Part shown: piece after piece, positions 1 through 64,000 of the stretch
How positions within the stretch are numbered: the stretch's first letter is position 1
Layout of the letters: every line of letters begins with the position of its first letter
Assembly (NCBI GenBank): GCA_050692555.1
Contig: JBOGVS010000012.1
Span: 5,993-69,992, forward strand
From: Actinomycetota bacterium
Lineage (GTDB): Bacteria > Actinomycetota > UBA4738 > CALAEC01
DNA: 64,000 nt
Direction: 5' to 3'
Made by a program: the position numbers and the translations under genes
The notes under the pieces: model-generated
The model's database searches: none
Seen by the model: only the letters and a program-made list of their open reading frames with translations
What the model was told of the DNA's origin: nothing

Positions 1-137
1 GACGGTTCCGAGGTGAGCCAGCCGGACCTCGGCCAAGAAGGCATCGATCTCCTGGGGGGTAAGGGGTCGCGCGCGTGACCTGGCGTCCACTGACTCGGAC
101 TACTTGCTCGATGGTCGCGGTGGCCGGAACACTTTTC

Positions 138-914
138 CTAGGACCATGACTCGAGCTGAGCCGTCATGCCGCTGTCCACGAACAGCATGGATCCCGTGAC
201 GTAGGTGGAGTCGGCGGATGCCAGGAACACTGCTGCCCGCCCGATCTCCTCCGGCGTCCCCAGCCGTCCAAGCAGCTGCCGCTTCTCCACGGCGGCCCGC
301 ATGGCGGCCGGGTCCTCGGTCTCGTCGAAGATCCCCCGGATCAGCGGCGTGTCGATCCACCCGGGACAGATCGCGTTCACCCGGATGCCGTCCGCGCCCA
401 GGTCGATGGCCGCGGCTCGGGTAAGCGCGGCGACGCCGCCCTTCGATGCGGCGTACGGCACCGTCCCGCCCACGTTCTGAACCGAATGCACCGAAGCGAT
501 GTTGATGATCGAGCCCGAGCCGGAGCGCCGGAGCAGGGGCGTGGCGTGCTTCATGCACAGGAACACTCCCCGAAGGTTCACTGCCACGGCTCGGTCGAAG
601 TCCTCGGCCGTAGCCTCGGTAAGGCTCTTGTAGACGCCCACGGCCGCGTTGTTCACCAGCACGTCGATGCCGCCGAACGCCTCCTCGGTCTCGGTTATTA
701 GGCGCCGGATGTCGTCCTCGGTGGCCACGTCGCAGGGGATCGCCCGGGCGGTCCCTCCGGCCGCCGCGAGTTGAGCTTGGGCGTCCCGGGCGGTGGCCTT
801 ATCGACCTCCGCGATGACCACCCGGGCTCCCTCGCGAGCGAATTCGGCCGCGATCCCCCGACCGATCCCCCGGCCGGCCCCGGTGACCACGGCCACCCGG
901 TCCTTCAACCGCAT
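138..914 (-). CDS. Short-chain dehydrogenase/reductase (SDR), sugar/3-oxoacyl reductase-like
   Basis: TGAGRGIG Rossmann motif right after the proposed start, NNAA and YxxxK-type SDR signature. Start placed at M22 (MRLKDRVAVVTGAG) of the 138..977 ORF, which clears the neighbouring SBP gene. Confidence 0.8.
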   Translation of the reverse strand: MRLKDRVAVVTGAGRGIGRGIAAEFAREGARVVIAEVDKATARDAQAQLAAAGGTARAIPCDVATEDDIRRLITETEEAFGGIDVLVNNAAVGVYKSLTEATAEDFDRAVAVNLRGVFLCMKHATPLLRRSGSGSIINIASVHSVQNVGGTVPYAASKGGVAALTRAAAIDLGADGIRVNAICPGWIDTPLIRGIFDETEDPAAMRAAVEKRQLLGRLGTPEEIGRAAVFLASADSTYVTGSMLFVDSGMTAQLESWS

Positions 915-925
915 CTCGCCGTGAG

Positions 926-1966
926 TCACGCCGTTGCGTGCTTGAACTGGCCCAGGTTCTCCTGTGTGATCTGCCACACGCCGGTGGTGACCTGCTCGGG
1001 CAACGGGTTGATCCCGGCTTCCCGCCAGTCCGGGACCGGCCGGAGCTGGTTGTGGTTCAGCCAGTACAGGAGCCAGCAGGCCAGCCAGGCTTCGTCGTAG
1101 CTCTTCTGGGCCACGGAGCCGACGATGGTTCCGGCCTCGAGCTTGGCCAGCATGTCGTCGTTGCGGTCCATGGCCACGATCCTGATGTCTCCGGCTTTGT
1201 CTGCCTCCTCCACGGCCGTGGCCGCGCCCAGGCCGCTATCACCGTCGGTGCCGCCGATCCCGACCAGGTCCGGGTTCGCCTGCAGGGCCGCGGCGTAGGC
1301 CTCCGGGGCGTAGGAGGGGTCCGCCCTGTCGTTCACCACCTGGACCACCTCGATCTGCGGATGGTTCTCCCGGAAGTAGGCCTTGTACCCCTCCACGCGA
1401 TCCAGCACGTTTGGGGAGGGGAACGTCCCCAGGGCCACCTTCCCCTGGCCGCCGATCGCCTCGGCCAGCATGGTGGCTCCCACCTGGCCCGCCGCGAACC
1501 CGTCGATCCCAAAGTGGGCGAACCGTTTGCTCTGTGGCGCGTCGCTGATGACCAGGATCACCGGGATCCCGGCGTCTGCGGCCCGATCGATCCCGGGCGT
1601 CATGGCGTCGGCGTCCCCGATGAACAGGATGATCCCGGCCGGGTTGCGGACGATCAGGTCGTCGAGCTGGCGAGCCTGACCCTGGACGTCGAAGTCCGGC
1701 GGGCCGATGAAACTCGTCTTCGCCCCGGTGGCATCGGTGAAGTCTTCCAGGGCCTGCTGGTGATCCACCCAGAACGGCACCTGGGTCACGATGCTCAGGA
1801 AGACGTACTCGTCGTTGGGATTGATCGGCTCGGTCGTCGCGGTTCCGGTTCCTCCTTGCGTCTCGTCTCCAGGCGTACAGGCGGCAAGGAGGCCGGCAGC
1901 GAGACCGGTGCCTCCCGCCACCTTCATGAAATCGCGCCGGTTCAGTTCGCTGTGAAACGCTTCCAC
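926..1966 (-). CDS. Sugar ABC transporter periplasmic substrate-binding lipoprotein (ribose/xylose CUT2 type)
   Basis: N-terminal lipobox-like signal (LAAGLLAAC). Periplasmic-binding-protein fold features. Sits in an operon with a permease and a two-domain ATPase. Confidence 0.75.
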   Translation of the reverse strand: MEAFHSELNRRDFMKVAGGTGLAAGLLAACTPGDETQGGTGTATTEPINPNDEYVFLSIVTQVPFWVDHQQALEDFTDATGAKTSFIGPPDFDVQGQARQLDDLIVRNPAGIILFIGDADAMTPGIDRAADAGIPVILVISDAPQSKRFAHFGIDGFAAGQVGATMLAEAIGGQGKVALGTFPSPNVLDRVEGYKAYFRENHPQIEVVQVVNDRADPSYAPEAYAAALQANPDLVGIGGTDGDSGLGAATAVEEADKAGDIRIVAMDRNDDMLAKLEAGTIVGSVAQKSYDEAWLACWLLYWLNHNQLRPVPDWREAGINPLPEQVTTGVWQITQENLGQFKHATA

Positions 1967-1967
1967 C

Positions 1968-2981
1968 TCAGCCTCCTTTCAATCTGGAGACGAGCGGTGC
2001 CCGTCCCCGCACCAGCATGTCGAGGCTCACCGCCATCACCAACACCACCCCGGTGGCCACCATCTGCCAGAAGATCGACACCCCCAACAACGTCAGGGCA
2101 TTCGAAATGAGGTTGAGGAACAGGATGCCCAGTACGGCGCCCAGCACGGTCCCCTCGCCACCGGCCAGGCTGGCCCCGCCGATCACCGCTGCGGCGATCA
2201 CCGTGAGCTCCAGGCCCTGACCGGCCGTCGGCACGGCGGTGCTCAGCCTGGCGGCCAGAAGGATCCCGGCCACCGCGGCCAGCGTCGCCGAGAGGGAGTA
2301 GGTGAACAGGCGAAGCCCGTTCACCCGGATCCCCGAGAGCCGGGCGGCTCGTTCGTTCGACCCGACGTAGTAGACCTGCCGAAGGAACCGGGTCGCGCGC
2401 AGCGCCAGATCTCCCACCACCACCAGGGCGAGCATGATCCACACCATGTCCGGGAGCCCCAGCGGGCCACCTTCGCCCAGCGCGGTGAAGGACGCCGGCA
2501 GGTTGCTGATGTTGTATCCCTCGGTCATCACCAGAGCCACTCCCCGGGCGATCGACAGGGTTCCAAGGGTGGCGATCAGGGGGTTGACGTTGAGGTACGT
2601 CACCACGACACCGTTGACCAGGCCGATGACCGCCCCCAGCAGCAGCGTGAGGAGCACGGCCACCGGGATGGGAATCCCCTGGACCAGGAAGAATGCCGCC
2701 ACCGTCCCGCACAGGGCCATCACCGCGGCGACAGAGAGATCGAAGCCCCCCGACGCCAGAAGGATGGCCATGCCGATGGCGATGATCGCCCCGGGGACGG
2801 CACCGATCAGCACCCCTCGGAAATTCGCCACCGTGAGGAAGTTCGGGTTGACGCGGGAGAGTACGAGGGCAGAGATCACGATGATGAGGATGAGAACGAT
2901 CTCCCGAAAGGCGGCTACCCGGAGGACGGCTCGGCGCCAGTCGACCCGGGCGGGTGGGGCCGGTTCCGCCTGCTCGCTCAC
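1968..2981 (-). CDS. Sugar ABC transporter permease (RbsC/BPD family)
   Basis: Polytopic hydrophobic protein of the RbsC-like family. Its stop overlaps the SBP start. Confidence 0.8.
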   Translation of the reverse strand: MSEQAEPAPPARVDWRRAVLRVAAFREIVLILIIVISALVLSRVNPNFLTVANFRGVLIGAVPGAIIAIGMAILLASGGFDLSVAAVMALCGTVAAFFLVQGIPIPVAVLLTLLLGAVIGLVNGVVVTYLNVNPLIATLGTLSIARGVALVMTEGYNISNLPASFTALGEGGPLGLPDMVWIMLALVVVGDLALRATRFLRQVYYVGSNERAARLSGIRVNGLRLFTYSLSATLAAVAGILLAARLSTAVPTAGQGLELTVIAAAVIGGASLAGGEGTVLGAVLGILFLNLISNALTLLGVSIFWQMVATGVVLVMAVSLDMLVRGRAPLVSRLKGG

Positions 2982-4504
2982 GCGGCCCCCTCTGCCGTCC
3001 CGGCCGCCAGGGCCAGGACCTCCTCCTCGGTTGCCGTGGACCCCTCGAGTACGCCGCGGAGGCGGCCGGCCGCCATCACCGCGATCCGGTCGCTCATCCC
3101 CAGGATCTCCGGGAGGTCCGAGGAGATGAGCAAGACCGCCAGCCCTTCCTGGGCGAGGTCCACAATGAGCCGGTGAAGCTCGGCCTTGGCCCCCACGTCG
3201 ATCCCCTGGGTGGGCTCATCCACGATCAGGACCCTGGGTCGCGACGCCAGCCACTTGGCCAGCATGACCTTCTGCTGGTTCCCGCCCGAGAGCTCCCGTA
3301 CGGGCTGGTTGAGGGCGGCGGCCCGAACGCCGAGTTCCGATCGGAGGCGCTCCGCCAGGGCCGTGACCATTCGCCCTCGCAGCACACCGCCGGGGGCCAC
3401 CCACCGGAGGGCAACCGCCGTGAGGTTCTCGGCGAGCGTCATCCGAGGGAAGAGGCCGTCGCGAGCCCGGTCGGCCGGGACGTACGCGAGACCGTGGCGC
3501 AAGGCCTCCCACGGGCTCCGGGCCCGGATGGGCTCTCCGTCAATCCGCACAACTCCGCCGCCGAGCGGGGCCGCGCCGACCACCGCGCGGGCCAGCCGGC
3601 TCCGCCCTGCACCCCGGAGTCCGGCCAGAGCGACGATTTCACCGGCACGGATGTGAAGGTTGACGGGCCCAACGGGTCCGCTGCGGACGCCGAGGACCTC
3701 GAAGCGCACCTTCTGAGAGGGGGCGGTGCGCTCCGGGTAGAGCGCGCTCAGCTCGCGGCCGACCATCGACCGCACCGCCTGCTCCTCTGTTATCTCGTGT
3801 CGCTTGAAGGTCCCCATCAGCCGTCCATCGCGCAGTACGGTGATGCGATCGGCGACCTCGAAGACCTCCCCCAGCCGATGGGACACGAACACCACCGCGA
3901 TCCCTCGCTCGGTGAGCCGCCGGAGCACTCGGAACAACGCCTCGGTCTCGTCGCGGGACAATGACGCCGTCGGCTCGTCCATCAGGAAGACGCGCGCATC
4001 GAGCGATAGCGCCTTGGCGATCTCGACGGCCTGGAGAGCGCCGCGCCCCAGATCGGACAGCGGAGCGTCCGGAGGGATATCGGATCCGAGCAGCCGCAGG
4101 AGGTCCCGCGCTCTGCGGTGCATCTGCCGGCGATCGATCAGCCCCCACCGGGTCGGGGCTCGTCCGGCGAAGATGTTCTCGGCGACCGTCAGGGCCGGCG
4201 CCAGGCTGAGCTCCTGGAACACCGTTCCGATCCCGGCGGCCTGGGCGTCCTTCGGGGTCGTGAACCGCATCTCCCGCCCATCCACCACGACGTGACCCCG
4301 GTCGGGAGGGAACACGCCGGAGACGATCATCAAGAACGTGGTCTTCCCCGCACCGTTCTCCCCGATCAGGGCATGGACCTCACCGGACTGAACGCCGAGG
4401 CTCACGGAACGGAGGGCCCGGGTCCCTGCGAACGACTTCGACAGGCCTTCGACCCTGAGCATCGAGGGCCTACCCGCTTCCTTGGGCGGTGTATTTCGTT
4501 CCAC
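2978..4504 (-). CDS. Sugar ABC transporter ATP-binding protein with two fused ATPase domains (RbsA-like)
   Basis: Two Walker A motifs (GENGAGKTT and LRGAGRSRL region), LSGG signatures, ~500 aa duplicated ABC domain. Overlaps the permease by 4 nt. Confidence 0.85.
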   Translation of the reverse strand: MERNTPPKEAGRPSMLRVEGLSKSFAGTRALRSVSLGVQSGEVHALIGENGAGKTTFLMIVSGVFPPDRGHVVVDGREMRFTTPKDAQAAGIGTVFQELSLAPALTVAENIFAGRAPTRWGLIDRRQMHRRARDLLRLLGSDIPPDAPLSDLGRGALQAVEIAKALSLDARVFLMDEPTASLSRDETEALFRVLRRLTERGIAVVFVSHRLGEVFEVADRITVLRDGRLMGTFKRHEITEEQAVRSMVGRELSALYPERTAPSQKVRFEVLGVRSGPVGPVNLHIRAGEIVALAGLRGAGRSRLARAVVGAAPLGGGVVRIDGEPIRARSPWEALRHGLAYVPADRARDGLFPRMTLAENLTAVALRWVAPGGVLRGRMVTALAERLRSELGVRAAALNQPVRELSGGNQQKVMLAKWLASRPRVLIVDEPTQGIDVGAKAELHRLIVDLAQEGLAVLLISSDLPEILGMSDRIAVMAAGRLRGVLEGSTATEEEVLALAAGTAEGAA

Positions 4505-4574
4505 GAAACCGAGTACCGTGTGCTGAAATCCTTCCTACCCGTTCACGGGGGGCAGAGTCAAGCTCGGGCTTGAC
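4494..4574. promoter_or_regulatory. Divergent promoter region with two palindromes (tttcgTTCCAcgaaa and gtcaagcTCGGgcttgac), candidate IclR-type operators
   Basis: Both inverted repeats read directly in the intergenic sequence between the two divergent ABC operons. An IclR regulator is encoded inside the downstream operon. Confidence 0.35.
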
Positions 4575-4651
4575 TTCGTCCTCGTGCCTGGCCTACCGTT
4601 CTTTGCGCTAGGCGAGACACTGTTCCGTCAGCCGAGACAGGAGGTGGGGTC

Positions 4652-5704
4652 ATGCGGAGCGGTCGTCTGTTGCTATTCGTGTCGGTTGCCGTGCTCACTG
4701 CGTGCGGCGAGCTCGAGACCACGGGTGGCGGGTCCGGCGGCGCTGGCGGTGATACCGCCACGGGGAACAAGGCCCAGGCGAGCTGCGAGAACGTCGCCTA
4801 CGACGGGAGCGGTACGCCGCGGATCGCGTACATGCCGCCGGCGACGGAGTTCCCCTATTACCTGGCCATCGGCGAGGGACTCAAGGCCAAGGCCCAGGAG
4901 GTGAACGCCGAGACGTTCATGCTCGCCCCGCAGAGCGGGGCCGACATCGAGGGCCAGATCGGCATGATTCAGGACGTCCTGACCCAGGGAGTAGACGGGA
5001 TCATCCTGTCGACTCATGACGAGAAGGCCGCGGCGCCGCTGGTGAGGCAGGCCGTGGACGGCGGGATCGCCCTGGTCATCGTGAACTCCGACATCGCTGA
5101 CTTCCCGACCCCGGTGCATGGCGTGGTGGGGTACCAGCAACGCAAGGGGACCAGCAAGATCGGCGACTACGCCATCGAGATGGTCGACGGCCAGGCGAAG
5201 ATCGGGGTGATCGAGGGATTGCCCGGCTACCACTCCACGGAGCGGGTCGGCGGCTTCCTCGATGCCATCGAGGGCGAGCAGGGCATGGACGTCGTTGAGA
5301 GCCTTCCCGGCGACTGGAACGTCGAGGGCGGGAACCGGGCTGGCATGGATATGCTCCAGGCCCACCCGGAGATCGAGATGGTCTTCGCTGCCAACGACTA
5401 CATGGCCATTGGGGCGAACAAGGCTGCAGAGGACCTCGACCGCGACGTGATCGTCCTCGGCAATGACGGCGACACCCAAGCGCTCGAGGAGATCAATGCC
5501 GGCGAGTGGGAGGCGACCGTCAACACGACGCCGTTCGAGATGGGCGAGACGGTCCTCGACGTGATGATGGACTGCATGAACAAGGAGTTCACGGGGTTCT
5601 ACATCGAGACTCCGACCCAGATCGTCGATGAAACCAACGTGATGCAGTACCTGTGCCAGGAGGATCGGCTGTACCCGCCGCCGTCCAAGGACTACGAGTG
5701 CTAG
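4652..5704 (+). CDS. Sugar ABC transporter substrate-binding lipoprotein
   Basis: RBS aggagg upstream. Signal peptide plus lipobox (LTACGE). Periplasmic sugar-binding protein features. Confidence 0.8.
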   Translation: MRSGRLLLFVSVAVLTACGELETTGGGSGGAGGDTATGNKAQASCENVAYDGSGTPRIAYMPPATEFPYYLAIGEGLKAKAQEVNAETFMLAPQSGADIEGQIGMIQDVLTQGVDGIILSTHDEKAAAPLVRQAVDGGIALVIVNSDIADFPTPVHGVVGYQQRKGTSKIGDYAIEMVDGQAKIGVIEGLPGYHSTERVGGFLDAIEGEQGMDVVESLPGDWNVEGGNRAGMDMLQAHPEIEMVFAANDYMAIGANKAAEDLDRDVIVLGNDGDTQALEEINAGEWEATVNTTPFEMGETVLDVMMDCMNKEFTGFYIETPTQIVDETNVMQYLCQEDRLYPPPSKDYEC

Positions 5705-5711
5705 CGGCTCC

Positions 5712-7214
5712 ATGGGTGGCGTGGGTCCGCTCTGGGAGGTCCGAGACGTTTCGAAGTCGTTCCCGGGCGTCCGCGCCCTGGACGGCGTCTCCCTGACTCT
5801 CCGCGAGGGCGAGATCGCGGCCCTGGTAGGCGAGAACGGCAGCGGCAAGAGCACACTGGCCAAGTGTCTGGCCGGCGTCCACCATCCCGACCAGGGGGAG
5901 CTCTACCACCGGGGGGAGCGGGTGGAACTCCGCGACCCCGCGGCGGCCCGGGAGCTGGGGGTGGCCGTCTTCTACCAGGAATCCTCACTGGTGCCGTCGC
6001 TCACGGTCGCGGAGAACATCTTCCTCGGCAGACTTCCTCGCCGAGGACCGATCGTGGACTGGGCGCGCGCCCGTCGTGAAGCGGCCCGGACCCTGCACCG
6101 GTTGTCGGTTTCGATCGACCCCGGCCGGCCGGTCAGCGACCTGTCCGTGGCAGAGCAGCAGCTCGCGGAGATCGCCAAGGCTCTGTCCGGCCGCATGACC
6201 CTGCTGATCCTTGACGAGCCTACCGCCGCCCTGGGACCCGAGGAGATCGGCCGGCTCCACGAGGTGATCCGGCTGCTTGCCCGGCAGGGGACAAGCATGC
6301 TGTACATCTCGCACCGCCTTGACGAGGTGTTCGGGGTGGCCGACCGGATCGCCGTTCTGCGGGACGGTCGGCTGGTGGGTGAGGCTCCCAAGAACCAGAC
6401 CTCGGTCCGAGAGGTCGTCCGGATGATGATCGGCAGCGACATGGAAGAGTACTTCGTCAGAGACCGTCCGGAGCTCGGCCGGCCTCGCCTGGAGGCTCGG
6501 AACCTGCGCACGCGGTACGTCCGCGACGTCTCCTTCTCACTCGCGGCGGGAGAGATCCTGGGCCTCGGTGGCGTCATCGGCTCGGGGAGGACCGCGATCG
6601 CCCGGGCGCTCTTCGGGATCGACCCGATCCTGGAGGGCGAGATTCGGATCGACGGGGGACCGATTCGCCCCCGTTCTCCTGACGAGGCCATCGCCGCAGG
6701 GATCGCTCTGGTGCCGGAGGACCGCAAAGCCGACGGCCTGTTCTTCAACTTCCCGGGTCCCCCGAACGTGTCCATCGCCAATCTCGCCGCCGTGAAGCGG
6801 GGGCCCGTCCTGAGCCTTGGCCGCGAGCGTCGGAGGACCGGTGCGCTGATGGACCACCTCCGGGTCGACCGGCGGGCCGGCGGGGTGAGCGTGCGGTACC
6901 TCTCGGGGGGTAATCAGCAGAAGATCGTCCTGGGACGGTGGCTGTTCTCGGAGGCCAAAGTACTGATCCTTGACGAGCCCACTCAGGGGATCGATGTCGG
7001 AGCGAAGTTCGAGGTGTACCGGGTGATGAACGAGCTCACAACGCGGGGGATTTCGATCCTGCTGATCAGCTCGGACTATCCGGAGCTCCTGATGATCAGC
7101 GACCGGGTGGCGGTTGTGCGGCAGGGCCAGATCGTTCACACGGCCGCTCAAGGCTCCCTCACCGAGCACGAGCTCGTCGAAATGGCGGCCACCGACCTGG
7201 CAAGGGGGGCGTGA
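5712..7214 (+). CDS. Sugar ABC transporter ATP-binding protein (two ATPase domains)
   Basis: GENGSGKST Walker A, LSVAEQQ signature, second domain with GVIGSGRT. Confidence 0.85.
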   Translation: MGGVGPLWEVRDVSKSFPGVRALDGVSLTLREGEIAALVGENGSGKSTLAKCLAGVHHPDQGELYHRGERVELRDPAAARELGVAVFYQESSLVPSLTVAENIFLGRLPRRGPIVDWARARREAARTLHRLSVSIDPGRPVSDLSVAEQQLAEIAKALSGRMTLLILDEPTAALGPEEIGRLHEVIRLLARQGTSMLYISHRLDEVFGVADRIAVLRDGRLVGEAPKNQTSVREVVRMMIGSDMEEYFVRDRPELGRPRLEARNLRTRYVRDVSFSLAAGEILGLGGVIGSGRTAIARALFGIDPILEGEIRIDGGPIRPRSPDEAIAAGIALVPEDRKADGLFFNFPGPPNVSIANLAAVKRGPVLSLGRERRRTGALMDHLRVDRRAGGVSVRYLSGGNQQKIVLGRWLFSEAKVLILDEPTQGIDVGAKFEVYRVMNELTTRGISILLISSDYPELLMISDRVAVVRQGQIVHTAAQGSLTEHELVEMAATDLARGA

Positions 7215-8248
7215 CCGTGGAGAGGATCGGCAGGTTCTTCCGCACGCCCGTGGCAGGGCCGCTCCTCATCATGCTCCTGGTCGCCGTCGGGGTGGCCCTG
7301 AGTACCGAGCGGTTCCTGAGCCGCCAGAACCTGATCAACGTATGGCTCCAGGTCTCGATCATCGCCATCGTGGCCATCGGGGCCACCATCGTCATCCTCA
7401 CGGCGCAAATCGACCTGTCCTCGGGGTCGCTGGTCGCTCTGGCCAGCGTCATCCTGGCAGGGCTGATCAAAAAGACGGGCGTGCCGGTGCCGTTGTCCAT
7501 CCTCCTGGTGATCGCCATGGCCGCCGGCCTGGGGCTGGTCAACGGGTTCTTCGCCTCGTACGGGCGGATCCCGTCCTTCATCTTCACGCTGGGGACCCTG
7601 GCCATCTTTCGGGGACTGGCCTTCCTGTATACGCAGGGTGCTCCCATCTTCTCGGTGTCGCCCCAGCTGAACCCGCTCTTCTACCGGACCTTCTTGGGTA
7701 TGCCGCTCCCGTTCGTCTACGTGATGGTGCTGTACGGGACCGCGTGGGCGTATCTCCGGTACACGGAGGGCGGAAGGAACATCTACGCCGTGGGCGGGAA
7801 TGAGTCCGCGGCCCGGCTGTCGGGGATCAGCGTGAACCGCGTGCGGACGAAGGCCTTCGTGATCGCCGGGTTCATGGCCGGCCTGGCCGGGGTACTCCTG
7901 ACCGCACGCCTTGACTCCGGATCCCCGAACTACGGACAGGGCTACGAGCTCACGGCGATCGCTGCGGCGGTGATCGGAGGGGCCAGCCTGTTCGGCGGCC
8001 ATGGGAACATCTTCGCAACGCTGTTCGGGGCCCTGACCATCGTGGTGGTCCAGAACGGCCTGAACCTGCACGGCGTGCCCGCCGCTTGGCAGGAGATCGC
8101 CCTGGGAGGCATCATCGCGCTTGCCGTGGGGGTGGACATGTGGCGGACGGAGATCGGACAGACGCTCGGGCGGCTGGTCGGAGGTCGCCGCCCGACCGCC
8201 GGCGCGCCGGCGTCGGAGCCCAGGGACCGCGTGGGAACAACGACGTGA
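7211..8248 (+). CDS. Sugar ABC transporter permease
   Basis: RbsC-like multi-TM protein. 4-nt overlap with the upstream ATPase. Confidence 0.8.
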   Translation: MTVERIGRFFRTPVAGPLLIMLLVAVGVALSTERFLSRQNLINVWLQVSIIAIVAIGATIVILTAQIDLSSGSLVALASVILAGLIKKTGVPVPLSILLVIAMAAGLGLVNGFFASYGRIPSFIFTLGTLAIFRGLAFLYTQGAPIFSVSPQLNPLFYRTFLGMPLPFVYVMVLYGTAWAYLRYTEGGRNIYAVGGNESAARLSGISVNRVRTKAFVIAGFMAGLAGVLLTARLDSGSPNYGQGYELTAIAAAVIGGASLFGGHGNIFATLFGALTIVVVQNGLNLHGVPAAWQEIALGGIIALAVGVDMWRTEIGQTLGRLVGGRRPTAGAPASEPRDRVGTTT

Positions 8249-9081
8249 CCGTGGAGCGGGAGGTCAAGCTGGACGCGCGTGGAGAGGGCTACGTCGTCCG
8301 TGCCGTGGTCCGAGCGGCGCGCCTCCTCGAGCTCCTCCGGAGCAGCGACGGGGGTGCATCGCTCGGCGAGCTCGCCGCCCGATCGGGCCTGGCCAAGGCA
8401 TCGGTGTTCCGGATGCTCCGAACCCTCGAGGGAACGGGGCTGGTGGAGCGGGTCCCCGACCACGACCGTTACCGCCTGGGTGTGCGATGCCTGGAGCTGG
8501 GCCAGGCCTACCTGGAGCAGACGGACCTCCGGCGAGAAGCGATGCCGGTGCTCACCGATCTCCGTTCCGAGTTCAACGAGACGGTCCACCTGGGGGTCCT
8601 CGACGATGAGCTCCGGGTCGTCTACCTCGAAAAGCTGGAGAGCACCCACGCGGTGGGCATCATGATGTCCCGGGTGGGGCGGACCGCCGCCTCATTCTGT
8701 ACGGGGCTGGGCAAGGCCATGCTGGCCGCGCTCCCAGAGGATCCCGTGACTACCCTTGAGGAACAGGGCACGCTCCACTCGTACACGCCGAACACCATCG
8801 CCGAGCCAGAGGCCTTGCGGGCGGAGCTCGAACGGATCCGCAAGCGCGGGTACTCGCTCGACCTCGAGGAGCACGAACCGGGCGTCCGGTGTGTGGGGGC
8901 CGCCATCCTCGGCCCGCACGGGGAGATGGTGGCCGGTCTGTCCATCTCCGGGCCCGCCCAGCGCCTCCCGGAACGCCTGCTGCGAGGGCCGCTCGCCGAA
9001 GCCGCTCGCTCGGCTGCCGCTGAGATCGGCCGACGCCTGGGCGCCCAACGGGAGTCCTCCGATGGTCATCCTGGCGGTTGA
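8245..9081 (+). CDS. IclR family transcriptional regulator
   Basis: N-terminal wHTH (ASLGELAARSGLAKASVFRMLRTLE) and C-terminal IclR effector domain. GTG start at residue 54 of the 8086 ORF, overlapping the permease stop. Confidence 0.8.
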   Translation: MTVEREVKLDARGEGYVVRAVVRAARLLELLRSSDGGASLGELAARSGLAKASVFRMLRTLEGTGLVERVPDHDRYRLGVRCLELGQAYLEQTDLRREAMPVLTDLRSEFNETVHLGVLDDELRVVYLEKLESTHAVGIMMSRVGRTAASFCTGLGKAMLAALPEDPVTTLEEQGTLHSYTPNTIAEPEALRAELERIRKRGYSLDLEEHEPGVRCVGAAILGPHGEMVAGLSISGPAQRLPERLLRGPLAEAARSAAAEIGRRLGAQRESSDGHPGG

Positions 9082-10030
9082 CTCCGGCACCACGTCGACG
9101 CGGGCGTGGGTGGTGGATGCGGGGAAGGTCCTGGCTGGGGCCTCTATCCGAGGGGGGGCCAAGGACGTGGCCAGGTGGCAGCAACGCTTCGACCTCCTGG
9201 GCCAGGTCCGATCGGTGTGCGACGGTGCCCTCGGCGACAGCGGGCGATCGTGGGATGACGTTCGGGCGGTGGTCGCCTTCGGCATGATCACCTCGGAGCT
9301 GGGCCTGGAGGAGGTATCTCACCTCGAAGCCCCCGCGGACCGCCGCGCGCTGGTGGACGCCATGCGGCGGCGGGTGGACGGTGCCCTCCCGGCTCCCGTG
9401 TATCTCATCCCCGGGGTCCGGAGCGACGCCCCTGATCTCGCCGAGATCGACTTCATGAGGGGCGAGGAGACTGAGGTGGTGGGGCTCCTGTCCCTGGGGT
9501 CGGTCGACCCACCGATCCTCTACCTGTCGGCCGGCTCCCACACGAAGTTCGTCGGGGTCGACCTTCGGGGACGCATCGGCTGGAGCATGACCACCCTCTC
9601 GGGGGAGCTCCTGTGGGCCCTCCACCGCGAGACCATCCTGTCCGAGCTGGTGGACCCGACCGGTGACCTTCGCGACGTGGGGGCGGTGGAGGAGGGCGCC
9701 CGGCTGGCGGAGCGGGCCGGGATCAGCCGAGCCCTGTTCGCCGCCCGGTTGCTCAACCGGGTCCATGGCATGGGACCGGACACGTGCTCCGCGTTCGTCC
9801 ATGGAGCCGTGGCCGGGACCGATCTCCTCTCCCTCCGCACCGCCCTGCGGGCCCACTCTGATCCACCTACTCGAGTCGTGATCGCCGGTGGCAGCGCCCT
9901 GGCCCAGGCGTACCGGCACCTCCTGGGCAAGGAGGACTGGGTGACGGCGATCGAGTACATGGACCAGCCGCTGGGTGCTCTGGGCGCGTGGGCCATGTTC
10001 TCGGATGCCTCGGGAGACGGGGGGCCATGA
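9062..10030 (+). CDS. dgoK: 2-dehydro-3-deoxygalactonokinase-like sugar-acid kinase (DgoK family)
   Basis: MVILAVDSGTTSTRAW N-terminus and FMRGEETEVVGL motif match the DgoK signatures DWGTTNLRAW / MRGEETQ. The start overlaps the IclR 3' end. Confidence 0.7.
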   Translation: MVILAVDSGTTSTRAWVVDAGKVLAGASIRGGAKDVARWQQRFDLLGQVRSVCDGALGDSGRSWDDVRAVVAFGMITSELGLEEVSHLEAPADRRALVDAMRRRVDGALPAPVYLIPGVRSDAPDLAEIDFMRGEETEVVGLLSLGSVDPPILYLSAGSHTKFVGVDLRGRIGWSMTTLSGELLWALHRETILSELVDPTGDLRDVGAVEEGARLAERAGISRALFAARLLNRVHGMGPDTCSAFVHGAVAGTDLLSLRTALRAHSDPPTRVVIAGGSALAQAYRHLLGKEDWVTAIEYMDQPLGALGAWAMFSDASGDGGP

Positions 10031-10887
10031 GGGTAGCCACGGTCGAGCTCGAGGCGCGGACCGCGTGGGGCCGGATCGACGGTCACGACCTCATCGACGC
10101 CGTGGACCTCGCCCCGGACCTCCAATCGTTCCTGGCCGCGGGCGGGGATGCCACCGACCTGACCAGCAGCGATGGGCCCCGGGTGGCCCTGGCGGAGGCC
10201 CGGTTCCTTCCCCCGGTCCCACAGCCCTCGAAGATCTGGTGCACCGGATTGAATTTCGAGGATTACCGGCGGATGCTGGGTCTCGAGCACCTCAAGGCCC
10301 CGAACATCTTCCTCAAGGCTCCCTCCGCCCTCACCGGCCACGACTCGGAGGTAGGGGTCCCCTCCGGCTACGGCACCGTATTCCACGAGTGGGAGCTGAC
10401 CGCGGTGGTGGGACGGCGGCTGACCGAGGCAACGCCTGAAGAGGGCCGAGCCGCCATCTTCGGGTACACGATCCTGGACGACCTGGTGTTCCACGAGATC
10501 GAACTGGTGAGCCGCGATCACCAGCAGTGGGCCAAGAACGTGGACGGCTTTGCCCCCTGCGGCCCTTGGGTGGTCACTCCGGACGAGGTGGATCCGTCCG
10601 GGGGCCTGCGGATGATCCGGCGCCGGAACGATGCGGTTGAAGCCGAATCGTCCACGAAGGAGATGCGGCTCCAACATCCTGAACTGGTGTCTTTCATTTC
10701 GACCTTCTCCACCTTGGAGCCGGGGGACCTGGTCACCGGGGGCACACCCCCGGCGGGGCCGTGCGGTCCCGGCGACGTGATCGAGGGAGAGATCGAGGGT
10801 ATCGGGACCCTGCGCGTTCGCCTCGTCGACCGGCCGGTCGACCCACGGTGGCAGGTTGTTCTGTCGGATTGGGAGGAAGACCGATGA
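10027..10887 (+). CDS. Fumarylacetoacetate hydrolase (FAH) family protein (2-keto-3-deoxy-acid dehydratase or 2,4-diketo-acid hydrolase type)
   Basis: KIWCTGLNF and GEIEGIGTL motifs of the FAH fold. ATGA overlap with dgoK. Confidence 0.75.
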   Translation: MRVATVELEARTAWGRIDGHDLIDAVDLAPDLQSFLAAGGDATDLTSSDGPRVALAEARFLPPVPQPSKIWCTGLNFEDYRRMLGLEHLKAPNIFLKAPSALTGHDSEVGVPSGYGTVFHEWELTAVVGRRLTEATPEEGRAAIFGYTILDDLVFHEIELVSRDHQQWAKNVDGFAPCGPWVVTPDEVDPSGGLRMIRRRNDAVEAESSTKEMRLQHPELVSFISTFSTLEPGDLVTGGTPPAGPCGPGDVIEGEIEGIGTLRVRLVDRPVDPRWQVVLSDWEEDR

Positions 10888-11774
10888 GGGTGTTCGAGCG
10901 CGAGGCGGAAGCGCTGATCGATCCGGGAGCCGAGCAGGAGCGGCTGGCGAGCGGTTTCCAGTTCCTGGAGGGCCCCGTGTGGCACTTCGGACGCCGGGCC
11001 CTCACGTTTGTCGATCTGGCCGGCGACTCCATGTACAGGTGGACGCAGGCCGGAGGGGTGGAGGTGCTGCGCAAGCCGAGCAACTTTGCAAACGGCCTGG
11101 CCTACGACCGCCAGGGGATGCTGCTGTCATGCGAGCACCGAACCCGGCGGATCACCCGGGAGGCGGGCGGCCAGCCGGCGACCGTGGTGGACCGTTACCG
11201 AGGAAAGCGGCTGAACGCGCCCAACGACCTCGTGGTGAGCTCCGACGGCTCCATCCTGTTCACCGACCCTCACTACGGCCTCAGCGAAGGGTTCGGGGGT
11301 CCGGGAGATCAGGAGCAGCCTGTCCGGGGCGTGTATCGGCTGTCCGCGGGCACTGAGGAGCCCGAGCTCCTGATCGACGACTTCGAGGGCCCGAACGGGC
11401 TGGCCCTGAGCCTCGATGAAGGGAGACTCCTCGTGGCGGACTCGGAGCGGAACCACCTGCGGGCTTTCGACGTTGGCGAGGGGTGGCGGCTCTCGGGAGG
11501 CGATGTGTTGGTTACGTTTCCGGAGGAAGGCGACGTACCCGACGGGCTCAAGCTCGATCGGGACGGCAACATCTTCAGCACGGGACCGGGTGGAGTGTGG
11601 ATCTGCTCGCCTGAAGGGCAGGTCCTGGGTCATGTCTCGTTTCCGGAGACGGCGGCCAACCTGGCCTGGGGGGACGATGACGCCCGAACGCTGTACGTGA
11701 CCGCCAGCACCACGCTGTACCGCCTACCCTGCCGGGTTACGGGGCACGCTCCGCACCGGGAATGGACTCGATGA
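10884..11774 (+). CDS. SMP-30/gluconolactonase/LRE-like sugar lactonase
   Basis: Beta-propeller lactonase motifs (GPVWHF, NDLVVSSDGSILFTDP, PDGLKLDRDGN). Confidence 0.8.
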   Translation: MRVFEREAEALIDPGAEQERLASGFQFLEGPVWHFGRRALTFVDLAGDSMYRWTQAGGVEVLRKPSNFANGLAYDRQGMLLSCEHRTRRITREAGGQPATVVDRYRGKRLNAPNDLVVSSDGSILFTDPHYGLSEGFGGPGDQEQPVRGVYRLSAGTEEPELLIDDFEGPNGLALSLDEGRLLVADSERNHLRAFDVGEGWRLSGGDVLVTFPEEGDVPDGLKLDRDGNIFSTGPGGVWICSPEGQVLGHVSFPETAANLAWGDDDARTLYVTASTTLYRLPCRVTGHAPHREWTR

Positions 11775-12811
11775 GGGCAGCTCGGCTGTACGGATACGAC
11801 GAGGACCTCAAGGGCGACCAGTTCCTGCGGCTCGAAGACGTCCCCGAGCCGTCCATCGAGGAGCCTGACGAGGTGCTGGTGCGCGTTGGCGGCGCCGGCC
11901 TGTGCCGCACCGACCTGCACGTCATCCAGGGCCTGTGGGACGACGCCCTCGTGGTGGAGCCGCCCTACATCCTGGGCCACGAGAACGCGGGGTGGGTCCA
12001 GGAGGTGGGCCCCGCGGTCCGTCACGTTCGCCCCGGCGATCCGGTCCTGGTCCTCCCCGGGCTTTCGGACGGCGTGTGCCCGGCGTGCCGTCGGGGGACC
12101 GACAACCTGTGCGAGTCGCTGGTGTGGATCGGGATCCAGCGCGACGGTGGCTTCACCGACCTGCTGAAGGCGAAAGAGCGGAACATGATCGGCCTCCCGA
12201 AGGGGATGGAGCCGAACGCGGCCGCCCCCTTCGCCGATGCCGGCCTCACCGCCTACCACGCGGTCAAGCGGGCCACTCGCTTGGTGGAGCCGAACGGTAC
12301 CGTCGTGGTGATCGGCGTGGGGGGCCTGGGGCACGTAGGCATCCAGGCCCTCAGGGCATTGAGCCCCGTCCGGATCCTGGCGGTCGAGATCTCCGCGACG
12401 GCCCGGCGGCTGGCCGAGGACCTCGGAGCGGACGAAGTGATCGACGGGAGCCAGGACCCGGCGGACCGGGTGCTGGAGCTGACCGGAGGGCTAGGGGCGG
12501 GCGCCGTTCTCGACTTCGTGGCCGAGGGCAACGTCCCCGGTCAGGCGATGGCCATGCTCCGCCCGGGGGGGGCCTACCTGGTGATCGGATACGGCGGGAC
12601 GCTGGAGATTCCCACGATGGAGTTCCTCACCGAGAAGATGGTGATCGGGAACGTCGGGGGGACCTCGGCCGAGATGATGGAGCTCCTGGCCCTGGCCGGG
12701 CGGGGCAAGATCCGGCTGGAGACCACCGAGTACCCGCTCGAGCGGATCAACGAGGCGATCTCCGATCTGCGCGACCTCCGGATCCGGGGCCGCGCGGTCC
12801 TGGTGCCGTAG
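11762..12811 (+). CDS. Zn-dependent alcohol/sugar dehydrogenase (MDR family)
   Basis: GAGLCRTDLH zinc-binding signature. Structural-zinc Cys cluster (CPACRRGTDNLC). Rossmann motif VIGVGGLG. Confidence 0.85.
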   Translation: MDSMRAARLYGYDEDLKGDQFLRLEDVPEPSIEEPDEVLVRVGGAGLCRTDLHVIQGLWDDALVVEPPYILGHENAGWVQEVGPAVRHVRPGDPVLVLPGLSDGVCPACRRGTDNLCESLVWIGIQRDGGFTDLLKAKERNMIGLPKGMEPNAAAPFADAGLTAYHAVKRATRLVEPNGTVVVIGVGGLGHVGIQALRALSPVRILAVEISATARRLAEDLGADEVIDGSQDPADRVLELTGGLGAGAVLDFVAEGNVPGQAMAMLRPGGAYLVIGYGGTLEIPTMEFLTEKMVIGNVGGTSAEMMELLALAGRGKIRLETTEYPLERINEAISDLRDLRIRGRAVLVP

Positions 12812-12813
12812 CG

Positions 12814-13650
12814 GTGGACGAACCGACGGTCATCGCCGCCCTCCTTACTCCGTTCGGCGAGGACGGCCGTCCGGACGTCGCCATCCTCCAGGAGCATGTG
12901 GCCTTCCTTGCCTCCCAAGGGGTGGACGCCGTCATGCCGGCCGGCACGACAGGCGAGGGCCCGCTGCTGGACGACGACGAGGTGGTCAAGCTGGTGGCCG
13001 CGGCGGTCACCGCGGGGGGTGGTCGGATCACGGTGCTGGCCCATGTCGGAAGGCCCGCTACGGACGCTACGGTTCGCCTGGCTCGCCGGGCCCTGGGGGC
13101 GGGGGCAGACGGTGTCTCCGCGGTGGTGCCTTACTTCTACGCTCTCGAGGACGGACAAATCCTAGATCACTACCGGGCGGTGACTGGGGCCATGGGCGAC
13201 GTCCCCACGTACGCGTACACGATCCCCGCCCGCACTGGGAACGAGCTGTCACCCGCGGTCGTCGCCAAGCTGGCCGACGAGGGAGTGGCCGGGCTGAAGG
13301 ACTCTACCAAGTCCGTGGAGCGGCACCGCGAATACCTCGACGCCACGCGGGGACGGCCGTTCCGGATCCTGATGGGCTCGGACGGCCTGGTCCTCGATGC
13401 CCTTCGGGCCGGAGCAGCCGGGTGCGTCTCGGCGGTGGCCAATGCCCGTCCGGACCTCTTGGTCCGCCTGAAGCACGCGTTCGTGGACGGCGACGAACCT
13501 CGGGCAGAGCGTCTCCAGGCGGAGCTGTCGGCGGTCCGGGAAGAGCTCGGTCGCGGCACGGCGTTGACGGGAATCAAGCGGGCCACCGCCGCCGTCCTCC
13601 GCGACCGGGGGGTCGCCTACCCTGAGCGCCTCCGGGGGCCGCTGGGCTGA
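12814..13650 (+). CDS. DapA/NAL-family class I aldolase (DHDPS-like; 2-keto-3-deoxy sugar-acid aldolase candidate)
   Basis: TTGEGPLL motif, DHDPS-family length and composition. GTG start immediately after the ADH stop. Only the C-terminal 278 aa of the long 11902 ORF is taken as real. Confidence 0.7.
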   Translation: MDEPTVIAALLTPFGEDGRPDVAILQEHVAFLASQGVDAVMPAGTTGEGPLLDDDEVVKLVAAAVTAGGGRITVLAHVGRPATDATVRLARRALGAGADGVSAVVPYFYALEDGQILDHYRAVTGAMGDVPTYAYTIPARTGNELSPAVVAKLADEGVAGLKDSTKSVERHREYLDATRGRPFRILMGSDGLVLDALRAGAAGCVSAVANARPDLLVRLKHAFVDGDEPRAERLQAELSAVREELGRGTALTGIKRATAAVLRDRGVAYPERLRGPLG

Positions 13651-13766
13651 CGGATCGGAACCTCGAGGAAACCGCCGTCCGCCTCGGCATCCCCATGAGC
13701 CTGGTAGAGCGGGCGTTCATACTAGTTTGGTTTTGGTCTGTAATCATAACGTCTCGGGCTGCTATC

Positions 13767-14012
13767 ATGATGGTCATGGAGCGAACGCAGATCCAGCTGA
13801 CGGAAACCCAGGCGCGAGAGCTCCGAATGCGAGCCGCGGAACTGGATGTGTCGGTAGCCGAACTTATCCGACGAGCCGTTGATCGGTTCCTGGGTGAGCC
13901 TGATCAACAGGCGGCCCGGCGACGGATGGTGAGTTCCCTCGGAGGGTTCCGATCCGGACACTCAGACATCAGCGAGGAGCACGACCGATACCTCGGGCAT
14001 GACTTCGGATGA
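13767..14012 (+). CDS. vapB: Ribbon-helix-helix antitoxin (VapB/CopG type)
   Basis: MERTQIQLTETQARELRMRAAELDVSVAELIRRAV is a classic RHH N-terminus. Overlaps the PIN gene by 4 nt. Local GC ~48%. Confidence 0.7.
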   Translation: MMVMERTQIQLTETQARELRMRAAELDVSVAELIRRAVDRFLGEPDQQAARRRMVSSLGGFRSGHSDISEEHDRYLGHDFG

Positions 14013-14410
14013 CGACCCTGGTGGATACATCGGCGCTGTTCGCTCTGCTCGACGAGGACGACGTCAACCACGAAGCGGCGACCGAGTGGATGGCAGGCCC
14101 CGGGGGAGACCCCTCGGAGATCCTGTCCACGCATTCCTATGTGGTCGTGGAATCCCTTGCCCTCGTTCGGGCCCGCCTGGCGCCTTCAGCGACCCGAGTC
14201 CTGGCAGACGCCTATCTGCCCGCGGTATCGATCCTTTACGTGGACGAAGTCCTCCACGTGTCGGCTCTCCGTGCTCACCTGGCCGCGGTTCGCCGGCGTC
14301 CCTCCTTCGTGGACTGGGTTAGCTTCGAGATGATGCGCGATCAGGGGATCGCCCGGGCCTTCGCCTTCGACAGGGACTTCGCCACCGAGGGCTTCGAGCT
14401 CGTCCCCTGA
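14009..14410 (+). CDS. vapC: PIN-domain toxin VapC
   Basis: MTTLVDTSALFALLDEDD N-terminus with an acidic residue pattern typical of PIN nucleases. Paired with the upstream RHH gene. Confidence 0.75.
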   Translation: MTTLVDTSALFALLDEDDVNHEAATEWMAGPGGDPSEILSTHSYVVVESLALVRARLAPSATRVLADAYLPAVSILYVDEVLHVSALRAHLAAVRRRPSFVDWVSFEMMRDQGIARAFAFDRDFATEGFELVP

Positions 14411-15177
14411 GGCGGTAGCTCCTCCGACGAGAGGAGCCGAGCGTCTTCCAGCGCGCCGGCAACATGGGCCGTGAGCGTGACGACCGACCCCACAACCAGT
14501 GTTGCGGGAGGGCCGATGTCCGCGCCTGCGGCCAGATCGGGGAGATCCGCAAGAGTGCCGGTCACCGAGCGCTGACGCGATGTGGTGGCCCACTGGATCA
14601 TGGCGGCGGGCTCGTCGGCGCGTCGTCCTCCCTCGATCAGGGACCGGCACGTGGCCTCGAGCCTCCCCGCAGCCATGAGCACCACGAGCGTGTCGGAAGC
14701 CGTGGCCGAGGCCCGGAGGTCGGGGTCCTGTCCGCCGGCCCCGGCCGCGGTCAGCACCGTGACGCTCGATGACAGGCCTCGGTGGGTCAAGGGGATCCCC
14801 ACCGAGGCCGGGGCAGCCACCGCGGAGCTCACCCCGGGGACGATCTCCACCGGCACGCCGGCCCGGGCGCAGGCCAGGGCTTCCTCCCCGCCGCGTCCGA
14901 ATACGAACGGGTCGCCGCCCTTGAGCCGGACCACCGACTTCCCCGCGCGGGCCCGGGCCACCAAGAGACGGTTGATGTCGTCCTGCGACCGCCCTCCGCC
15001 CGGCAACTTGCCGGCGTCCACCCGCTCGGCCCTGACGGAAGCCAGGTCCAGGAGGGCCGCAGACGACAGCCGGTCGTGAACGACCACGTCGGCGGAGCGG
15101 AGGACCTCGGCGCCCCGGAGGGTGATCAGGCGGGGGTCGCCCGGCCCCGCGCCCACCAGATAGACGATCCCGCTCAC
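14341..15177 (-). CDS. cobA: Uroporphyrinogen-III C-methyltransferase (SUMT, CobA/SirA-type)
   Basis: VYLVGAGPGDPRLITLRG and VVHDRL motifs. GTG start at residue 37 chosen to exclude the Gly/Pro-rich N-terminal extension. The C-terminal tail runs 70 nt into vapC. Confidence 0.8.
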   Translation of the reverse strand: MSGIVYLVGAGPGDPRLITLRGAEVLRSADVVVHDRLSSAALLDLASVRAERVDAGKLPGGGRSQDDINRLLVARARAGKSVVRLKGGDPFVFGRGGEEALACARAGVPVEIVPGVSSAVAAPASVGIPLTHRGLSSSVTVLTAAGAGGQDPDLRASATASDTLVVLMAAGRLEATCRSLIEGGRRADEPAAMIQWATTSRQRSVTGTLADLPDLAAGADIGPPATLVVGSVVTLTAHVAGALEDARLLSSEELPPQGTSSKPSVAKSLSKAKARAIP

Positions 15178-15821
15178 GCCGCGCCCTCCTGGAGCAACCG
15201 GCCCACCAGGCGGTCCCGAGCTTCGTCCGGGCGGCCCACTCGGACCAGGTCGCGCACCTCGTCGAGGTCCAGGGCCCGCTCCCACCGCCGGGAGCGCTCA
15301 CCCAGGTCCGGAAGGGCCGGCAGGGTCAGGTGCCGGGCCCGCTCCAGCACGACGAGCATCTCCGCCCATTCGGGCCCGAACCGCTCCTCGAGGTCGATGC
15401 GCAGCCGGCGGGCCAGGGCCGGAGACCGGCCTCCCGTGGACACCGCGATGATCAGGTCTCCCCGGCGAACCACCGCGGGAGCGGCGAAGTCGCAGTGGGG
15501 CGGATCGTCCATGACGTTGACCAGCACCCCGTGCTCCTGTCCTTCGCGGTAGATGGCCGCCCGAGTCTCGGGCTCCTCCGAGTGCGCCACACACAGGAAC
15601 GCTCCCTCCAGGTCCCCTGGCTCGAAGGTCCGCCGGAGCACGGTTATTCGGTCATCGCTCGCCAGACGGTCGAGGCGCTTCCGGGGACCGGTGGCGATGA
15701 CCGTGACCCACGCCCCCGCCTCGACCAGCGGTTCCACTTTGCCCTGGGCCACCGCTCCGGCCCCGATGACCACCGCGTTCCGATCGGCGAGCTCAAGGCT
15801 GACGGGATACCCGAACGCCAT
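15174..15821 (-). CDS. Precorrin-2 dehydrogenase / sirohydrochlorin ferrochelatase (CysG N-domain / SirC-Met8 like)
   Basis: NAVVIGAGAVA Rossmann motif at the N-terminus. ~216 aa. 4-nt overlap with cobA. Confidence 0.7.
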   Translation of the reverse strand: MAFGYPVSLELADRNAVVIGAGAVAQGKVEPLVEAGAWVTVIATGPRKRLDRLASDDRITVLRRTFEPGDLEGAFLCVAHSEEPETRAAIYREGQEHGVLVNVMDDPPHCDFAAPAVVRRGDLIIAVSTGGRSPALARRLRIDLEERFGPEWAEMLVVLERARHLTLPALPDLGERSRRWERALDLDEVRDLVRVGRPDEARDRLVGRLLQEGAA

Positions 15822-15823
15822 GG

Positions 15824-15985
15824 CTAGCTCCTGACCGCCAGCAGGCGGAGGGAGAACACCCGCGTGCACGCCTCGCAGGACCACGTTCCCTGGTCCTCGT
15901 CCGGCCGCAGCTCGTCCAGGCCGCAGTACGGGCAGTGGAACGGCTCGGCGTGCGGCGTGACGCTGGGACCGGTCTGCGTGCTCAT
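15824..15985 (-). CDS. Small zinc-ribbon protein (CPYC...CEAC), translationally coupled to sulfite reductase
   Basis: 53-aa ORF MSTQTGPSVTPHAEPFHCPYCGLDELRPDEDQGTWSCEACTRVF. Its ATG overlaps the sirA TGA (ATGA). Confidence 0.5.
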   Translation of the reverse strand: MSTQTGPSVTPHAEPFHCPYCGLDELRPDEDQGTWSCEACTRVFSLRLLAVRS

Positions 15986-17880
15986 CGCGTCGCCAGGGCC
16001 AGCAGGCCCTCGACCTCTCGTTCCGGCAGCCGGTTGACCCAGGCCGAGAAGTCCTCGCCCTCGTCCCGCTCCGTCAGCCAGCACCGGGCCAGGAGCTCGA
16101 TGAAGTTGGGGAGGTCGTCGGCGGCCACCCGGACCCCCTTGGCCTTCTTCCCGAACCGGTACTCGCCACCGAGGTGTCCTCCCAGGTGGACCTGGAAGCC
16201 GTCCACCCGCTCCCCGTTGGCCCCGGGGACCAGCGATCCCATGAGGCCGATGTCGGCCAGCTGGAACCGGGCGCAGGAGTTGGGGCACCCGTTGAGGTTG
16301 ATCCGGAGCGCGTCGGTGACGCCCGGGAGCCGCTGTTCCAGCTCCTCGATGAGCCACCCGGCGCGATGCTTCGTCTCCACCACCGCGAGCTTGCAGAACT
16401 CGATGCCGGTGCAGGCTATGACTCCGGCCCGGAACGCGCCCGGCCTAGTGGGAAGGTTCAGCGACTCGAGCTCGCCGGCCAGCGGCTCCACCCGATCCTG
16501 GGGGACGTCGAGGACCAGCATCTTCTGCTGGGTGGTGGTCCGTAGCCTGCCCCTGCCGAACCTCCGGGCCAGGTCCGCGACCTGGACGAGCCGGGAGCCG
16601 GAGATCCGTCCGGCCACCGGGGCCAGACCCACCGCGGCGTGCCCGTCCCTCTGTGGGGTGACCCCCAGGTGATCTCTGTGGACGGCGGAGGAAGGTGGGG
16701 GAGCGGGGCCGTCCTCCAACGGACCGTCCAGGTACTCTCGCTCCAGGACCTCCCGGAGGCGCTCCGGCCCCCAGTCCTTCATCAGGAACTTCAAGCGAGC
16801 CTTGGTCCGGGAGCGCCGGTAGCCGTAGTCACGGAACAGCGTGGTGACCCCCACGCATGTCTCCACGGCACGCTCGGGTGGCACGAAGGCCCCCAGGCGT
16901 TGAGCGAACATCGGGTTGGTGCCCAGGCCGCCTCCCACCCACAGGTCGAACCCGCGGCGGCCGTCGGGCAGCTGGACGCCGGGCATCCCCACGTCCATGA
17001 CCTCGTGGACCGCGCACTGCTCCCGGCACCCCGAGATGGAGATCTTGTACTTCCGGGGGAGGTTGGAGAACTCCTTGGTCCCGGTCAGCCTGGCGTTGGC
17101 GGTCAGGACGAACGGCGTGGCGTCGAGGATCTCCGAGGCCGCCACCCCGGCGAGGGGACACCCCAGGACGTTCCGGGGGACGTCCCCGCAGGTCTGCCGG
17201 GTGGTGAGCCCCACCGCGGCCAGGCGGGCCCAGATCTCCGGGACGTCCTCGATGCGGATCCAGTGGAGCTGGAAGTTCTGGCGGTCGGTGACGTCGCACA
17301 CGTCCCGACCGAAGCGCTGGCTGATCCGCCCCACTGCCTCCACCTGCTCCGCGGTGAGGACCCCGCCGGGGACCCGGATCCTCATCATGAAGAATCCGTC
17401 CTCTTCGGGTCGCTGGGTGTACAGGCCGTACCACCGATATCGGACCTTGAGGTCCTGCGGGGAGATCGCGGAGAACCCGCCCCGGGCGTGGTCGGTGACG
17501 ATCCGGTCGTAGACGTCCAGGCCGTCCTGATCGCGCTTGGCTCGCTCCGAGGCGTTCTGGGGCTCGTAGTAGCCCAGGGCCCACTGGGACTCACCACGTG
17601 GACGCGGAGCCCGTCGCTTTCGCTGATCGTGGCCGTTGGTGGGGGAGGGGAGCGGCGGATCCGGGCCGGCAGCTCCGGCTCTCCCGGACGGCTGCTCCCC
17701 GGTTCCCTCGCAGTCGGGGCAAATCACGATGGAGCACCGCTCGTCGCCGGTCCCACCTTCGCCTCCACATGCCGTGCAGGGGCCCGGTGTCCTCGAAAGA
17801 TCGTTTCTGATCGCCATCCTGGGTCCGTCTCCTCCTTCAGGGAAAAGAAAAAGGGCCGCCGGAGCGGCCCTGGTGGTCAT
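15982..17880 (-). CDS. sirA: Ferredoxin-dependent sulfite/nitrite reductase hemoprotein (SirA/NirA); start uncertain, annotated ORF carries an N-terminal Cys-rich extension
   Basis: Two nitrite/sulfite reductase ferredoxin-like half-domains. Siroheme/4Fe-4S Cys cluster (CGDVPRN...C, GIEFC). The conserved core begins near QWALGYYEP. Confidence 0.85.
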   Translation of the reverse strand: MTTRAAPAALFLFPEGGDGPRMAIRNDLSRTPGPCTACGGEGGTGDERCSIVICPDCEGTGEQPSGRAGAAGPDPPLPSPTNGHDQRKRRAPRPRGESQWALGYYEPQNASERAKRDQDGLDVYDRIVTDHARGGFSAISPQDLKVRYRWYGLYTQRPEEDGFFMMRIRVPGGVLTAEQVEAVGRISQRFGRDVCDVTDRQNFQLHWIRIEDVPEIWARLAAVGLTTRQTCGDVPRNVLGCPLAGVAASEILDATPFVLTANARLTGTKEFSNLPRKYKISISGCREQCAVHEVMDVGMPGVQLPDGRRGFDLWVGGGLGTNPMFAQRLGAFVPPERAVETCVGVTTLFRDYGYRRSRTKARLKFLMKDWGPERLREVLEREYLDGPLEDGPAPPPSSAVHRDHLGVTPQRDGHAAVGLAPVAGRISGSRLVQVADLARRFGRGRLRTTTQQKMLVLDVPQDRVEPLAGELESLNLPTRPGAFRAGVIACTGIEFCKLAVVETKHRAGWLIEELEQRLPGVTDALRINLNGCPNSCARFQLADIGLMGSLVPGANGERVDGFQVHLGGHLGGEYRFGKKAKGVRVAADDLPNFIELLARCWLTERDEGEDFSAWVNRLPEREVEGLLALATR

Positions 17881-18056
17881 CCTCGACCCTGATCTACAGC
17901 CGCACCGCTCCCATCGGCGCCTGGGGACAGGCGCACGCGGCCGGAGTACACATCCGAGTGGGGTTCATGTTCCCCGCGAGCGAGCGTGTGCGGACCATTT
18001 CCCTATCCTGAAGGTCGGATTTATACGCGAGGGGAACGGCCATGTCAAGGGCGCCC

Positions 18057-18728
18057 TCAGACTCCCAGGGCCTCCCGGACCGCGGGATCCGCCAGCGAGG
18101 GGACCACCAGGTCGGCCTCGAGCTCGGTGTCGGGGAGCGAGGGGATCCCGATCACGTACATGCCGGCCGCCCGGGCGGCGGTGACCCCGGTGATGGTGTC
18201 CTCGAGAGCCACGGCCTCTTCCGGACGGACGCCGAGCAGCTCACAGGCCCGGAGGTACAGGTCGGGGGCCGGCTTGGGCCGGTCCACGTCGTCGCCGGCC
18301 ACCACCACGGGGAACGCGCCGTCCAGCGAGGCCGTGGACAGGGCCACCTCGAGCAGGGAGCGATGGGTGTTGGAGGCCACGCCCACCGGCCGGGTCTTCC
18401 GAACGAGCACCAGCAGCTCCACGGCACCGGGCAGGGGATTCACACCCTTGACGAACTCCTGCGCGGCCAGTCCCTCCAGCTCCCGCAGCAGCTCCGAGCC
18501 TCGCCCCGGCTGAGCAAGCATCGTCTCGAGCAGGCGGGCCGACTCCGCGAACGACGTGCCGATCATCGCTCGCTTGTGCCCCAGGCCGAAGGTCTGTCCG
18601 TGACGGGCGAACAGCGTGGTCTCCGCCCGGGTCCAGGCACGCTCCGTGTCGAGAAGGACGCCGTCGCAGTCGAACACCACGGCGCCGCGGGCAGGACGTT
18701 GGGTCATCGGTTGAGCATTCTGGTACAC
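18057..18728 (-). CDS. HAD-superfamily hydrolase (beta-phosphoglucomutase/phosphatase-like)
   Basis: VVFDCDGVLLDTE motif I. Later HAD motifs (GVASN, AGDDVDRPKP). Confidence 0.8.
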   Translation of the reverse strand: MYQNAQPMTQRPARGAVVFDCDGVLLDTERAWTRAETTLFARHGQTFGLGHKRAMIGTSFAESARLLETMLAQPGRGSELLRELEGLAAQEFVKGVNPLPGAVELLVLVRKTRPVGVASNTHRSLLEVALSTASLDGAFPVVVAGDDVDRPKPAPDLYLRACELLGVRPEEAVALEDTITGVTAARAAGMYVIGIPSLPDTELEADLVVPSLADPAVREALGV

Positions 18729-18793
18729 ACATCCCAGAGCGCGCCGGCGTCTCAGCCCCCACGGGATCGGCGCACGAGCCCCAGGGAGGAGCG

Positions 18794-19198
18794 ATGACTC
18801 GAGGACTGAGGGTGACCTGGACCATCCTGGGCGTCGTTGCCGTGCTGTTCGGCGCGTTGACGGTCCTGACCGGGACAGCGCTGGTCCCGGGAGCCGGGGA
18901 CGTCCCCGCCAGCATCGACACGGAGCTGCGGTTCTACGCCGCCTGGTACCTGGGCGCCGGTCTGCTGGTGCTCCGCACCGTGAGAGGGATCGAATCGGAG
19001 GGTCGCACCGTCCGGGCCGTCTGCGCGATCCTGCTGCTCGCCGCGCTCGGCAGGGTAGTGTCGATCATCGCGGTGGGCCCCCCACACCCCCTGTTCGTGG
19101 TGCTGATGGTCATCGAGTTCGCCATCCCCGTCCTGGTGCTGCCGTGGCAGGCGGCCGTGGCCCGTCGAGCGAACCGAGGCCAGCGCCGGTCCGCGTGA
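18794..19198 (+). CDS. Hypothetical membrane protein
   Basis: Four predicted hydrophobic helices. No recognisable catalytic motif. Confidence 0.45.
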   Translation: MTRGLRVTWTILGVVAVLFGALTVLTGTALVPGAGDVPASIDTELRFYAAWYLGAGLLVLRTVRGIESEGRTVRAVCAILLLAALGRVVSIIAVGPPHPLFVVLMVIEFAIPVLVLPWQAAVARRANRGQRRSA

Positions 19199-19245
19199 TC
19201 ACCGGTCAATCCCCCCGTGGGGGAGCGGCCGTAGTACCTCATGGA

Positions 19246-19542
19246 GTGTGCTGGGACTTCGACTACGTTCGGGCCAAGCTCCAGGAGGACATCAGGGCCA
19301 CCCGATCCCGAGGCCGTGTCCCCCCGCTCGTGCGGATCATCGGGTGGCTGTCCCTGGCCACCGGAGCCTGGCTGCTGGGGTACCCGCTCCTGGCCGTGCC
19401 CACCACCGTGGTGTTCGAGGCCTATGTGGCCCCGCTCTTCGCCAGGCGGGCCCGGGAGATCGGCCCGCTCAGGGAATGGCACCCCCCGGAGAGCTACCGG
19501 GAGTCCCCGGAGGCGGTCCCGCCCACCCGGATCCGGCCCTGA
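19246..19542 (+). CDS. Hypothetical small membrane protein (GTG start)
   Basis: One or two hydrophobic segments (IIGWLSLATGAWLLGYPLLAVP). Start is ambiguous. Confidence 0.25.
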   Translation: MCWDFDYVRAKLQEDIRATRSRGRVPPLVRIIGWLSLATGAWLLGYPLLAVPTTVVFEAYVAPLFARRAREIGPLREWHPPESYRESPEAVPPTRIRP

Positions 19543-19586
19543 AGCCGGCCCCACCAGGGGAGGCCCATGCGGCCAGCTCTCGATTG

Positions 19587-20042
19587 CTAACTTGACGTAA
19601 TGGTGGTTATGGGGGATTGGGAGAGTGGTCTCATCCGGTGGGCGGTGACCTCGATGACGGGCGCTCCGATGACCGTGGGGACGAACCACAGGGGCACGAC
19701 GTCGGTGCTCACCACCACCACGGCCGTTATCAGGGAGATGTACGAGCCCCAGATCAGGCGGAATCGGAGCACCCGCCACCCGGGACGGCGGCTTCGAGAG
19801 ACCAGCCAGCCTCCCAGGGCGGCCGCCTCGGTGCCCACGGCCAGAAGGCCCAGGAACCACAGCTCGGGCTTGAGAAGCACCAGGACCGCCGCCGTGGCGC
19901 TGACCAGGGCCACGGAGACCTGATAGGCCATCCCGGCCCTGGGGTGCCAGGAGAAGCGCTCCGGTAGCAGCATGCTCAGCGGCCCCAGCAGCAAGCCGGC
20001 ACTTCCGGCCACGATGTGCACGATCAGCACGATCGGTCTCAT
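19587..20042 (-). CDS. Membrane protein (DUF2306-like), divergent from PadR
   Basis: Start at M24 (MRPIVLIVHIVAG...). Four hydrophobic helices. Confidence 0.5.
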   Translation of the reverse strand: MRPIVLIVHIVAGSAGLLLGPLSMLLPERFSWHPRAGMAYQVSVALVSATAAVLVLLKPELWFLGLLAVGTEAAALGGWLVSRSRRPGWRVLRFRLIWGSYISLITAVVVVSTDVVPLWFVPTVIGAPVIEVTAHRMRPLSQSPITTITSS

Positions 20043-20054
20043 GTCCTTGGCTCC

Positions 20055-20110
20055 TGACGTTCCACAGTGGAGTATGATTCCGAGCGTAGACCTTCCATAA
20101 TGGAACGTCA
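20055..20110. promoter_or_regulatory. Operator-like palindromes in the PadR/membrane-protein divergent promoter: TGACGTTCCA ... TGGAACGTCA (10-bp inverted repeat, ~36-nt spacer) with inner palindromes CCACaGTGG and TTCCAtaaTGGAA
   Basis: Read directly in the sequence. PadR regulators commonly autoregulate through inverted repeats in such divergent regions. Confidence 0.45.
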
Positions 20111-20116
20111 AGAGGG

Positions 20117-20698
20117 GTGGGATCGATGGAGACAGACCGAGGACTCAATCCGACGGCCGCCTCGCTCCTGGGGTTCCTGCACCACGGGGAGTTCAGTGGC
20201 TACGAGCTGGTCCGGATGGCCGAGATGGTCATCGGGGACTTCTGGACCCTGACCCAGAGCCAGGTGTACCGGGAGCTGGCGTCGCTGGCCGATCGGGGAT
20301 TGGTGAAGGCCGGCGAGACCGGCCCGCGGTCTCGCCGGCCGTACCGGCTGACGGCGGCGGGACGAGCCGCGTTCGGGGAATGGATCGCTCAACCCCCGGG
20401 GTCAGAGCAGATCCGCTATCCCCTACTGCTCACGCTGGCATTCGGGGCCTGGCTGGGGCCCGATCGGCTGCTCGAGTTCGTCGCCGATCATCGCGTCGTG
20501 CACCAGGAACGTCTGGCTCGCTACACCGCGATGGAGGAGGAGGCCGGGGACTCCCCCGATCCATATCAGCTCGCCACCCTGACGTTCGGCGTTCGGTACG
20601 AGCGGGCCGTGCTGGAGTGGATGGACGACCTGCCCCGGATCCTTGGGGAGGCGGAGAAACGGCCGGCTACTCCGGCGGGTGGCCGCCGCAATCGATGA
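20117..20698 (+). CDS. PadR family transcriptional regulator
   Basis: wHTH with the conserved GYEL and LTQSQVYRELASL motifs, plus a C-terminal dimerisation domain. Alternative ATG start at 20126. Confidence 0.8.
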   Translation: MGSMETDRGLNPTAASLLGFLHHGEFSGYELVRMAEMVIGDFWTLTQSQVYRELASLADRGLVKAGETGPRSRRPYRLTAAGRAAFGEWIAQPPGSEQIRYPLLLTLAFGAWLGPDRLLEFVADHRVVHQERLARYTAMEEEAGDSPDPYQLATLTFGVRYERAVLEWMDDLPRILGEAEKRPATPAGGRRNR

Positions 20699-20710
20699 TC
20701 ACCCGCACCG

Positions 20711-22990
20711 TCAGGCTGCCTTTCCCAGGGCGGTTGGATGCCGCGCCCTCGACGGAGGGCGTCGGCGGAGAACACGGTCGCGCACGGCCCACACGAACAC
20801 CTGCCACAGGGCCTCGGCGACGATGGCTCGGGAGATCTTGGAGTGGCCGTGTCGCCGCTCCTCGAAGGTGATGGGGACCTCTCCCACGGCCATCCCGCGT
20901 CGCCACGCCCGGTACGCCAGCTCCACCTGGAACGCGTAGCCCTCGGAGCGAAGCGGGTGGGTGACCAGCTCCCGAAGCGTCTCCCACCGGTACACCCGGA
21001 AGCCGCTGGTCGCATCGGCCACCGGGATGCCCAGGAGGAACCGCACGTACCAGTTTCCCCCTCTGGACAGGAGGCGCCGGAACGCTCCCCAGTTGGTGAT
21101 CCTCCCGCCGGGCACGTACCGGCTCCCGATCGTGAGGTGGTGGTCGGCGGCCCCCTGGAGGAGCGCGGGAAGCTCTTCCGGGCTGTGGGACAGATCCGCG
21201 TCCATCTCCACGACCAGGTCGTAGCCCTCCGAGATGGCCAGCACGAACCCGTCGAGGTAGGCGCTGGCCAGTCCCCCCTTCTCGGGCCGGTCCACGAGCG
21301 TCACGCGAGGCTCTCGTTCGGCGAGCTTGCGGACGATTTCCCCGGTTCCGTCGGGCGAGGAGTCGTCCACCACCTTGACGTCGACCCGCTCGGCGGTCAG
21401 GATCCGGCCGATGACCTCCTCGACCGTGTCCCGCTCGTTGTACGTCGGGAGGATCACCGCGATCCGGGGATCCTCATCGAGCGGAGGGACCGGACGCCGC
21501 TGGGAGCGCCGCGGCACCAGGTAGAACACCGCCAGCAGCAGGAAGATCGCCAGCGGCACCCACCCGCCGATGACGTTGTAGATCGTGCGCCCGGTGGCCC
21601 GCGGAACGTCGCCCCTCCTCAGGGCTCGTTCGAACAGCGGCGTACGTTGAACGGCCTCGCCCTCAGGGGAGACGAACGCGCTGATCCCCGAGAGTGCCGC
21701 GTGGACCACCCACCGCCCGTTCTCCACCGCCCGAAGCTCCGAGAGCACCAGGTGCTGCTCGGGGGCGGCACTCAGCCCGAAGGTCGAGTTGTTCGTGGAG
21801 ACCACCAGGAACCCCACGTCGCCGGTCACCGATTCCCGGACCAGCTCGTCGAAGGCGTTCTCGAAGCAGATGACCGCGGCGAACCGGCCTGAGGGGATGT
21901 CGAAGCGCCCGGGCTCGGTACCCGGCGACAGATCCGCACGCACCCGCCGGATGTCGGGGATCCAGTCGAGCAGGTCGCGCCCGGGGACGTACTCCCCGAA
22001 AGGCAGGAGGTGGTTCTTGGCATACCTGTCCGTCACCTGAGCCTCGGGTGCGTACAGGAGCTCCTCGTTCAGGAGCCGACCGTCCTCCGTTTGAGTGATC
22101 GCTCCGACCAGCGTCCATGCCCCCACGGCTCGGATCGAGTCCTCGACGACGGGACCGATCTCCGGATCCCTGGTGGGGTCGCGGTCGAGAGCGTTCTCCG
22201 GCCACACGGCCAGGTCGGGGGGATCCCCGCCCAGCTGGAGGTGCAGCTGGGCGTGGCTCTCTGCCACCTGCCGGTCCACGATGATCCGGCTGCGGGTGGC
22301 CACCGTCAGAGGGACGTTGCCCTGGACGATGGCCACGTCCACCGGGGGACCCGAGGGCTCGGAGATGGGAATGGCTACGGGCACGAAGGCCAGGCCAGCG
22401 GCCAGGACCGTGGGAACCAGGGCCCGCCGCCACTCCCCTACTCGGAGCAGCGCCAAGAGCACGAGCGCGTTGATCGCCGCCACCAGGAATCCCAGCCCCA
22501 GGGCCCCCACCACCGAGGCCACCGGAAGCAGCAGGGGGTTGTCGTGCTGCGTCGCTCCCAGGCTGACCCACGACCACCCACCGAACGGCCACACGCCCCG
22601 GAGCCATTCCACGAACGCCCACGCCGCCCCGATGGCCAGTGCGGTACGGATCGGCCATTCGTCTCGCCACAGCACCGGGATCAGCGCTCCGAAGATGGCC
22701 AGGAAGGCGGCCACGCCGATCGACAGGGCCGCCCACCCGAGCACCGACACGGGGATCAGCCACGACAGAAGCGGCCCATAGAACGCCAGGCCGAAGACCA
22801 GCCCCAGCAGGGCCCCCCGCCGCCTTTTGGTTGCGGGTCGCAGCGCCCACAGCAGCGGGATCAGGGCCACGAAGCCGAGCGGGCCCAGGTCGGCGGGCGG
22901 CAGAGCAAGCCACAGGGCCACGCCCGACACCGCGGCGGCAAGACTGGCGGCTGGAAGGCGGGGGCCTGTGGCTAGGCGCAGTCCCGGCAA
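20711..22990 (-). CDS. ppm1: Bifunctional apolipoprotein N-acyltransferase (Lnt, CN-hydrolase) / polyprenol-phosphate mannosyltransferase (Ppm1, GT2) fusion
   Basis: N-terminal multi-TM plus CN-hydrolase domain (Lnt). C-terminal GT2 domain with ILPTYNE and VVDDSSPDGT (DXD). Same domain order as the mycobacterial Ppm1 fusion. Confidence 0.8.
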   Translation of the reverse strand: MPGLRLATGPRLPAASLAAAVSGVALWLALPPADLGPLGFVALIPLLWALRPATKRRRGALLGLVFGLAFYGPLLSWLIPVSVLGWAALSIGVAAFLAIFGALIPVLWRDEWPIRTALAIGAAWAFVEWLRGVWPFGGWSWVSLGATQHDNPLLLPVASVVGALGLGFLVAAINALVLLALLRVGEWRRALVPTVLAAGLAFVPVAIPISEPSGPPVDVAIVQGNVPLTVATRSRIIVDRQVAESHAQLHLQLGGDPPDLAVWPENALDRDPTRDPEIGPVVEDSIRAVGAWTLVGAITQTEDGRLLNEELLYAPEAQVTDRYAKNHLLPFGEYVPGRDLLDWIPDIRRVRADLSPGTEPGRFDIPSGRFAAVICFENAFDELVRESVTGDVGFLVVSTNNSTFGLSAAPEQHLVLSELRAVENGRWVVHAALSGISAFVSPEGEAVQRTPLFERALRRGDVPRATGRTIYNVIGGWVPLAIFLLLAVFYLVPRRSQRRPVPPLDEDPRIAVILPTYNERDTVEEVIGRILTAERVDVKVVDDSSPDGTGEIVRKLAEREPRVTLVDRPEKGGLASAYLDGFVLAISEGYDLVVEMDADLSHSPEELPALLQGAADHHLTIGSRYVPGGRITNWGAFRRLLSRGGNWYVRFLLGIPVADATSGFRVYRWETLRELVTHPLRSEGYAFQVELAYRAWRRGMAVGEVPITFEERRHGHSKISRAIVAEALWQVFVWAVRDRVLRRRPPSRARHPTALGKAA

Positions 22991-23256
22991 AGCATCCGCT
23001 TCTTGTCCTTCAGCTGGCTTCTGTGCTTGACCAGGTGGCAGTTCCGGCAGGTGAACTCGTGGGCCTGCTGAGGGACGACCTTGACCGAGAGCGTCTCGAC
23101 GCGTTCCTCGCGGCCGGAAGACGGGACGCTGTCGTCATCCTCGCCGGGGGCCTCGTCGCCTCCTCGCTTGGCCATCATCTCGTCGAGGCTGGTCTCGGCC
23201 GGTTCGGCGGCCGGTTCTTCCTTGGGATTCTCTTCTGGCTCTTCCACGGCGACCAT
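22972..23256 (-). CDS. DUF4193-family small protein (acidic N-terminus, C-terminal CxxC...CxxC)
   Basis: EFTCRNCHLVKHRSQLKDKKRMLCRDCA C-terminus, typical of actinobacterial DUF4193. Start at M182 of the long ORF. Confidence 0.65.
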   Translation of the reverse strand: MVAVEEPEENPKEEPAAEPAETSLDEMMAKRGGDEAPGEDDDSVPSSGREERVETLSVKVVPQQAHEFTCRNCHLVKHRSQLKDKKRMLCRDCA

Positions 23257-23360
23257 GTTGTTCCCCGGGACGGCACATTGTACGCCCCGGTTCGGTGGGG
23301 CGCTCCGGTTCCGTGAAACGGATCGCCGGCCCGCGACATTCCCGGATATCGGATAGCGGA

Positions 23361-23428
23361 GGGCCCACAGAGACCTTTGGGGCCGCGGCGCCGGGGCGCC
23401 GCGTTCTCTACTCAGCCTCTGTGGGCCC
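23361..23428. repeat. 12-bp perfect inverted repeat GGGCCCACAGAG / CTCTGTGGGCCC with a 44-nt GC-rich spacer, in the DUF4193/nurA divergent intergenic region
   Basis: Read directly in the sequence. The spacer itself contains GGCGCC repeats. Confidence 0.6.
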
Positions 23429-23575
23429 TTCGCACCGCCGCGTCTGGCGGAGCGAGGCAATGCTAGTGCGGGCTCTCGGGGGGTGTCAAACGTTCCGGGG
23501 GACTTTGTCACACCGCTTCGCTGTTCGTGTCGGTGGGCGGAGGTATCCTTCCGGCGATGAAGCGGCGGGGGAAGG

Positions 23576-24637
23576 TTGGCCGTCCCGGCTGAGGCGTTCG
23601 CCGGGGCCGATCTCGCCGACAGCCGGGGACTGGACGACGCGGCGGCGTTCGTCGTCGGTCTGTTGGAGCGCCCGGCTTCGGACATCAGGGTCGCCGAGGG
23701 CCAGCTGGGATTCGACGACGACCTGGTGGTCGGAGGGCACCCCGATGCGTTCGGGCTGGAGGTCCTCTCCCCTACCGATCCGGGCACCGTGTGGGCCATC
23801 GACGGAGGCAGCTGTTTGCTGGCCGACGGACGGTCGTTCCAGGTGGCCGGCTACCGGTCCGCTCGGGTCCGGTTCAGGGGCGGGGTCACCGACCTGGTGG
23901 AGTCCCCTCCGCTCACGGTCCGGGCTCTGTCGACCGAGGAGATGGAGCGCATCTACCGGGAACAGCTGGAGCGCATGGAGGTCGAGGTTCCCGACCGCGT
24001 CCCGGACGTCCCTCGGCCGGTGGACTTCCTCCGGGAATGTGGGGAGTGGCTGCTGGTCCGGGACACGGTCCTGGGTGCCCGGCGCGGGGACCTCGTGCTG
24101 GTCGATGGCTCCCTTCACGGAGGACCATGGATCTCGTCCGATTTCGTCCGAAGGACTCACCAGGCGGCAATCGACCGCGGCGTGTCGCTGGCCGGAGTGG
24201 TGAAGGCCTCGACGTTGTTCTGGGGCCGGAACGCGCCGCTGGTCTCGCTGCTCAAGCGGCGCGGGGATCGGGAGATCGGACCGCGACCGTGGGCCTCCAG
24301 GATCTCCACCGACCCCGCGTTCGCCCGGCTGTACGTCGGGGAGATCTTCGTGGCCCATCTGGCCCCCACCGCGCATCACGCGTTCCGGGTGGACGTGGCC
24401 CGGGGCGGCGCGGGAGCAGAGGAAGTACTGGCCCGGCTGGCCGGGTGCGCGAACGACGCGGCGTTCGTGGGATATCCCTACCCGCTGGCCCGGGCCCACC
24501 GTGCCGCCCGGGTGTCCGGGTACGCGGTGGCGGACCTCCGACGGACGTTCCGCGACGCGCTGTCGCGACGCGGGATGGCCGAGGACGATATCGAGACGTT
24601 GTTCCAGGACTTCCACGAGATCCTCAACCGGAGCTGA
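23576..24637 (+). CDS. nurA: NurA-like 5'-3' nuclease
   Basis: VWAIDGGS and LVLVDGSLHG motifs, matching the NurA catalytic DGS motifs in an RNase-H-like fold. ~350 aa. Immediately upstream of a HerA ATPase. Confidence 0.7.
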   Translation: MAVPAEAFAGADLADSRGLDDAAAFVVGLLERPASDIRVAEGQLGFDDDLVVGGHPDAFGLEVLSPTDPGTVWAIDGGSCLLADGRSFQVAGYRSARVRFRGGVTDLVESPPLTVRALSTEEMERIYREQLERMEVEVPDRVPDVPRPVDFLRECGEWLLVRDTVLGARRGDLVLVDGSLHGGPWISSDFVRRTHQAAIDRGVSLAGVVKASTLFWGRNAPLVSLLKRRGDREIGPRPWASRISTDPAFARLYVGEIFVAHLAPTAHHAFRVDVARGGAGAEEVLARLAGCANDAAFVGYPYPLARAHRAARVSGYAVADLRRTFRDALSRRGMAEDDIETLFQDFHEILNRS

Positions 24638-24638
24638 C

Positions 24639-26213
24639 GTGAGCGACCTGTACAAGGGAAGGCTGTTCGGGCGGTCGGTGCTGGAGGCAACGTTCCGCTC
24701 GTTCCACGGGACCGACCTGTTTCTCGGCGAGCTGCTGGCCGCCGACGACCCCGAACGCGCTCGCCGGTTCCTGTTCCGGGTGATCGAGGTGGCCTACGGC
24801 TCGGATTCCACCGATCCCCACTGGGCCGAACGCACCGCGGGCGCGTACATGGCCGGCGACCTGGCCGAGACCCCATACACCCTGCACGATCCCGAGCAGC
24901 GCCTGTACAAGGTGGCCACCTGCTCGCCGCTCGGATACCTGGACGCGGCCCAGGAGTTCCGGAAGCCCAAGTCGCTCCCCGCCCAGTTCGCCCGGGTCAC
25001 CTCCCCCACCCCGGAAGACTTCGAGTTCCTCCGTGGCCGGATGGGCGACCTCCGGGTGGGGCTGCTGCGCTCCGGCGAGGACACCATCGACCTGGAGGTC
25101 GGGGTTCGGGGGGACACCCTGACCTCCCACGTGGGGGTCTTCGCCACAACCGGCATGGGGAAGTCGAACCTCATGAAGGTCCTGGCCGGGACCATCCTGG
25201 AGTCCCAGGGCCGCTATGCCTTCCTCCTGTTCGACCCCCATGGGGAGTACCTCGACGGCGGCGGGGGGATCCGGCGGGGCCTTCGGGACCACCCCTGGTC
25301 CCCCGATCGTCTTCAGGTGTATGCCACCCGCCCGGGGTTGGGAGCCTCGGCCACGGCGCTTCGGCTCACGCTGGGAGAGATCACCCTCGGCGACCTCCAG
25401 ACCGCGTACGACTGGAGCCCGGCCCAGATCGACGCCATCCACCGCCTGGACCGGCTGTACCGGGAGGAATGGATGCCCACCGTGGCGGACGATGCCGAGG
25501 ATCCCGAGGAGCTGGCCAAGCAGACCGGCGCTGCCGCGTCGACGATCCAGGTCATCCGGCGTCGGGCGCAAAGGATCCTGGAGCTCCCGTGCATCAGCCG
25601 GGACGTGTCCCAGGCCTCGCTGTCGCAGCGGATCGTGGACGAGCTGGCCGAGGGTCGCTCGGTGCTGGTGGAGACCAGCGGGCTGTCGGACATGGAGGAG
25701 ATCCTGGTGGCCTCGGTGATCACCCGGCGGCTCCTGGACACCTACGGCTCGGCGTTCCTCGAGGATCGCGAGGCGTTTGCCGCGCTGCCCCCCACCCTGG
25801 TGGCCCTGGAAGAGGCCCAACGGGTGCTGTCGCGGGCCAAGCGCTCGGACGAGAACGTCTTCCCCCGGGTGGCCCGGGAGGGCCGGAAGTTCCGGGTGGG
25901 ACTGTGCGCCGTGAGCCAGCAGCCCAAGCTGATCGACGACGAGCTCCTGTCGCAGTTCAACACGTTCTTCATCCTGGGCCTGGCCGACGAGCGGGACCGG
26001 AACATCCTGCGGGCGTCCTCGAAGCAGGACATCAAGGACCTGGGGCCGGAGATCCAGACGTTGATGCCCGGTGAGTCCATCGTCACGAACCTCGAGGCTC
26101 CGTTCGCCCTGCCCGCCCGGGTGTACCTGTTCGAGGAGTACGTGAAGTCGGTGAAGGGTCCCGCTCCCCTCCCCGACCGGCCGGCTGGGGCTTCGAAGGG
26201 GTTCGCCGAGTAG
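24639..26213 (+). CDS. herA: HerA-family FtsK-like hexameric ATPase/helicase
   Basis: Walker A GVFATTGMGKSNLMKV. HerA-type Walker B LVALEEAQRV. Arginine-finger region. GTG start 2 nt after the nurA stop. Confidence 0.8.
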   Translation: MSDLYKGRLFGRSVLEATFRSFHGTDLFLGELLAADDPERARRFLFRVIEVAYGSDSTDPHWAERTAGAYMAGDLAETPYTLHDPEQRLYKVATCSPLGYLDAAQEFRKPKSLPAQFARVTSPTPEDFEFLRGRMGDLRVGLLRSGEDTIDLEVGVRGDTLTSHVGVFATTGMGKSNLMKVLAGTILESQGRYAFLLFDPHGEYLDGGGGIRRGLRDHPWSPDRLQVYATRPGLGASATALRLTLGEITLGDLQTAYDWSPAQIDAIHRLDRLYREEWMPTVADDAEDPEELAKQTGAAASTIQVIRRRAQRILELPCISRDVSQASLSQRIVDELAEGRSVLVETSGLSDMEEILVASVITRRLLDTYGSAFLEDREAFAALPPTLVALEEAQRVLSRAKRSDENVFPRVAREGRKFRVGLCAVSQQPKLIDDELLSQFNTFFILGLADERDRNILRASSKQDIKDLGPEIQTLMPGESIVTNLEAPFALPARVYLFEEYVKSVKGPAPLPDRPAGASKGFAE

Positions 26214-27350
26214 GTGGCCCGGCTCGTTGCGTTCGGCGACGCCCATCTGGGGCGCACCCACCTGGCTCACCTCCGCGACGAGGAGGGCCGGAACCTCCGG
26301 GAAGAGGACTTCCTGGCGTCCTTCGACTGGGCCGTGGCAAAGACGATCGAGCTGGAGCCCGATGGATTCCTGTGGCTCGGCGACATCTTCGACCACGCCC
26401 GCCCCTCGTACCGGGTGTTCACTCGCGTCCTGGTGGCACTCCGCCGGCTGGAGGAGGCGGGCCACCGCGGCGTAGCGATCAGCGGGAATCACGACACCCC
26501 TCGCCTCCGGGGAACGGGCTCGCCGTATGCGGCGCTGGAAGAGATCTTCGGCAACGTCACGTTCGCCTGGGCGATGGAGGCCCGGTCTGCGGAGATCGCA
26601 AGGGTACGGATCCATGCGGTGCCCCAGACCTTGACGGACGAGGAGTTCCGCGCGGAGGTGGAGCGGAGCGCGGCAGAGCTGCGGAAGGACGCCACCAGTG
26701 TCCTGCTGGCCCACGTGGCTCTGACCTCGCTCCCCTCTCGGGAATGGCGGGACATCAACGAGATCGAGGTCGAGGAGGCCGTGTTCGATCGCCGGTTCGA
26801 CCACGTGATCCTGGGCCACTATCACGTCCACCAGAAGGCGTCGAAGCGGACCTGGTACGCGGGGTCCACGGACTCGTTCTCGTTCGCCGACCGTCCGAAG
26901 GGCGCCGGGCCCAAGGGGATCGTCGTCCTCGACACCGAAAGCGGAAAGGTCGAGCACCACGCCAACCCGGGTGAGCGGCCTCTGGAGACCTATGGGATCG
27001 ATGCGGCCGGCCTGGGCCCCTCGGAGCTGGTGGAAGCGGTCGGCCGGGAGGCCGATGGCTGTCCCGATGGAGCCATCGCCAGGGTGTTCCTCAATGAGGT
27101 GGACCCCGCCAGCTACCGGCAAGTAACGCCCGACGACTGGCAGGAGGCGGTACCCGCGGCCGTCCACGTCCAGCCGGAACCCGGCTACTCCCTCGAGGCC
27201 CTGCCCGTCCAGGCCGGATCGGAGATCGGGCGGCTGGAGGTCGAGTGGGACGCCTACGTCGAGGGCCAGGACCTCACCGGCCTGGACCGTGACCGGGTTC
27301 GGGAGACCGGCCGTCGGTTCCTGGTGGAGGCCCAGGGCGAGTCGGCATGA
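26214..27350 (+). CDS. sbcD: Mre11/SbcD-family DNA repair exonuclease (calcineurin-like phosphoesterase)
   Basis: Phosphoesterase motifs I to IV (FGDAHLG, GDIFDH, GNHD, GHYH). Contiguous with the herA stop. Confidence 0.85.
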   Translation: MARLVAFGDAHLGRTHLAHLRDEEGRNLREEDFLASFDWAVAKTIELEPDGFLWLGDIFDHARPSYRVFTRVLVALRRLEEAGHRGVAISGNHDTPRLRGTGSPYAALEEIFGNVTFAWAMEARSAEIARVRIHAVPQTLTDEEFRAEVERSAAELRKDATSVLLAHVALTSLPSREWRDINEIEVEEAVFDRRFDHVILGHYHVHQKASKRTWYAGSTDSFSFADRPKGAGPKGIVVLDTESGKVEHHANPGERPLETYGIDAAGLGPSELVEAVGREADGCPDGAIARVFLNEVDPASYRQVTPDDWQEAVPAAVHVQPEPGYSLEALPVQAGSEIGRLEVEWDAYVEGQDLTGLDRDRVRETGRRFLVEAQGESA

Positions 27351-29623
27351 GGGTTCGCGAGCTCTCTCTTCGCAACTACCGGGTGTTCGAGGAGCTCGAC
27401 CTGGAGCTCCCGGCGCGGGTCATCGGCGTCTTCGGACCGAATGGCTCGGGCAAGACCACGATCTGCGAGGCCATCCAATATGGGTGCTACGGGAAGGCTC
27501 GCACCGACAAGTCGCAGATCCGGACCCACGGCGTGCTCACCGACTGTCAGGTCCGGGTGGTCTTCGAGCACGGCGGCCAGCAGTACGAGGTCCGCCGGTC
27601 GATCCGCGGCCGCAACCACCAGACCGACGCCGAGCTCTACGTGGGCGACGTGCAGCTGGCCTCGGGGGTCACGGAGGTCGACGCGGCCATCCAGGGCCTC
27701 CTTCGCATGGACGTCCAGGTGTTCCGCGCGTCGGTGTTCGCCGAGCAGAAGCAGCTGGACGCGTTCAGCGATGTGACCAAGGGCAAACGTAAGGACATGG
27801 TGCTGCGCCTGCTGGGGATCCGGCCCGTGGACGAGGCCCGGACGGTCTCCCGGAAGGAGGCCCGGGAGTGCAAGAAGGATGCCGACCGCCTGGCCGGCAC
27901 CCTTCCCGATCTCGCCGAGCAGGAGAAGGCCCTCCAGGAGGCGCGGACGGCCGCGAAGCAGGTCCAGAATGCCGCGGAGAAGGCCGCGGAGAACCTGCGC
28001 AACGCCCAGGAGCGGGACGGCGCTGCAGAGAAGGCCTTCGGTGAGGCGGATCGGATCCGCCAGGAGGCCGAGCGGCTGGCCACGGCCCGCCAGGTCGTGG
28101 CGGAGGAGGTCGAACGCCTCCTGGCCCACCACGCCGAAGTCGGCGATCGGATCGAGCGGCTTCGAGCCGATCTGGCCGCCCTGCCCGACCTGGAGCGCGA
28201 GCGCGAGCGCCTGTCGGACGCGGCCGAACGCCTGGTGCTGGGCAGGCGGCTGGCGGAGGTCGACGTGGACCTCCGGCAGTTGCGGGCCCGCCTGGCGAAG
28301 CTCCCGGAGCTCGACACCGAGACGGCGCTGGCGGAGCTCGAGACCGCCCAGAGAGAAGCCCGGGCCGCGGACCGGACCCACACCAAGGCCGAGTCGGCCC
28401 ATGAGCGAACCACCCGTGACCTCGCGGAAGCCGAAGACGCCCTGGCCAAGGCGGCCGAGGCCGACCCCTCACAAGCCTGCCCCACGTGTGGCCGTCCACT
28501 GGGGGATGACTTCCGGGAGTACCTGAAGCACTGCAGGGATCGGGTCCGTCTGGCCAAGGCCGAAGCCCGCACCGCCGCCACTGCGCTCAAGGCGGCCACC
28601 ACCGCCGCCACGGCCGCGGGACGACGACTGAACCAGGCCACCACGGCCGGCGAGGCGGCCCGTGAAGCGGCGGGAGCTCGGGCGGATCTCGGCACGCGGA
28701 TCGAGGAGTCGGAAGCGAAGCTGGCCGAGCTGGCCGAGCCGTTCCGGGGACAGGTTCCCGACCTCCAGGAGCTGGAGACCGACGCCCATCGAGCCCAGGA
28801 GATCGGCGCCCGGGTCGCGGAGCTCACCGGCGAACGGAAGCACCTCTCGGCCCTGGAGAAGGACCTGGGGAAGGCCGGCTCCGACCTCGAGGTCCGCCGG
28901 TCCAAGCTCGAAGCGCTGGACAAGGAGGCCGCCGCGCTGGCCTTCGATCCCGAGGACCACGCCAGGCTGCGGAAGGAACGCGACGAGGCCGAGCGCCTCC
29001 TGCATCAGGCCCAGGGAAAGGAACGCGAAGCCGCGGCCGCCACGGCCGAGGCGCGGCAGTTCGTGACCCGCCTCGAGGGTGCGTTGGAGCAGGCTCACCA
29101 GACCCGGGGAAAGGTCGAGGAGCTGCGCGACGAGGCCCGGTACCTCGATCGGGTCTCCGGCCTCCTCGAGGGGTTCCGCACCTACCTGTACGGCCGGATC
29201 GTCCCCGAGCTATCCAGAGAAGCGGAGGCCCTGTTCCGGGACCTAACCAGCAGCGAGTACGACGATCTCCGGATCGACGCAGACACGCTGGAGATCGAGA
29301 TCGCAGACGGGGATCGATACTTCCCCATCGAGCGGTTCAGCGGCTCGGAGAGCGACCTGGCGAACCTGGCCCTCCGGGTGGCCATCTCCACCCACCTGTC
29401 ACGGATGTGGGGGGCCGACGTGGGGATGCTGGTGCTGGACGAGGTCCTGGCCTCGCTCGACGTGGAGCGAAAGGATCTGTTCGTCCGGACCATGGCGAGG
29501 CTGGCCGGACGGTTCCACCAGGTGTTCGTGATCACCCATGCCGAGCAGGTGAAGGACCAGTTCCCGGCGACCCTCGAGGTTCGCAGGGTCGGCCGCCGCC
29601 GTAGTGAGGTCGTGCTGACGTAA
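27347..29623 (+). CDS. sbcC: Rad50/SbcC-family SMC-like ATPase with zinc hook
   Basis: Walker A GPNGSGKTT, long coiled coil, zinc-hook CPTCGRPL, signature SGSESD, Walker B/D-loop MLVLDEVLASLD. ATGA overlap with sbcD. Confidence 0.9.
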   Translation: MRVRELSLRNYRVFEELDLELPARVIGVFGPNGSGKTTICEAIQYGCYGKARTDKSQIRTHGVLTDCQVRVVFEHGGQQYEVRRSIRGRNHQTDAELYVGDVQLASGVTEVDAAIQGLLRMDVQVFRASVFAEQKQLDAFSDVTKGKRKDMVLRLLGIRPVDEARTVSRKEARECKKDADRLAGTLPDLAEQEKALQEARTAAKQVQNAAEKAAENLRNAQERDGAAEKAFGEADRIRQEAERLATARQVVAEEVERLLAHHAEVGDRIERLRADLAALPDLERERERLSDAAERLVLGRRLAEVDVDLRQLRARLAKLPELDTETALAELETAQREARAADRTHTKAESAHERTTRDLAEAEDALAKAAEADPSQACPTCGRPLGDDFREYLKHCRDRVRLAKAEARTAATALKAATTAATAAGRRLNQATTAGEAAREAAGARADLGTRIEESEAKLAELAEPFRGQVPDLQELETDAHRAQEIGARVAELTGERKHLSALEKDLGKAGSDLEVRRSKLEALDKEAAALAFDPEDHARLRKERDEAERLLHQAQGKEREAAAATAEARQFVTRLEGALEQAHQTRGKVEELRDEARYLDRVSGLLEGFRTYLYGRIVPELSREAEALFRDLTSSEYDDLRIDADTLEIEIADGDRYFPIERFSGSESDLANLALRVAISTHLSRMWGADVGMLVLDEVLASLDVERKDLFVRTMARLAGRFHQVFVITHAEQVKDQFPATLEVRRVGRRRSEVVLT

Positions 29624-29633
29624 GGAGGACCCC

Positions 29634-30056
29634 ATGTCCGCGAGGGAGGAAAAGCCGCTGCTTCCGTTCACCAGGCTGGTGCTGGTGATCTCCGCGGTGG
29701 TGCAGGCGGCCTTCGGAGTGGCCTGTGTGTTCTCGCCCTCGTTCATGAACTCGGTGGCGCTGCCCGATCCACTGCCGCCGTCCTCCGACCTGGTCTATCA
29801 GTACTTCGGGGCCCTGTTCCTGGCGAACGCGTGGGGCGCGGTGTACGCGCAGCGACAGAAACGATGGGTGGCGGCTCGCACGTACCTGGCCATCTCCGGC
29901 CCGTTCGTCGCCCTCACCGTGGCCCTCACCGTGGCCGCCGCCGTCGGAGAGCCCGGAGTCCCCACAACCGTGTGGCTGTACGTGGGCCTGGCCGCCCTGT
30001 ACCTGCCCAGCGTGGCGTACGTGTGGGGCATGGAGTCCGCGCGACGACCTGTCTGA
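29634..30056 (+). CDS. Hypothetical membrane protein (4 TM)
   Basis: RBS aaggagg. Hydrophobic helices. No recognisable motif. Confidence 0.45.
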   Translation: MSAREEKPLLPFTRLVLVISAVVQAAFGVACVFSPSFMNSVALPDPLPPSSDLVYQYFGALFLANAWGAVYAQRQKRWVAARTYLAISGPFVALTVALTVAAAVGEPGVPTTVWLYVGLAALYLPSVAYVWGMESARRPV

Positions 30057-30079
30057 TCCGCCGTCAGTGGCTGCCACGC

Positions 30080-30472
30080 CTATCCGCGCTGACGGTCCTT
30101 CTTGACCACGAACGTGCCGGTGGCCCGGGTGGTAACCACCGGCTCGCCCAGCAGCTCGGCTGCGCTGTCGTTGACGTCGTAGCGGGGCTGGATGTACTTG
30201 CGGCACTCGAACTGGCACTTCCGGCTGGTGTTGCCCACGCTCACCACCTGCCCCGTGACCTCAAGGAAATCCCCCGCGTACACGGGGGCCAGGAACTCGA
30301 CCGATTCATATCCCGCCAGCAGGCCCTCGTCCCCGTCGTGGCGGATGGCCAGCTCGGTGGCTACGTCGCCGAACAGCTCCATGATCTTGGCACCGGCCAC
30401 CAGGTTCCCGCCGTAGTGCGCGTCGGTCTGGGCCATCCGCATCCGCAGCGTGCAGGTCGGCAGATCAGCCAT
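30080..30472 (-). CDS. kal: Hotdog-fold protein, 3-aminobutyryl-CoA ammonia-lyase (Kal)-like
   Basis: ~130-aa hotdog-size protein immediately downstream of kamD-kamE with an overlapping start. Assignment is contextual plus size/fold. Confidence 0.5.
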
Positions 30473-31214
30473 CTGGCTTCTTTCGGCCCAGGGCCCAGGC
30501 GAGGTACGAGGCCACCTCGCTCGGGGTGGTCCCCTTGGCGAACACCCGGTCGTAGCCCAGCTCGGCCGCCATGTCCGGAGAGAGACGCGGGCCGCCGGCG
30601 ATCATCAGGAACCGTCCCCGCAGCCCTCGCCGGTCAACCTCCTCGGCGAACTCCCGGAGGTGCCGGATGTGAGCGTCCTTCTGGGTGACCACCTGGCTGA
30701 TCAGGACGGCGTGGGCTCCTTCTTCCACCGCCCGCTCCGCCAGGTCACCGGCATCCACCTGGGATCGGAGGTTGATCACCCGAAAGCACCGGTACGACTC
30801 CAGCCCCTTGTCCCCCGCCCATCCCTTCACCGACAGGATGGCGTCCAGGCCCACGGTGTGCGCGTCGGTGCCCACCACCGCGCCGGCGATCACGGCCTCC
30901 TTCCGCCCGCCCAGCGCCTCCCGAACCTTCCGGGTCACCTCTTTCTGGTCGAGCAACGGATAGGGCCGCTCCTCCACGGTCACCGCGGACATGTCCACCG
31001 AGTGATCCACGCTCCCGTACACCACGAAGAACGTGAACCGGGGACCCATGGCCTTCCGGTGCACCACCAGAGGCCGGTGGATCCCCATCTTCTCGGCTAG
31101 CTGACGGGCGGCGCCCTCCGCCTTCTCATCCGAGGGGATCGGAAGGGTGAACGAGACCTGGACCTTGCCGTCGTCGGTGTCGTCCCCGTACGGCCGGATT
31201 CCCGCCTCGGTCAT
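30465..31214 (-). CDS. kamE: Lysine/beta-lysine 5,6-aminomutase beta subunit (B12-binding, KamE-like)
   Basis: Cobalamin-binding DxHxxG motif (TDAHTVG) in a Rossmann-like domain. ~250 aa. Overlaps kamD. Confidence 0.75.
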
Positions 31215-32803
31215 GGCTGCACCTTCCGTCCGTGCTCCCAGAGCTCGAGGAACGGGTTGAGGTATCCCTCCTCGATCTCCACCACGCCGTCCAGACCGTG
31301 CCCGCCGTCCGGTGCCCGGCTGGTGTCCGCGAATTCACCGGCCCGGATGGCCTCGAACATCCCCCGGTCGGCCACGCGCCGGAGCATCTCGACGGTGTCC
31401 TGAAGCACGCGCATGGCCCGTTCCCGGATCCGCCCGTCCCGCGGTGGCCACCACTCGTCGGCCACGTGCTTCGCCGTGCGGACCATGTACCGGGCGCTCT
31501 CGATGGCCAGGTCCCGGTCGGAGAGCCACGGGGTATGGATGCCCTCGGTCATCATCCCGATCAGCAGGATCTCCTGCCCGGTGAGCACCCCGGTCAGGTG
31601 GAACATCCCGTCGAGCAGGTACCCGAGGAAAACGTTGCCGGTCATGTGCTTGGTCGGCGGCATGTACTTCAGCGGCGCCTCGGGGAACAGCTCGCGCACC
31701 AGCTGGGCATGGGCCAGCTCCATCAGCCACTGGTCGGGAAGGTCCGGGTCGATCTCGAACGCGTGCCCCAGCCCCAGTTGCCACGGCTCCAGGCCGGCAT
31801 CGAGGCCGAACCGCTCGTTGATCAGCTGGGAAGCCACCACGGTGTGGGCCGCTTCGACCGCGTCGGCAGTGGTCAGGTAGTTGTCCTCGCCGGTATTGAT
31901 GATGATCCCGGCCCGGGCGTGGATCATCCGGCTGAAGCGCTGGTCGATGAACGTACGCTTCATGTTGATGTCCCGAAAGATGATCCCGTACATGCAGTCG
32001 TTGAGCATCATGTCGAGCCGTTCCAGCGCGGCCAGGGCGCCGATCTCGGGCATGCACAGCCCGCTGGCGTAGTTGGTCAGGCGCACGTACCGGCCGACCT
32101 CGCCCGAGACCTCGTCCAGGGCGTCCCGCATCAGCCGGAAGTTCTCCCGGGTCGCATAGGTGCCTGCATACCCCTCGGTGGTGGGCCCTTCGGGAACGAA
32201 ATCCAGGAGGGACTGGCCCGTGGAGCGGATCACCGCCACGATGTCGGTCCCCGCCCGGGCAGCGGCCTGGGCCTGAGGGATGTCCTCGTGGATGTTCCCG
32301 GTGGCCACGATGAGGTAGATCCACGGCTTCTCCGGGTCACCCAGACGCCTGAGGAGGTCGTCGCGGTCCCGGCGACGCTCCAGGATCCTGGCGTCGGCTC
32401 GACGGGCGGAGGCCAGGGCGGCCTCCCGAGCAGGGGCGGGATCGTCCGGCCATCGGAACGTGAGATCGCCGGTCTCCACCCCGGGTCCGAGCTCGTCGAT
32501 CCCGATCCCCTGTCGCACCAGGGCGTCGAACACGGGGATGGCCACTCCCCGCCCGAGTCCCATGTCCTCCCGGACCCGGTCCACGACGAGATTGGGGTAC
32601 GGACGGGCGTCCACCCCCTCCCCCACCGCGCCGTCCAGGCCACACAGGCGCAGCACCGACCGCTCGATGGCCACGGTGGTGTGAGCAGCGATCATGTCCT
32701 CGACCGGCCGACATACCGCGGCCGCGAGGTCGCGGGCCTCCTGCACGAGCGCGTCGTCGAGCCCGAGCTTCTTCACCGGGGCCGAGTGTATCCGGGCCGG
32801 CAC
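31211..32803 (-). CDS. kamD: Lysine/beta-lysine 5,6-aminomutase alpha subunit (KamD-like TIM-barrel)
   Basis: N-terminus AAHTTVAIERSVLRLCGLDG closely resembles KamD. ~530 aa. Confidence 0.75.
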   Translation of the reverse strand: MPARIHSAPVKKLGLDDALVQEARDLAAAVCRPVEDMIAAHTTVAIERSVLRLCGLDGAVGEGVDARPYPNLVVDRVREDMGLGRGVAIPVFDALVRQGIGIDELGPGVETGDLTFRWPDDPAPAREAALASARRADARILERRRDRDDLLRRLGDPEKPWIYLIVATGNIHEDIPQAQAAARAGTDIVAVIRSTGQSLLDFVPEGPTTEGYAGTYATRENFRLMRDALDEVSGEVGRYVRLTNYASGLCMPEIGALAALERLDMMLNDCMYGIIFRDINMKRTFIDQRFSRMIHARAGIIINTGEDNYLTTADAVEAAHTVVASQLINERFGLDAGLEPWQLGLGHAFEIDPDLPDQWLMELAHAQLVRELFPEAPLKYMPPTKHMTGNVFLGYLLDGMFHLTGVLTGQEILLIGMMTEGIHTPWLSDRDLAIESARYMVRTAKHVADEWWPPRDGRIRERAMRVLQDTVEMLRRVADRGMFEAIRAGEFADTSRAPDGGHGLDGVVEIEEGYLNPFLELWEHGRKVQP

Positions 32804-32810
32804 TCCCGGC

Positions 32811-33098
32811 TCAGGAGGAAGGTTGTGCGGGAGGCTCGGAGGCCGGGGCCGGCTCCGGCTCGGCCGTGGGCACCGGCCGGGTGATCGGGGGCGGCCCCGG
32901 CTTGGGCCGGGCCTTGCGGCGCGAGAACGGGGCCCACCACGCCAGCAGGAGCCCCAGAACCACGCCGATGGCCGGGAACCCGAAGACCGCCATGTTGTCG
33001 AGGGGGCGGATCCCGAACTGCTGGAGGTCGACGGCCACGAACAGTCCGAAGAGCAGACCGGAGACCGCGCCGAGCACCGGCCGCCCTCGGAACTTCAC
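32811..33098 (-). CDS. Small membrane protein with Pro-rich C-terminal tail
   Basis: Two TM helices followed by a PKPGPPPITRPVPTAEPEPAP tail. 8 nt upstream of kamD. Confidence 0.4.
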   Translation of the reverse strand: MKFRGRPVLGAVSGLLFGLFVAVDLQQFGIRPLDNMAVFGFPAIGVVLGLLLAWWAPFSRRKARPKPGPPPITRPVPTAEPEPAPASEPPAQPSS

Positions 33099-33727
33099 GC
33101 CATCCCCTTCTTCCCGGCGGCGGCCACGCCCATCCCGATCGCCGTCACCAGTGTCAGACCGGCCGCCGTGGCGCCGGGCACCGTGGTCAGGGGGTTGCCC
33201 TCGATCAGCACCATCGCGGACCCATCGCACCGGCCGCCCTTCCCGACGTGCTCCCCCTCGATCTCGTACAGGCCCACCAGGTCGAAGGGAAGCAGCCGGC
33301 CGTACGCCGCGTCGAGCGGATAGTCGCCCTCGGCCCGCTTTGCCCCTCCCCGATTCGGGTGGCTCCACTCGGCCACCTTCACTGAGTTCGGTCCCACCAC
33401 CACGGCGATGAACCCGCTGTGGTCCTTGATCACCTTCCGACTGGTCCCCACGTAGTGGATGTCGAGGTTCCCCTCGTTCGGAAGGACCACGGGGTTCGCG
33501 GCGGTGTCGTTGGCCGGCGTGTACGTCTGGTTTCCGATGGTGGCCTTCGCGTTGCATCCCCCGGTAACCCCCGCGGAGACCGGGGAACCGATCAGGAGCA
33601 CGGTGGGGATGGCGAGCGCGGCGAGGTGGAGGACGCGGCGCACGTGGTGCCGGGCTCGTGCGTGGCGGCTGCGGAGCGAACCAACCACTCGAGGAGGAGC
33701 GTAGTTCCCGGGCCTCCGAGCGGTCAA
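33095..33727 (-). CDS. Secreted / membrane-anchored hypothetical protein (exact start uncertain)
   Basis: Signal-peptide-like LHLAALAIPTVLLIGSPVSAG and a C-terminal hydrophobic anchor. 4-nt overlap with the downstream small gene. Confidence 0.4.
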   Translation of the reverse strand: MTARRPGNYAPPRVVGSLRSRHARARHHVRRVLHLAALAIPTVLLIGSPVSAGVTGGCNAKATIGNQTYTPANDTAANPVVLPNEGNLDIHYVGTSRKVIKDHSGFIAVVVGPNSVKVAEWSHPNRGGAKRAEGDYPLDAAYGRLLPFDLVGLYEIEGEHVGKGGRCDGSAMVLIEGNPLTTVPGATAAGLTLVTAIGMGVAAAGKKGMA

Positions 33728-33804
33728 CGGGAGGAACCGGACGGAACGGGCGACGATCGGCCACGGACGCCGTGGGAGCAGGGGCGCGGGTACGATGGCC
33801 CGAC

Positions 33805-35406
33805 GTGAGCGCGACGGCGTACGACGTGGCCATCATCGGCGGCGGGCACAACGGCCTGGTGTGCGCCGCATACCTGGCCCGAGCCGGACGTCGGGTGGTG
33901 GTCCTGGAGCGCCGGCATCTGGTGGGCGGGGCCGCGGTCACCGAGGAGCCGTGGCCGGGGTTCCGGGTCTCCACGGCCTCGTACGTGGTGAGCCTCCTCC
34001 AGGACAAGATCGTCCGAGACCTGGACCTCCCCAGGCACGGCTACGAGGTCTACCCGCTGGACCCCGCGTACTTCACCCCGTTCCCCGACGGCCGGGGGAT
34101 CCTGGTGTGGGACGAGCCCCATCGAGCCGCGGAGGAGATCGCCCCGTTCAGCCGCCACGATGCCGAGGCATACCTGCGGTACTCGAGGGACCTGGACCGG
34201 CTGGCGGACTTCGTCCGGCCGTTGCTGCTCCGAACCCCGCCGGGGATGGAGCTCAGCTCGCTGGACGATGTGCTCGACGCCGCCTCGTTCGGCGCCTACC
34301 TCCTGGGCCACCGGCGCATCCTCCCGGACGTCATCGACCTGATGACGATGTCGGTGGCGGACTTCCTCGATCGGTACTTCGTGAACGAAGCGGTGAAGGG
34401 GGCGCTGTGCCCCGGCGGAGTAATCGGGATGTGGGGCGGCCCGATGAGCCCCGGCTCCGCCTATGTGCTCCTCCACCACCGGATGGGCGACGTCAACGGG
34501 ATCCGCGGGGGGTGGGGATTCGTCCGCGGGGGGATGGGAGGGGTGTCCGAGGCCATCGCCGCGGCGGCCCGGGAGGCGGGAGCCGAGATCCGCACCACCG
34601 CCCCGGTGGCCAGTGTCGACATGCGGAACGGGCGGGCCAACGGGGTCCTCCTGGCCGACGGGACGTGGATCAAGGCCCGGGCGGTGGCCTCGGGGACCCA
34701 CCCCCGAACCACGTTCTTCGACCTGGTGGGCCGGGAGCACCTTCCCGAGGATCTGGTCACCGAGATCGAGCGGTTCCGGACCCGGGGCTCGTCGGCCAAG
34801 GTCAACCTGGCGCTCTCGGAGCTCCCCGACTTCCTGGCCCGCCCCGGGACCCAGCTCGACCTCCAGCACCCCGAGTTCATCATCAGCCCCTCGGTCGAGT
34901 ACGTGGAGCGAGCGTGGGACGATGCGAAGCTCGGCCGGCCCTCGGCGCGACCACTGCTCGACTGCGTGATCCCCACCACGAAGGACCGAGCGCTGGCCCC
35001 GGAGGGGGCCCACATCCTGACCGCGTTCGTCCAGTACGCCCCCTACGATCTGGCCGGTGGGCGGTCCTGGGACCAGGAGCGTGACGCCCTGGGCGACACC
35101 GTGATCGACACGATCGCCGAGTACGCGCCCAACGTGAAGCGGGCGGTGATCCATCGTGAGGTGGTGACCCCGTTCGACCTCGAGCAGCGTTTCGGGCTCC
35201 TGGGAGGGAACATCTTCCAGGGCGAGATGGCCCTCGACCAGCTGTTCAACATGCGGCCGGCGGTCCAGGCCGGCGCCTACCGGACCCCGGTCCGGGGCCT
35301 GTACCTGTGCGGCTCGGGCACCCACCCCGGTGGCGGGGTGATGGGGGCGCCGGGGCACAACGCCGCTCGTACGATCCTCCGGGACCTCCGAACGTGGCGG
35401 GGCTGA
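33805..35406 (+). CDS. FAD-dependent oxidoreductase, phytoene-desaturase (CrtI)-like family
   Basis: YDVAIIGGGHNGLVCAAYLARAG dinucleotide-binding motif. ~530 aa amine-oxidase/CrtI architecture. GTG start at residue 50 of the ORF. Confidence 0.75.
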   Translation: MSATAYDVAIIGGGHNGLVCAAYLARAGRRVVVLERRHLVGGAAVTEEPWPGFRVSTASYVVSLLQDKIVRDLDLPRHGYEVYPLDPAYFTPFPDGRGILVWDEPHRAAEEIAPFSRHDAEAYLRYSRDLDRLADFVRPLLLRTPPGMELSSLDDVLDAASFGAYLLGHRRILPDVIDLMTMSVADFLDRYFVNEAVKGALCPGGVIGMWGGPMSPGSAYVLLHHRMGDVNGIRGGWGFVRGGMGGVSEAIAAAAREAGAEIRTTAPVASVDMRNGRANGVLLADGTWIKARAVASGTHPRTTFFDLVGREHLPEDLVTEIERFRTRGSSAKVNLALSELPDFLARPGTQLDLQHPEFIISPSVEYVERAWDDAKLGRPSARPLLDCVIPTTKDRALAPEGAHILTAFVQYAPYDLAGGRSWDQERDALGDTVIDTIAEYAPNVKRAVIHREVVTPFDLEQRFGLLGGNIFQGEMALDQLFNMRPAVQAGAYRTPVRGLYLCGSGTHPGGGVMGAPGHNAARTILRDLRTWRG

Positions 35407-35430
35407 GCGCCGGGCGATAACGTTCGGCCT

Positions 35431-35916
35431 ATGGAACCCCCGAGGGCGGACGGCGCTCTTCGGCTCCTGGTTCGGCTCCTCCTGGTCGTGGCCGCGCTGC
35501 TGCTGCTGTGGCTCTCGGATCAGCGCCTGTACGCCCTCAGAGATGAGTTCGGGGTCTCGTTCCTCTTCCCTGTGGGGGCATGGCTGGTTTACGTGTTGCT
35601 GGCAGCCCTGGCGGGCTTCGCATTTGCCCTCGCACTCGTTCTCCCCTCTCGGTTCGACGGCTACCGGGGCATCCGAGTGCTGGTGCTGAGCTTGCCCCCG
35701 CTGGTGCTCCTGGTGGTGGGCGTCATCGTGCCAACCCGCAACGTGATCGAGGTGGCCCCGGAGTTCATCCTTCGCCTGAGCTTGCTGTTCGGTGGAGCCA
35801 TCCAGGGCGTGGCCGCGGTGATGCTGGGCGCCGTCCTCGGGGCCGGCTTTGCCGAGCGACCCGTCCATCTAGACCGGGGTAGCCGCCTCAGCCCGGAGGT
35901 CGGCCCGCCGGGCTGA
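35431..35916 (+). CDS. Hypothetical membrane protein
   Basis: Four hydrophobic helices. Its 3' end overlaps the convergent EamA gene by ~48 nt. Confidence 0.4.
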   Translation: MEPPRADGALRLLVRLLLVVAALLLLWLSDQRLYALRDEFGVSFLFPVGAWLVYVLLAALAGFAFALALVLPSRFDGYRGIRVLVLSLPPLVLLVVGVIVPTRNVIEVAPEFILRLSLLFGGAIQGVAAVMLGAVLGAGFAERPVHLDRGSRLSPEVGPPG

Positions 35917-36783
35917 GAGCTCCGAGACGGCCATGGCTCCCAGCACCAGCAGGGCGCCGATCCACTGGTGGAACGCCAGTCGCTCCCCCAGCCACACCGC
36001 GGAGAATGCCGCCGCGGACACCGACTCCCCGGCCAGGATGACCACCGCCCGGGCCGCGGTGACCTGGCGCTGGGCCAGGACCTGCAGGGTGTAGGCCACC
36101 CCGGACCCCAGCACCCCGGTGACCAGCAGCAGGTGCCAGGCATCTACGGCGCCCTCCGGGCGCAACCCCTCCCCCAGGGCCAGAGTGGCCACCACGTGCA
36201 GGGCCGCCGCTCCACCCATCTGGGCCGCCGACAAGAGGACCGGCAGGTGCCGGCCGACGAAGCGGCCGAGGGTCACGACGTGCGCGGCCCAGGCCACCGA
36301 CCCCGCCAGGACCAGGAGATCGCCGAATCGAGGGCGGAGGTCCCGGAGGCTGGGGACGGACAGGAGGGCCAGCCCGACCACCGAGAGGACCACGGCGATC
36401 CACACCGCTCGTCGGGCGGACTGACGGAACAGCAGAACCCCGAGGATGGGAACGAACACCACATACAGGCCGGTGATGAATCCCGCGTTGGTGGCGGTGG
36501 TCCGAGCCAGGCCTTCGGTCTGCAGCGTGTAGCCCAGGAAGATGAACGAGCCAAGCAGGAGGCCGGGACCGACCACCCGCCGGACGTCCGCCCCCCGGAT
36601 CTGGCGCCGGGCCACCAGCGGGATGGCCGCCACGATCGTCAGGAACCCGATCACCCGGGTCCAGGCCATGAACGGGTAGATGCCCGTCACCACGATCCCC
36701 AGCTTCGCGGCGGGAAACGTGGCCCCCCAGAGGATGGGTGTCAGCAGGAGCAGCAGTCCCGGATCGATCCGGCGCTCGGCCAT
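35869..36783 (-). CDS. EamA/DMT-family transporter
   Basis: Ten TM helices with a duplicated EamA-domain pattern. Start at M79. TGATG overlap with the amidohydrolase stop. Confidence 0.75.
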   Translation of the reverse strand: MAERRIDPGLLLLLTPILWGATFPAAKLGIVVTGIYPFMAWTRVIGFLTIVAAIPLVARRQIRGADVRRVVGPGLLLGSFIFLGYTLQTEGLARTTATNAGFITGLYVVFVPILGVLLFRQSARRAVWIAVVLSVVGLALLSVPSLRDLRPRFGDLLVLAGSVAWAAHVVTLGRFVGRHLPVLLSAAQMGGAAALHVVATLALGEGLRPEGAVDAWHLLLVTGVLGSGVAYTLQVLAQRQVTAARAVVILAGESVSAAAFSAVWLGERLAFHQWIGALLVLGAMAVSELSARRADLRAEAATPV

Positions 36784-38270
36784 CAGCGAGCGAAGACCTC
36801 GCGGCCACGCGAGACCGTGAGGACCGGACGCAGCTCTCGAATGTCGTAGATCTCGAACGGGTCGTCGTCGTAGGCCGCCAAGTCTGCGGCCGCCCCGGGC
36901 TCCAGGGTTCCCTTCTTCTCCAGGTGAGCCAGACGCGCGGCGCCGACGGTATGGAGCCGGATGGCTTGCTCCCGGGTCATCCGCTGTTCGGGGTCGTGGT
37001 GGTTCTCCAGGGCCCACACGGCCAGCATCGGATCGAGCGGAGTCACCGGCGTGTCGGACCCAGCGCCCACCTCCAGGCCCCGGGCGACCAGATCACGGAA
37101 CGGGTTCATCCGCCGGGCGCGCTCGGGGCCCAGCCGCCGCTCGTACATCCCGCCCTCATGACCCCACAGCGCGTCGAACGCCGGCTGCACGGAGATGGCC
37201 AGTCCCAGCGCCGCGGCCCGCTCCACCTGCGATGGCGAGGCCATCTCGAAGTGCTCGAGGCGGTGCCGGCGAGCCCGGAAATGCCGGCGGCTGCGGGAGT
37301 CGAGGCTTCCGTAGACCCGGGCCCAGACCTTGAGCGCCTGTTCGATCGCCGCGTCGCCGATCACGTGGAGCCCGGTCTGGAGCCCGGCCAGATGGGCGTT
37401 GTGCAGGAACTCCGCGAGCTCGTCGTCGGCGTAGGTCAGGGTCCCCCGGTCCTCATGGTCCGCATACGGCTCGTCGAGGAGCGCGGCGGTTCTGGCTCCG
37501 ATCGAGCCGTCCAGGAACATGTCGCCGCCGATCCTTGGTTGGCCGAGGTCTCCCATCACCCAGGGGATGTCGCGATCAGCGATGTACGTCACCGCGTCGA
37601 GCGGGAGGTCGGCGATGTGGCCCAGGAGGACCTCCACGTCCCGGCGCCCTCGCTTCGCGGGGATGGCCATCTCGTGCACGCAGGTCACCCCCCGAGCCGC
37701 GGCCAGGCTGGCGGCCTCGAGCTGGGCTCCCCGGATCGCCGCGGCCGGCAGGGAATAGAAATACCACCGCTGGGCCTGGGAGTTCGCTTCGTGACGAAGG
37801 ACCCCGATGGGCGCGCCGGATCCGTCCCGTTCCACGCCCTCCAGGTCCTCGACCCCCGAGGCCTTCAGGGCCGCGGTGTTGGCCAGGCTCACGTAGCCGT
37901 CGGCCCGAAGGATCAGGAGCGGCTCCTGGGATGCGCGGTCCAGCTCGGCCATCGACGGGAACGCGGGGTCGTCCCATCTGGTCTCGTCGAAGGACTGGCC
38001 GAGCGCAGGTCCCTGTCGGTGGGCCGCGAACTCCCGGGCGGCCTCAAGCAGCTGGTGCCGGGAGCGCACCTCGGAGAGATCCAGCCCGGCGAGCGCGGTC
38101 CCCGTCCCCGAGAGATGGACGTGGGCGTCGACGAACCCGGGGGCGATGGTGGTGCCCGGAAGCTCCACGGTGCGCTGAGCCGGCGGAGGCTCGCCCATGC
38201 CCACCCGCTCGACGTGACGATCGTCGACCAGGACCCAGTCCGCCTCGCCAAGGAGCGTGAGGGTGCGCAC
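36783..38270 (-). CDS. Metal-dependent amidohydrolase (amidohydrolase_3 family)
   Basis: GFVDAHVHL metal-binding motif, downstream His/Asp ligands (HVIGD, GSDTPV). GTG start chosen to avoid overlapping the divergent hisD start. Confidence 0.7.
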   Translation of the reverse strand: MRTLTLLGEADWVLVDDRHVERVGMGEPPPAQRTVELPGTTIAPGFVDAHVHLSGTGTALAGLDLSEVRSRHQLLEAAREFAAHRQGPALGQSFDETRWDDPAFPSMAELDRASQEPLLILRADGYVSLANTAALKASGVEDLEGVERDGSGAPIGVLRHEANSQAQRWYFYSLPAAAIRGAQLEAASLAAARGVTCVHEMAIPAKRGRRDVEVLLGHIADLPLDAVTYIADRDIPWVMGDLGQPRIGGDMFLDGSIGARTAALLDEPYADHEDRGTLTYADDELAEFLHNAHLAGLQTGLHVIGDAAIEQALKVWARVYGSLDSRSRRHFRARRHRLEHFEMASPSQVERAAALGLAISVQPAFDALWGHEGGMYERRLGPERARRMNPFRDLVARGLEVGAGSDTPVTPLDPMLAVWALENHHDPEQRMTREQAIRLHTVGAARLAHLEKKGTLEPGAAADLAAYDDDPFEIYDIRELRPVLTVSRGREVFAR

Positions 38271-38352
38271 GCGCGATGCTCGATAGAGGGTCTTCAACCC
38301 GGACCTCCCCGCGAAGCCCGGCGATTCTATCCGTCCCCGTACAATCGCAGGC

Positions 38353-39618
38353 ATGCTTCGCCTGCTTGACCTGCGACGGGGCGATCCACCGCCCGAGCCG
38401 GTCCGTCCGGCGCTCGACCCCGCGGTGCTCGAAGGCGCCAGGGGGATCTGTGAGCATGTTCGTTCGGACGGGGATGCGGCGCTCGTGGACCTCACCCGGA
38501 GGTACGACGGAGCCGACATCGAGGGCCGCATCGAGGTACCGAAGGACGAGCTGCGGTCCGCAGCGGACCAGCTCCCCGGTGAGCTGCGCTCGGCGATCGA
38601 TCGGATGGCCGAACGCCTCCGGGACCTCCATAGGCGCCAGCTTCCCGAGCCCTGGGACGCCGATCGCGACGGCGTCCGATACGGGGAGGTGGTCCGGCCC
38701 CTGGCGTCGGTGGGCTGCTACGTCCCCGGGGGGCGAGCGGCCTATCCATCCACGGTCCTGATGACCGCGGTCCCCGCTCGAGTGGCCGGTGTCGGCCGGG
38801 TGGTGCTGTGCACTCCGCCGTCCGAGGACAGTTCCCTGCCGCCGGCGGTGCGGTACGCGGCCTCGGTGGCCGGCATCGACGCCGTGTACCGGATCGGCGG
38901 CGCCCAGGCCATCGCCGCCTTGGCCTATGGGACCGAGACCGTGCCGGCGGTGGACAAGGTCGTGGGTCCCGGCAACGTGTGGGTCACCGCGGCGAAACGG
39001 GAGATCGCCGCGGTCGTGGGGATCGACGGCCTGGCCGGACCGACCGAGCTGGTGGTGGTGGCCGGCTCCGACGCCGACCCCGTGGTCCTCGGAGCGGACC
39101 TGGTGGCCCAGGCCGAGCACGATCCCCTGGCCCGGACCATCCTGGTGTGCCTGGACGACACCCTGGCCGAGAAGGTGGACCGAGCCCTGGACGCCGAGGT
39201 GGAGGCCTCGCCGCGGCGCGAGGTGGTCGCCGCGGCGCTCGGGGAGTCCATGGCGGTGATCGCGGGATCCGAGGGCGACGCCGCCCGGCTGGTGGACCGC
39301 TTGGCTCCCGAACATCTGCAGGTGGTCACCGAGCGTCCCCGAGCGTTCCTGGACCAAGTGCGCTCGTACGGCGCCGCGTTCCTGGGGCCGCTGACGCCCG
39401 TCTCGTTCGGGGACTACGGGGTCGGGTCGAACCACGTGCTGCCGACGATGGCCACCGCGAGGTTCTCCTCCGGTCTGCGCGCGTCGGACTTCGTGACGGT
39501 GTCCAGCGTGGTGGAGGGAACCGCCGACGGGCTGGCCGCACTCGGTCCGGACGTGGAGGCCGTCGCTCGGGCCGAGGGTCTGCCGGGGCACGCACGGTCC
39601 GCCGAGGTACGCCGATGA
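38353..39618 (+). CDS. hisD: Histidinol dehydrogenase
   Basis: Typical HisD length and motifs (GPGNVWVTAAK, AQAEHDP). Confidence 0.9.
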   Translation: MLRLLDLRRGDPPPEPVRPALDPAVLEGARGICEHVRSDGDAALVDLTRRYDGADIEGRIEVPKDELRSAADQLPGELRSAIDRMAERLRDLHRRQLPEPWDADRDGVRYGEVVRPLASVGCYVPGGRAAYPSTVLMTAVPARVAGVGRVVLCTPPSEDSSLPPAVRYAASVAGIDAVYRIGGAQAIAALAYGTETVPAVDKVVGPGNVWVTAAKREIAAVVGIDGLAGPTELVVVAGSDADPVVLGADLVAQAEHDPLARTILVCLDDTLAEKVDRALDAEVEASPRREVVAAALGESMAVIAGSEGDAARLVDRLAPEHLQVVTERPRAFLDQVRSYGAAFLGPLTPVSFGDYGVGSNHVLPTMATARFSSGLRASDFVTVSSVVEGTADGLAALGPDVEAVARAEGLPGHARSAEVRR

Positions 39619-40682
39619 CACCGTCCCTCCGTCCCGACCTGGCGTCGGTGGCGCCGTACCGGGCCCCGCAGGTTGAGGCGCCGGTGCGGCTCAACACCAA
39701 CGAATGTCCGTATCCCCTGCCTGAAGGGTTCGCCGAAGAGCTCGCCGCGGCGATCGCTCGGATCCCGTTCAACCGGTACCCGGATCGGGAGGCCACCGCC
39801 CTTCGCAAGGGCCTGGCCGAGTACGCCGATCACCCGTTCGCCGGCGTGTGGGCGGCCAACGGGTCGAACGAGGTCATCCAGCACCTGTGTCTGGCGTACG
39901 GCGGCCCCGGCCGCGCTGCGATGGTGTTCGAGCCCACCTACGGGCTGCACTCCTTGATCCCCCGGATGATCGGGATGGAGGTGTTGTCGGAGCGCCTCGG
40001 CGCCGACTTCCGGCTCGGCCCCGAGGCCGTGGATGCGGTCCGGGACCGGCGGCCGCACGTGGTGTTCGCGTGCTCGCCGAACAATCCCACGGGGAGCCAC
40101 CAGCCGCTGTCGGTGATCGAGGCCATGTGCGAGGCGGCCGGCGAGGGGTTGGTGATCGTCGACGAGGCCTACGGGGAGTTCGGGGGTGTGACCGCGGGAG
40201 ATCTGGTCGACGGGCGCCGGAACCTGGCCGTGGTCCGGACCTTCTCGAAGGCGTTCTCGCTGGCGGCGGCCCGGCTGGGGTACTGCCTGGCGGATCCCAA
40301 TGTGGTCGAGGACCTCGCCCGGGTCCGGCTCCCGTACCACCTGTCGGCCCTGACCCAGACCGCCGGAGAGGTGGCCCTGCGGTACGCCAACGAAGCCATG
40401 GGCATCTTGGAGCTGGTAGGGGCCGAACGGGATCGCCTGGCCGAATCCCTCGGAGCGATGGAAGCGGTAGAGGCTGTTCCCTCTGACGCGAACTTCGTCC
40501 TGTTCCGCACTGCTGCGAAGGCCGGGGCCCTGTGGCGGGCGTTGCTCGATCGCGGGGTGCTGGTCCGGGACGTCTCCGCGGCCCCCGGCCTCGAGCGCTG
40601 CCTCCGGGTCACCGCGGGGACTCCCCAGGAGGTCGACGCCTTCCTCGAGGCCTTTCCACCCGCACTCGAGGAGACTCGATGA
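39615..40682 (+). CDS. hisC: Histidinol-phosphate aminotransferase
   Basis: Class-II aminotransferase with the PLP-lysine region (SKAFSLAAARLGY). ATGA overlap with hisD. Confidence 0.85.
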   Translation: MTPSLRPDLASVAPYRAPQVEAPVRLNTNECPYPLPEGFAEELAAAIARIPFNRYPDREATALRKGLAEYADHPFAGVWAANGSNEVIQHLCLAYGGPGRAAMVFEPTYGLHSLIPRMIGMEVLSERLGADFRLGPEAVDAVRDRRPHVVFACSPNNPTGSHQPLSVIEAMCEAAGEGLVIVDEAYGEFGGVTAGDLVDGRRNLAVVRTFSKAFSLAAARLGYCLADPNVVEDLARVRLPYHLSALTQTAGEVALRYANEAMGILELVGAERDRLAESLGAMEAVEAVPSDANFVLFRTAAKAGALWRALLDRGVLVRDVSAAPGLERCLRVTAGTPQEVDAFLEAFPPALEETR

Positions 40683-41260
40683 ACCGGGAGGCGACCACTG
40701 AGCGAGCCACCGGGGAGACCCGGGTGACGGTTCGGCTGGACCTGGACGGCTCGGGGACGGGTTCGGCCAAGACGGGGATCCCGTTCTTCGACCACATGCT
40801 GGAGCAGCTGGGGACCCACGCGGGGTGGGACCTGGACGTCCGGGCCGACGGCGACCTCGACGTGGACGCCCACCACACCGTGGAGGACGTGGGTCTGGCC
40901 CTCGGCCGGGCTCTGGCGGAGGCGCTGGGAAACAAGGAGGGGATCCGGCGGTTCGGCCACGCCGCGGTGCCCCTCGACGAGGCTCAAGTGGATGTGGCCC
41001 TGGACCTCTCCGGCCGGCCGTTCGTGACCCACGAGGTCCCGGTCCCCGCGGAGCAGATCGGCACCTACGACCCCGGGCTCACCGAGGACTTCGTGCGCGC
41101 CTTCGCCACTTCGGCCGGGATGACCCTCCACGCCCGGCTGGTCTCCGGCCGGAGCCCCCACCACGTGGTGGAGGCCGAGTTCAAGGCCCTTGCTCGAGCC
41201 CTGGGCGACGCTTGCATGTTCGAGGGCAGGGGCACACCGTCCACCAAGGGTCTCCTGTAG
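40679..41260 (+). CDS. hisB: Imidazoleglycerol-phosphate dehydratase
   Basis: IPFFDHML and DAHHTVEDVG motifs. Confidence 0.9.
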   Translation: MNREATTERATGETRVTVRLDLDGSGTGSAKTGIPFFDHMLEQLGTHAGWDLDVRADGDLDVDAHHTVEDVGLALGRALAEALGNKEGIRRFGHAAVPLDEAQVDVALDLSGRPFVTHEVPVPAEQIGTYDPGLTEDFVRAFATSAGMTLHARLVSGRSPHHVVEAEFKALARALGDACMFEGRGTPSTKGLL

Positions 41261-41865
41261 TGCCCCGGGTGTCGATCCTCGACTACGGGATGGGCAACCT
41301 GCGGTCGGTGGCCCGGGCCGTGGACCGAGCCGGCGGGGAACCCGTGGTGACCTCGGACCCCGCGCAGGCCGAGATGGCCGACGCCATGGTGGTGCCCGGT
41401 GTGGGCGCCTTCGCCGCGTGCATGGAAGGGCTGCGGGACGCTGGGCTGGATGGCGCCGTGAGAAGGTTCGCCGGATCGGACCGCCCGCTGCTGGGGGTGT
41501 GTCTGGGCATGCAGGTGCTGTTTGACCGGAGCGATGAAGGCGACGCCGAGGGGCTGGGGGTATTCGCCGGCGAGGTCCGTCGGCTGCCGGCCACCGTGAA
41601 GGTCCCCCACATCGGATGGAACGAGGTGTCCTGGACCGCCGGCCACCCGCTGGTGGTGGGGATCGACTCGGGCACCAGGTTCTACTTCGTCCACTCCTAC
41701 GCGTGTGTGCCGAAGCAGCCCGTGACCATCGGCGAGACCGAGCACGGGATGCGGTTCGCCGCGGCCGTGGCTCGCGACACCGTGTTCGCCACCCAGTTCC
41801 ACCCCGAGAAGTCCGGGGACCCGGGACTGGAGATCTATCGAAACCTGGTCAAGGCGGCGGCGTGA
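41260..41865 (+). CDS. hisH: Imidazole glycerol phosphate synthase, glutaminase subunit
   Basis: Class-I GATase with GVCLGMQ catalytic Cys and HSY...QFHPEKS motifs. GTG start overlaps the hisB stop. Confidence 0.85.
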   Translation: MPRVSILDYGMGNLRSVARAVDRAGGEPVVTSDPAQAEMADAMVVPGVGAFAACMEGLRDAGLDGAVRRFAGSDRPLLGVCLGMQVLFDRSDEGDAEGLGVFAGEVRRLPATVKVPHIGWNEVSWTAGHPLVVGIDSGTRFYFVHSYACVPKQPVTIGETEHGMRFAAAVARDTVFATQFHPEKSGDPGLEIYRNLVKAAA

Positions 41866-42569
41866 TCGTCATCCCCGCCATCGACATCCGCGGAGGCCGC
41901 GTGGTCCGGCTGAAGCACGGCCGGGCCGAGGAGGAGACCGCCTATGCGGACGACCCCGTGGAGGTGGCTCGGCGGTTCGTCGGCGAAGGCGCCACGTGGC
42001 TCCATCTCGTGGACCTCGACGCGGCCATGGGGACCGGCCACAACCGCGAGATCCTCGGCGAGGTGGTTGGGGCGGCCGGCGCCCAGGTGCAGGTGGCGGG
42101 AGGCCTGCGATCTCCCCAGGCGCTCGACGACGCCCAAGCAGCGGGGGCCGCCCGGCTGGTCCTGGGGACCGCGGCGATTCTCGATCCCGGGTTCCTGAGA
42201 GCGTCGGTGGACCGGCTCGGCGACCGGCTGATCGCCGCCGTCGACGTCGATGGTGACCAGGTCCTGGTCCGGGGGTGGAAGGAACGGGCCGGCAAGCTCG
42301 GCGAGGTGCTCCCCCGGCTGGAGGAGGATGGCGCGCCGAGGCTGCTGGTCACCCAGGTGGCCCGGGACGGCACCCTGTCCGGTCCGGACATCGGGCTGTA
42401 CACCCGGCTGGTGGAACGGTGCGGCCGCCCGGTCCTGGCCTCGGGAGGCGTTCGGGACGTGGACGACCTGCGAGCGCTGTCGGCCACCGGGGTGGAAGCG
42501 GCCCTCGTGGGGACCGCGCTGTACGAGGGCCACCTCACGGTGGCTCAGGCCATCCAGGCGATCAAATGA
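41862..42569 (+). CDS. hisA: ProFAR isomerase (HisA; PriA-type likely in actinobacteria)
   Basis: [15 protein letters not shown]-terminus of the (beta/alpha)8 HisA family. GTGA overlap with hisH. Confidence 0.85.
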
Positions 42570-43324
42570 CTTTGGCCCGCCGGGTGATCCCCTGCCTGGA
42601 CGTCGACGCCGGCCGGGTGGTGAAGGGAACCCGGTTCGTGGACCTGGTGGACGCCGGCGACCCCGCGGAGCTGGCCGCCCGCTACGATGGGGAGGGGGCG
42701 GACGAGCTGGTGTTCCTGGACATCACCGCCACGGTCCAGGGGCGGGGAGCCACGCTCGACGTGGTGTCCCGCACCGCGGAGACCGTGTTCATCCCGCTGA
42801 CGGTGGGCGGCGGGATCCGTTCGGAGCAGGACGTCCGGACCCTGCTGAGGGCCGGAGCCGACAAGGTCTCGCTGAACACCGCGGCGGTCCACGATCCATC
42901 CCTCCTGGCCGCATGTGCCGACCGGTTCGGCACGCAATGTGTGGTCGTCGCCGTCGACGCCCGGAGGCGTGACGGTGGCTGGGAGGTGGTGGTGGAGGGC
43001 GGACGAACCCCCACCGGCCGGGACGCGGTGGCGTGGGCGGAGCAGGCCGCCGAACTGGGCGCCGGAGAGGTCCTCCTGACGTCGATGGACCGCGACGGCA
43101 CCGGGGAGGGATACGACCTGGACCTCCTCCGGGCGGTGACCGGGGCCGTCCCGGTGCCGGTGATCGCATCCGGCGGGGCCGGCCGCCCCCAGCACTTCGC
43201 CGACGCCCTGACGGCGGGGGGCGCCGATGCGGTGCTGGCGGCGTCGAGGTTTCATTTCGGAGCGCTCACGCTTCGTCAGGTGAAGGAGTACCTTGCCCGG
43301 AACGGAATCCCGGTGAGGCGCTGA
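42566..43324 (+). CDS. hisF: Imidazole glycerol phosphate synthase, cyclase subunit
   Basis: [16 protein letters not shown] and VFLDITAT motifs. Confidence 0.9.
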
Positions 43325-43653
43325 TGAGCGAACCCGATCTGGTACTGCGGTTCGACGAACGCGGTCTGGTCCCCGCGGTCATCCAGGACGTGGAGAACGG
43401 CGAGGTCCTCATGGTCGCGTGGATGAACGAGGAGGCGGTCCGCAGGACGCTGGACTCCGGCCGTACGTGGTTCTGGAGCCGCTCCCGGCAGGAGCTGTGG
43501 CGAAAGGGCGACACCACCGGCCACGTCCAGCACGTTCGCGAGGTCCGCTACGACTGCGACGCGGACACCTTGCTGGTGAAGGTCGACCAGGTCGGCGCGG
43601 CGTGCCACACCGGCGAGCGGTCGTGCTTCCACCGGGTTCTGGAGACATCCTGA
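43324..43653 (+). CDS. hisI: Phosphoribosyl-AMP cyclohydrolase
   Basis: ~110-aa HisI with WFWSRSR...GDTTGH and a CHTGERSCF zinc-site motif. No HisE domain fused. Confidence 0.85.
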
Positions 43654-44531
43654 TGCTTCGGTTCGTGATCCCCAAGGGCTCGCTGGAGGAACAGACCCTG
43701 CTGCTCCTGGAGTCCGCCGACCTCCGGGTTCGGCGGGGGTCCGACCGCGACTATCACGGTCGCATCGACGACGATCGCATCGACCGCGTCTCGCTGCTCC
43801 GTCCCCAGGAGATCCCCCGGTACGTGGAGGACGGGTTCTTCGACCTGGGGATCACCGGCCGGGACTGGGTGGAGGAGACCGGAGCGGACGTGGAGACCCT
43901 GGCCGAGCTCACGTATGCAAAGGGCGGTCCCGGCCACCCCGTGCGGCTGGTGCTGGCGGTGCCGGTGGACTCGGGCCCCGGTCGGGCCGCCGAAATGCCT
44001 CCCGGCAGCCGGATCTCCACCGAGTATCCCGAGATCACCAGGAGGTACTTCGGGGACCTGGGGATCCCGGTGAAGGTGTTCGAGTCCTACGGTGCCACCG
44101 AGGCCAAGGTCCCCGACATCGTGGACGCCATCGTGGACGTGTCGGAGACCGGAGGGACGCTCCGGGCGCACGGGATGAAGATCATCGAGACGCTCATGGA
44201 GTCGGAGGTCCTGCTGATCGCCAACCGCGCCGCGGCGGCGGATCCGGGGAAGCGGCCGGACATGGACGATGTCCGAACGCTGCTCCTGGGCGCCATGGCC
44301 GCCCGGGGCCGGGCCCTCATCAAGCTCAACGTGTCCGAGGAGCGGCTGAAGGAGATCCTCGAGGTCCTCCCGGCCATGAAGGCCCCCACGGTGTCGCCGC
44401 TGGCCGAGGAGGGCGCCTATGCCGTGGAGACCGTGGTGGAGAAGCGCAACGTGAACACCCTGATCCCCCTCCTCAAGGCCTACGGGGCCACCGACATCCT
44501 CGAGATCCCCATCAGCAAGATCGTTCCCTAG
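43653..44531 (+). CDS. hisG: ATP phosphoribosyltransferase (long form)
   Basis: [12 protein letters not shown]-terminus. ~290 aa including a C-terminal regulatory domain. Confidence 0.85.
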   Translation: MLRFVIPKGSLEEQTLLLLESADLRVRRGSDRDYHGRIDDDRIDRVSLLRPQEIPRYVEDGFFDLGITGRDWVEETGADVETLAELTYAKGGPGHPVRLVLAVPVDSGPGRAAEMPPGSRISTEYPEITRRYFGDLGIPVKVFESYGATEAKVPDIVDAIVDVSETGGTLRAHGMKIIETLMESEVLLIANRAAAADPGKRPDMDDVRTLLLGAMAARGRALIKLNVSEERLKEILEVLPAMKAPTVSPLAEEGAYAVETVVEKRNVNTLIPLLKAYGATDILEIPISKIVP

Positions 44532-44812
44532 TCGGGAGGAACGAAGAACCGGCCGGGTCGGGGGCGGATCCTGGTCACGGTGAGCGAGCCGGCATCCCCA
44601 CCGAAGTGCAGCTCTACCGGGAACGAGGGTGCCGAGGGCAGCCGGTTGTAGGCCGACCCCTGCCCCAAGACGAGCACCAGCCGGGCGCCGGCCGGAACCA
44701 CGGCGTCGAGCGGCTGGAATGAGAAGTCCACGGTCATCCGCTCCCCCGGGGTGACCGGACCGGCGTGGTCCTCGGTGCGGGTGGGAAAGCGCAGGTCGAT
44801 CGAGCGGTTCAT
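44528..44812 (-). CDS. Small hypothetical protein, translationally coupled (1-nt overlap) to the upstream reverse-transcriptase ORF
   Basis: 94-aa ORF directly downstream of the RT in the -1 frame. Either an RT C-terminal region split by a frameshift or a partner protein. Confidence 0.35.
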   Translation of the reverse strand: MNRSIDLRFPTRTEDHAGPVTPGERMTVDFSFQPLDAVVPAGARLVLVLGQGSAYNRLPSAPSFPVELHFGGDAGSLTVTRIRPRPGRFFVPPD

Positions 44813-45426
44813 CAGGCCGAGGACCCATCATCTCCCGGCCACCGCAGCGCGGTGGGCCCCTCCACGACCGAGGTCTTCCGCTCCGACCGGCGGAGCCCCA
44901 CCCGACCGAGGGCCTCGTCGATCCGATCGAGGACGACGAGCATCCCACCGGCTGACGGCAGGCCGATCAGATAGTCGTCCACCCATCGAAGGATGGGAGT
45001 AGGTGAGAGGGCTTCGTCGACGGGCCGGAGGACGGCATTGGCCATCACGGCGGAGGCCGGCGGGCCGATGGGGAGGCCTTCGTAGCCCTCGCTCCCCCAC
45101 TCCTCCAGCATGTCTGCCGACAGTCGGGCGTCCACCGGGTCCGCACCGGAGGACCGAAGGCACTCAGCCAGGACCGGCGGGGTCACCGATCCGTAGAACG
45201 AGGCCACGTCCGTCCGGAGCAGGAGCGAGGAGCGTCCGGCCACCCCGGCCGCCACCCGATTGGCCAGCCGGATGGACGCCGGGACCGGGGCCAAGCTCCA
45301 CGCCGTCGCCGACTCGGTCGACCGGTTCGCCAGGACACCCGGCTGCAGGCGCTGCTCGATGACCGGGGCCACCCGGCCGCCGAGCCGGTGCCACGCCGCC
45401 TCATCCCGCGGCGAGAGAACGGCCAT
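44812..45426 (-). CDS. Compact reverse transcriptase-like protein (RT motifs 1-7)
   Basis: AGVAGRS (motif 1), LLLRTDVASFYGSV (motif 2), GLPIGPPASAVMANAVL (motif 4/B), LRWVDDYLIG (motif 5/C, xDD catalytic box), GLRRSERKTSVV (motif 6/7). Confidence 0.6.
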   Translation of the reverse strand: MAVLSPRDEAAWHRLGGRVAPVIEQRLQPGVLANRSTESATAWSLAPVPASIRLANRVAAGVAGRSSLLLRTDVASFYGSVTPPVLAECLRSSGADPVDARLSADMLEEWGSEGYEGLPIGPPASAVMANAVLRPVDEALSPTPILRWVDDYLIGLPSAGGMLVVLDRIDEALGRVGLRRSERKTSVVEGPTALRWPGDDGSSA

Positions 45427-45608
45427 CCTCCGGAACCCTCCGGATGGTTTGGCCTCCCACCGTGAAACGATTGGATCGACGAGCGCCAGCGGTCCTCCCC
45501 CGGCCAGAGGGAGGTGCGGCCCAACCGTTTGTATCCCGGCGCCGACGCCACCGCCTATCCCCCGTTCGGGGGTTCCGTGCTCCTCCGGTCAGGGGATGTT
45601 CGGCTGAG

Positions 45609-46955
45609 TCAGGAGCGCGGCAGCTCGGCGAGCCGCTCGAACAGCAGGGCCTGAGAGACGCAGGTCTTCTCGAAATCGTCGAGGAGCAGGCTCTCGTTGG
45701 CTCCGTGAGCTCGCCCATCCGGGTCCTCGACGCCGGTGAGGAGGATGGCGGTGTCCGGGTACGCCTCGGCGAACGCGGCCACCAGCGGGATGGTCCCCCC
45801 CGCGCCGATGTCCTTGGGGGCGGCCCCCCAGCCCTCCTCGAACGCCTGCCGGGCGGCCTGGTACACGGGGCCCTCCGCCGGGACCTGGAACGGCCAGGCG
45901 CCCGCTCCCTCGGTGACCGTCACCCGGGCGCCCCATGGTGCGTTCGACTCCAGGTGGTGGACCAGGGCCTTCATGGCCCGGGTCGGGTCGTCGCCCGGAG
46001 CGAGTCGAAGGCTGACCTTGGCCCGGGCCACCGGCACCAGGATGTTCGCGGCCTCGGGGACCCGCGGCGCGTCGATCCCCAGCACCGCCAGCGCTGGGCG
46101 GGACCACAGCCGCTCGGTGAGCTCTCCATCCCCGATCAGCTGCAGACCCTCGACGGATCCGGCCTGCTCCCGGAACTCCTGTTCGGTGAGATCCAGGGGG
46201 TCCGAGGGGCCCGACGCCAGGCCGTCGATGGCCACGTTCCCTCGGTCGTCATGGAGGGTTGCCAGCAGCCGGGACAGCGAGGTGAGGGCGTCGGGAAGCG
46301 GGCCTCCCCACATGCCGCTGTGGACGGCGTGGTCGAGGGTCCTCACCTCCACGACGCAGTCGACCAGGCCGCGCAGCTTGGTAGTGAGGCCCGGGGTCCC
46401 CACCCGCCAGTTCGACGCGTCGGCCAGGATGATCACGTCGGCGCGAAGGGCATCCGCGTACCGATCGAGGAACGCCGGGAGGTTCGGTGACCCTTGCTCC
46501 TCTTCGCCCTCGATGAACACCCGCACTCCGACCGGCGGCGCGCCGTCGTGAGCCAGCAAGGAAGCCTGGTGGAGGGCGATCCCCGCTTTGTCGTCACAGG
46601 AACCTCGTCCGAACAGCCTGCCATCTCTTTCGGTGGGCTCGAACGGCGGGGTGTCCCAGTCGGACTCGTCTCCGGGGGGCTGGACGTCGTGGTGCGCGTA
46701 CAGCAGTACCGTGGGAGCTCCGTCGGGAGCCGGATGCTCACCGACCACCGCGGGATGGGCTCCCTCCACCTCGAGGAGCCGGACCCCCTGAAGGCCACAG
46801 CCCTCGAGGATCTCGGCGGTGAGCTCCGCGGAGGCGCGCACGGGCGCCGGGTCGAAACCTTCGAAGCTGACGGAGGGGATCCGGATGAGCCGTTCGAGGT
46901 CCTTACGAACACGGGGAAGCACGGCGCGGGTGGCTTCCCGGAGGTCGGCGCTCAC
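45609..46955 (-). CDS. M20-family metallopeptidase (dipeptidase / DapE-ArgE like)
   Basis: HHDVQP and GRGSCDDKAG metal-binding motifs. Dimerisation-domain architecture. Confidence 0.8.
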   Translation of the reverse strand: MSADLREATRAVLPRVRKDLERLIRIPSVSFEGFDPAPVRASAELTAEILEGCGLQGVRLLEVEGAHPAVVGEHPAPDGAPTVLLYAHHDVQPPGDESDWDTPPFEPTERDGRLFGRGSCDDKAGIALHQASLLAHDGAPPVGVRVFIEGEEEQGSPNLPAFLDRYADALRADVIILADASNWRVGTPGLTTKLRGLVDCVVEVRTLDHAVHSGMWGGPLPDALTSLSRLLATLHDDRGNVAIDGLASGPSDPLDLTEQEFREQAGSVEGLQLIGDGELTERLWSRPALAVLGIDAPRVPEAANILVPVARAKVSLRLAPGDDPTRAMKALVHHLESNAPWGARVTVTEGAGAWPFQVPAEGPVYQAARQAFEEGWGAAPKDIGAGGTIPLVAAFAEAYPDTAILLTGVEDPDGRAHGANESLLLDDFEKTCVSQALLFERLAELPRS

Positions 46956-46968
46956 GCGGAGGAGGCTA

Positions 46969-48402
46969 TCAGGTGAGCGCCGGGACCCGTTCGGCTCCCG
47001 CGGCGAAGCGACGCCAGTACTCCCTGCCCTCCTCGGACAGGGTGGGAACGGGATCGTAGTACGGGTACCGCCGGCCGAGGGCCTCGGGATCGTCGAACTC
47101 GATCCCGGTGCGATAGTTCTTCGTCCAGTAGGAGATCCCGAGAACGCGGTCGTAGTCCTCGATCTGGTTCACCCACCGCTTCCCCACATAGGGGACGTCG
47201 CACACGATCCGCGGCGTGGCGAAGCCGGGAAGGTACCCCATGATAGCGTGCTGGAGTTCCTGTGCTTCCCACACCGCGGTCCGCCAGTGCTCCGAGTTCG
47301 GGATCATGTCGCACATGTAGAAGTAGTACGGCATCACCTTGGCGTGGTCGAGCAGCGTGAAGCACAGCTCCAGCAGCTCCTTGGGGGTGGTGTTGACGCC
47401 GCGGAGGAGCACCCCCTGGTTCCGGACGTCCCGAAGCCCGCACTCCAGAAGCTTGCGGGTCGCCGTAGCCACCAGCGGGGTGACTTGGTTGGCGTGATTG
47501 ACGTGGGTGTGCACGGCGATGTCCACGCCCCGTTGCCGCGCAACGGTGGCCATCCGCTCGCACGCGGCCAGGACGTCGTTCTGGAGGAAGTGCTGCGGCA
47601 GACCCATGAGGCCCTTGGTGGCCAGCCGGATGTCCCGGATGTTCTCGATCTCCAGGAGCTGCATGACGAAGTCCTCGAGGCGCCGGATCGGCACGTTGGC
47701 CATGTCCCCACCCGAGACCACCACGTCGCGGACCGACGGCGTGGCCCGCAGGTACTCGAGCATGCGGTCCCATCGTTCTTGCTGCCTCTCCTCGAACTTG
47801 TACTTGAGGATCTGCGGCGTGTCGTTGCCCACCAGGTCCATCCGGGTGCAGTGACCGCAGTACTGGGGACAGGTGGCGATCATCTCCGCGAGGACCTTCG
47901 TCGGGTAGCGGTGGGTGAGGCCTTCCACGGCCCACATGTCGGCCTCGTGGAGGCTGTCCCGCGCCGCCAGCGGATGGCTGGGGAACTCCGGGTCCCGGTC
48001 GGACAGCACGGGGAGCATGTACCGGCGCACCGGGTCACTCCACAGGTCCTGCTCGTCCATGGTGTTGAGCATCTGGGGCGGGACGAGCATGGACATCGTG
48101 GCCCGCTGTCGCTGGTCGCGCTCGAGGTCGGCCATGAACTCGTCGGTGGCGTACTCCCCTAGTGCGTCCTTCAACTGCCCGAGGTTCTTGACCGTGTGGG
48201 CTCGTTGCCACTGGGCGCTCTCCCACTGCTCCGGGGTGACCTCTCGGTAGCCAGACAGACGCCGCCACTCCGGTTCCCTGAACTCCCGGGGCAGGGGGTA
48301 TCGGAACGGCTGGTCGGCCGCGTGGGCCTGCAGCCTGCGGTGGCCCGGTCTCTGTGGGTCCATTGGCTCGCTCGCTGGAAGGATCGGCTCGTGAGAGCTC
48401 AT
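46969..48402 (-). CDS. kamA: Lysine 2,3-aminomutase family radical-SAM enzyme (KamA-like)
   Basis: CPQYCGHCTRMDLVG radical-SAM CxxxCxxC in KamA-family context. Trailing PLP-binding region. Start at M72 (alternative at M85, coordinate 48363). Confidence 0.75.
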   Translation of the reverse strand: MSSHEPILPASEPMDPQRPGHRRLQAHAADQPFRYPLPREFREPEWRRLSGYREVTPEQWESAQWQRAHTVKNLGQLKDALGEYATDEFMADLERDQRQRATMSMLVPPQMLNTMDEQDLWSDPVRRYMLPVLSDRDPEFPSHPLAARDSLHEADMWAVEGLTHRYPTKVLAEMIATCPQYCGHCTRMDLVGNDTPQILKYKFEERQQERWDRMLEYLRATPSVRDVVVSGGDMANVPIRRLEDFVMQLLEIENIRDIRLATKGLMGLPQHFLQNDVLAACERMATVARQRGVDIAVHTHVNHANQVTPLVATATRKLLECGLRDVRNQGVLLRGVNTTPKELLELCFTLLDHAKVMPYYFYMCDMIPNSEHWRTAVWEAQELQHAIMGYLPGFATPRIVCDVPYVGKRWVNQIEDYDRVLGISYWTKNYRTGIEFDDPEALGRRYPYYDPVPTLSEEGREYWRRFAAGAERVPALT

Positions 48403-48435
48403 TCTAGAGCCGAACGTCCGGGAAAATCCAACTCT

Positions 48436-48454
48436 GGCCGAATCTGGTTCGGCC
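48436..48454 (-). terminator. Stem-loop GGCCGAAccagaTTCGGCC downstream of the GNAT gene (weak intrinsic-terminator candidate)
   Basis: 7-bp perfect stem with a 5-nt loop, followed on the minus strand by a short tttt tract. Confidence 0.3.
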
Positions 48455-48466
48455 CACAGGTCGTGG

Positions 48467-49018
48467 CTAGGACAGGTGAGGCACGTCGGAGGCCAGGAGC
48501 CCGTAGAGGTGGCAGTCGTACCCGCCTGAGCCGTGGGGGCATCCGCTCCGGAGGGTCCCCTCGCGGTGGAAGCCGAGCTTCTCCGCCACCCGCTGGCTGG
48601 CCGCGTTTTCCACACCGGCCCTGAGCTCGAGGCGGTACAGCCCCAGCGTTCGGAACCCGAAGCCGACGATCGCTCGTCCCGCTTCCGTGGCGTACCCGCG
48701 TCCGGTCACGTCCGAGCGGACCCAATACCCCATCTCCCCGATCCGCTGGTCCGGCCTCGACCAGCGGATGCCGATCCCGCCGACGACCGATCCCTCCTGG
48801 AGGATGGCGAAGTCGTACTCCCGCCCGGCGGACCAGGCCTTCACGGCGCCTTGAACGAACGCCTCTGTCCGGTCACGAGACGTCTCCGGCGCCCAGGCCA
48901 TCCAGTCCCGCAGATCCGCCAGTGAGGCCTCCACGGCCTCCCACGTCCGCTCGGCATGCGTCGGCTCGATCGGCTCGAGGCGAAGCCAGTCCGTCTCGGT
49001 GGGCTCTCGGGGGATCAC
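48467..49018 (-). CDS. GNAT-family N-acetyltransferase
   Basis: Acetyl-CoA-binding motif A region (RGYATEAGRAIVGFGF). ~180 aa. 4-nt overlap with the upstream kdd-like gene. Confidence 0.8.
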   Translation of the reverse strand: MIPREPTETDWLRLEPIEPTHAERTWEAVEASLADLRDWMAWAPETSRDRTEAFVQGAVKAWSAGREYDFAILQEGSVVGGIGIRWSRPDQRIGEMGYWVRSDVTGRGYATEAGRAIVGFGFRTLGLYRLELRAGVENAASQRVAEKLGFHREGTLRSGCPHGSGGYDCHLYGLLASDVPHLS

Positions 49019-50037
49019 CAGGCGTACCGGCGCTCGAACACGGCTCGCAGGTCCGGGGTCTCTCGGATCATCTGGAGCGCCAGGTCCGCGTGACCGGGAA
49101 CGTATCCCGACCCGATCTGGAGGCCGACGTCCTTGCCCAGGCCCTCGGCGATCAGCGCCGCCGCGGTGAAGGAGGTAGCCATGGAGAAGAAGTACACGTC
49201 GCCTCCCTCCCGAGCCAGGAGGATCGAGGCCCCCTCCGTCCCCGGGACGTTGACGCAGTTGACCACGAGGTCGGCCACCCCGTCGTCATCTCCGCCCAAC
49301 ACCTCCGCGGCGGCCCGAAGACATCCGACCGGGTCCTGCGCGTCGGCCGCCAGCACTTCCTTGAAGCCCAGTCCCCGGAGGATCGCGATGTCCCGCTCGT
49401 GGTGCACCACCCCGGCCACCCGCTCCGAGAGGCCCCGGGCCGCGACCATGGCCAGGATCCCCGACTTCCCGCCCGCGCCCACGACCAACGTGCGTCTTCG
49501 GCCCGGCGCCAACCGACGCACCTGCGCCGGGGCTCCGGCCACGTCCAGAACGGCCAGGCACAGGTTCGCCGGGAGGTCATCCGGAAGCCGGGCGTACGGC
49601 GCCGACTCGAACAGGATCGCCCGCCCCGCGACGGGAACCTGCTCGGAGCTCCCGTCCCACTCGGAGAGGTCGTCGATGATCAACGGCGTCAGCGTCAGTG
49701 AAACCAGCGTGGCGATCCGGTCGCCGGGGCGGACATCGGCCCGCCGCTCCCCCACCTCCGCCACGGTGCCCACCAGCATCCCACCGGATCCGGTGACCGG
49801 GTTGTGCATCTTCCCTCGCGCCCGCACGATGTCGAGGACCCGCCCCCGCATCCGTTCCGGGTCGCCGCCCCGCTCTTGGCGGATCTGGTGGAAGGACGCC
49901 GCGTCGAGGTTCAGCCGGCTCACCTCGATCAACGCCTCCCCTCCTCGAGGCGGCGGGGAGGGGTCCAGTCGTTCGGCCTGCTGGGGAAGGGCACCGGGCG
50001 GCTCGATCACCCGGTGGAGGCCGTAGGGCGAAGTCAT
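49015..50037 (-). CDS. kdd: L-erythro-3,5-diaminohexanoate dehydrogenase-like (Kdd family) NAD(P) oxidoreductase
   Basis: ~340 aa with Rossmann motif GAGGKSGILAM. Size and context (kamA operon) match Kdd. Family assignment is by resemblance, not a database search. Confidence 0.55.
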   Translation of the reverse strand: MTSPYGLHRVIEPPGALPQQAERLDPSPPPRGGEALIEVSRLNLDAASFHQIRQERGGDPERMRGRVLDIVRARGKMHNPVTGSGGMLVGTVAEVGERRADVRPGDRIATLVSLTLTPLIIDDLSEWDGSSEQVPVAGRAILFESAPYARLPDDLPANLCLAVLDVAGAPAQVRRLAPGRRRTLVVGAGGKSGILAMVAARGLSERVAGVVHHERDIAILRGLGFKEVLAADAQDPVGCLRAAAEVLGGDDDGVADLVVNCVNVPGTEGASILLAREGGDVYFFSMATSFTAAALIAEGLGKDVGLQIGSGYVPGHADLALQMIRETPDLRAVFERRYAW

Positions 50038-50060
50038 ATGGCTCTATTATTCGGCCCACC

Positions 50061-50501
50061 GTGGACGACAAGGACCTCCGGATCCTGACCATCCTCCAGG
50101 AGGACGCCCGGGCCACGTACGCGCAGATCGCCTCCCAGGTCGGGCTCTCCGCGTCGTCGGTGCACGACCGCGTCCGGAAGCTGGAGCGGCGCGGGGTGAT
50201 CCTCGGGTACCGGGCCTCCCTCGATCCGCACGCGGTGGGTCTGGGAGTCACCGCCCTGGTCTCGGTGGTGCCCCTCGATCCTTCGCAGCCCGACGATCTC
50301 CCCGACCGCGTGGTGGAGTTCCCGGAGGTGGAGGACTGCTTCTCCGTGGCCGGCGTGGAGAGCTACGTCCTCAAGGTACGGACCCGGACCACCGGCGACC
50401 TCGAGGACCTGCTCCGGCGCCTTCGGGAGAAGGCCGGGGTCCAGACCAGGACAACGGTGGTGCTGTCGATCCCCTTCGAGGGACGCCCCCTCAAGCCTTG
50501 A
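50061..50501 (+). CDS. Lrp/AsnC family transcriptional regulator
   Basis: N-terminal HTH (YAQIASQVGLSASSVHDRVRKLE) plus RAM domain. Divergent from the kamA-GNAT-kdd operon. Confidence 0.85.
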   Translation: MDDKDLRILTILQEDARATYAQIASQVGLSASSVHDRVRKLERRGVILGYRASLDPHAVGLGVTALVSVVPLDPSQPDDLPDRVVEFPEVEDCFSVAGVESYVLKVRTRTTGDLEDLLRRLREKAGVQTRTTVVLSIPFEGRPLKP

Positions 50502-50520
50502 TCCGCTGAGCACGGCGGCA

Positions 50521-52431
<1,911 letters not shown>

Positions 52432-52452
52432 GTCCTAGACCGTCCTCTCCCC

Positions 52453-53598
52453 TCAGTCCTGACCGGCCAGGTCCCGGCCGATGATCACCCGCTGGATCTG
52501 GTTCGTCCCTTCCACGATCTGCAGCGCCTTGGCCTCACGCATGTATCGCTCCACCGGATACTCGGCCATGTACCCGTAGCCGCCGTGGGCCTGCACCGCG
52601 TCGGTGGTCACCCGCATGGCCACATCCGAGGCGAACAGCTTGGCCATCGAGCACGACACGCTGCTGCCCGCTCCCCGGTCCCTGGCCCGGGCCGCCTCTC
52701 GGTACAGTCGGCGAGCCGCCTCAACCTGAGTCGCCGCATCCGCCAGGAGGAACTGGAGTCCCTGGTTCTCGATGACCGGCCGGGCGAACTGCTCTCGCTC
52801 CCGTGAGAACGCCACCGCGGCGTCGAGGGCGGCCTGGGCCAGACCCACAGAACACGCCGCGATCCCCAGCCGGCCCCCGTCAAGGGCGGCCAGGCCTACC
52901 GTGAACCCCTGCCCTTCCTCCCCCACCAGGTTCTCCGCGGGGACCCGACAGTCCTCGAACAGCAGCTCCCGCATCGGGGAGGCGTGCCACCCCATCTTCT
53001 CCTCAAGCCTCCCGAACCCGAAGCCGTCCCAGCCCTTCTCCACAGCGAAGGCCGAGATACCCGAGGGTGACTGGTCGCCGGTGCGAGCCATCACCAGATA
53101 GAGCTCCGCTTCTCCTCCGTGGCTGATGAATCGCTTGGAGCCCGTGAGCACGTACGAATCGCCTCCGCGCTCGGCCCGGGTGCGCAGCGCGGCGGCGTCC
53201 GAGCCACTGGAGGCCTCCGACAGCGCGTAGGCCCCCAGCCACTCCCCGGAGAACAGCCGGGGCAGGTACTTCTCCTTGAGCTCGTCCGAGCCGAACTCGT
53301 GGATCCCGAACGCCGACAGATGGTGGACGGACATCCCCACGGCCAGGGAAAGCGAGCCGGTGGCCACCTCCTCCAGGACGGCGAGGTAGGTGAGGTACGG
53401 CTGGCCCCCTCCCCCGTACTTCTCCGAGTACGGGATCCCGGCCAGGTCCATGTCGGCCAGGCCGCGGAACTGGTCCCGGGGGAACTGCTTGCGCTCTTCG
53501 AACCCGGCGGCCTGGGGGGCAACCCGGTCGGCGACGAACGTTCGCACGGCGCCCACGATCTCGCGCTGCTCGCCGGTGAGCCCGAAGTCCCTGTCCAC
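52453..53598 (-). CDS. Acyl-CoA dehydrogenase
   Basis: ACAD N-terminal, middle and C-terminal domain pattern. ~380 aa. Confidence 0.85.
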   Translation of the reverse strand: MDRDFGLTGEQREIVGAVRTFVADRVAPQAAGFEERKQFPRDQFRGLADMDLAGIPYSEKYGGGGQPYLTYLAVLEEVATGSLSLAVGMSVHHLSAFGIHEFGSDELKEKYLPRLFSGEWLGAYALSEASSGSDAAALRTRAERGGDSYVLTGSKRFISHGGEAELYLVMARTGDQSPSGISAFAVEKGWDGFGFGRLEEKMGWHASPMRELLFEDCRVPAENLVGEEGQGFTVGLAALDGGRLGIAACSVGLAQAALDAAVAFSREREQFARPVIENQGLQFLLADAATQVEAARRLYREAARARDRGAGSSVSCSMAKLFASDVAMRVTTDAVQAHGGYGYMAEYPVERYMREAKALQIVEGTNQIQRVIIGRDLAGQD

Positions 53599-53629
53599 GA
53601 TCCGTAGGGTACCGAACCCGGTCTATCCT

Positions 53630-55030
53630 GTGGCCGTGCGCCTGTACAACTCCCTGAGCCGGAAGGTCGAACAGGTCGTCCCGGTCGAGGACGAGCTGGT
53701 GGAGATCTACTCGTGCGGGCCGACCGTGTACCGCTACATTCACGTGGGGAACATGCGCTCGTTCATGCTGGGAGACCTCATCCGGCGCGGCCTCAGACTC
53801 GAGGGCCTCGACGTCCGATGGGTGATGAACATCACGGACGTCGGACACATGACCGACGAGGTGACCGATACCGGTCAGGACAAGATGGAGCTGGCCGAGG
53901 CCGACGAGGGTCTATCGGCCAGGGAGATCGCCGAGAAGTACACCCAGGCATTTCTGGAGGATTCCGACCTCATGGGGATCGAGCGGGCCGACCTGTACCC
54001 CCGGGCCTCCGATCACATCCCCGAGATGATCGCCATCATCGAGCGGCTCATCGAAAAAGGCCACGCCTACGAGGTCGATGGCACCGTGTACTTCGACGTC
54101 ACCACGTTCGCGGACTACGGCAAGCTGTCGGGGAACACCCTCGACGCCCTGCGTGCCGGCCACCGGCAGGAGGTGGAGGTCGACCCGAACAAGCGGCATC
54201 CCGCCGACTTCGCGCTGTGGAAGAAGCCCGGGCCGAACCGGACCATGAAGTGGCCCAGCCCCTGGGGGGAGGGATTCCCCGGCTGGCACATCGAGTGCTC
54301 GGCGATGTCCATGAAGCACCTCGGCGAGCGGTTCGACATCCACACCGGGGGCAACGACAACAAGTTCCCCCACCACGAGGACGAGATCGCGCAGTCGGAG
54401 GCCGCCGTGGGGCATCCGGTCGTCTCCATCTGGGTCCATGGCGGATTCCTCCAGATGGCCGGCCAGAAGATGGCGAAGTCGGCTCGGAACATCCACCGGG
54501 TCACGGACCTCCGGGATCAGCGCATCGACCCCCTGGCCTTCCGGCTCCTGTGCTTCGGGACCCGCTACCGGAGCGAGATGGATTTCTCGTGGGACGCCCT
54601 GGAAGGGGCCAACCGAAGGCTCACCCAGGTCCGCCAGCGGATGGCTGCGTGGGCCACCGCCGAGCGCGACGGGACCGCCCCGGAGGCCAAGGACCTCGAC
54701 CGCCGCTTCCGGGAGGCCGTGGCGGACGACCTCGACATGCCCCGGGCGGTCACCGTCCTCAACGAGACCGTGTCGGCGCCGTTGCCGGACGCAGACAAGT
54801 ACGCACTCCTGGCGTCCTGGGACGCGGTGCTGGGGCTGGACCTCGAGCGCCTGGCTCGGGAGGGGTTCGAGATCCCCGCCGAGGTTCAGGCCCTGGTGGA
54901 GGAACGGGACCGGGGCCGGCGGGAGAAGGACTTCGTGCGGTCGGACGAGATCCGGAAGCAGCTCATGGCCGTGGGCTGGGAGGTCATGGACACCCCGGAG
55001 GGCACCAAGGTCCGCCCCCTGCTCTCCTAA
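53630..55030 (+). CDS. cysS: Cysteinyl-tRNA synthetase
   Basis: Class-I motifs HVGN (HIGH-like) and KMAKS. Zinc-binding Cys/His ligands (CGPT, HIEC, HHEDE). Full-length C-terminal anticodon-binding domain argues for CysS rather than MshC. GTG start at residue 81. Confidence 0.8.
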   Translation: MAVRLYNSLSRKVEQVVPVEDELVEIYSCGPTVYRYIHVGNMRSFMLGDLIRRGLRLEGLDVRWVMNITDVGHMTDEVTDTGQDKMELAEADEGLSAREIAEKYTQAFLEDSDLMGIERADLYPRASDHIPEMIAIIERLIEKGHAYEVDGTVYFDVTTFADYGKLSGNTLDALRAGHRQEVEVDPNKRHPADFALWKKPGPNRTMKWPSPWGEGFPGWHIECSAMSMKHLGERFDIHTGGNDNKFPHHEDEIAQSEAAVGHPVVSIWVHGGFLQMAGQKMAKSARNIHRVTDLRDQRIDPLAFRLLCFGTRYRSEMDFSWDALEGANRRLTQVRQRMAAWATAERDGTAPEAKDLDRRFREAVADDLDMPRAVTVLNETVSAPLPDADKYALLASWDAVLGLDLERLAREGFEIPAEVQALVEERDRGRREKDFVRSDEIRKQLMAVGWEVMDTPEGTKVRPLLS

Positions 55031-55033
55031 CGG

Positions 55034-55993
55034 TCAGGTGATGGCCGCCTCGAGCGTGGCCTCGACCCCCAGGGATCCCGGGTGTCGGCCCAGCGGGCCG
55101 ATCGAGGGCAGGGTGACCCCGGCGGCCCGGTACTCCTCGATCTTGGCCCTCACCGAGGCCGGGTCACCGATCCCCGCGTAGTCGTCCACGAAAGCGTCCG
55201 ACACCCCTCCTCCTCCATCGACCATCCCGAGGTCCTCCTGGTGGCCCCCGGCAGCGATGGCCTTCCGGTAGAACGGCAGCTGGGTGTACGGGAACGCCCG
55301 GGACCGGAATACGTCTCTGGCCGCCTCGGCGTTCTCGGTGAGCCCCACCGGGACCGCGGCCACTACCTCGAACGTGTTTGGGTCCCGGCCGTGTTCTGCC
55401 AGGGCCTCGAGCAGCACCGGCCGAACGGTCTCGCGGATGTACGCCGGATTGCACATCCACAGGATCACGCCGTCGGCGACCTCCGCGGCGAGTCGGAGCA
55501 TGTTGGGCCCCAGCGCCGCCAACAGGATGGGGATGCCCTGGCGGGGCGAGCCGTATCCCATGAACCCAAACCGGGCGGTGTAGTGGTTTCCCTCGAGCTC
55601 GGTTCGGCCACGCTCGAGGATGTCGCGGACGATCGTGGCGTACTCGCGCATCCTGCCGACTGGGTCGTCGATCGTCTGTCCGTACCACCCCTCTACCGTC
55701 ACCTTGTGGCTGACCCCGATCCCCAGGCGGAGACGGCCTCTGGACACCTCGTCGAGCGTGGCCGCCTCCATGGCCATCAGCGCGGGATGCCGGAGGACGA
55801 TGGGGACCACTCCGGTGCCCAGCCCGATCCGCTCTGTGTGGTGAGCGTAGTGGCCGAGGAGCTGGAGGGGCTCCCGGGCGGCGATGTGGGTCACCCACAC
55901 GCTGTCGTACCCAAGGGACTCGGCCAGCCGGACCCGCTCCACACCCTGGTCGAGCGACCGGCCCGGTTCGAGCGAGCACGCCAGGTGGCTCAC
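55034..55993 (-). CDS. Luciferase-like monooxygenase (LLM) family, probable F420-dependent oxidoreductase
   Basis: TIM-barrel LLM motifs (GYDSVWVTH, RLRLGIGVSH). ~320 aa. Confidence 0.75.
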   Translation of the reverse strand: MSHLACSLEPGRSLDQGVERVRLAESLGYDSVWVTHIAAREPLQLLGHYAHHTERIGLGTGVVPIVLRHPALMAMEAATLDEVSRGRLRLGIGVSHKVTVEGWYGQTIDDPVGRMREYATIVRDILERGRTELEGNHYTARFGFMGYGSPRQGIPILLAALGPNMLRLAAEVADGVILWMCNPAYIRETVRPVLLEALAEHGRDPNTFEVVAAVPVGLTENAEAARDVFRSRAFPYTQLPFYRKAIAAGGHQEDLGMVDGGGGVSDAFVDDYAGIGDPASVRAKIEEYRAAGVTLPSIGPLGRHPGSLGVEATLEAAIT

Positions 55994-56307
55994 CGGCGCA
56001 TCCTACTCCGCGAGCGATGGAGCAGTCCCTGTGACGAGTATCGGCGCGCGCCACCTCGCTTCCCCACTGGAATCCTGAACTTCGCGGTAGTAACCCTCGC
56101 TGCCGTGTCGGGGCTCTTCTAGCTCCTGTACCAGGAGCGGTCCGGGCCGATTCTCCGCGAGTTCGCCCGGCACGTCGACGAGGGGGACTCCCGAGCAGCT
56201 AAGACCTTCTCGCCCCCTCGTTCACACAGCTCCTTGGTCCGGTCGCCGTGGGCACCCGACGGCTCGCCGAGCTGGACGGGCAGTTCCAGGCGGGTTTCGA
56301 GCTGTCG

Positions 56308-56313
56308 TATAAT
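56308..56313 (+). promoter_or_regulatory. Perfect TATAAT -10-like hexamer upstream of the islet membrane-protein ORF
   Basis: Read directly in the sequence, ~45 nt upstream of the GTG at 56357. No strong -35 noted. Confidence 0.25.
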
Positions 56314-56356
56314 CCGTGTAACTGGAACCGCAACAATCTGGCGTAGTGGTGAGAGA

Positions 56357-56785
56357 GTGACGCCCCTGCCCAATGGCATCTCGCGATTCTCGAGAATACT
56401 GGCCTTACTTGGACTTGTAGGGTCGACCGGGGTGGGCATATGGTTGGCGACCTTCTCCTGCTTCTATCGGGGATTTACCCCCGCGCCCGCTGGTTCGGGC
56501 CGTTTGGTGGGCGATCCAGTCTGCGGAGGATCTTTCCTTGACCATAACGGCATAGTAGGCGGGGTTCTTTTGGCTCTGCCCCTGGTCTTGTCGGTCAGTC
56601 AGGTCCTCGCTCTCCGCTACCTTGGGCATGGATGGCTCGTCTGGGGGCCTGCGGTTCTCTTCATCCTCTACTTATTGGCAACCATTACTTCAATGGGAAT
56701 CCTGTACCTGCCTGCATCGGCGGCCCACATCGTCTCTGCGATCGTCGCAAGGAGAACGACCCACGTGACAGCCCGAGGCAGTTAG
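56357..56785 (+). CDS. Hypothetical small membrane protein encoded in a ~55% GC islet
   Basis: Four hydrophobic helices. Local GC ~55% against a ~70% background. GTG start (alternative TTG at 56234). Confidence 0.4.
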   Translation: MTPLPNGISRFSRILALLGLVGSTGVGIWLATFSCFYRGFTPAPAGSGRLVGDPVCGGSFLDHNGIVGGVLLALPLVLSVSQVLALRYLGHGWLVWGPAVLFILYLLATITSMGILYLPASAAHIVSAIVARRTTHVTARGS

Positions 56786-56807
56786 GGTCCGCCACAAGCA
56801 TTCAGGC

Positions 56808-56995
56808 CTTCGGGAGCCCTAGCATCTTGGCCATGTTGGAGCGGAGGATCTCCGAGGTCCCCTCGTAGAGACGCATCGCCCCGGATATCCCGGTACCAGA
56901 CGTTCAAGCCTAGCTCGGTCATCAATCCCTGCCTTCCATGGACCTGGATGCACCGGCCCGGTTCGAGCGACCACGCCAGGTGGCTCACGGCGCAT
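56808..56995 (-). pseudogene. Mosaic gene-fragment scar: ~140 bp paralogous to the 3' end of the acyl-CoA dehydrogenase gene (59337..59477) joined through an ACCGG microhomology to ~45 bp paralogous to the 5' end/upstream of the LLM gene (55959..56003)
   Basis: Direct alignment by eye. 57 of the first 59 nt are identical to 59340..59396, including the stop codon. The junction then continues with the MSHLA..LEPGR start of the LLM gene. The 56782..56988 ORF is its frameshifted read-through. Confidence 0.7.
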
Positions 56996-57000
56996 CGTAG

Positions 57001-57414
57001 CTACCTGGCTTGGGCCACGCGAAAGTTGTTTCCCGACGGGTCCCGGAACCCGGCATCGATGCCGTAGGGCTGCTCCGTCGGCTCCTGAACGAACTCGACG
57101 CCGCGGCTCTTGAGCTCCTCGTAGGTGGTCCAGATGTCGTCGGTGGTGAAGAACAGGCCGCCGGCGGCACCTCTGGCCACCAGCTCCTGGATCTGTTCCC
57201 GCGTGGCTTCGTCGAATACTGGTGGGCCCGGCACGGCCAGGAGGGTGATCGCCACGTCCGGCTGGCCGGGCACGCCTACGGTGAGCCACCGGAAGTTCAT
57301 CTCGGGCACGGTGACGTCCTCGCGAAGCTCCAACCCCAGCTTCTCGGTGTAGAACGCAAGGGCCTCGTCCTGGTCGTGCACCCAGACCTGCGTGTGCGTC
57401 AGTTGCTTCAGCAT
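57001..57414 (-). CDS. VOC/glyoxalase-family protein
   Basis: 137-aa glyoxalase-fold pattern. 7-nt overlap with the upstream AraC-type gene. Confidence 0.7.
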   Translation of the reverse strand: MLKQLTHTQVWVHDQDEALAFYTEKLGLELREDVTVPEMNFRWLTVGVPGQPDVAITLLAVPGPPVFDEATREQIQELVARGAAGGLFFTTDDIWTTYEELKSRGVEFVQEPTEQPYGIDAGFRDPSGNNFRVAQAR

Positions 57415-57839
57415 GCGGATCCTCCGGTTCGGGAGCCGTCGGCTGGACTGGGCCGCGCGTACGCCTGGAGCACGCAGGTCGGCACGCGTACGTTGGCGAG
57501 CGCGGGTGGGTGTGCGGCGCGGTAGGCGGTCGGAGACAGTCCGAACGTCCGGCCGAAGCTCGTGGTGAACGACCCGACGCTGCGGAGCCCGACGGCGGCG
57601 CAGATGTCCAGCACCGTGCGGTCCGTGTTGCGCAGGAGCGCAGCGGCGCGCTCCAGCCGACGGGTCAGGAGGTACTGGTGCGGCGGCACGCCGAACGCCC
57701 GGCGGAATTCCCGGCTGAAGTGCGCGGCTGAAAGACGTGCAGCGTCGGCAAGCCTTGACACGTCGAGCGCCTCGCAGTAGCGAGCGTCGATGAGGTCCTT
57801 GGCACGAACGAGATGCCGGAGCGGATGGACGGCCGTCAT
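57408..57839 (-). CDS. AraC-family (HTH_18) transcriptional regulator, short
   Basis: Double HTH region (RLADAARLSAAHFSREFRRAFGVPPHQYL...). ~143 aa. Confidence 0.7.
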   Translation of the reverse strand: MTAVHPLRHLVRAKDLIDARYCEALDVSRLADAARLSAAHFSREFRRAFGVPPHQYLLTRRLERAAALLRNTDRTVLDICAAVGLRSVGSFTTSFGRTFGLSPTAYRAAHPPALANVRVPTCVLQAYARPSPADGSRTGGSAC

Positions 57840-57962
57840 CGCACTTACGTATCACGAGCAGGCGAGTCTGCGCTCGGACCCGCCGGGAAAATAGCACGTT
57901 TCGAGAGGACAATCGCCACACTCCCGGGTAGCGTCGTCGTGCCCGGAACGAAGGGAGATGCC

Positions 57963-58739
57963 ATGGACTACGTGGAATCGAAGGACGGAACCAGGATCGC
58001 GTTCGATCGGCTGGGTGAGGGACCGCCCGTCGTGCTGGTGAGCGGCGGCTCGGTAGATCGATCGTCGAACGCACCACTGGCGGAGCTCCTGGCCACTCGG
58101 TTCACCGTGTTCAACTACGACCGTCGAGGGCGAGGCCCCAGCGGAGACACGCCTCCGTACGCGGTCCGGCGGGAGGTCGAGGACATCGAGGCGGTGATCG
58201 CCGCTGCTGGTGGATCGGCGCACTCGTATGGCACTTCCTCCGGAGCGAGCCTGGGACTGGAGGCCGCGGCCAGCGCGCTTCCCATCACGAAGCTGGCGCT
58301 GTGGGAGCCGCCGTATGCCCTCGACCCGGACAGCCGGCCACCCGCGGACACCGCGAAGACGGTCACGGAGCTGGTCTCGGCTGGTCGCCGCGGTGACGCG
58401 GTGGAGTTCTTCATGGCCAAGGTGGTCGGTCTGCCCCCAGAGTTCGTGGACCAGGCCAGAACCCAGCCGTTCTGGGCGGCCACCGAGGCCCTGGCCCACA
58501 CGCTGGCCTACGACGCCACGATCATGGGCGACTATTCGCTGCCGGTCGACCGGGCGGCCCTGGTGACCGCGCCCACGCTGGTGATGGCCGGGGCCGCGAG
58601 CTTCCCGTTCTTGCGCGAGACCGCCCAGGCGCTCGCCGACGCTCTCCCCGGCGGACGGGTCCACATCCTCGAGGGCCAGGAGCACAACGTCGCCCCTGAA
58701 GCGATGGCGCCGGTGCTGATGGAGTTCTTCGCCAGCTGA
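57963..58739 (+). CDS. Alpha/beta hydrolase
   Basis: RBS aagggag. GxSxG-like nucleophile elbow (YGTSSGA). ~258 aa. Confidence 0.75.
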   Translation: MDYVESKDGTRIAFDRLGEGPPVVLVSGGSVDRSSNAPLAELLATRFTVFNYDRRGRGPSGDTPPYAVRREVEDIEAVIAAAGGSAHSYGTSSGASLGLEAAASALPITKLALWEPPYALDPDSRPPADTAKTVTELVSAGRRGDAVEFFMAKVVGLPPEFVDQARTQPFWAATEALAHTLAYDATIMGDYSLPVDRAALVTAPTLVMAGAASFPFLRETAQALADALPGGRVHILEGQEHNVAPEAMAPVLMEFFAS

Positions 58740-58751
58740 GAGGGGTCACCT

Positions 58752-59351
58752 GTGAGACGACTGGTAGCCGTTGAGTACGTGTCGGTGGATGGCGTCATTC
58801 AAGCCCCGGGTCATGACGGCGAGGACCCCGAGGGCGGGTTCCGGCACGGCGGGTGGACGGGCCCGTTCATGGATCAGCACCGCAGGTACCTCACGGATCT
58901 GTATTGGGGAGCCGGCGCGTTTCTCCTCGAGCGGACCACCTACGAGATCTTCGCGGCCTACTGGCCGACCGTGACGGATGAGGGTGACAGGATCGCTGCG
59001 GCACTAAACGGCCGCCCCAAGTACGTGGCGTCGACCTCCATGCAGGAGGCTCACTGGCCCCGCACCACGGTCATACACGGCGATGTTGCCGGGAAGGTAG
59101 CCGAGCTCAAGGAACAGTCCGGAGGAGACATCCTGCTCATCGGTAGCTCCCGCCTCGCTCAGACGCTGATCGCGCCTGGGCTCGTGGACCAGTACCAGCT
59201 GTGGTTGCACCCGGTAGTCCTGGGAAGCGGAAAGCGGCTCTTCGGGCCCACGAGGATCGACGTGACGCTCGCGGACGCCAGGACGATCGGCAACGGCCTG
59301 GTCATCCTTACCTACGAACCGATGGGAAGGTCAGGTCGTCGGGAGCCCTAG
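58752..59351 (+). CDS. Dihydrofolate reductase-family protein (RibD C-terminal domain-like)
   Basis: VEYVSVDGVIQ N-terminus and LIGSSRLAQTL motif typical of the DHFR-like family. GTG start. Confidence 0.7.
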   Translation: MRRLVAVEYVSVDGVIQAPGHDGEDPEGGFRHGGWTGPFMDQHRRYLTDLYWGAGAFLLERTTYEIFAAYWPTVTDEGDRIAAALNGRPKYVASTSMQEAHWPRTTVIHGDVAGKVAELKEQSGGDILLIGSSRLAQTLIAPGLVDQYQLWLHPVVLGSGKRLFGPTRIDVTLADARTIGNGLVILTYEPMGRSGRREP

Positions 59352-60512
59352 CGTCTTGGCCACGTTGGAGCGGAGGATCTCCGAGGTCCCCTCGTACAGC
59401 CGCATGGCCCTGACGTCCCGGTACCACACCTCCAGGCCCAGCTCGGTCATGAATCCCTGCCCTCCGTGGACCTGGATGCACCGGTCGGCGATCCGGGCCA
59501 CGGTCTCGGTGGTCACCAGCTTGGCCAGGGCGGCTTCGCGCCGTCCGTCGGCACCGTCGTCGATGTCACCGGCCAGCTTGTAGAGGAGCAGGCGAGCCTG
59601 CTCGAGCTCGGCGAAGGAATCCACGATCATCCCCTGGATGTACTGGTTGGCCCCGATGGGCCGCTCGAAGGCCACCCGGTCCTTGGCGTACTCGGTCATG
59701 CGGTTCAACAGATCCCGGGCGATCCCCAACGCGGTGGCGGCGATCTGGAGCCGTGCGCCGTTGATCCCCTTGACCGCCGAGTAGAACCCAAACCCCGTCT
59801 CGCCCAGGACGTTCTCCTCCGGGACCCGGACGTCCTCGAAGGTCAGCTCCGCGGGGTTCTGGACCGGCGACATGGTCCGCTGCATCCTGGTGACGGAGAA
59901 CCCTTCGGTGTCGGCGTCAACGAGGAACGCGGTGATCCCCCCCTTGGCCCGCTTCTCCGGGTCGGTGACAGCGAACACCAGGGCGAAATCGGCGTCGTCG
60001 CCCCCGGTGATGAAGTGCTTGCGGCCGTTGATCACCCAGTCGCCGTTCCGCTTCTCGGCCCGGGTGCGGATCCGGGTGGCATCCGAACCGGCTTCCGGCT
60101 CCGTCAGCGCGAAGCATGTCGCCTTGTCCGCGGCCATCAGCGGCATCAGGTACTTCTCGCGTTGGGCCTCCGTGCAGTCCAGGTAGATCGGCGTGGGCCC
60201 GGTGACGACGGGAAAGATGGACTCGTTGTGGGTCAGGATCAGCCCGTGCCCGTTGGCCTCCTCGAACAGGAGCACCTGTCCGAGGTACGACAGGCCCATA
60301 CCCCCCACATCCTCGGGCATGTGAAGCGTCCAGAACCCCAGCTCCGCCGAGCGCTTCCGGAGCTTCTTGCGCTCGTCCTTCAGGGGCGCGTAGTTCCCCT
60401 CCAGGATGTCCTGCCGGTAAGACTCCTCCACCGGCCGAACCTCGCGATCGATGAACTGCTTCAGCGAGGAACGAAGCTCGAATAGCTCGTCGGGAATCTG
60501 GATCACGGACAT
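59331..60512 (-). CDS. Acyl-CoA dehydrogenase
   Basis: ACAD domains. C-terminus IQVHGGQGFMTELGLEVWYRDVR, of which a degenerate copy lies at 56808..56950. Confidence 0.85.
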   Translation of the reverse strand: MSVIQIPDELFELRSSLKQFIDREVRPVEESYRQDILEGNYAPLKDERKKLRKRSAELGFWTLHMPEDVGGMGLSYLGQVLLFEEANGHGLILTHNESIFPVVTGPTPIYLDCTEAQREKYLMPLMAADKATCFALTEPEAGSDATRIRTRAEKRNGDWVINGRKHFITGGDDADFALVFAVTDPEKRAKGGITAFLVDADTEGFSVTRMQRTMSPVQNPAELTFEDVRVPEENVLGETGFGFYSAVKGINGARLQIAATALGIARDLLNRMTEYAKDRVAFERPIGANQYIQGMIVDSFAELEQARLLLYKLAGDIDDGADGRREAALAKLVTTETVARIADRCIQVHGGQGFMTELGLEVWYRDVRAMRLYEGTSEILRSNVAKTLGLPTT

Positions 60513-60521
60513 TGCGTCACT

Positions 60522-61622
60522 CTATCGCACCACCTCGAGCTCGCGGGTGGCCCGGTTCAGCCGGGCCGCTCCGGAGTCGGTCACCGTAACGATGTCCTCG
60601 ATCCGAACGCCGAACCGGCCCGGAACGTAGATCCCCGGCTCGATCGAGAAGCACATCCCCGGACGGAGCGGTTCCTCGTTCCCCTCCACGATGTACGGCG
60701 GCTCGTGCTCCTCGAGGCCGATGCCGTGGCCGGTGCGGTGGATGAACAGCCGGCCGCATCCCGCTCGGTCGATCACCCCGCGCGCCGCGCGGTCCACCTC
60801 CTGGGCGGAGATCCCCGGGCGTACGGCCTGGAAGGCGGCCTCCTGGGCCTCCCGGACCACCTCGTAGACGTGGTCGAACTCCTCCGGAGCGCGAACCACC
60901 GCCACGGTCCGGCTGAGGTCCGAGCAGTACCCTCCGGTCCGCCCCCCGAAGTCAAGGACCACGGCATCGCCGGCCTGGATCTCCCGGGGGCCCGGCTCGT
61001 GATGCGGCGACGCAGCGTTCGGTCCGGAGCCCACGATCGTGAACGTCACCTGGTCGTGACCCAGCTCCACCAGCAGCTCCCCCAGGCTGTCGGCGATCTC
61101 TCGTTCCGTCCGGGTCTCCAGGCGGGTGCCGATGATGCGGCTGAAGGCCTCGTCGGCATATCGCGCGGCCCGCTTCAGCATGGCGAGCTCGCCGGTGTCC
61201 TTCACCGCTCGCAGCGGGGCCAGGACCGTGGAGGCCGGGACGAACCGCGCCTCCCGGAACACTCGCTGCAGGCGAAGGAGGTGCGCCGCCCACATCCGGT
61301 CGGAGCACCCCACCCGCTTCGCCGTGCCCACCAGCTCACCGATCAACCGGTACGGATCCTGGGTCTCCCCCCAGGAGGACAGCTCCGCCAGGCGCTCGAC
61401 ACCGCCATCTGCAGCCAGTGATCGCTCCAGCTCCGGCACCAGCACCACGGGATCGCCGCCGGGGCGGATCACCAGGGCCGTCAGGCGCTCGAGAGGGAGC
61501 GGGTCGTAGTCCAGGAGGTAGATCAGATCCGCAGATGGGGTGACCACCAGGGCGTCGAGTCCGGCACGAGCGGTGGCCTCGGCGGCCCATCGGATCCGCT
61601 GGGCCTGGCGCTCCTTGGCCAT
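60522..61622 (-). CDS. M24-family Xaa-Pro aminopeptidase/dipeptidase
   Basis: Creatinase N-terminal domain plus pita-bread metal ligands (DxGG..YCSD, HGIGL, EPG). Confidence 0.8.
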   Translation of the reverse strand: MAKERQAQRIRWAAEATARAGLDALVVTPSADLIYLLDYDPLPLERLTALVIRPGGDPVVLVPELERSLAADGGVERLAELSSWGETQDPYRLIGELVGTAKRVGCSDRMWAAHLLRLQRVFREARFVPASTVLAPLRAVKDTGELAMLKRAARYADEAFSRIIGTRLETRTEREIADSLGELLVELGHDQVTFTIVGSGPNAASPHHEPGPREIQAGDAVVLDFGGRTGGYCSDLSRTVAVVRAPEEFDHVYEVVREAQEAAFQAVRPGISAQEVDRAARGVIDRAGCGRLFIHRTGHGIGLEEHEPPYIVEGNEEPLRPGMCFSIEPGIYVPGRFGVRIEDIVTVTDSGAARLNRATRELEVVR

Positions 61623-61645
61623 CGGCGCATCCTACAATCGCCGCC

Positions 61646-63172
61646 GTGCTGGAGCTCTCCGGGCGGACGCGCCTCGCTCACCTCGGGCGGATGGCTCAGG
61701 ACGAGCTCGATGTCCTGGTGGTGGGCGGGGGGATCACCGGCGCCGGCGTGGCCCTGGACGCGGCGGCACGAGGGCTATCGGTGGGCCTGGTCGAGCGAGA
61801 GGACTTCGCCGCCGGAACCTCCGGCCGGTCCTCCCGTCTGGTCCATGGCGGGGCCCGATACCTGCGCCACGGGGAGTTCGGGCTGGTGTACGAGTCGCTC
61901 CGCGAACGAAACCTGCTGCGCCGACTGGCCCCCCACCTGGTGCGGCCGCTCGGCTTTCTGATCCCCACCCGTCGACCGGTCAACAGGCTGTACATGGGCC
62001 TGGGTCTGTTGATGTACGACGCCGCCACGCTGGGGCGGACCATCGCTCCGCACCGCCGGGTGAGCAGCGCCGAGGCGATCCGCCTGGCCCCCACCCTGGC
62101 TCGGCCCTCCGGCGGCTACCTGTCGTTCGACTGTCGCACTGACGATGCCCGGCTGACCCTGGAGGTCATCCGGACGGCGGCCGGCCAGGGGGCCCTGGTG
62201 GCCAACCACGCCTCGGTCGAAGGGTTCCTGGGCCAGGGGCGGGTTCGCGGCGCCGCGGTCGTGGACCGGATCGAGGGCGGCCGGATGGAGGTCCGGGCCC
62301 GAGTGGTGGTCAACGCCACCGGCGCGTGGGCCGGAGCCGTCCAGGGACTGGCCAGCTCCACCCCCACCCGGCTGCGACCCAGCAAGGGCATCCACGTGGT
62401 CCTGGACCGGCATCGACTCCCGATCCGGTCTGCGGTGATGGTTCCCTCCGTGGCTCGGGACGGCAGCCTGATCTTTGCAGTGCCCTGGGGGCCCCGGGTG
62501 TACGCGGGGACCACCGACTCGCCGTACGACGGGGATCTCGACGTCCCCGCCGCCGACCCCCAGGACGTGGCCATCGTCATGGACTCGTTGGCCCGGGCGT
62601 TCGAGGGCCTGTCGGCTGCCGACGTGATGACCACCTGGGCCGGCATCCGACCCCTGCTGGACACCGGCGGGGGCTCAACCCGGGACCTGTCGCGACGGCA
62701 CTTCATCTCGGAGGACCCGCCGGGACTGGTGACCGTTACCGGCGGGAAGCTGACCACGTACCGGTCCATGGCTCAGGACGTGGTCGACGGCGTGTGCCGC
62801 ACATTGCGGCGAGGCGGTCCCTGCCGCACGAGAACCATCCCGATCGGCCTGTCAGGGCCCCTGGATCACGAACGCCACCGGGCCGGCGAGGAGGCTCCAC
62901 GCCTCGGTCTATCCCCATCGGCCGGGGCCCGCCTGGTGGAGCGATACGGAGACGACTGGGAGACCGCCGCGACCATGATCCGGGAGCACCCGGCGCTCGG
63001 AGAGGAGATCATCCCGGGCCTCCCCGTCCTGCGGGTGGAGCTCGAGCTGGCCGCGATCCGGGAGATGGCCCTCGAGCCGGACGACGTCCTGGTACGCAGG
63101 ACCCGGCTGGCCACCATGGACCCCGGCGCCCGTTTGGCCAGCTTGGGCTGGGGGAAAGGTCACCATCGCTGA
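61646..63172 (+). CDS. glpD: FAD-dependent glycerol-3-phosphate dehydrogenase
   Basis: DVLVVGGGITGAGVALDAAARG dinucleotide motif. ~508 aa GlpD/DAO architecture. Confidence 0.8.
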   Translation: MLELSGRTRLAHLGRMAQDELDVLVVGGGITGAGVALDAAARGLSVGLVEREDFAAGTSGRSSRLVHGGARYLRHGEFGLVYESLRERNLLRRLAPHLVRPLGFLIPTRRPVNRLYMGLGLLMYDAATLGRTIAPHRRVSSAEAIRLAPTLARPSGGYLSFDCRTDDARLTLEVIRTAAGQGALVANHASVEGFLGQGRVRGAAVVDRIEGGRMEVRARVVVNATGAWAGAVQGLASSTPTRLRPSKGIHVVLDRHRLPIRSAVMVPSVARDGSLIFAVPWGPRVYAGTTDSPYDGDLDVPAADPQDVAIVMDSLARAFEGLSAADVMTTWAGIRPLLDTGGGSTRDLSRRHFISEDPPGLVTVTGGKLTTYRSMAQDVVDGVCRTLRRGGPCRTRTIPIGLSGPLDHERHRAGEEAPRLGLSPSAGARLVERYGDDWETAATMIREHPALGEEIIPGLPVLRVELELAAIREMALEPDDVLVRRTRLATMDPGARLASLGWGKGHHR

Positions 63173-63214
63173 GCCACGCACGGCCCGCTTGGGGATGGGG
63201 AAGGAGGAGAGGCC

Positions 63215-63436
63215 ATGATGGCCTTCCTGGCACAGGCAAACGAAGGAGCAACCGACACGATCCTGTGGATCATCGCCGCGGTGCTGGTGATCGCGGGGAT
63301 CGTTTCGATCATCCGCGGAACCATGGTCGCCGGGATCGTGCTCATCGTCCTGGGACTGCTGGTGGGTCCCGGCGGCGTGAGCTTGTTCGACTACCGGTTC
63401 AGATCTTCAGCGCGACGATCTGAGGCAGGACCGTGA
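63215..63436 (+). CDS. Small membrane protein (2 TM)
   Basis: RBS ggaaggagga. Two hydrophobic helices. 73 aa. Confidence 0.45.
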   Translation: MMAFLAQANEGATDTILWIIAAVLVIAGIVSIIRGTMVAGIVLIVLGLLVGPGGVSLFDYRFRSSARRSEAGP

Positions 63437-64000
63437 AGGTGACCGGGGTGGTCCCCAGGACCTCCCCGTCGCCTTCCACGGGCAGGGGCCGCTCGCCGTC
63501 CACGGAGATCACCTTCCCCCGCATCTCCTTGATGTTCGGGTGCGGCACGTGCTCGCCCTTGTAGATCTTGGGGATCATGGTAAACGCGTCGGACTTGGGC
63601 CCGGTGCTGATCTGCACTTCGATGAGCCCATCGCCCGGATACGATCGCGGTGAGATCTTCATGCCGCCGCCGTAGAACTGGCAGTTGGCCACCACGATGT
63701 TGTTGGCCCGGCCCGAGAACTCCTTCCGATCAACCTTCACGTCGAGCTCCGAGGGCCGGTACCGTCCCACGGAGAGCCAGAACCCCCAGAAATACCTCGA
63801 ACGGCCCAGCCACCGCGGGAGCCGCTCGGCGCGGACCACCACCGCGCCCCCCAGCCCCACCTCGGCGATGTTGGGCACGTACCGCACCACGGACCCGCCG
63901 CGGTCTCGATACTCCGCCTTGATCACGTCGATCGGGTACAGGCGATCGCCTTCGAGGTGACGAACCGCTCGCGTGGCATCTCCCGGCAGCCCGAAGGTCC
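63399..64000 (-). CDS. Diacylglycerol-kinase-like lipid kinase (YegS/BmrU family), C-terminal part; N-terminus lies beyond the window end
   Basis: C-terminal DAGK-accessory domain pattern. The ORF is open to the window edge. Confidence 0.6.
   Translation of the reverse strand, partial: TFGLPGDATRAVRHLEGDRLYPIDVIKAEYRDRGGSVVRYVPNIAEVGLGGAVVVRAERLPRWLGRSRYFWGFWLSVGRYRPSELDVKVDRKEFSGRANNIVVANCQFYGGGMKISPRSYPGDGLIEVQISTGPKSDAFTMIPKIYKGEHVPHPNIKEMRGKVISVDGERPLPVEGDGEVLGTTPVTFTVLPQIVALKI

Follow-up and report, generated by a model that had tools for sequence, protein, structure and literature searches.

Thermophilic archaea such as Sulfolobus and Pyrococcus carry a herA-mre11-rad50-nurA operon in which, as Constantinesco and colleagues reportedly described in 2004, herA stands first and nurA last. 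In Escherichia coli, the SbcCD genes are arranged with that of the Mre11-type nuclease directly before that of the Rad50-type ATPase, which bears a CxxC hook, and we know of no HerA-NurA partner in this species. To our knowledge, studies of HerA-NurA in bacteria have been confined to the Deinococcus-Thermus group, where it lies apart from SbcCD; the nurA-herA (hepA) pairs of Deinococcus radiodurans and Thermus thermophilus are among the closest known systems to the locus described here. Modest or atypical phenotypes are reported for D. radiodurans and Thermus HerA-NurA mutants (PMC8708640, PMC5448004), and a central resection role is therefore not guaranteed in bacteria. In Oceanithermus profundus, sbcD and sbcC homologues are reported to lie downstream of hepA; the authors saw an archaeal-like repair architecture and proposed that the nurA-hepA pair secondarily recruited sbcCD (PMC5448004). 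Our literature search returned nothing specific on an actinobacterial four-gene operon.

We analyzed a 64-kb stretch of DNA (hereafter, the window), whose source record is labeled Actinomycetota and whose GC content is ~69%. It contains a nurA-herA-mre11-rad50 cassette, and the main new point, as judged from sequence comparison, is a conserved DNA-damage-type promoter motif ahead of this operon.

Gene Organization of the Cassette

The four genes and the reading frame that follows them are arranged as follows:

23576-24637, + strand: nurA, TTG start, 353 aa; RNase H-like 5'-3' nuclease NurA
24639-26213, + strand: herA, GTG start, 524 aa; HerA/FtsK-class hexameric DNA translocase ATPase
26214-27350, + strand: mre11/sbcD, 378 aa; Mre11-type metallophosphoesterase nuclease
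27347-29623, + strand: rad50/sbcC, 758 aa; a short SMC-like ATPase of Rad50 type whose CPTC zinc hook sits midway along the coiled coil
29634-30056, + strand: orf5, 140 aa; start 10 nt past the rad50 stop, preceded by an AGGAGG site

All four cassette genes are contiguous on one strand, and the tight packing described in an initial annotation of the window was borne out, together with its gene coordinates: as read from the sequence, the nurA-herA junction is TGA, 1 nt and GTG (+1 nt), TAG is followed directly by GTG between herA and mre11 (0 nt), and mre11 and rad50 share an ATGA overlap (-4 nt). The same four products appear in independent gene calls for the source contig (NCBI GCA_975419715.1, CDIQYQ010000048.1), and the first protein has already been named NurA by NCBI. 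Scanning for intrinsic terminators and sigma-70 promoters revealed nothing above chance level inside the operon. Co-transcription of orf5 with the operon may occur. This frame has no Pfam match and was rejected as a fifth member of the conserved cassette because a homologue was absent from all 80 related loci (0/80); the relatives L001 and L003 pass from rad50 directly to an amine oxidase gene.

Protein Families

The initial annotation had assigned the four products from their motifs, and both the assignments and the named motifs held up in Pfam searches and in the translations. NurA matched PF09376 with 38.1 bits (cut-off 21; E 1.6e-9), was without a match in NCBIfam or PADLOC, and was found to have the NurA fold, an RNase H-like core akin to those of EndoV and PIWI; its best solved relative is Sulfolobus NurA, with 18% identity. 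The translation contains DGS starting at D177 and a DGGS at residues 76-79 that is invariant in relatives, and the candidate catalytic residues D76 (of DGGS), E122 and D177 (of DGS) do not vary among 28 relatives, nor does H308. HerA matched the central ATPase domain DUF87 with 73.8 bits, and its GMGKS at 172 (Walker A) and LEEA at 390 (Walker B) show no variation across 22 diverse homologues. The best PDB match was Sulfolobus HerA 4d2i (85.8 bits), and defense HerAs scored 42-55 bits. Among NCBIfam models, those of repair HerA gave 93.4 and 82.9 bits, below their archaeal equivalog cut-offs of 800 and 970 bits, respectively, followed by CedD with 64 bits and anti-phage HerA with 49 and 43 bits. 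By these scores, HerA belongs to a subfamily of its own, is no equivalog of the characterized archaeal enzymes, and is nearer to repair HerA than to the defense or conjugation paralogues.

Mre11 matched Metallophos with 40 bits and contains the complete phosphoesterase motifs I-V (GDAH 8, GDIFD 56, GNHD 91, AHV 166 and GHYH 201); its best PDB matches are Methanocaldococcus Mre11 (3auz, 3av0), and it stays under the curated cut-offs of TIGR00619 (56.6 vs 77.65) and Mre11_Halo (54 vs 550). Rad50 matched AAA_23 (71.5 bits) and SMC_N (56.8 bits) and carries the motifs of a split ABC-type head, namely Walker A GPNGSGKT 30, Q-loop AEQ 132, signature SGSE 665, Walker B LVLDE 695 and H-loop TH 730, with the CPTC zinc hook at residues 378-381 within a region of coiled-coil-like composition from about 150 to 620. 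It scored 142 on the archaeal model PRK03918 (cut-off 700) and 89.6 on sbcc (cut-off 478.5), and the PDB chains that it matches best are the Rad50 proteins of Methanocaldococcus, Thermotoga and Pyrococcus. The label "archaeal-type" that had been given to the operon is thus a fair one, as the best solved relatives are Sulfolobus HerA and NurA and Methanocaldococcus Mre11 and Rad50, and the best NCBIfam models for the cassette proteins are archaeal. All four proteins lie far below the NCBIfam equivalog cut-offs, however, and are therefore distant from the tested archaeal enzymes.

Distribution of the Gene Order

A bacterial four-gene operon with nurA in first place had been called unusual, a view that a survey of gene order in relatives does not sustain. 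The order nurA-herA-mre11-rad50 was present in 34 of the 35 Actinomycetota loci with enough sequence: at all 13 loci with room in the window's clade, at 3/3 in a second actinobacterial clade, and at 18/19 in Acidimicrobiales. NurA was encoded upstream of HerA at every Actinomycetota locus with room (50/50) and at 67 of 68 related loci with room. Outside this phylum, the four-gene order was also found in Ignavibacteria and Zixibacteria loci, in one Methanobacteriota MAG and on a Pontibacillus replicon, in addition to the published case of Oceanithermus; an FCB-group locus showed nurA-herA-mre11 but no rad50 above the threshold used. In the three actinobacterial clades, the order is the rule rather than the exception, and several bacterial phyla commonly carry this cassette as a feature of long standing; the locus is therefore a solid, fairly ordinary find.

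Predicted Promoter Upstream of nurA

The RecA-NDp motif and its link to PafBC have been described (PMC5656591, PMC6789036, PMC8223512), with the mycobacterial consensus tTGTCRgtg-8nt-TAnnnT as quoted in PMC5656591, and the motif reportedly extends to other Actinobacteria (PMC8223512). Two features were predicted ahead of nurA:

23528-23549, + strand: predicted promoter TGTCGGTG-N8-TATCCT, exactly matching the RecA-NDp (PafBC) consensus of mycobacteria
23557-23592, + strand: possible leaderless mini-ORF of 11 codons, with its ATG 7 nt past the -10, overlapping the nurA TTG start

The predicted promoter, which the initial annotation had overlooked, reads TGTCGGTGGGCGGAGGTATCCT, and its -10 hexamer TATCCT occupies 23544-23549, 26 nt before the nurA start. 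It is the sole match to the RecA-NDp consensus in 64 kb on both strands, with a chance expectation of 0.01. In relatives, the core and the spacing are kept (16/20 close loci and 12-13 Acidimicrobiales loci), but the full 8-mer is not, being matched by the window alone. The core GTCSG-N10-TAnnCT, as found at the nurA promoter position of these close loci, occurs just 17 times in 612 kb, and 16 of these occurrences are at that position; for Acidimicrobiales, the related TGTCRCA-N9-nAnnnT is at the nurA promoter position in 12 of 13 occurrences in 702 kb. The core of the relatives is GTC(G/C)G, compared with mycobacterial GTC(A/G)G. At most loci, a start codon 6-8 nt past the -10 fits a leaderless transcript, and in most relatives it is an ATG or GTG that shares the nurA frame; the ATG or GTG after the -10 in the window and L001 is out of this frame, and its own frame ends at TGA.

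The four genes are probably read from this one promoter. Because the TGTCGGTG element replaces a -35 box at RecA-NDp spacing, damage induction via a PafBC-like, LexA-independent route is predicted, and we regard the chances of such PafBC-type control of the operon as evenly balanced. No site resembling a LexA box (TCGAAC-N4-GTTCGA, with 3 mismatches at most) was present in 23257-23575, in line with the earlier statement that the upstream region lacks a LexA box. WYL-domain matches were absent from the ORFs scanned, a part of those in the 64-kb window, and a literature search returned no paper linking NurA with PafBC.

The initial annotation had also reported a 12-bp inverted repeat in the upstream region. 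The repeat exists and is longer, with 17-nt arms at 23356-23372 and 23417-23433 that are 94% complementary, and it belongs not to nurA but to a covarying structured RNA of about 106 nt on the opposite strand, which always precedes the divergent DUF4193-lnt operon. The covariance model of this element (R1) matches solely where DUF4193-lnt adjoins, and its G-U pairs fit the opposite strand only; the repeat was accordingly rejected as a nurA operator. Rfam searches of the whole window (gathering thresholds) and of 23200-23580 (E<=10) gave only chance miRNA-hairpin matches.

Proposed Function in Double-Strand Break Processing

The family and fold identities, the intact catalytic and ATPase motifs, the operon packing and the conservation of the unit across Actinomycetota make a role of the four genes in repair quite probable, and the cassette as a whole is probably an operon of the chromosome, passed on vertically, that serves to process DNA double-strand breaks. 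By analogy with characterized archaeal and Deinococcus homologues, an Mre11 dimer and the zinc-hook ATPase Rad50 would recognize, tether and first trim the DNA ends; the duplex would then be pumped by a HerA hexamer into a NurA dimer, and degradation of the 5' strand by NurA would leave a 3' tail for RecA.

Alternatively, the locus may consist of two independent adjoining modules, with Mre11-Rad50 acting as SbcCD to cleave hairpins or protein-blocked ends at forks and NurA-HerA having another role, for instance RecJ support or DNA translocation, in line with proposals for Deinococcus and Thermus. Published work describes an interaction of D. radiodurans HerA with RecJ (PMC8708640) and treats a Thermus HerA homologue in a broader cell-biology context (PMC5448004). 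Moreover, most Thermoplasmatota loci and several FCB loci have nurA-herA without detectable adjoining mre11-rad50, and 0.9-2 kb insertions separate herA from mre11 at some Acidimicrobiales loci. However, the four genes stay together at nearly all Actinomycetota loci, with gaps of mostly 0-100 nt; their divergence is congruent, in that percent identity to the window has the same rank order across clades for all four proteins; and the single conserved promoter motif seen lies upstream of nurA. We consider separate modules unlikely and favor a joint role in break processing.

Genome Context and Inheritance

In a quick neighbor-joining tree of HerA with midpoint root, all Actinomycetota sequences but UBA9087 (L047) formed one group, and within this group Acidimicrobiales separated from the other two clades; outside Actinomycetota, bacterial and archaeal sequences were intermixed. 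The genes flanking the cassette are metabolic or housekeeping genes, and the lnt-ppm neighbor is kept at seven loci where HerA shares 59-84% identity with that of the window. HerA is the more conserved, with 83-84% identity versus 60-71% for the neighboring housekeeping Lnt-Ppm. The HerA tree, the conserved lnt-ppm neighbor and the housekeeping flanks point to vertical inheritance in the core chromosome.

These observations also bear on the proposal of the initial annotation that the genes might serve in defense. On such a reading, a HerA-nuclease pair and an SMC-like sensor, in the manner of TdpAB, Lamassu or MADS, would destroy invading phage or plasmid DNA. Blackwood et al. raised the idea that archaeal HerA-NurA might be protective (PMC3326311), and PADLOC gave partial matches of HerA to defense HerA and mad8 and of Rad50 to LmuB and mad3. 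These PADLOC matches were at the domain level only, with no full-length system match; those of HerA span the ATPase core alone, NurA has none, and the defense partners LmuA, Sir2, DUF4297 and methylase are not present. The phage search gave no matches to the cassette, and a search of 72,556 plasmids gave only 2 full-length matches, with 30-32% identity, on replicons of about 1 Mb. With no phage matches, almost no plasmid matches and no defense-system match, these searches gave the proposal no support, and a defense role is therefore very unlikely. Also against it are the weaker anti-phage HerA scores in NCBIfam (43-49 vs 83-93 bits for repair HerA), a best solved HerA relative that is a repair enzyme, the conserved lnt-ppm linkage with its housekeeping surroundings, a near-universal distribution that tracks taxonomy within Actinomycetota clades and is not patchy, and a promoter that resembles a DNA-damage motif.

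Recent horizontal acquisition from archaea on an island, possibly of little use to the host, is highly improbable: outside bacteria, HerA homologues come closest in Thermoplasmatota (44-48% identity, also with nurA-herA order), the full cassette occurs in unchanged order in one Methanobacteriota MAG, and HerA of archaea and of bacteria other than Actinomycetota is mixed in the tree, but the cassette GC (about 0.69-0.70) equals that of its surroundings with host-typical GC3, the Actinomycetota HerA minus UBA9087 forms one deep group mirroring class-level splits, a native actinobacterial promoter motif precedes nurA, the chromosomal neighbor is conserved, and mobile-element genes adjoining the cassette are absent.

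Comparison with Known Systems

On the reading of a vertically inherited break-processing operon, the cassette may, tentatively, be a native, ancient apparatus for end resection in deep-branching Actinomycetota (Acidimicrobiia together with the uncultured clade of the window) and may also be wired into the LexA-independent PafBC damage response of the phylum. If so, an "archaeal" pathway would belong to the regular equipment of bacterial recombination in a major soil phylum, under damage regulation and perhaps replacing or working beside AdnAB/RecBCD, and PafBC-type induction would tie resection machinery of archaeal type to a regulon already known from actinobacteria. The window offers a clean four-gene example of a version that occurs widely among uncultured soil Actinomycetota and is no curiosity in the surveyed lineages; current understanding is not overturned, and known families are extended to new hosts.

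The likeness to the mycobacterial PafBC regulon lies in the exact consensus match at a sensible distance from the nurA start codon, whereas the window's relatives retain the GTCSG or TGTCRCA core alone. TdpAB and other HerA-based defense systems differ in score (TdpA, 44 bits; repair HerA, 86 bits) and in that the window pair is coupled to Mre11-Rad50 without a defense context. As in Escherichia coli SbcCD, the nuclease gene lies directly ahead of the hook-bearing ATPase gene; however, SbcC has about 1040 residues versus 758 for the window Rad50, which scores lower on the sbcc model than on archaeal Rad50 models and has no E. coli SbcC chain among its solved matches at E<=1e-6. With the operon of thermophilic archaea, the window shares the same four families in one tight cluster, but the gene order differs and is the one common to bacterial relatives, the archaeal Rad50 models have about 880 residues and the window Rad50 is about 120 shorter, the match to Sulfolobus HerA is weak and identity to the solved NurA low, and the host is a mesophile-type, high-GC bacterium. 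Oceanithermus profundus, although of another phylum, has by its published description a nurA-hepA-sbcD-sbcC arrangement like that of the window.

Identity of the four genes

The four genes that the initial annotation recognized as a nurA-herA-mre11-rad50 cassette were confirmed, and they are tightly packed, with junctions of +1, 0, and -4 nt in gene order:

23576-24637, plus strand, nurA
24639-26213, plus strand, herA
26214-27350, plus strand, mre11
27347-29623, plus strand, rad50

The identification of the genes was also right: in Pfam searches, the first protein matched the NurA family (38.1 bits vs. a cut-off of 21) and the second HerA/DUF87 (73.8 bits), and the mre11 and rad50 products matched Metallophos (40 bits) and AAA_23 plus SMC_N (71.5 and 56.8 bits), respectively. 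All motifs listed at the outset were found in the four proteins, and NurA residues DGGS 76-79, E122, and DGS 177-179 were invariant in 28 relatives. The window forms part of NCBI assembly GCA_975419715.1 (contig CDIQYQ010000048.1), a MAG labelled 'Actinomycetota bacterium', whose gene calls list the same four products, and a protein identical to the first already carries the NCBI name 'DNA double-strand break repair nuclease NurA'. The nearest solved relatives of the four proteins are archaeal: HerA was best matched by Sulfolobus HerA (85.8 bits), with all defence-type HerA proteins well below, and Methanocaldococcus Mre11 and Rad50 were the top solved matches of the other two proteins. The top-scoring NCBIfam models were archaeal as well; every equivalog cut-off, however, lay far above the scores of all four proteins, which therefore represent subfamilies of their own rather than strict-sense orthologues of tested enzymes.

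Distribution of the gene order

By searching a collection containing one genome per species with a profile of diverse HerA homologues, we obtained at least 577 relatives, and the best 80 loci were fetched and surveyed by tblastn with the four window proteins.

Gene order among the best 80 of at least 577 loci (denominators, loci with enough flanking sequence)
Window's clade: nurA just upstream of herA, 18/18; mre11-rad50 downstream, 13/13
Second actinobacterial clade: nurA just upstream of herA, 5/5; mre11-rad50 downstream, 3/3
Acidimicrobiales: nurA just upstream of herA, 27/27; mre11-rad50 downstream, 18/19

The four-gene order was also found in one Ignavibacteria locus, one Zixibacteria locus, and a Methanobacteriota MAG, and on an 898-kb Pontibacillus replicon, where the genes are annotated, in the order of the window, as NurA, ATP-binding protein, metallophosphoesterase, and SMC ATPase. 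In one FCB-group locus and another locus from the Zixibacteria, nurA-herA-mre11 was seen, with rad50 below detection at the threshold used. The Pontibacillus cassette (locus L082, Pontibacillus sp. ALD_SL1, NZ_CP062975.1, 5006-11615) lies beside gyrB/gyrA, murA, and a thymidine kinase gene in a cultured member of the Bacillota, and this strain is a possible genetically tractable model of the bacterial four-gene cassette.

Local variation was observed around the cassette. In six fetched loci (L003, L043, L045, L050, L051, and L052), the herA-mre11 gap is widened by 0.9-2 kb of added DNA. The window itself carries, at 29634-33727, an extra block (orf5, a 4HBT thioesterase, lysine 5,6-aminomutase subunits, and two small ORFs) absent from the close relatives L001 and L003, in which an amine oxidase gene directly follows rad50.

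Proposed function

End resection is the most likely function, judged from the homologous systems of archaea and Deinococcus. The analysis itself shows the identity of the genes, their intact motifs, tight packing, and co-inheritance, and a conserved and specific promoter motif. Mre11-Rad50 would bind and trim broken ends, and HerA would pass the duplex on to NurA, which would resect the 5' strand to yield a substrate for RecA; the proteins would thus be expected to form a complex with resection activity, encoded by genes that are probably co-transcribed. The main rival explanation is that nurA-herA and mre11-rad50 are two pairs acting independently. It retains a degree of plausibility, since nurA-herA stands alone in many non-actinobacterial relatives and the published phenotypes of bacterial HerA-NurA are not simple. 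Joint action of the four proteins in end resection is nevertheless the reading that we favor.

Inheritance and genomic context

All four proteins showed the same rank order of falling identity to the window across clades in the best 80 loci. A crude neighbour-joining tree of HerA with a midpoint root placed the Actinomycetota, except for UBA9087 (L047), in one group split into the Acidimicrobiales and the other two actinobacterial clades of the survey; the remaining bacteria were intermixed in the other half with Thermoplasmatota archaea, whose HerA is 44-48% identical. The adjoining Lnt-Ppm gene, which is conserved less than HerA, is kept in seven loci with HerA 59-84% identical to that of the window. 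GC content is uniform across the cassette and its surroundings, and the four ORFs carry the coding signature of the host (GC3 0.86-0.88). The rest of the window is metabolic or housekeeping in content (sulfite reductase, lysine aminomutase, his genes, cysS, an FtsH-like protease, and ABC transporters). These data point to a vertically inherited operon of the core genome.

A role in defence, raised initially as an alternative, is unlikely: HerA matched the Sulfolobus protein above every defence-type HerA, the neighbours are housekeeping genes, PADLOC gave zero hits for NurA and domain-level hits only for HerA and Rad50, a phage sequence search gave zero matches, and a plasmid search gave only two full-length matches (30-32% identity), both on replicons of ~1 Mb. 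Recent horizontal transfer from elsewhere is also unlikely, given the uniform GC, host-type GC3, congruent identity ranks, and retained Lnt-Ppm neighbour.

Elsewhere in the window, a 258-aa reverse-transcriptase ORF (44528-45588, minus strand; Pfam RVT_1) is followed by a 99-aa ORF without hits. The best PADLOC hits of the 258-aa ORF, Drt8, UG32, and UG23, span only the N-terminal half of the ~500-aa models, and this ORF is possibly a defence-type reverse transcriptase that has been truncated or split.

Predicted nurA promoter

As the initial annotation held, no LexA-box-like site was detected in the intergenic region. Two features were read close to the nurA start:

23528-23549, plus strand, predicted promoter reading TGTCGGTG-GGCGGAGG-TATCCT
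23557-23592, plus strand, possible 11-codon mini-ORF over the TTG start of nurA

The predicted promoter matches exactly the mycobacterial RecA-NDp consensus tTGTCRgtg - 8 nt - TannnT (PMC5656591), and it is the sole match in the 64 kb (chance expectation, 0.01). Through RecA-NDp, PafBC switches on the LexA-independent damage response of mycobacteria, and the motif is stated to reach other Actinobacteria (PMC6789036, PMC8223512). The core GTCSG-N10-TAnnCT occupies the nurA promoter position in 16 of 20 loci of the window's clade; it turns up 17 times in 612 kb, and these 16 account for all but one. Acidimicrobiales loci have a related motif, TGTCRCA-N9-nAnnnT, of which 702 kb contain 13 copies, 12 lying upstream of nurA. 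We therefore offer, as a testable prediction, a PafBC-type promoter that would render the operon damage-inducible; in the literature library searched, no paper connected NurA with PafBC.

Most loci have an ATG or GTG 6-8 nt past the -10 element, a spacing that would fit leaderless mRNA, as in the known actinobacterial type. The ATG of the window, at 23557 and 7 nt past the predicted -10, opens the mini-ORF and is out of frame with nurA; the equivalent codon is in frame in most relatives, where the nurA mRNA would be leaderless.

Inside the mre11 coding region, TCGATCGCCGGTTCGA (26785-26800, plus strand) differs from the actinobacterial LexA box at a single position and probably arose by chance; LexA-like sites, allowing up to 3 mismatches, were ~2.4-fold commoner across the window than in shuffled sequence.

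Candidate structured RNA at the inverted repeat

The apparent 590-bp intergenic stretch is partly coding, since it includes a DUF4193 gene:

22972-23256, minus strand, DUF4193 gene (94 aa), upstream of lnt-ppm and between lnt-ppm and nurA
23348-23453, minus strand, structured RNA candidate of ~106 nt, with its promoter at 23489-23460 (minus strand)

The inverted repeat noted initially does exist, with arms of 17 nt (23356-23372 and 23417-23433), and forms the outer stem of the RNA candidate, in which a small covarying hairpin precedes a long one whose internal loops are conserved. The element is near-invariant in four relatives with diverged flanks, shows compensatory changes, and is immediately preceded by a conserved minus-strand promoter (TTGACA-17/18-TAnnnT). 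A metagenome scan found its core in at least 120 contigs. In an alignment of 82 copies fitted to a covariance model, 24 of 36 pairs had changes on both sides, and 92% of cells were paired vs. 33-50% with slid partners; the frequent G-U pairs are compatible with the minus strand only. DUF4193 lies downstream on the same strand in 68 of the 68 loci with room, usually followed by lnt-ppm, and only 6 of them carry nurA on the opposite flank of the element. These data assign the predicted element to the minus strand and the DUF4193-lnt genes; a role of the inverted repeat as a nurA operator is not supported. The candidate matched no Rfam family and is probably a new sRNA or cis-regulatory leader of the DUF4193-lnt operon; this by-product may merit a separate study.

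Relation to known systems

The arrangement is real but not unusual, contrary to its initial framing, because the order is clade-wide, being the rule in three actinobacterial groups, and occurs in other phyla; sbcD and sbcC were noted downstream of nurA-hepA in Oceanithermus profundus in 2017 (PMC5448004), and a review reports NurA/HerA homologues in Actinobacteria (PMC8708640). What is of modest interest is the broad, unreported distribution of the cassette in Actinomycetota, together with a PafBC-type promoter that can be tested.

Follow-up and report, generated by a model that had tools for sequence, protein, structure and literature searches.

The 64-kb window considered here (the whole stretch of actinobacterial DNA that was analyzed) holds a minus-strand series of five genes, which encode a secreted, C-terminally anchored protein, a small membrane protein, the α (KamD) and β (KamE) subunits of lysine 5,6-aminomutase, and 3-aminobutyryl-CoA ammonia-lyase (Kal). 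All five ORFs are real and coding-like, with GC3 values of approximately 0.85–0.87. A CrtO/CrtI-like oxidoreductase gene diverges from the series, and genes for a KamA-family radical SAM aminomutase, 3,5-diaminohexanoate dehydrogenase (Kdd) and an Lrp/AsnC-type regulator lie elsewhere in the window (Table 1).

Table 1. Genes and sequence elements of the split kam locus (positions in the 64-kb window).
Feature	Position	Strand	Basis or remark
kal, encoding 3-aminobutyryl-CoA ammonia-lyase, 130-aa hotdog protein	30080..30472	-	NF052388, PF03061 (4HBT)
kamE, β subunit, cobalamin-binding and PLP-lysine domain	30465..31214	-	NF052385; Pfam domains PF16554 and PF02310
PLP-binding lysine codon, in VKGWAG (Lys144-β of 1XRS)	30825..30827	-	Alignment to 1xrs_B
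DAHTVG, DxHxxG His-on cobalamin motif (His133-β of 1XRS)	30849..30866	-	Alignment to 1xrs_B
kamD, lysine 5,6-aminomutase α subunit	31211..32776	-	521 aa from conserved GTG; longest ORF to 32803
TACACT, −10-like hexamer, 8 nt upstream of kamD GTG	32785..32790	-	Putative leaderless promoter, inferred
990-bp block with both envelope genes and the region upstream of them	32800..33789	.	Missing in sister genome L001
Small two-helix membrane protein, 95 aa, lineage-specific Pro-rich tail	32811..33098	-	Fixed partner of secreted protein
Secreted, C-terminally anchored beta-sandwich protein, 182 aa	33095..33643	-	ORF could extend to 33727
CrtO/CrtI-like FAD oxidoreductase, divergent neighbor, outside the system	33805..35406	+	
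KamA-family radical SAM aminomutase, probable lysine 2,3-aminomutase	46969..48402	-	TIGR03820, below cut-off
kdd, L-erythro-3,5-diaminohexanoate dehydrogenase, next pathway step	49015..50037	-	NF052381
Lrp/AsnC-type regulator, divergent from kdd	50061..50501	+	LysM, Lrp and AsnC models, below cut-offs

Each of the three enzymes encoded by kamD-kamE-kal scores above its NCBIfam equivalog cut-off: KamD with 723.2 bits on NF052384 (cut-off 600), KamE with 311.3 bits on NF052385 (cut-off 280), and Kal with 175.4 bits on NF052388 (cut-off 160). The original prediction of a KamD-like, a KamE-like and a Kal-sized protein, which had named an HMM comparison as the check on Kal, thus holds for all three. 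KamD matches Pfam PF09043 (E = 4e-231) and, in phmmer comparisons with solved structures, 8t0v (E = 1.7e-180) and 1xrs (E = 1e-171); it is 51% identical (tblastn) to the KamD of a canonical lysine fermentation cluster (metagenome locus L093). KamE matches 9q1a/8t0v (E = 1.8e-69), and the solved structure nearest to Kal is the beta-alanyl-CoA ammonia-lyase 4mtu (E = 1.5e-27). kamD overlaps kamE by 4 nt (ATGA), kamE overlaps kal by 8 nt, and kamD is under purifying selection (dN/dS = 0.12).

The GTG at 32803, from which the longest kamD ORF runs, is unconserved and is deleted in L089; the GTG at 32776, which gives a protein beginning VKKLGLDD, is conserved in six genomes (the window, L084, L089, L090, L001, and L002) and is most likely the start of kamD. 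This start places the small membrane-protein gene and kamD 34 nt apart, so that the serial overlaps originally predicted stand for kamD/kamE, kamE/kal and the two envelope genes (4 nt, GTGA) and give way to a gap at this one junction. The hexamer TACACT, which occurs once in the window, is invariant 7–8 nt 5′ of the conserved GTG in the same six genomes, with or without the envelope genes, which suggests that kamD most likely keeps a leaderless promoter of its own (TACACT, 7–8 nt, GTG). No consensus σ70 promoter was found in positions 29900–34000, as expected for such GC content and this type of promoter, and the whole 64-kb window gave no Rfam match (riboswitch or other RNA control).

The secreted protein has a signal-like N-terminal helix, a hydrophobic C-terminal helix and a basic tail; its start is probably at 33643, as called in relatives. 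Its structure model is a beta-sandwich (pLDDT 72.8), searches of Pfam, NCBIfam and PADLOC returned no match for it, and all 21 clusters of its homologs are named hypothetical. Two Cys residues and the motifs YTPANDT and EGNPLxT are conserved, with both Cys and Y, P, N, D, E, and G invariant. Sortase anchoring at the cell surface was considered and rejected, as the conserved motif is EGNPLxT, not LPXTG or LAXTG (the C-terminal helix and basic tail are present); an anti-phage role for the two proteins was likewise rejected, with no PADLOC matches. The small protein has two hydrophobic helices and the Pro-rich tail, belongs to a family of at least 680 proteins (typically 59–63 aa), and has its homolog directly downstream of the secreted-protein homolog in all 16 of the sequences in which profile HMMs found the pair. 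Values of dN/dS are 0.23–0.25 for the secreted and 0.23–0.31 for the small protein, and at least three diverged lineages have retained the pair at this locus under purifying selection. The two are best described as an independent, conserved and previously undescribed protein pair of Actinomycetota, with a predicted location in the cell envelope.

The nearest relatives, L001 and L002, are without the pair-bearing 990-bp block at exactly the same site: positions 1–801 of L001 align to window positions 34590–33790 and positions 804–7805 to 32799–25805, and in L001 the start of the crtO-like gene is 28 nt from the start of kamD. The block shows no direct or inverted repeats at its ends beyond those expected by chance (for its one 15-nt inverted repeat, we estimate an expected count of approximately 0.4), and a mobile-element origin was rejected on these grounds and on a GC3 that is the same as in the flanks. 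As to the direction of the change, distances over 268–612 nt are star-like; the sequence closest to L001, which lacks the pair, is L089, which has it, a hint that the block was lost in L001.

The original prediction coupled the cytoplasmic enzymes to these envelope proteins. Were this so, the five genes would form one functional operon, with the envelope proteins serving the aminomutase pathway in beta-amino-acid uptake, sensing or export; the genes do share a strand and are separated by short gaps, the window, L084, L089, and L090 all retain the arrangement (dN/dS 0.23–0.31), and no intrinsic terminator was detected between the pair and kamD, so that read-through into kamD is possible. These four are, however, the only ones among the 16 pair-bearing sequences in which the pair lies beside kamD; in the other 12 it adjoins aconitase, AlaDH, LuxR regulators, MFS transporters and other unrelated genes, and profile HMMs found it in none of 160 other kamD loci (L001–L080 and L091–L170). 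Neither protein is transporter- or sensor-like, as there are no family matches and the beta-sandwich fold is a generic one, and kamD has its own conserved −10-like hexamer and start. A pathway function for the envelope proteins is highly improbable on these data. That the pair was recruited in a small clade to head a transcript of five genes is highly doubtful; if true, beta-lysine catabolism would gain an envelope component, for example in substrate capture or sensing. The self-contained pair instead appears to stand before kamD by incidental, lineage-specific juxtaposition: a small clade's ancestor would have acquired it between crtO and kamD, and it would lie outside the pathway.

The reading that we favor, and consider likely, is that the window carries an ordinary actinobacterial gene set for lysine degradation via beta-lysine, with the envelope genes as a separate two-gene unit. 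The kdd product scores 247 bits on NF052381 (equivalog cut-off 200); the KamA homolog scores 181 bits on TIGR03820, which does not reach the cut-off of 525, and is 61–73% identical to the products of kamA genes that adjoin kdd-kamD in related loci. The 80 closest genomic loci all come from Actinomycetota; all 80 have kamE, 76 have kal after kamE, 71 have kdd, and 65 have kamA. The genes usually run kamA-kdd-kamD-kamE-kal, with kdd directly upstream of kamD in most loci, and 10 related loci have an Lrp homolog beside the cluster. In the window, as originally noted, kamDE-kal is physically apart from kamA and kdd, which lie about 14–16 kb away, and the intervening genes divide the set into kdd-GNAT-kamA-M20, a his operon, an amidohydrolase gene, crtO, the envelope pair and kamDE-kal. 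Judged against the usual order, this separation is best read as a derived state.

Neither a reactivase gene nor kce had been seen beside kamDE-kal, and the absence extends across the 64-kb window, in which tblastn gave no match to KamB, KamC or Kce (the Kce query being a protein that scores 460 bits on NF052387); nor is any of the suitably sized window ORFs or conserved flanking families, when considered for kce, a BKACE protein. By tblastn, kce was found in 3 and kamBC in none of 91 actinobacterial sequences (the window and 90 loci), and kamBC in 34–40 of 80 anaerobe loci. That kce and kamBC are not found near the cluster is best regarded as a trait of Actinomycetota, not a defect of the source genome. 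That the pathway is a decaying remnant, its cluster broken by insertions and its genes no longer cooperating, would fit both the pieces into which the ancestral cluster has fallen and the missing kce, kamB, and kamC; yet every ORF is full length with catalytic residues intact, kamD has the low dN/dS given above, and the missing genes are usually missing near the cluster in Actinomycetota, which leaves decay a highly improbable account.

The predicted DxHxxG motif is present in KamE, where DAHTVG and the lysine of VKGWAG align to residues 131–136 and 144 of 1xrs_B; in the alignment to 1xrs_A, KamD keeps R184, G187, Q188, S189, Y236, S238, Y263, R268, D298, and N299 (10 of 10 identical). Across its two subunits the window enzyme thereby keeps each of the 12 cofactor and active-site residues known from the solved lysine 5,6-aminomutase, which makes a different substrate for KamDE unlikely. 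D-ornithine 4,5-aminomutase (OraSE, 3KOW) shares the fold and the dependence on AdoCbl and PLP, but it is a distant match, and the window encodes separate α and β chains, not OraE. The suggestion that the operon might process a different beta-amino acid, in the manner of an ornithine/lysine aminomutase, runs counter to the equivalog-level scores and to the high similarity to solved lysine 5,6-aminomutases. An enzyme whose substrate is ornithine or some other amino acid of the beta or omega type, and so a cluster outside lysine catabolism, is extremely improbable: the lack of kce and reactivase, the split from kamA and kdd and a published description of 5,6-LAM as having lower substrate specificity than ornithine 4,5-aminomutase (PMC3958899) would fit it, but the scores on the OraE model, 128.6 and 116 bits, fall below its cut-off of 800, KamD keeps Asp298 at the position where ornithine aminomutase has His225, and most of the 80 related loci encode Kal, Kdd, and KamA orthologs beside kamDE.

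In the lysine pathway proposed for this gene set, kamD-kamE-kal would represent the downstream half of an actinobacterial route from lysine to crotonyl-CoA ("lysine fermentation"). KamA would convert L-lysine to beta-lysine; KamDE, with adenosylcobalamin and PLP, would move the terminal amino group, yielding 3,5-diaminohexanoate (a 5,6 amino shift for which beta-lysine or D-lysine would be the substrate); Kdd, encoded 16 kb away, would oxidize this to 3-keto-5-aminohexanoate; a cleavage enzyme that the window does not encode would yield 3-aminobutyryl-CoA; and Kal would deaminate the latter to crotonyl-CoA. We infer these enzyme activities and the direction of metabolic flux from sequence. The host is probably aerobic, and the likely role is therefore catabolism to crotonyl-CoA, not fermentation to butyrate.

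Like the KamDE of Clostridium sticklandii and its relatives (1XRS, 8T0V, 9Q1A), to which sequence similarity is high over the full length, the window enzyme has a TIM-barrel α subunit and a β subunit with dimerization and Rossmann B12 domains, the His-on motif and PLP lysine on the β subunit, and all listed PLP contacts; unlike them, it belongs to a high-GC actinobacterium with no KamB/KamC genes nearby. The lysine fermentation pathway was reportedly laid out by Kreimeyer et al. in 2007. With the canonical cluster (kal-kce-kdd-kamA-kamB-kamC-kamD-kamE, as in L093) the window shares kdd, kamD, kamE, and kal, all four at equivalog level, and a probable kamA that encodes a divergent KamA homolog; it lacks kce, kamB, and kamC and spreads its genes over 20 kb in two units. 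The actinobacterial kamA-kdd-kamD-kamE-kal clusters (Actinomadura, Actinoallomurus, Herbidospora, Spirillospora, and Frankiales MAGs) have the same five genes (KamD identity 60–66%), the same absence of kce and kamBC, and lnt and ppm1 downstream; they differ in that the window has kdd and kamA moved away, with the envelope pair, crtO, the his operon and a HerA/Mre11/Rad50-like block interposed. Vital et al. (2014; PMC3994512) remarked on the presence of lysine-pathway genes in Actinobacteria, and a literature search on the actinobacterial beta-lysine route found nothing beyond that remark.

The finding itself is of limited weight, as the locus holds a standard, correctly recognizable KamDE-Kal set. 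Its wider interest lies in the family: kamA-kdd-kamDE-kal is widespread in Actinomycetota (more than 580 genomic loci), and in the absence there of KamBC, and with kce rarely clustered, one may ask how a suicide-prone B12 enzyme stays active in mostly aerobic hosts and how 3-keto-5-aminohexanoate would be cleaved. The undescribed envelope pair, with at least 680 homologs of its small partner, may also be worth the attention of specialists in Actinomycetota.

Five minus-strand genes in series, delineated by a GC3-based gene call and an ORF list, occupy 30080–33727 of the window, whose GC content is ~69%. The original prediction of a kamD–kamE–kal series led by a secreted and a small membrane protein gene was borne out, with two start-codon corrections, by family searches, hydropathy analysis and the gene overlaps seen in the sequence (ATGA at kamD/kamE, 8 nt at kamE/kal and GTGA between the secreted- and small-protein genes). 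The KamD, KamE and Kal identifications hold, all three at the curated equivalog level. The two ORFs upstream of kamD had no match in Pfam, NCBIfam or PADLOC; by hydropathy analysis the secreted protein has a signal-like helix at its N-terminus and, ahead of KKGMA, another helix at its C-terminus, and in the small protein a Pro-rich tail comes after two hydrophobic helices.

Positions and assignments of features in the window
Feature	Position	Strand	Size	Assignment
Fused Lnt-Ppm1 gene	20711–22930	-
HerA/Mre11/Rad50-like block	23576–29623	+	four genes
kal ORF		-	130 aa	3-aminobutyryl-CoA ammonia-lyase; NF052388, 175 bits (cut-off 160); 4HBT hotdog fold
kamE ORF		-	249 aa	beta subunit; NF052385, 311 bits (cut-off 280); Pfam OAM dimerisation and B12-binding domains
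kamD ORF		-	530 aa	alpha subunit, lysine 5,6-aminomutase; NF052384, 723 bits (cut-off 600); PF09043, 4e-231
Block with envelope pair	32800–33789		990 bp	both envelope genes and their upstream region
Small two-helix membrane-protein gene	32811–33098	-
Secreted-protein gene	33095–33643	-		probable start 33643; C-terminal motif region 33095–33200
Amidohydro_3 gene	36783–38297	-	504 aa
his operon (hisD-C-B-H-A-F-I-G)	38353–44531			complete; within 38297–44883
Small ORF beside his operon	44528–44812
Reverse-transcriptase fragment	44812–45426	-	204 aa
M20 peptidase gene	45609–46955	-		second pathway group
KamA-family radical SAM gene	46969–48402	-		181 bits (lysine 2,3-aminomutase cut-off 525)
GNAT acetyltransferase gene	48467–49018	-		second pathway group
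kdd	49015–50037	-		NF052381, 247 bits (cut-off 200)
kdd/lrp spacer	50038–50060		23 nt
Lrp/AsnC regulator gene	50061–50501	divergent		second pathway group

KamD resembles three solved lysine 5,6-aminomutases over its entire length (E = 1.7e-180 to 8t0v), and KamE matches their beta chains (E = 1.8e-69). In the C. sticklandii enzyme, PLP is contacted by Lys144-beta, His133-beta, Ser238, Tyr263, Asn299, Arg184, Arg268, Ser189, Gly187, Gln188, and Tyr236, and Asp298 of lysine 5,6-aminomutase takes the position of His225 in ornithine aminomutase (reviewed in PMC3958899). All twelve residues (the PLP contacts plus Asp298) are identical in the window proteins when aligned to 1xrs_A and 1xrs_B, and with the ornithine aminomutase model (cut-off 800 bits) the scores are just 129 and 116; the two subunits thus do not fall into another B12 enzyme family, and the suggestion that they act on a different substrate, ornithine for example, finds no support.

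The proposed functional coupling of these enzymes to envelope proteins likewise finds no support. No homologue of either envelope gene was present in any of the 80 best KamD-relative loci, and profile HMMs detected neither protein in those loci (L001–L080) or in the anaerobe loci (L091–L170). Homologues of the secreted protein form 21 clusters, all annotated "hypothetical", and elsewhere have unrelated neighbors, such as genes for aconitase and AlaDH, LuxR-type regulators, an aldo-keto reductase, an MFS transporter or an aminotransferase, never with kamDE nearby. A homologue of the small protein follows directly in every case, usually with a 4-nt overlap; across the 175 fetched loci and the window, profile HMMs placed the small protein directly downstream of the secreted one in 16 of 16 sequences. 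This conserved pairing in unrelated contexts shows that the envelope pair is a real, self-contained two-gene unit, conserved and so far undescribed. The small protein family comprises at least 680 proteins, typically of 59–63 aa, with few named members, from Acidimicrobiia; the Pro-rich tail is not characteristic of the family. The secreted protein is modeled (pLDDT 72.8) as a beta-sandwich between signal and anchor helices, with generic weak matches alone, and its C-terminus carries a family-wide conserved EGNPLxT, then a hydrophobic helix and a basic tail, which looks like a protein-sorting signal, though not LPXTG. In two other loci (L083, 5214–9103; L171, 2739–6552) a gene for an Rv2466c-like thiol oxidoreductase precedes the pair, and a 789–791 aa ORF with no Pfam match follows it, the stop and start codons overlapping; the pair may be part of a larger conserved unit there.

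In L001, the closest genome (KamD identity 91%), the sequence to either side of the site aligns colinearly with the window (L001 1–801 with window 34590–33790; L001 804–7805 with window 32799–25805), and exactly the intervening 990-bp block is lacking; it is also missing from L002 (83%). Besides the window, the block is carried by a locus from the same species (L084) and by two short metagenome contigs (L089 and L090), in which protein identity is 91–96% for the flanks and just ~79% for the secreted protein. The block is under purifying selection: dN/dS is 0.23–0.31 for the envelope pair and 0.12 for its flanks. The window, L089, L090, and L001 show a star-like pattern of distances; over 268 nt the sequence nearest to L001 is L089, so the block may have been lost from L001. 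Whether gained or lost, it is dispensable for kamDE-kal, and the placement of the pair before kamD looks like a chance local event in the history of the genome.

Alignment of the kamD start region across the window, L084, L089, L090, L001, and L002 showed no conservation of the GTG at 32803, which L089 has lost by deletion, whereas GTGAAGAAGCT (VKKL...) at 32776 is invariant, which argues for a predicted KamD of 521 aa whose start lies 34 nt past the small-gene stop codon. TACACTCG is also invariant and ends 3–5 nt before the GTGAAGAAGCT block, and a TACACT hexamer ends 7–8 nt upstream of the GTG at 32776. Leaderless genes of actinobacteria usually carry a TANNNT hexamer 7–8 nt ahead of the start codon. 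The same leaderless-style arrangement is seen at the divergent kdd/lrp pair, where AATAAT precedes the kdd ATG by 8 nt, and in L001 a divergent crtO starts just 28 nt from kamD. We infer that kamDE-kal has retained a promoter of its own; transcriptional read-through from the envelope pair is also possible, because no terminator was detected between the pair and kamD.

Further pathway genes lie on the same strand 14–16 kb from kamDE-kal. Between the two groups are the reverse-transcriptase fragment, the his operon, and genes for an Amidohydro_3 protein, an EamA transporter, and a CrtO-like oxidoreductase. In a scan that sampled each species by one genome, KamD relatives were encoded at more than 588 loci; the 80 best of these, all from Actinomycetota, have kamE (80/80), kal (76), kdd (71), and kamA (65) within 10 kb of kamD, usually ordered kamA, kdd, (sometimes Amidohydro_3), kamD, kamE, kal. 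Vital et al., 2014 (PMC3994512) had earlier remarked on lysine-pathway genes in Actinobacteria. Given this usual order, the contiguous cluster is the common state and the split in the window derived, partly in common with L002. In Streptosporangiales separate lnt and ppm1 directly follow kal; the window carries a fused Lnt-Ppm1 gene, so the chromosomal neighborhood is old and shared. The HerA/Mre11/Rad50-like block separates that gene from kal. The reverse-transcriptase fragment and the Amidohydro_3 gene, which flank the his operon here, are adjacent in L002 (L002 2851 = window 44884; L002 2976 = window 38296); this 6.6-kb difference contributes to splitting the lysine cluster.

The window KamA-family protein is just 31% identical to a canonical KamA but is the conserved partner of kdd-kamDE despite its low score, and therefore belongs to a divergent actinobacterial KamA subgroup. 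The Amidohydro_3 gene, 4 kb upstream of kamD here, lies between kdd and kamD in ~16 of the 80 loci, and its product may be an unrecognized pathway member. M20 and GNAT genes flank kamA in this clade only: among the scanned loci the M20 gene occurs in L002 alone, and GNAT has just two weak matches (28–31% identity). They may acetylate and deacetylate beta-lysine; the GNAT protein had no AblB match. The reverse-transcriptase fragment, which adjoins the M20 gene and appears truncated, best matches defense-type DRT/UG families (E ~1e-17) and recurs in L002 (53% identity).

Canonical anaerobe loci were fetched with C. sticklandii KamD as query; one of them (L093) encodes kal, kce, kdd, kamA, kamB, kamC, kamD, and kamE, all above NCBIfam cut-offs. 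In tblastn searches with L093 proteins, the window contained no KamB, KamC or Kce, so the originally noted absence of kce and the reactivase is real across its 64 kb. Neither KamB nor KamC was found in any of the 91 sequences comprising the window and 90 actinobacterial loci (L001–L090), and Kce in only three, all Herbidospora, beside kdd; 80 anaerobe loci, often truncated, yielded 34, 40, and 51 hits to KamB, KamC, and Kce, respectively. Anaerobe loci usually have both reactivase and kce, whereas actinobacterial kamDE clusters lack the reactivase and almost never have kce nearby, a trait of the actinobacterial version in general rather than of this locus. The envelope pair, as a conserved, undescribed two-gene unit, and the actinobacterial clusters without KamBC reactivase and clustered kce are possible subjects for specialist follow-up; in the latter, interest centers on reactivation of the B12 enzyme and cleavage of the keto-amino acid.

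Follow-up and report, generated by a model that had tools for sequence, protein, structure and literature searches.

Probable half of the known pathway of lysine breakdown by way of beta-lysine in an uncultured actinobacterium, with a lineage-specific acetyltransferase and dipeptidase

Organization of the locus

The locus consists of four minus-strand genes, transcribed in the order kdd, GNAT, kamA and M20, and a divergent lrp gene on the plus strand. It lies within a 64,000-nt stretch of actinobacterial DNA, which is called the window here. A sequence-only reading had described an operon kamA–GNAT–kdd joined by 4-nt overlaps. Its three members are all real, but transcription runs the other way, from kdd through GNAT to kamA, and the M20 gene was omitted although it starts 13 nt past the kamA stop codon and belongs to the same unit. 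The 4-nt overlap (GTGA) is found between kdd and GNAT only, and a spacer of 103 nt stands between GNAT and kamA. Judged by this arrangement, the partner of GNAT in translational coupling is kdd and not kamA. The start codons of kdd and lrp are just 23 nt apart. Codon composition is native for all genes of the locus, with GC3 values of 0.89 for kdd and 0.88 for GNAT. The region of the pathway genes also contains a mini reverse transcriptase gene and a his operon.

The aminomutase KamA and the dehydrogenase Kdd

The kamA gene (46969..48363, minus strand) encodes a protein of 464 aa that is 100% identical to a database entry named 'KamA family radical SAM protein' (P0001). Its CPQYCGHC stretch, recognized in the sequence-only reading, contains the CxxxCxxC radical-SAM motif and aligns with Cys125/129/132 of the structure 2A5H (phmmer, E=4e-43). 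Arg134, Asp293 and Asp330 of 2A5H, which we take to be its lysine-binding residues, are all conserved. Both aspartates are replaced in glutamate 2,3-aminomutase. A lysine is found one position off the PLP-binding Lys337 (DVPYVGK versus DAPGGGGK), just where the local alignment ends. KamA falls below the curated cut-offs of TIGR00238 (179.5 bits versus 199.2) and of the AblA model TIGR03820 (181.6 versus 525.4); its clade is divergent, and the protein is not to be classed as an equivalog of AblA. Identification as EpmB, the enzyme of EF-P beta-lysylation, was rejected (TIGR03821, 136.6 bits versus 369.3), as was glutamate 2,3-aminomutase (TIGR04368, 130.7 bits versus 650); the Asp residues are of the lysine type. 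More than 8000 homologues of KamA were retrieved, the best 120 at 74% identity or more. Members of its clade at 62–74% identity adjoin kdd, kamDE and kal in at least 13 actinobacterial loci. The conserved lysine-binding residues and the gene context make lysine the predicted substrate.

Kdd, L-erythro-3,5-diaminohexanoate dehydrogenase, is encoded by the gene at 49015..50037 (minus strand, 340 aa). The NCBI annotation of this gene begins 35 codons too late. With 247.1 bits, the protein clears the curated equivalog threshold of the Lys_ferment_KDD model NF052381 (200 bits), so that the family assignment of the sequence-only reading holds. It aligns over its full length with the crystallised and characterised enzyme 7DL3 (E=2e-79, residues 5–339 against 8–351). 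The equivalent of the cofactor-binding Glu310 of the characterised Kdd (PMC9902596) is conserved. The enzyme is predicted to deaminate 3,5-diaminohexanoate oxidatively, in an NAD(P)-dependent reaction.

Other pathway genes in the window

About 14 kb from kamA, the minus-strand genes kamD (31211..32803), kamE (30465..31214) and kal (30080..30472) were confirmed with the profiles NF052384 (722 bits, cut-off 600), NF052385 (310 bits, cut-off 280) and NF052388 (174 bits, cut-off 160), respectively. KamDE and Kal, as expected for lysine fermentation, are thus all above curated thresholds.

The window was correctly reported to lack kce. A tblastn search with an actinobacterial Kce-like BKACE protein (L082; NF052387, 257 bits) found none at E<=1e-3, and no BKACE family occurs among the genes called in the 7.6 kb of contig that follow (71.6 kb in all). 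Of 23 actinobacterial loci, just 3 have kce within 10 kb on either side of kdd, and in the other 20 it is unlinked; considering this scarcity, its absence here says little. The pathway may truly be without Kce, the absence covering 71.6 kb of contig. The annotated open reading frames of the window also include no beta-lysine aminotransferase, no CoA-transferase or cleavage enzyme and no ArgE-type deacetylase.

Two further genes accompany the pathway. An Amidohydro_3 metal hydrolase (36783..38354, minus strand) is 37% identical to a protein of locus L067, and the same family is encoded between kdd and kamD in nine related loci, L067 included, and after M20 and the reverse transcriptase gene in L003 and L093. 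Its only PDB relative is the uncharacterised 3ICJ. It is a probable accessory gene of the lysine pathway. A short-chain acyl-CoA dehydrogenase of the butyryl/acryloyl-CoA type (52453..53598, minus strand) scores 400 bits with NF042972, under the cut-off, and its homologues (50–86% identity) adjoin lrp in seven related loci.

The acetyltransferase and the dipeptidase

The GNAT N-acetyltransferase (48467..49018, minus strand, 183 aa) is of the RimJ/RimL (Acetyltransf_3) type, with Pfam matches to PF13302 (97 bits) and PF00583 (46 bits). Its best NCBIfam match, RimL, reaches 50 bits, far under the cut-off of 184, and its best PDB match is YdaF (1NSL, 2.5e-15). None of the eight NCBIfam families that matched it at E<=0.01 is an AblB model, and its pairing with the aminomutase gene is not obligate; assignment to the AblB/YodP type was accordingly rejected. 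The orthogroup (at least 53% identity) was found in this narrow lineage only. Homologues at 51% identity or less sit among different neighbours, and no GNAT of this type was found in 76 Kdd loci outside the lineage.

The M20 gene (45609..46955, minus strand) encodes a metallopeptidase of 448 aa with the Pfam domains Peptidase_M20 and M20_dimer and 577 bits to PRK07907 (NCBIfam). Its PDB matches are CNDP2 (2ZOF, 1.6e-40), carnosinase (3DLJ) and Dug1 (4G1P), which place it in the CNDP type rather than among ArgE/DapE-type deacetylases.

Regulatory features

The divergent regulator proposed earlier is present (lrp, 50061..50501, plus strand). It combines an N-terminal AsnC-type HTH domain (PF13404, 66 bits) with a C-terminal ligand-binding RAM domain (AsnC_trans_reg, PF01037, 49 bits) and falls below all NCBIfam equivalog cut-offs. 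Homologues at 50–85% identity adjoin kamA or kdd in ten related loci. A beta-lysine pathway beside an Lrp-type regulator, as first read from the sequence, thus stands together with its family assignments.

The GNAT–kamA spacer (48364..48466, minus strand) contains a perfect palindrome, CCGAACCAGATTCGG, at 48438-48452 and a -10-like hexamer, TAGAAT, at 48401-48406. The palindrome is conserved in L004, L083 and L084. A box of the form CCGnA-N5-TnCGG occurs upstream of kamA in 16 of 21 actinobacterial loci, where 4.9 would be expected and 200 random draws gave at most 11, and is often doubled, with two copies 31 nt apart. The palindrome of the spacer is the sole perfect CCGAA-N5-TTCGG of the whole window. 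The spacer is likely to be a separate promoter and operator of kamA, as predicted from these elements. A search for the box in front of kdd/lrp and of the kamD operon found none, so a single common Lrp regulon is unsupported.

Gene order across Actinomycetota

Comparison with about 95 related loci shows that the layout is ordinary for Actinomycetota. The same KamA clade occurs across the phylum in clusters of the type Lrp-kamA-kdd-(amidohydrolase)-kamDE-kal with an acyl-CoA dehydrogenase gene. Compact examples (Lrp-kamA-kdd-(Amidohydro_3)-kamD-kamE-kal) are found in L034, L078, Krasilnikovia (L048), Nocardioides lentus (L059) and Actinoplanes (L065). With these the window shares KamA (62–74% identity), Kdd (52–57%), KamD (58–64%), Lrp, the acyl-CoA dehydrogenase, the amidohydrolase family and the palindromic box upstream of kamA. 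The order kdd, amidohydrolase, kamD-kamE-kal and lnt/ppm1 is collinear with them. However, kamA lies downstream of kdd in the window, and GNAT, M20, the mini reverse transcriptase, the his operon and other genes lie between kdd, the amidohydrolase gene and kamD. The lysine pathway in Actinobacteria is already known from genome surveys (PMC3994512).

In every GNAT-bearing related locus whose downstream sequence was covered, M20 follows either GNAT or kamA (GNAT-M20 or GNAT-kamA-M20), and the M20 proteins of loci carrying the association are 73–80% identical. The 4-nt kdd/GNAT overlap recurs in eight loci, and GNAT is always coupled to kdd or to M20. Nine loci have M20 directly after GNAT, without kamA, and L087 and L088 keep GNAT-M20 without kdd. 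In the GNAT tree, the kamA-less loci form two clades with 100% bootstrap support and the kamA-bearing loci are never monophyletic. Probably, kamA has disappeared at least twice from its place between GNAT and M20, and the ancestral order of the GNAT orthogroup was kdd, GNAT, kamA, M20.

Interpretation of the locus

The locus is probably half of the known pathway that breaks lysine down by way of beta-lysine, and it also carries a lineage-specific acetyltransferase and dipeptidase. The earlier observation was thus confirmed in part, and its interpretation is supported in part: the proposed non-canonical beta-lysine route is not, as kamA beside kdd is the normal actinobacterial layout and kce is usually unlinked. 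We consider it probable that the window holds the canonical lysine/3,5-diaminohexanoate pathway in the layout typical of Actinomycetota, its genes spread apart by insertions and joined by an accessory GNAT-M20 pair. The reference system is the lysine fermentation cluster kamA-kamDE-kdd-kce-kal of Fusobacterium nucleatum, Clostridium and 'Candidatus Cloacamonas'; the canonical steps of the pathway are described in PMC3149608. The window encodes a KamA-family protein together with KamD, KamE, Kdd and Kal, four of the five above curated equivalog cut-offs, and an acyl-CoA dehydrogenase gene is nearby. Unlike that cluster, the window carries its genes at two places 14 kb apart, without kce in 71.6 kb; its KamA belongs to the divergent actinobacterial clade, at about 30% identity to the Firmicutes enzymes; and GNAT, the CNDP-type M20, Amidohydro_3 and Lrp are additional.

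From family membership and gene context, KamA would convert L-lysine to beta-lysine, and KamDE, encoded 14 kb away, would convert this to 3,5-diaminohexanoate, which Kdd would oxidize to 3-keto-5-aminohexanoate. [quoted passage not shown] Kal would yield crotonyl-CoA, to be processed by the neighbouring acyl-CoA dehydrogenase or by beta-oxidation. The divergent Lrp-type protein presumably controls kdd-GNAT, and kamA-M20 would be expressed from its own promoter with the conserved palindromic operator.

GNAT and the CNDP-type M20 are probably a lineage-specific accessory pair that, in the common ancestor of the lineage, already stood after kdd and ahead of the genes downstream. The pair could quite conceivably act on lysine, beta-lysine or 3,5-diaminohexanoate at an amino group, or on an acylated or peptidyl form of one of these; we lean slightly towards a substrate unrelated to the lysine pathway. 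The tight, conserved coupling of kdd and GNAT is left unaccounted for by a purely canonical pathway and counts against our preferred explanation, as do the KamA scores under both curated cut-offs, the lack of kce in 71.6 kb and the lack of the palindromic box before kdd/lrp and the kamD operon.

GNAT and M20 may be unrelated neighbours, for instance an acetyltransferase of protein N-termini and a dipeptidase of general function, that share a transcript with kdd and kamA solely because of the local gene order of one lineage. We regard this as a serious possibility, though short of an even chance. RimL and YdaF-type enzymes (1NSL, 1S7K) are the closest characterised relatives of GNAT, although its score lies far under the equivalog cut-off and its context is amino-acid catabolism, not ribosomal. 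Since only closely related genomes show the association, as the M20 identities attest, conserved synteny says little about a common function. The retention of GNAT-M20 without kdd or without kamA also fits chance neighbours, and the mini reverse transcriptase and his operon indicate that unrelated genes do accumulate in this stretch. Nevertheless, the overlap with kdd is kept in eight loci, the orthogroup was not found outside this context while more distant homologues have other neighbours, and the ancestral order probably already joined all four genes.

A bolder proposal, which we hold to be rather unlikely, is that GNAT and M20 form an acyl-transfer and hydrolysis branch acting on a diamino acid of the pathway, beta-lysine or 3,5-diaminohexanoate. 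Such a branch could, for example, maintain a pool of an N-acetyl-beta-lysine-like compound in a reversible manner, or serve to protect from reactive intermediates and to repair them. It would be joined genetically to the catabolic kdd and would give Actinomycetota a convergent way of making acetylated beta-amino acids without AblB. In a more extreme form, which is very unlikely, the acetyl-CoA-binding GNAT would itself take the place of the missing Kce.

Osmolyte synthesis of the AblA/AblB kind, hinted at in the sequence-only reading, is unlikely and found no supporting evidence. [quoted passage not shown] A KamA-family gene does adjoin the GNAT gene, probably as the ancestral state of the orthogroup, a hydrolase gene comes next, and AblA/AblB and yodP-kamA set a precedent for such a pair being able to make the solute (PMC9049628). 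Yet yodP-kamA of B. subtilis is reported not to serve osmoprotection (PMC9049628), and GNAT belongs to another subfamily without an AblB match and is coupled to the catabolic kdd instead of to kamA, which stands behind a promoter-like spacer and is missing between GNAT and M20 in nine loci. KamA itself scores far under the AblA cut-off, and M20 is a dipeptidase, not a deacetylase.

Catabolism through acetylated intermediates is distinctly improbable. The model resembles the scheme of Pseudomonas B4 and of the yod operon of B. subtilis: GNAT would N6-acetylate beta-lysine, Kdd, standing in for an aminotransferase, would deaminate the 3-amino group oxidatively, a cleavage enzyme would act, and M20 or the amidohydrolase would deacetylate the product. 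It fits the shared transcriptional direction of kdd, GNAT, kamA and the hydrolase gene and the linkage of the amidohydrolase to kdd across Actinomycetota. However, kamDE and kal, specific to the 3,5-diaminohexanoate route, are present and intact, aminotransferase and CoA-transferase partners were not seen in the window, and the 76 Kdd loci outside the lineage do without this GNAT. The scheme also needs a Kce-like cleavage enzyme, so that it leaves the missing kce unexplained. Strict specificity for the native substrate is moreover described for the characterised Kdd (PMC9902596), and the window enzyme passes the equivalog cut-off.

Gene organization around kdd

In the window, whose G+C content is about 69%, four genes on the minus strand follow one another in the order of transcription kdd (50037–49015; 340 aa), GNAT (49018–48467; 183 aa), kamA (48363–46969; 464 aa) and M20 peptidase (46955–45609; 448 aa). 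An Lrp/AsnC gene (50061–50501, plus strand) is divergent from kdd. The sequence-only reading, which had described a kamA–GNAT–kdd operon beside a divergent Lrp gene, was essentially right in this observation, although it had the gene order and the overlaps wrong and omitted M20. Only kdd and GNAT overlap, by 4 nt (GTGA), while 103 nt separate GNAT from kamA and 13 nt separate kamA from M20. GC3 values (0.86–0.92 across the four genes and lrp) are in the range of native genes.

In the deposited annotation, kdd is 305 aa long and begins 35 codons late, as shown by the omitted codons (49933–50037), which align with the crystallised 3,5-diaminohexanoate dehydrogenase 7DL3. With the full ORF, 23 nt separate the start codons of kdd and lrp, a spacing suggestive of divergent promoters that are leaderless or overlapping. 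For kamA, the start at 48363 is favoured by homologues and annotation. A longer, 477-aa version (ATG at 48402) was rejected, as no entry of the gene collection matches it exactly and its ATG falls within a conserved TAGAAT hexamer.

Enzyme and regulator families

Kdd passes the NCBIfam equivalog NF052381 (247 bits, cut-off 200), and its residues 5–339 align with 7DL3 (E=2e-79), the equivalent of Glu310 being kept. The characterised Kdd reportedly shows strict specificity for its native substrate (PMC9902596). The aminomutase carries the motif CPQYCGHC and matches lysine 2,3-aminomutase 2A5H (E=4e-43), with Cys125/129/132, Arg134, Asp293 and Asp330 conserved. Its scores are below the cut-offs of every curated model, namely TIGR00238 for the KamA family (180 bits against 199), AblA (182 against 525), EpmB (137 against 369) and glutamate 2,3-aminomutase (131 against 650); these scores place it in a divergent clade of KamA and show it to be of neither the EpmB nor the glutamate 2,3-aminomutase type, the two other identities that the sequence-only reading had wanted checked. 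This clade has more than 8000 matches, the 120 best of which share at least 74% identity and are nearly all labelled Actinomycetota. The best evidence that it provides the pathway's lysine 2,3-aminomutase is contextual, in that it shares its neighbourhood with kdd, kamD, kamE and kal. A KamA of the same clade (75% identical) stands alone on a 3.1-Mb genome contig (locus L002, 10001–11452), with none of kdd, kamDE, kal, GNAT or Lrp genes within 10 kb. Lysine catabolism need not be the role of every member.

The GNAT is of the Acetyltransf_3 (RimJ/RimL) type (97 bits). Its top NCBIfam match is RimL (50 bits, cut-off 184), YdaF (1NSL) and RimL are the nearest proteins of solved structure, and AblB is absent from its NCBIfam matches at E≤0.01. 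M20 is assigned to PRK07907 (577 bits), and its closest solved relatives are the CNDP2, carnosinase and Dug1 dipeptidases, not the ArgE/DapE deacylases. Both AsnC-type domains are present in the Lrp protein.

A probable canonical lysine pathway in actinobacterial layout

The remaining pathway genes kamD (31211–32803), kamE (30465–31214) and kal (30080–30472) pass their curated cut-offs, and neighbouring ORFs overlap. A short-chain acyl-CoA dehydrogenase gene lies at 52453–53598. No BKACE/Kce homologue was detected in the window at E≤1e-3 in a tblastn search with the Kce-like actinobacterial protein of locus L082 (best family NF052387), nor was BKACE among the Pfam families of the genes called in the adjoining 7.6 kb of the contig. 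The earlier inventory, with kamDE and kal present and kce missing, was thus correct. A 245-aa ORF upstream of kamD was considered as a hidden Kce and rejected, having no Pfam or NCBIfam match. It resolves into two translationally coupled minus-strand ORFs placed ahead of kamD, of 210 aa (33095–33727; signal-peptide-like N-terminus and hydrophobic C-terminal tail) and 95 aa (32811–33098; two predicted membrane helices), which likewise match no Pfam or NCBIfam family.

Window proteins were mapped onto 80 loci retrieved in a Kdd scan with one genome per species, and the ORFs of the 23 actinobacterial loci were clustered. KamA of the same clade (62–74% identity) directly adjoins kdd, kamD, kamE and kal in at least 13 Actinomycetota loci, among them Krasilnikovia, Nocardioides lentus, Actinoplanes, Actinoallomurus and several MAGs; genes for an Lrp protein and an acyl-CoA dehydrogenase are usual in these clusters. 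Linkage of kce to kdd (±10 kb) is found in only three of the 23 loci (L040, L062 and L082), so its absence follows the rule of the phylum and carries no signal. The window thus appears, from gene content and order, to fit the canonical pathway, whose steps are set out in PMC3149608. The earlier proposal of a beta-lysine pathway under Lrp-type control is borne out, and the comparative data lend no support to its non-canonical route, as kamA with kdd and an unlinked kce is normal for Actinomycetota. The chief value of the analysis is accordingly negative, both features being ordinary in the phylum. Lysine-pathway genes in Actinobacteria had been reported by genome surveys (PMC3994512); the pathway there is predicted from genomes, and we found no biochemical study of it in the literature.

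A gene of the Amidohydro_3 family (~510 aa) lies between kdd and kamD in nine loci (L034, at 10993–12519, L035, L048, L050, L059, L065, L067, L078 and L079). The window encodes a homologue with 37% identity to it (36783–38354, minus strand), and in L003 and L093 it comes after the M20 and reverse transcriptase-like genes. Its only solved relatives are uncharacterised (3ICJ), and one may speculate that it opens a lactam or deacylates a pathway intermediate. This enzyme, embedded in many actinobacterial lysine clusters, is one remaining lead.

Because the order kdd, amidohydrolase, kamD–kamE–kal and lnt/ppm1 is collinear with that of the compact clusters, and all on the minus strand, the 14-kb split is best read as a compact ancestral cluster that would have been dispersed by insertions. 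The inserted genes would include GNAT, M20, a mini reverse transcriptase gene, the entire his operon and also kamA, shifted to a place downstream of kdd.

An association of Kdd with M20 recurring across phyla was rejected, as M20 occurs near kdd in only four closely related Thermotogota loci and belongs to a different subfamily. In these (L014, L017, L028 and L030, about 8100–11030), a lone kdd homologue is preceded by M20 peptidase and yqeY genes, and the 10 kb on either side of it contain none of kamA, kamDE and kal. A kdd by itself is found in about 16 Thermotogota loci, prompting the question of what substrate those Kdd-like enzymes use.

The GNAT–M20 pair

No such GNAT was found in the 76 Kdd loci beyond the window's own narrow lineage. 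Its orthogroup has hundreds of metagenomic members (≥53% identity), and a metagenome scan with the orthogroup alignment yielded 80 loci; homologues at ≤51% identity had no pathway genes nearby. Among orthologues at ≥55% identity, kdd lies directly upstream with the identical 4-nt overlap in eight loci, and GNAT is followed directly by M20, without kamA, in nine. Placement of kamA between GNAT and M20, or after GNAT at a contig end, was seen only in the window, L004, L083 and L084. GNAT–M20 occurs without kdd in L087 and L088, and GNAT is missing from L003 (kdd–M20) and L006 (kdd–kamA).

In a neighbour-joining tree of GNAT (100 bootstraps), kamA-less loci formed two clades with 100% support each, and kamA-bearing loci were never monophyletic. 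Insertion of kamA into an older GNAT–M20 pair was rejected, as the tree points instead to repeated kamA loss. The likeliest ancestral order would be kdd–GNAT–kamA–M20, with kamA lost here at least twice. The neighbour survey and the tree firmly tie the GNAT, as judged from genomic context, to kdd and M20 within one lineage, and argue that it is neither an obligate partner of the aminomutase nor a general pathway component.

These results bear on the roles previously suggested for the GNAT. [quoted passage not shown] Catabolism through acetylated intermediates sits poorly with the presence of intact kamDE and kal, and would still require a Kce-like enzyme. The lineage-specific GNAT–M20 pair, translationally coupled to kdd, remains a lead; if the GNAT does act on beta-lysine, this would mean that beta-lysine acetylation arose a second time, independently.

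A palindromic box upstream of kamA

The spacer between GNAT and kamA (48364–48466) contains the sole perfect copy of CCGAA-N5-TTCGG in the window (48438–48452), a half-site 31 nt downstream of it and the TAGAAT hexamer about 35 nt ahead of the kamA ATG. This block is conserved in L004, L083 and L084. Of 21 actinobacterial loci, 16 carry a relaxed form of the box, CCGnA-N5-TnCGG, ahead of kamA, compared with 4.9 for random segments of the same loci (200 draws, maximum 11). Two boxes are often 31 nt apart, and the box is present both where kamA is divergent from lrp and at the stand-alone kamA of L002. Window-wide, the palindrome with up to two mismatches is not enriched (43 against 40 expected), so the box is meaningful only through its conservation at orthologous kamA upstream regions.

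From this, we infer that kamA, together with M20, is served by a promoter of its own and by a candidate operator that a dimeric regulator, perhaps the Lrp protein, would bind. No copy of the box was detected ahead of kdd/lrp, the kamD operon or the genes for the amidohydrolase and the acyl-CoA dehydrogenase; given its absence from the first two, a single regulon is not demonstrated. An Rfam scan of 44–53 kb (E≤1) gave no match, so the spacers show no sign of a riboswitch or other known RNA, and a scan of 44.4–50.7 kb for consensus sigma-70 promoters and intrinsic terminators, a weak test for a high-GC actinobacterium, retrieved nothing. The conserved, phased box is a further lead, as it could be the site at which the pathway regulator binds.

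Other neighbouring genes

A 204-aa mini reverse transcriptase-like ORF (44812–45426, minus strand; RVT_1, 36 bits) shows motifs A, B and C (RWVDDY). It is conserved in nine related loci (L003, L004, L006, L085, L087, L090, L092, L093 and L102), where it immediately follows M20 or kamA, and this makes it look more like a resident gene than like what is left of a mobile element. The his operon (hisD to hisG; 38287–44531, plus strand) lies on the opposite strand between the M20 and reverse transcriptase-like genes and the amidohydrolase; his genes follow the reverse transcriptase-like gene in L006 and L087 also, so the adjacency is old in the lineage. A 94-aa ORF (44528–44812, minus strand) with a weak match to PepX_C, the C-terminal domain of X-Pro dipeptidyl-peptidase (22 bits, just under the cut-off), is probably a gene fragment.

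Between kal and a fused lnt–ppm1 gene (20711–23134) lies a set encoding NurA, HerA, an Mre11-like phosphoesterase and a Rad50-like SMC ATPase (23561–29623, plus strand). An atypical FtsH-like AAA protease (50566–52431, plus strand; TIGR01241, 301 bits against 600) is encoded between lrp and the acyl-CoA dehydrogenase gene. Its gene is also conserved in three close relatives (L003, L004 and L087), and in the window the start of this gene overlaps a copy of the palindromic box with one mismatch (50560–50574).
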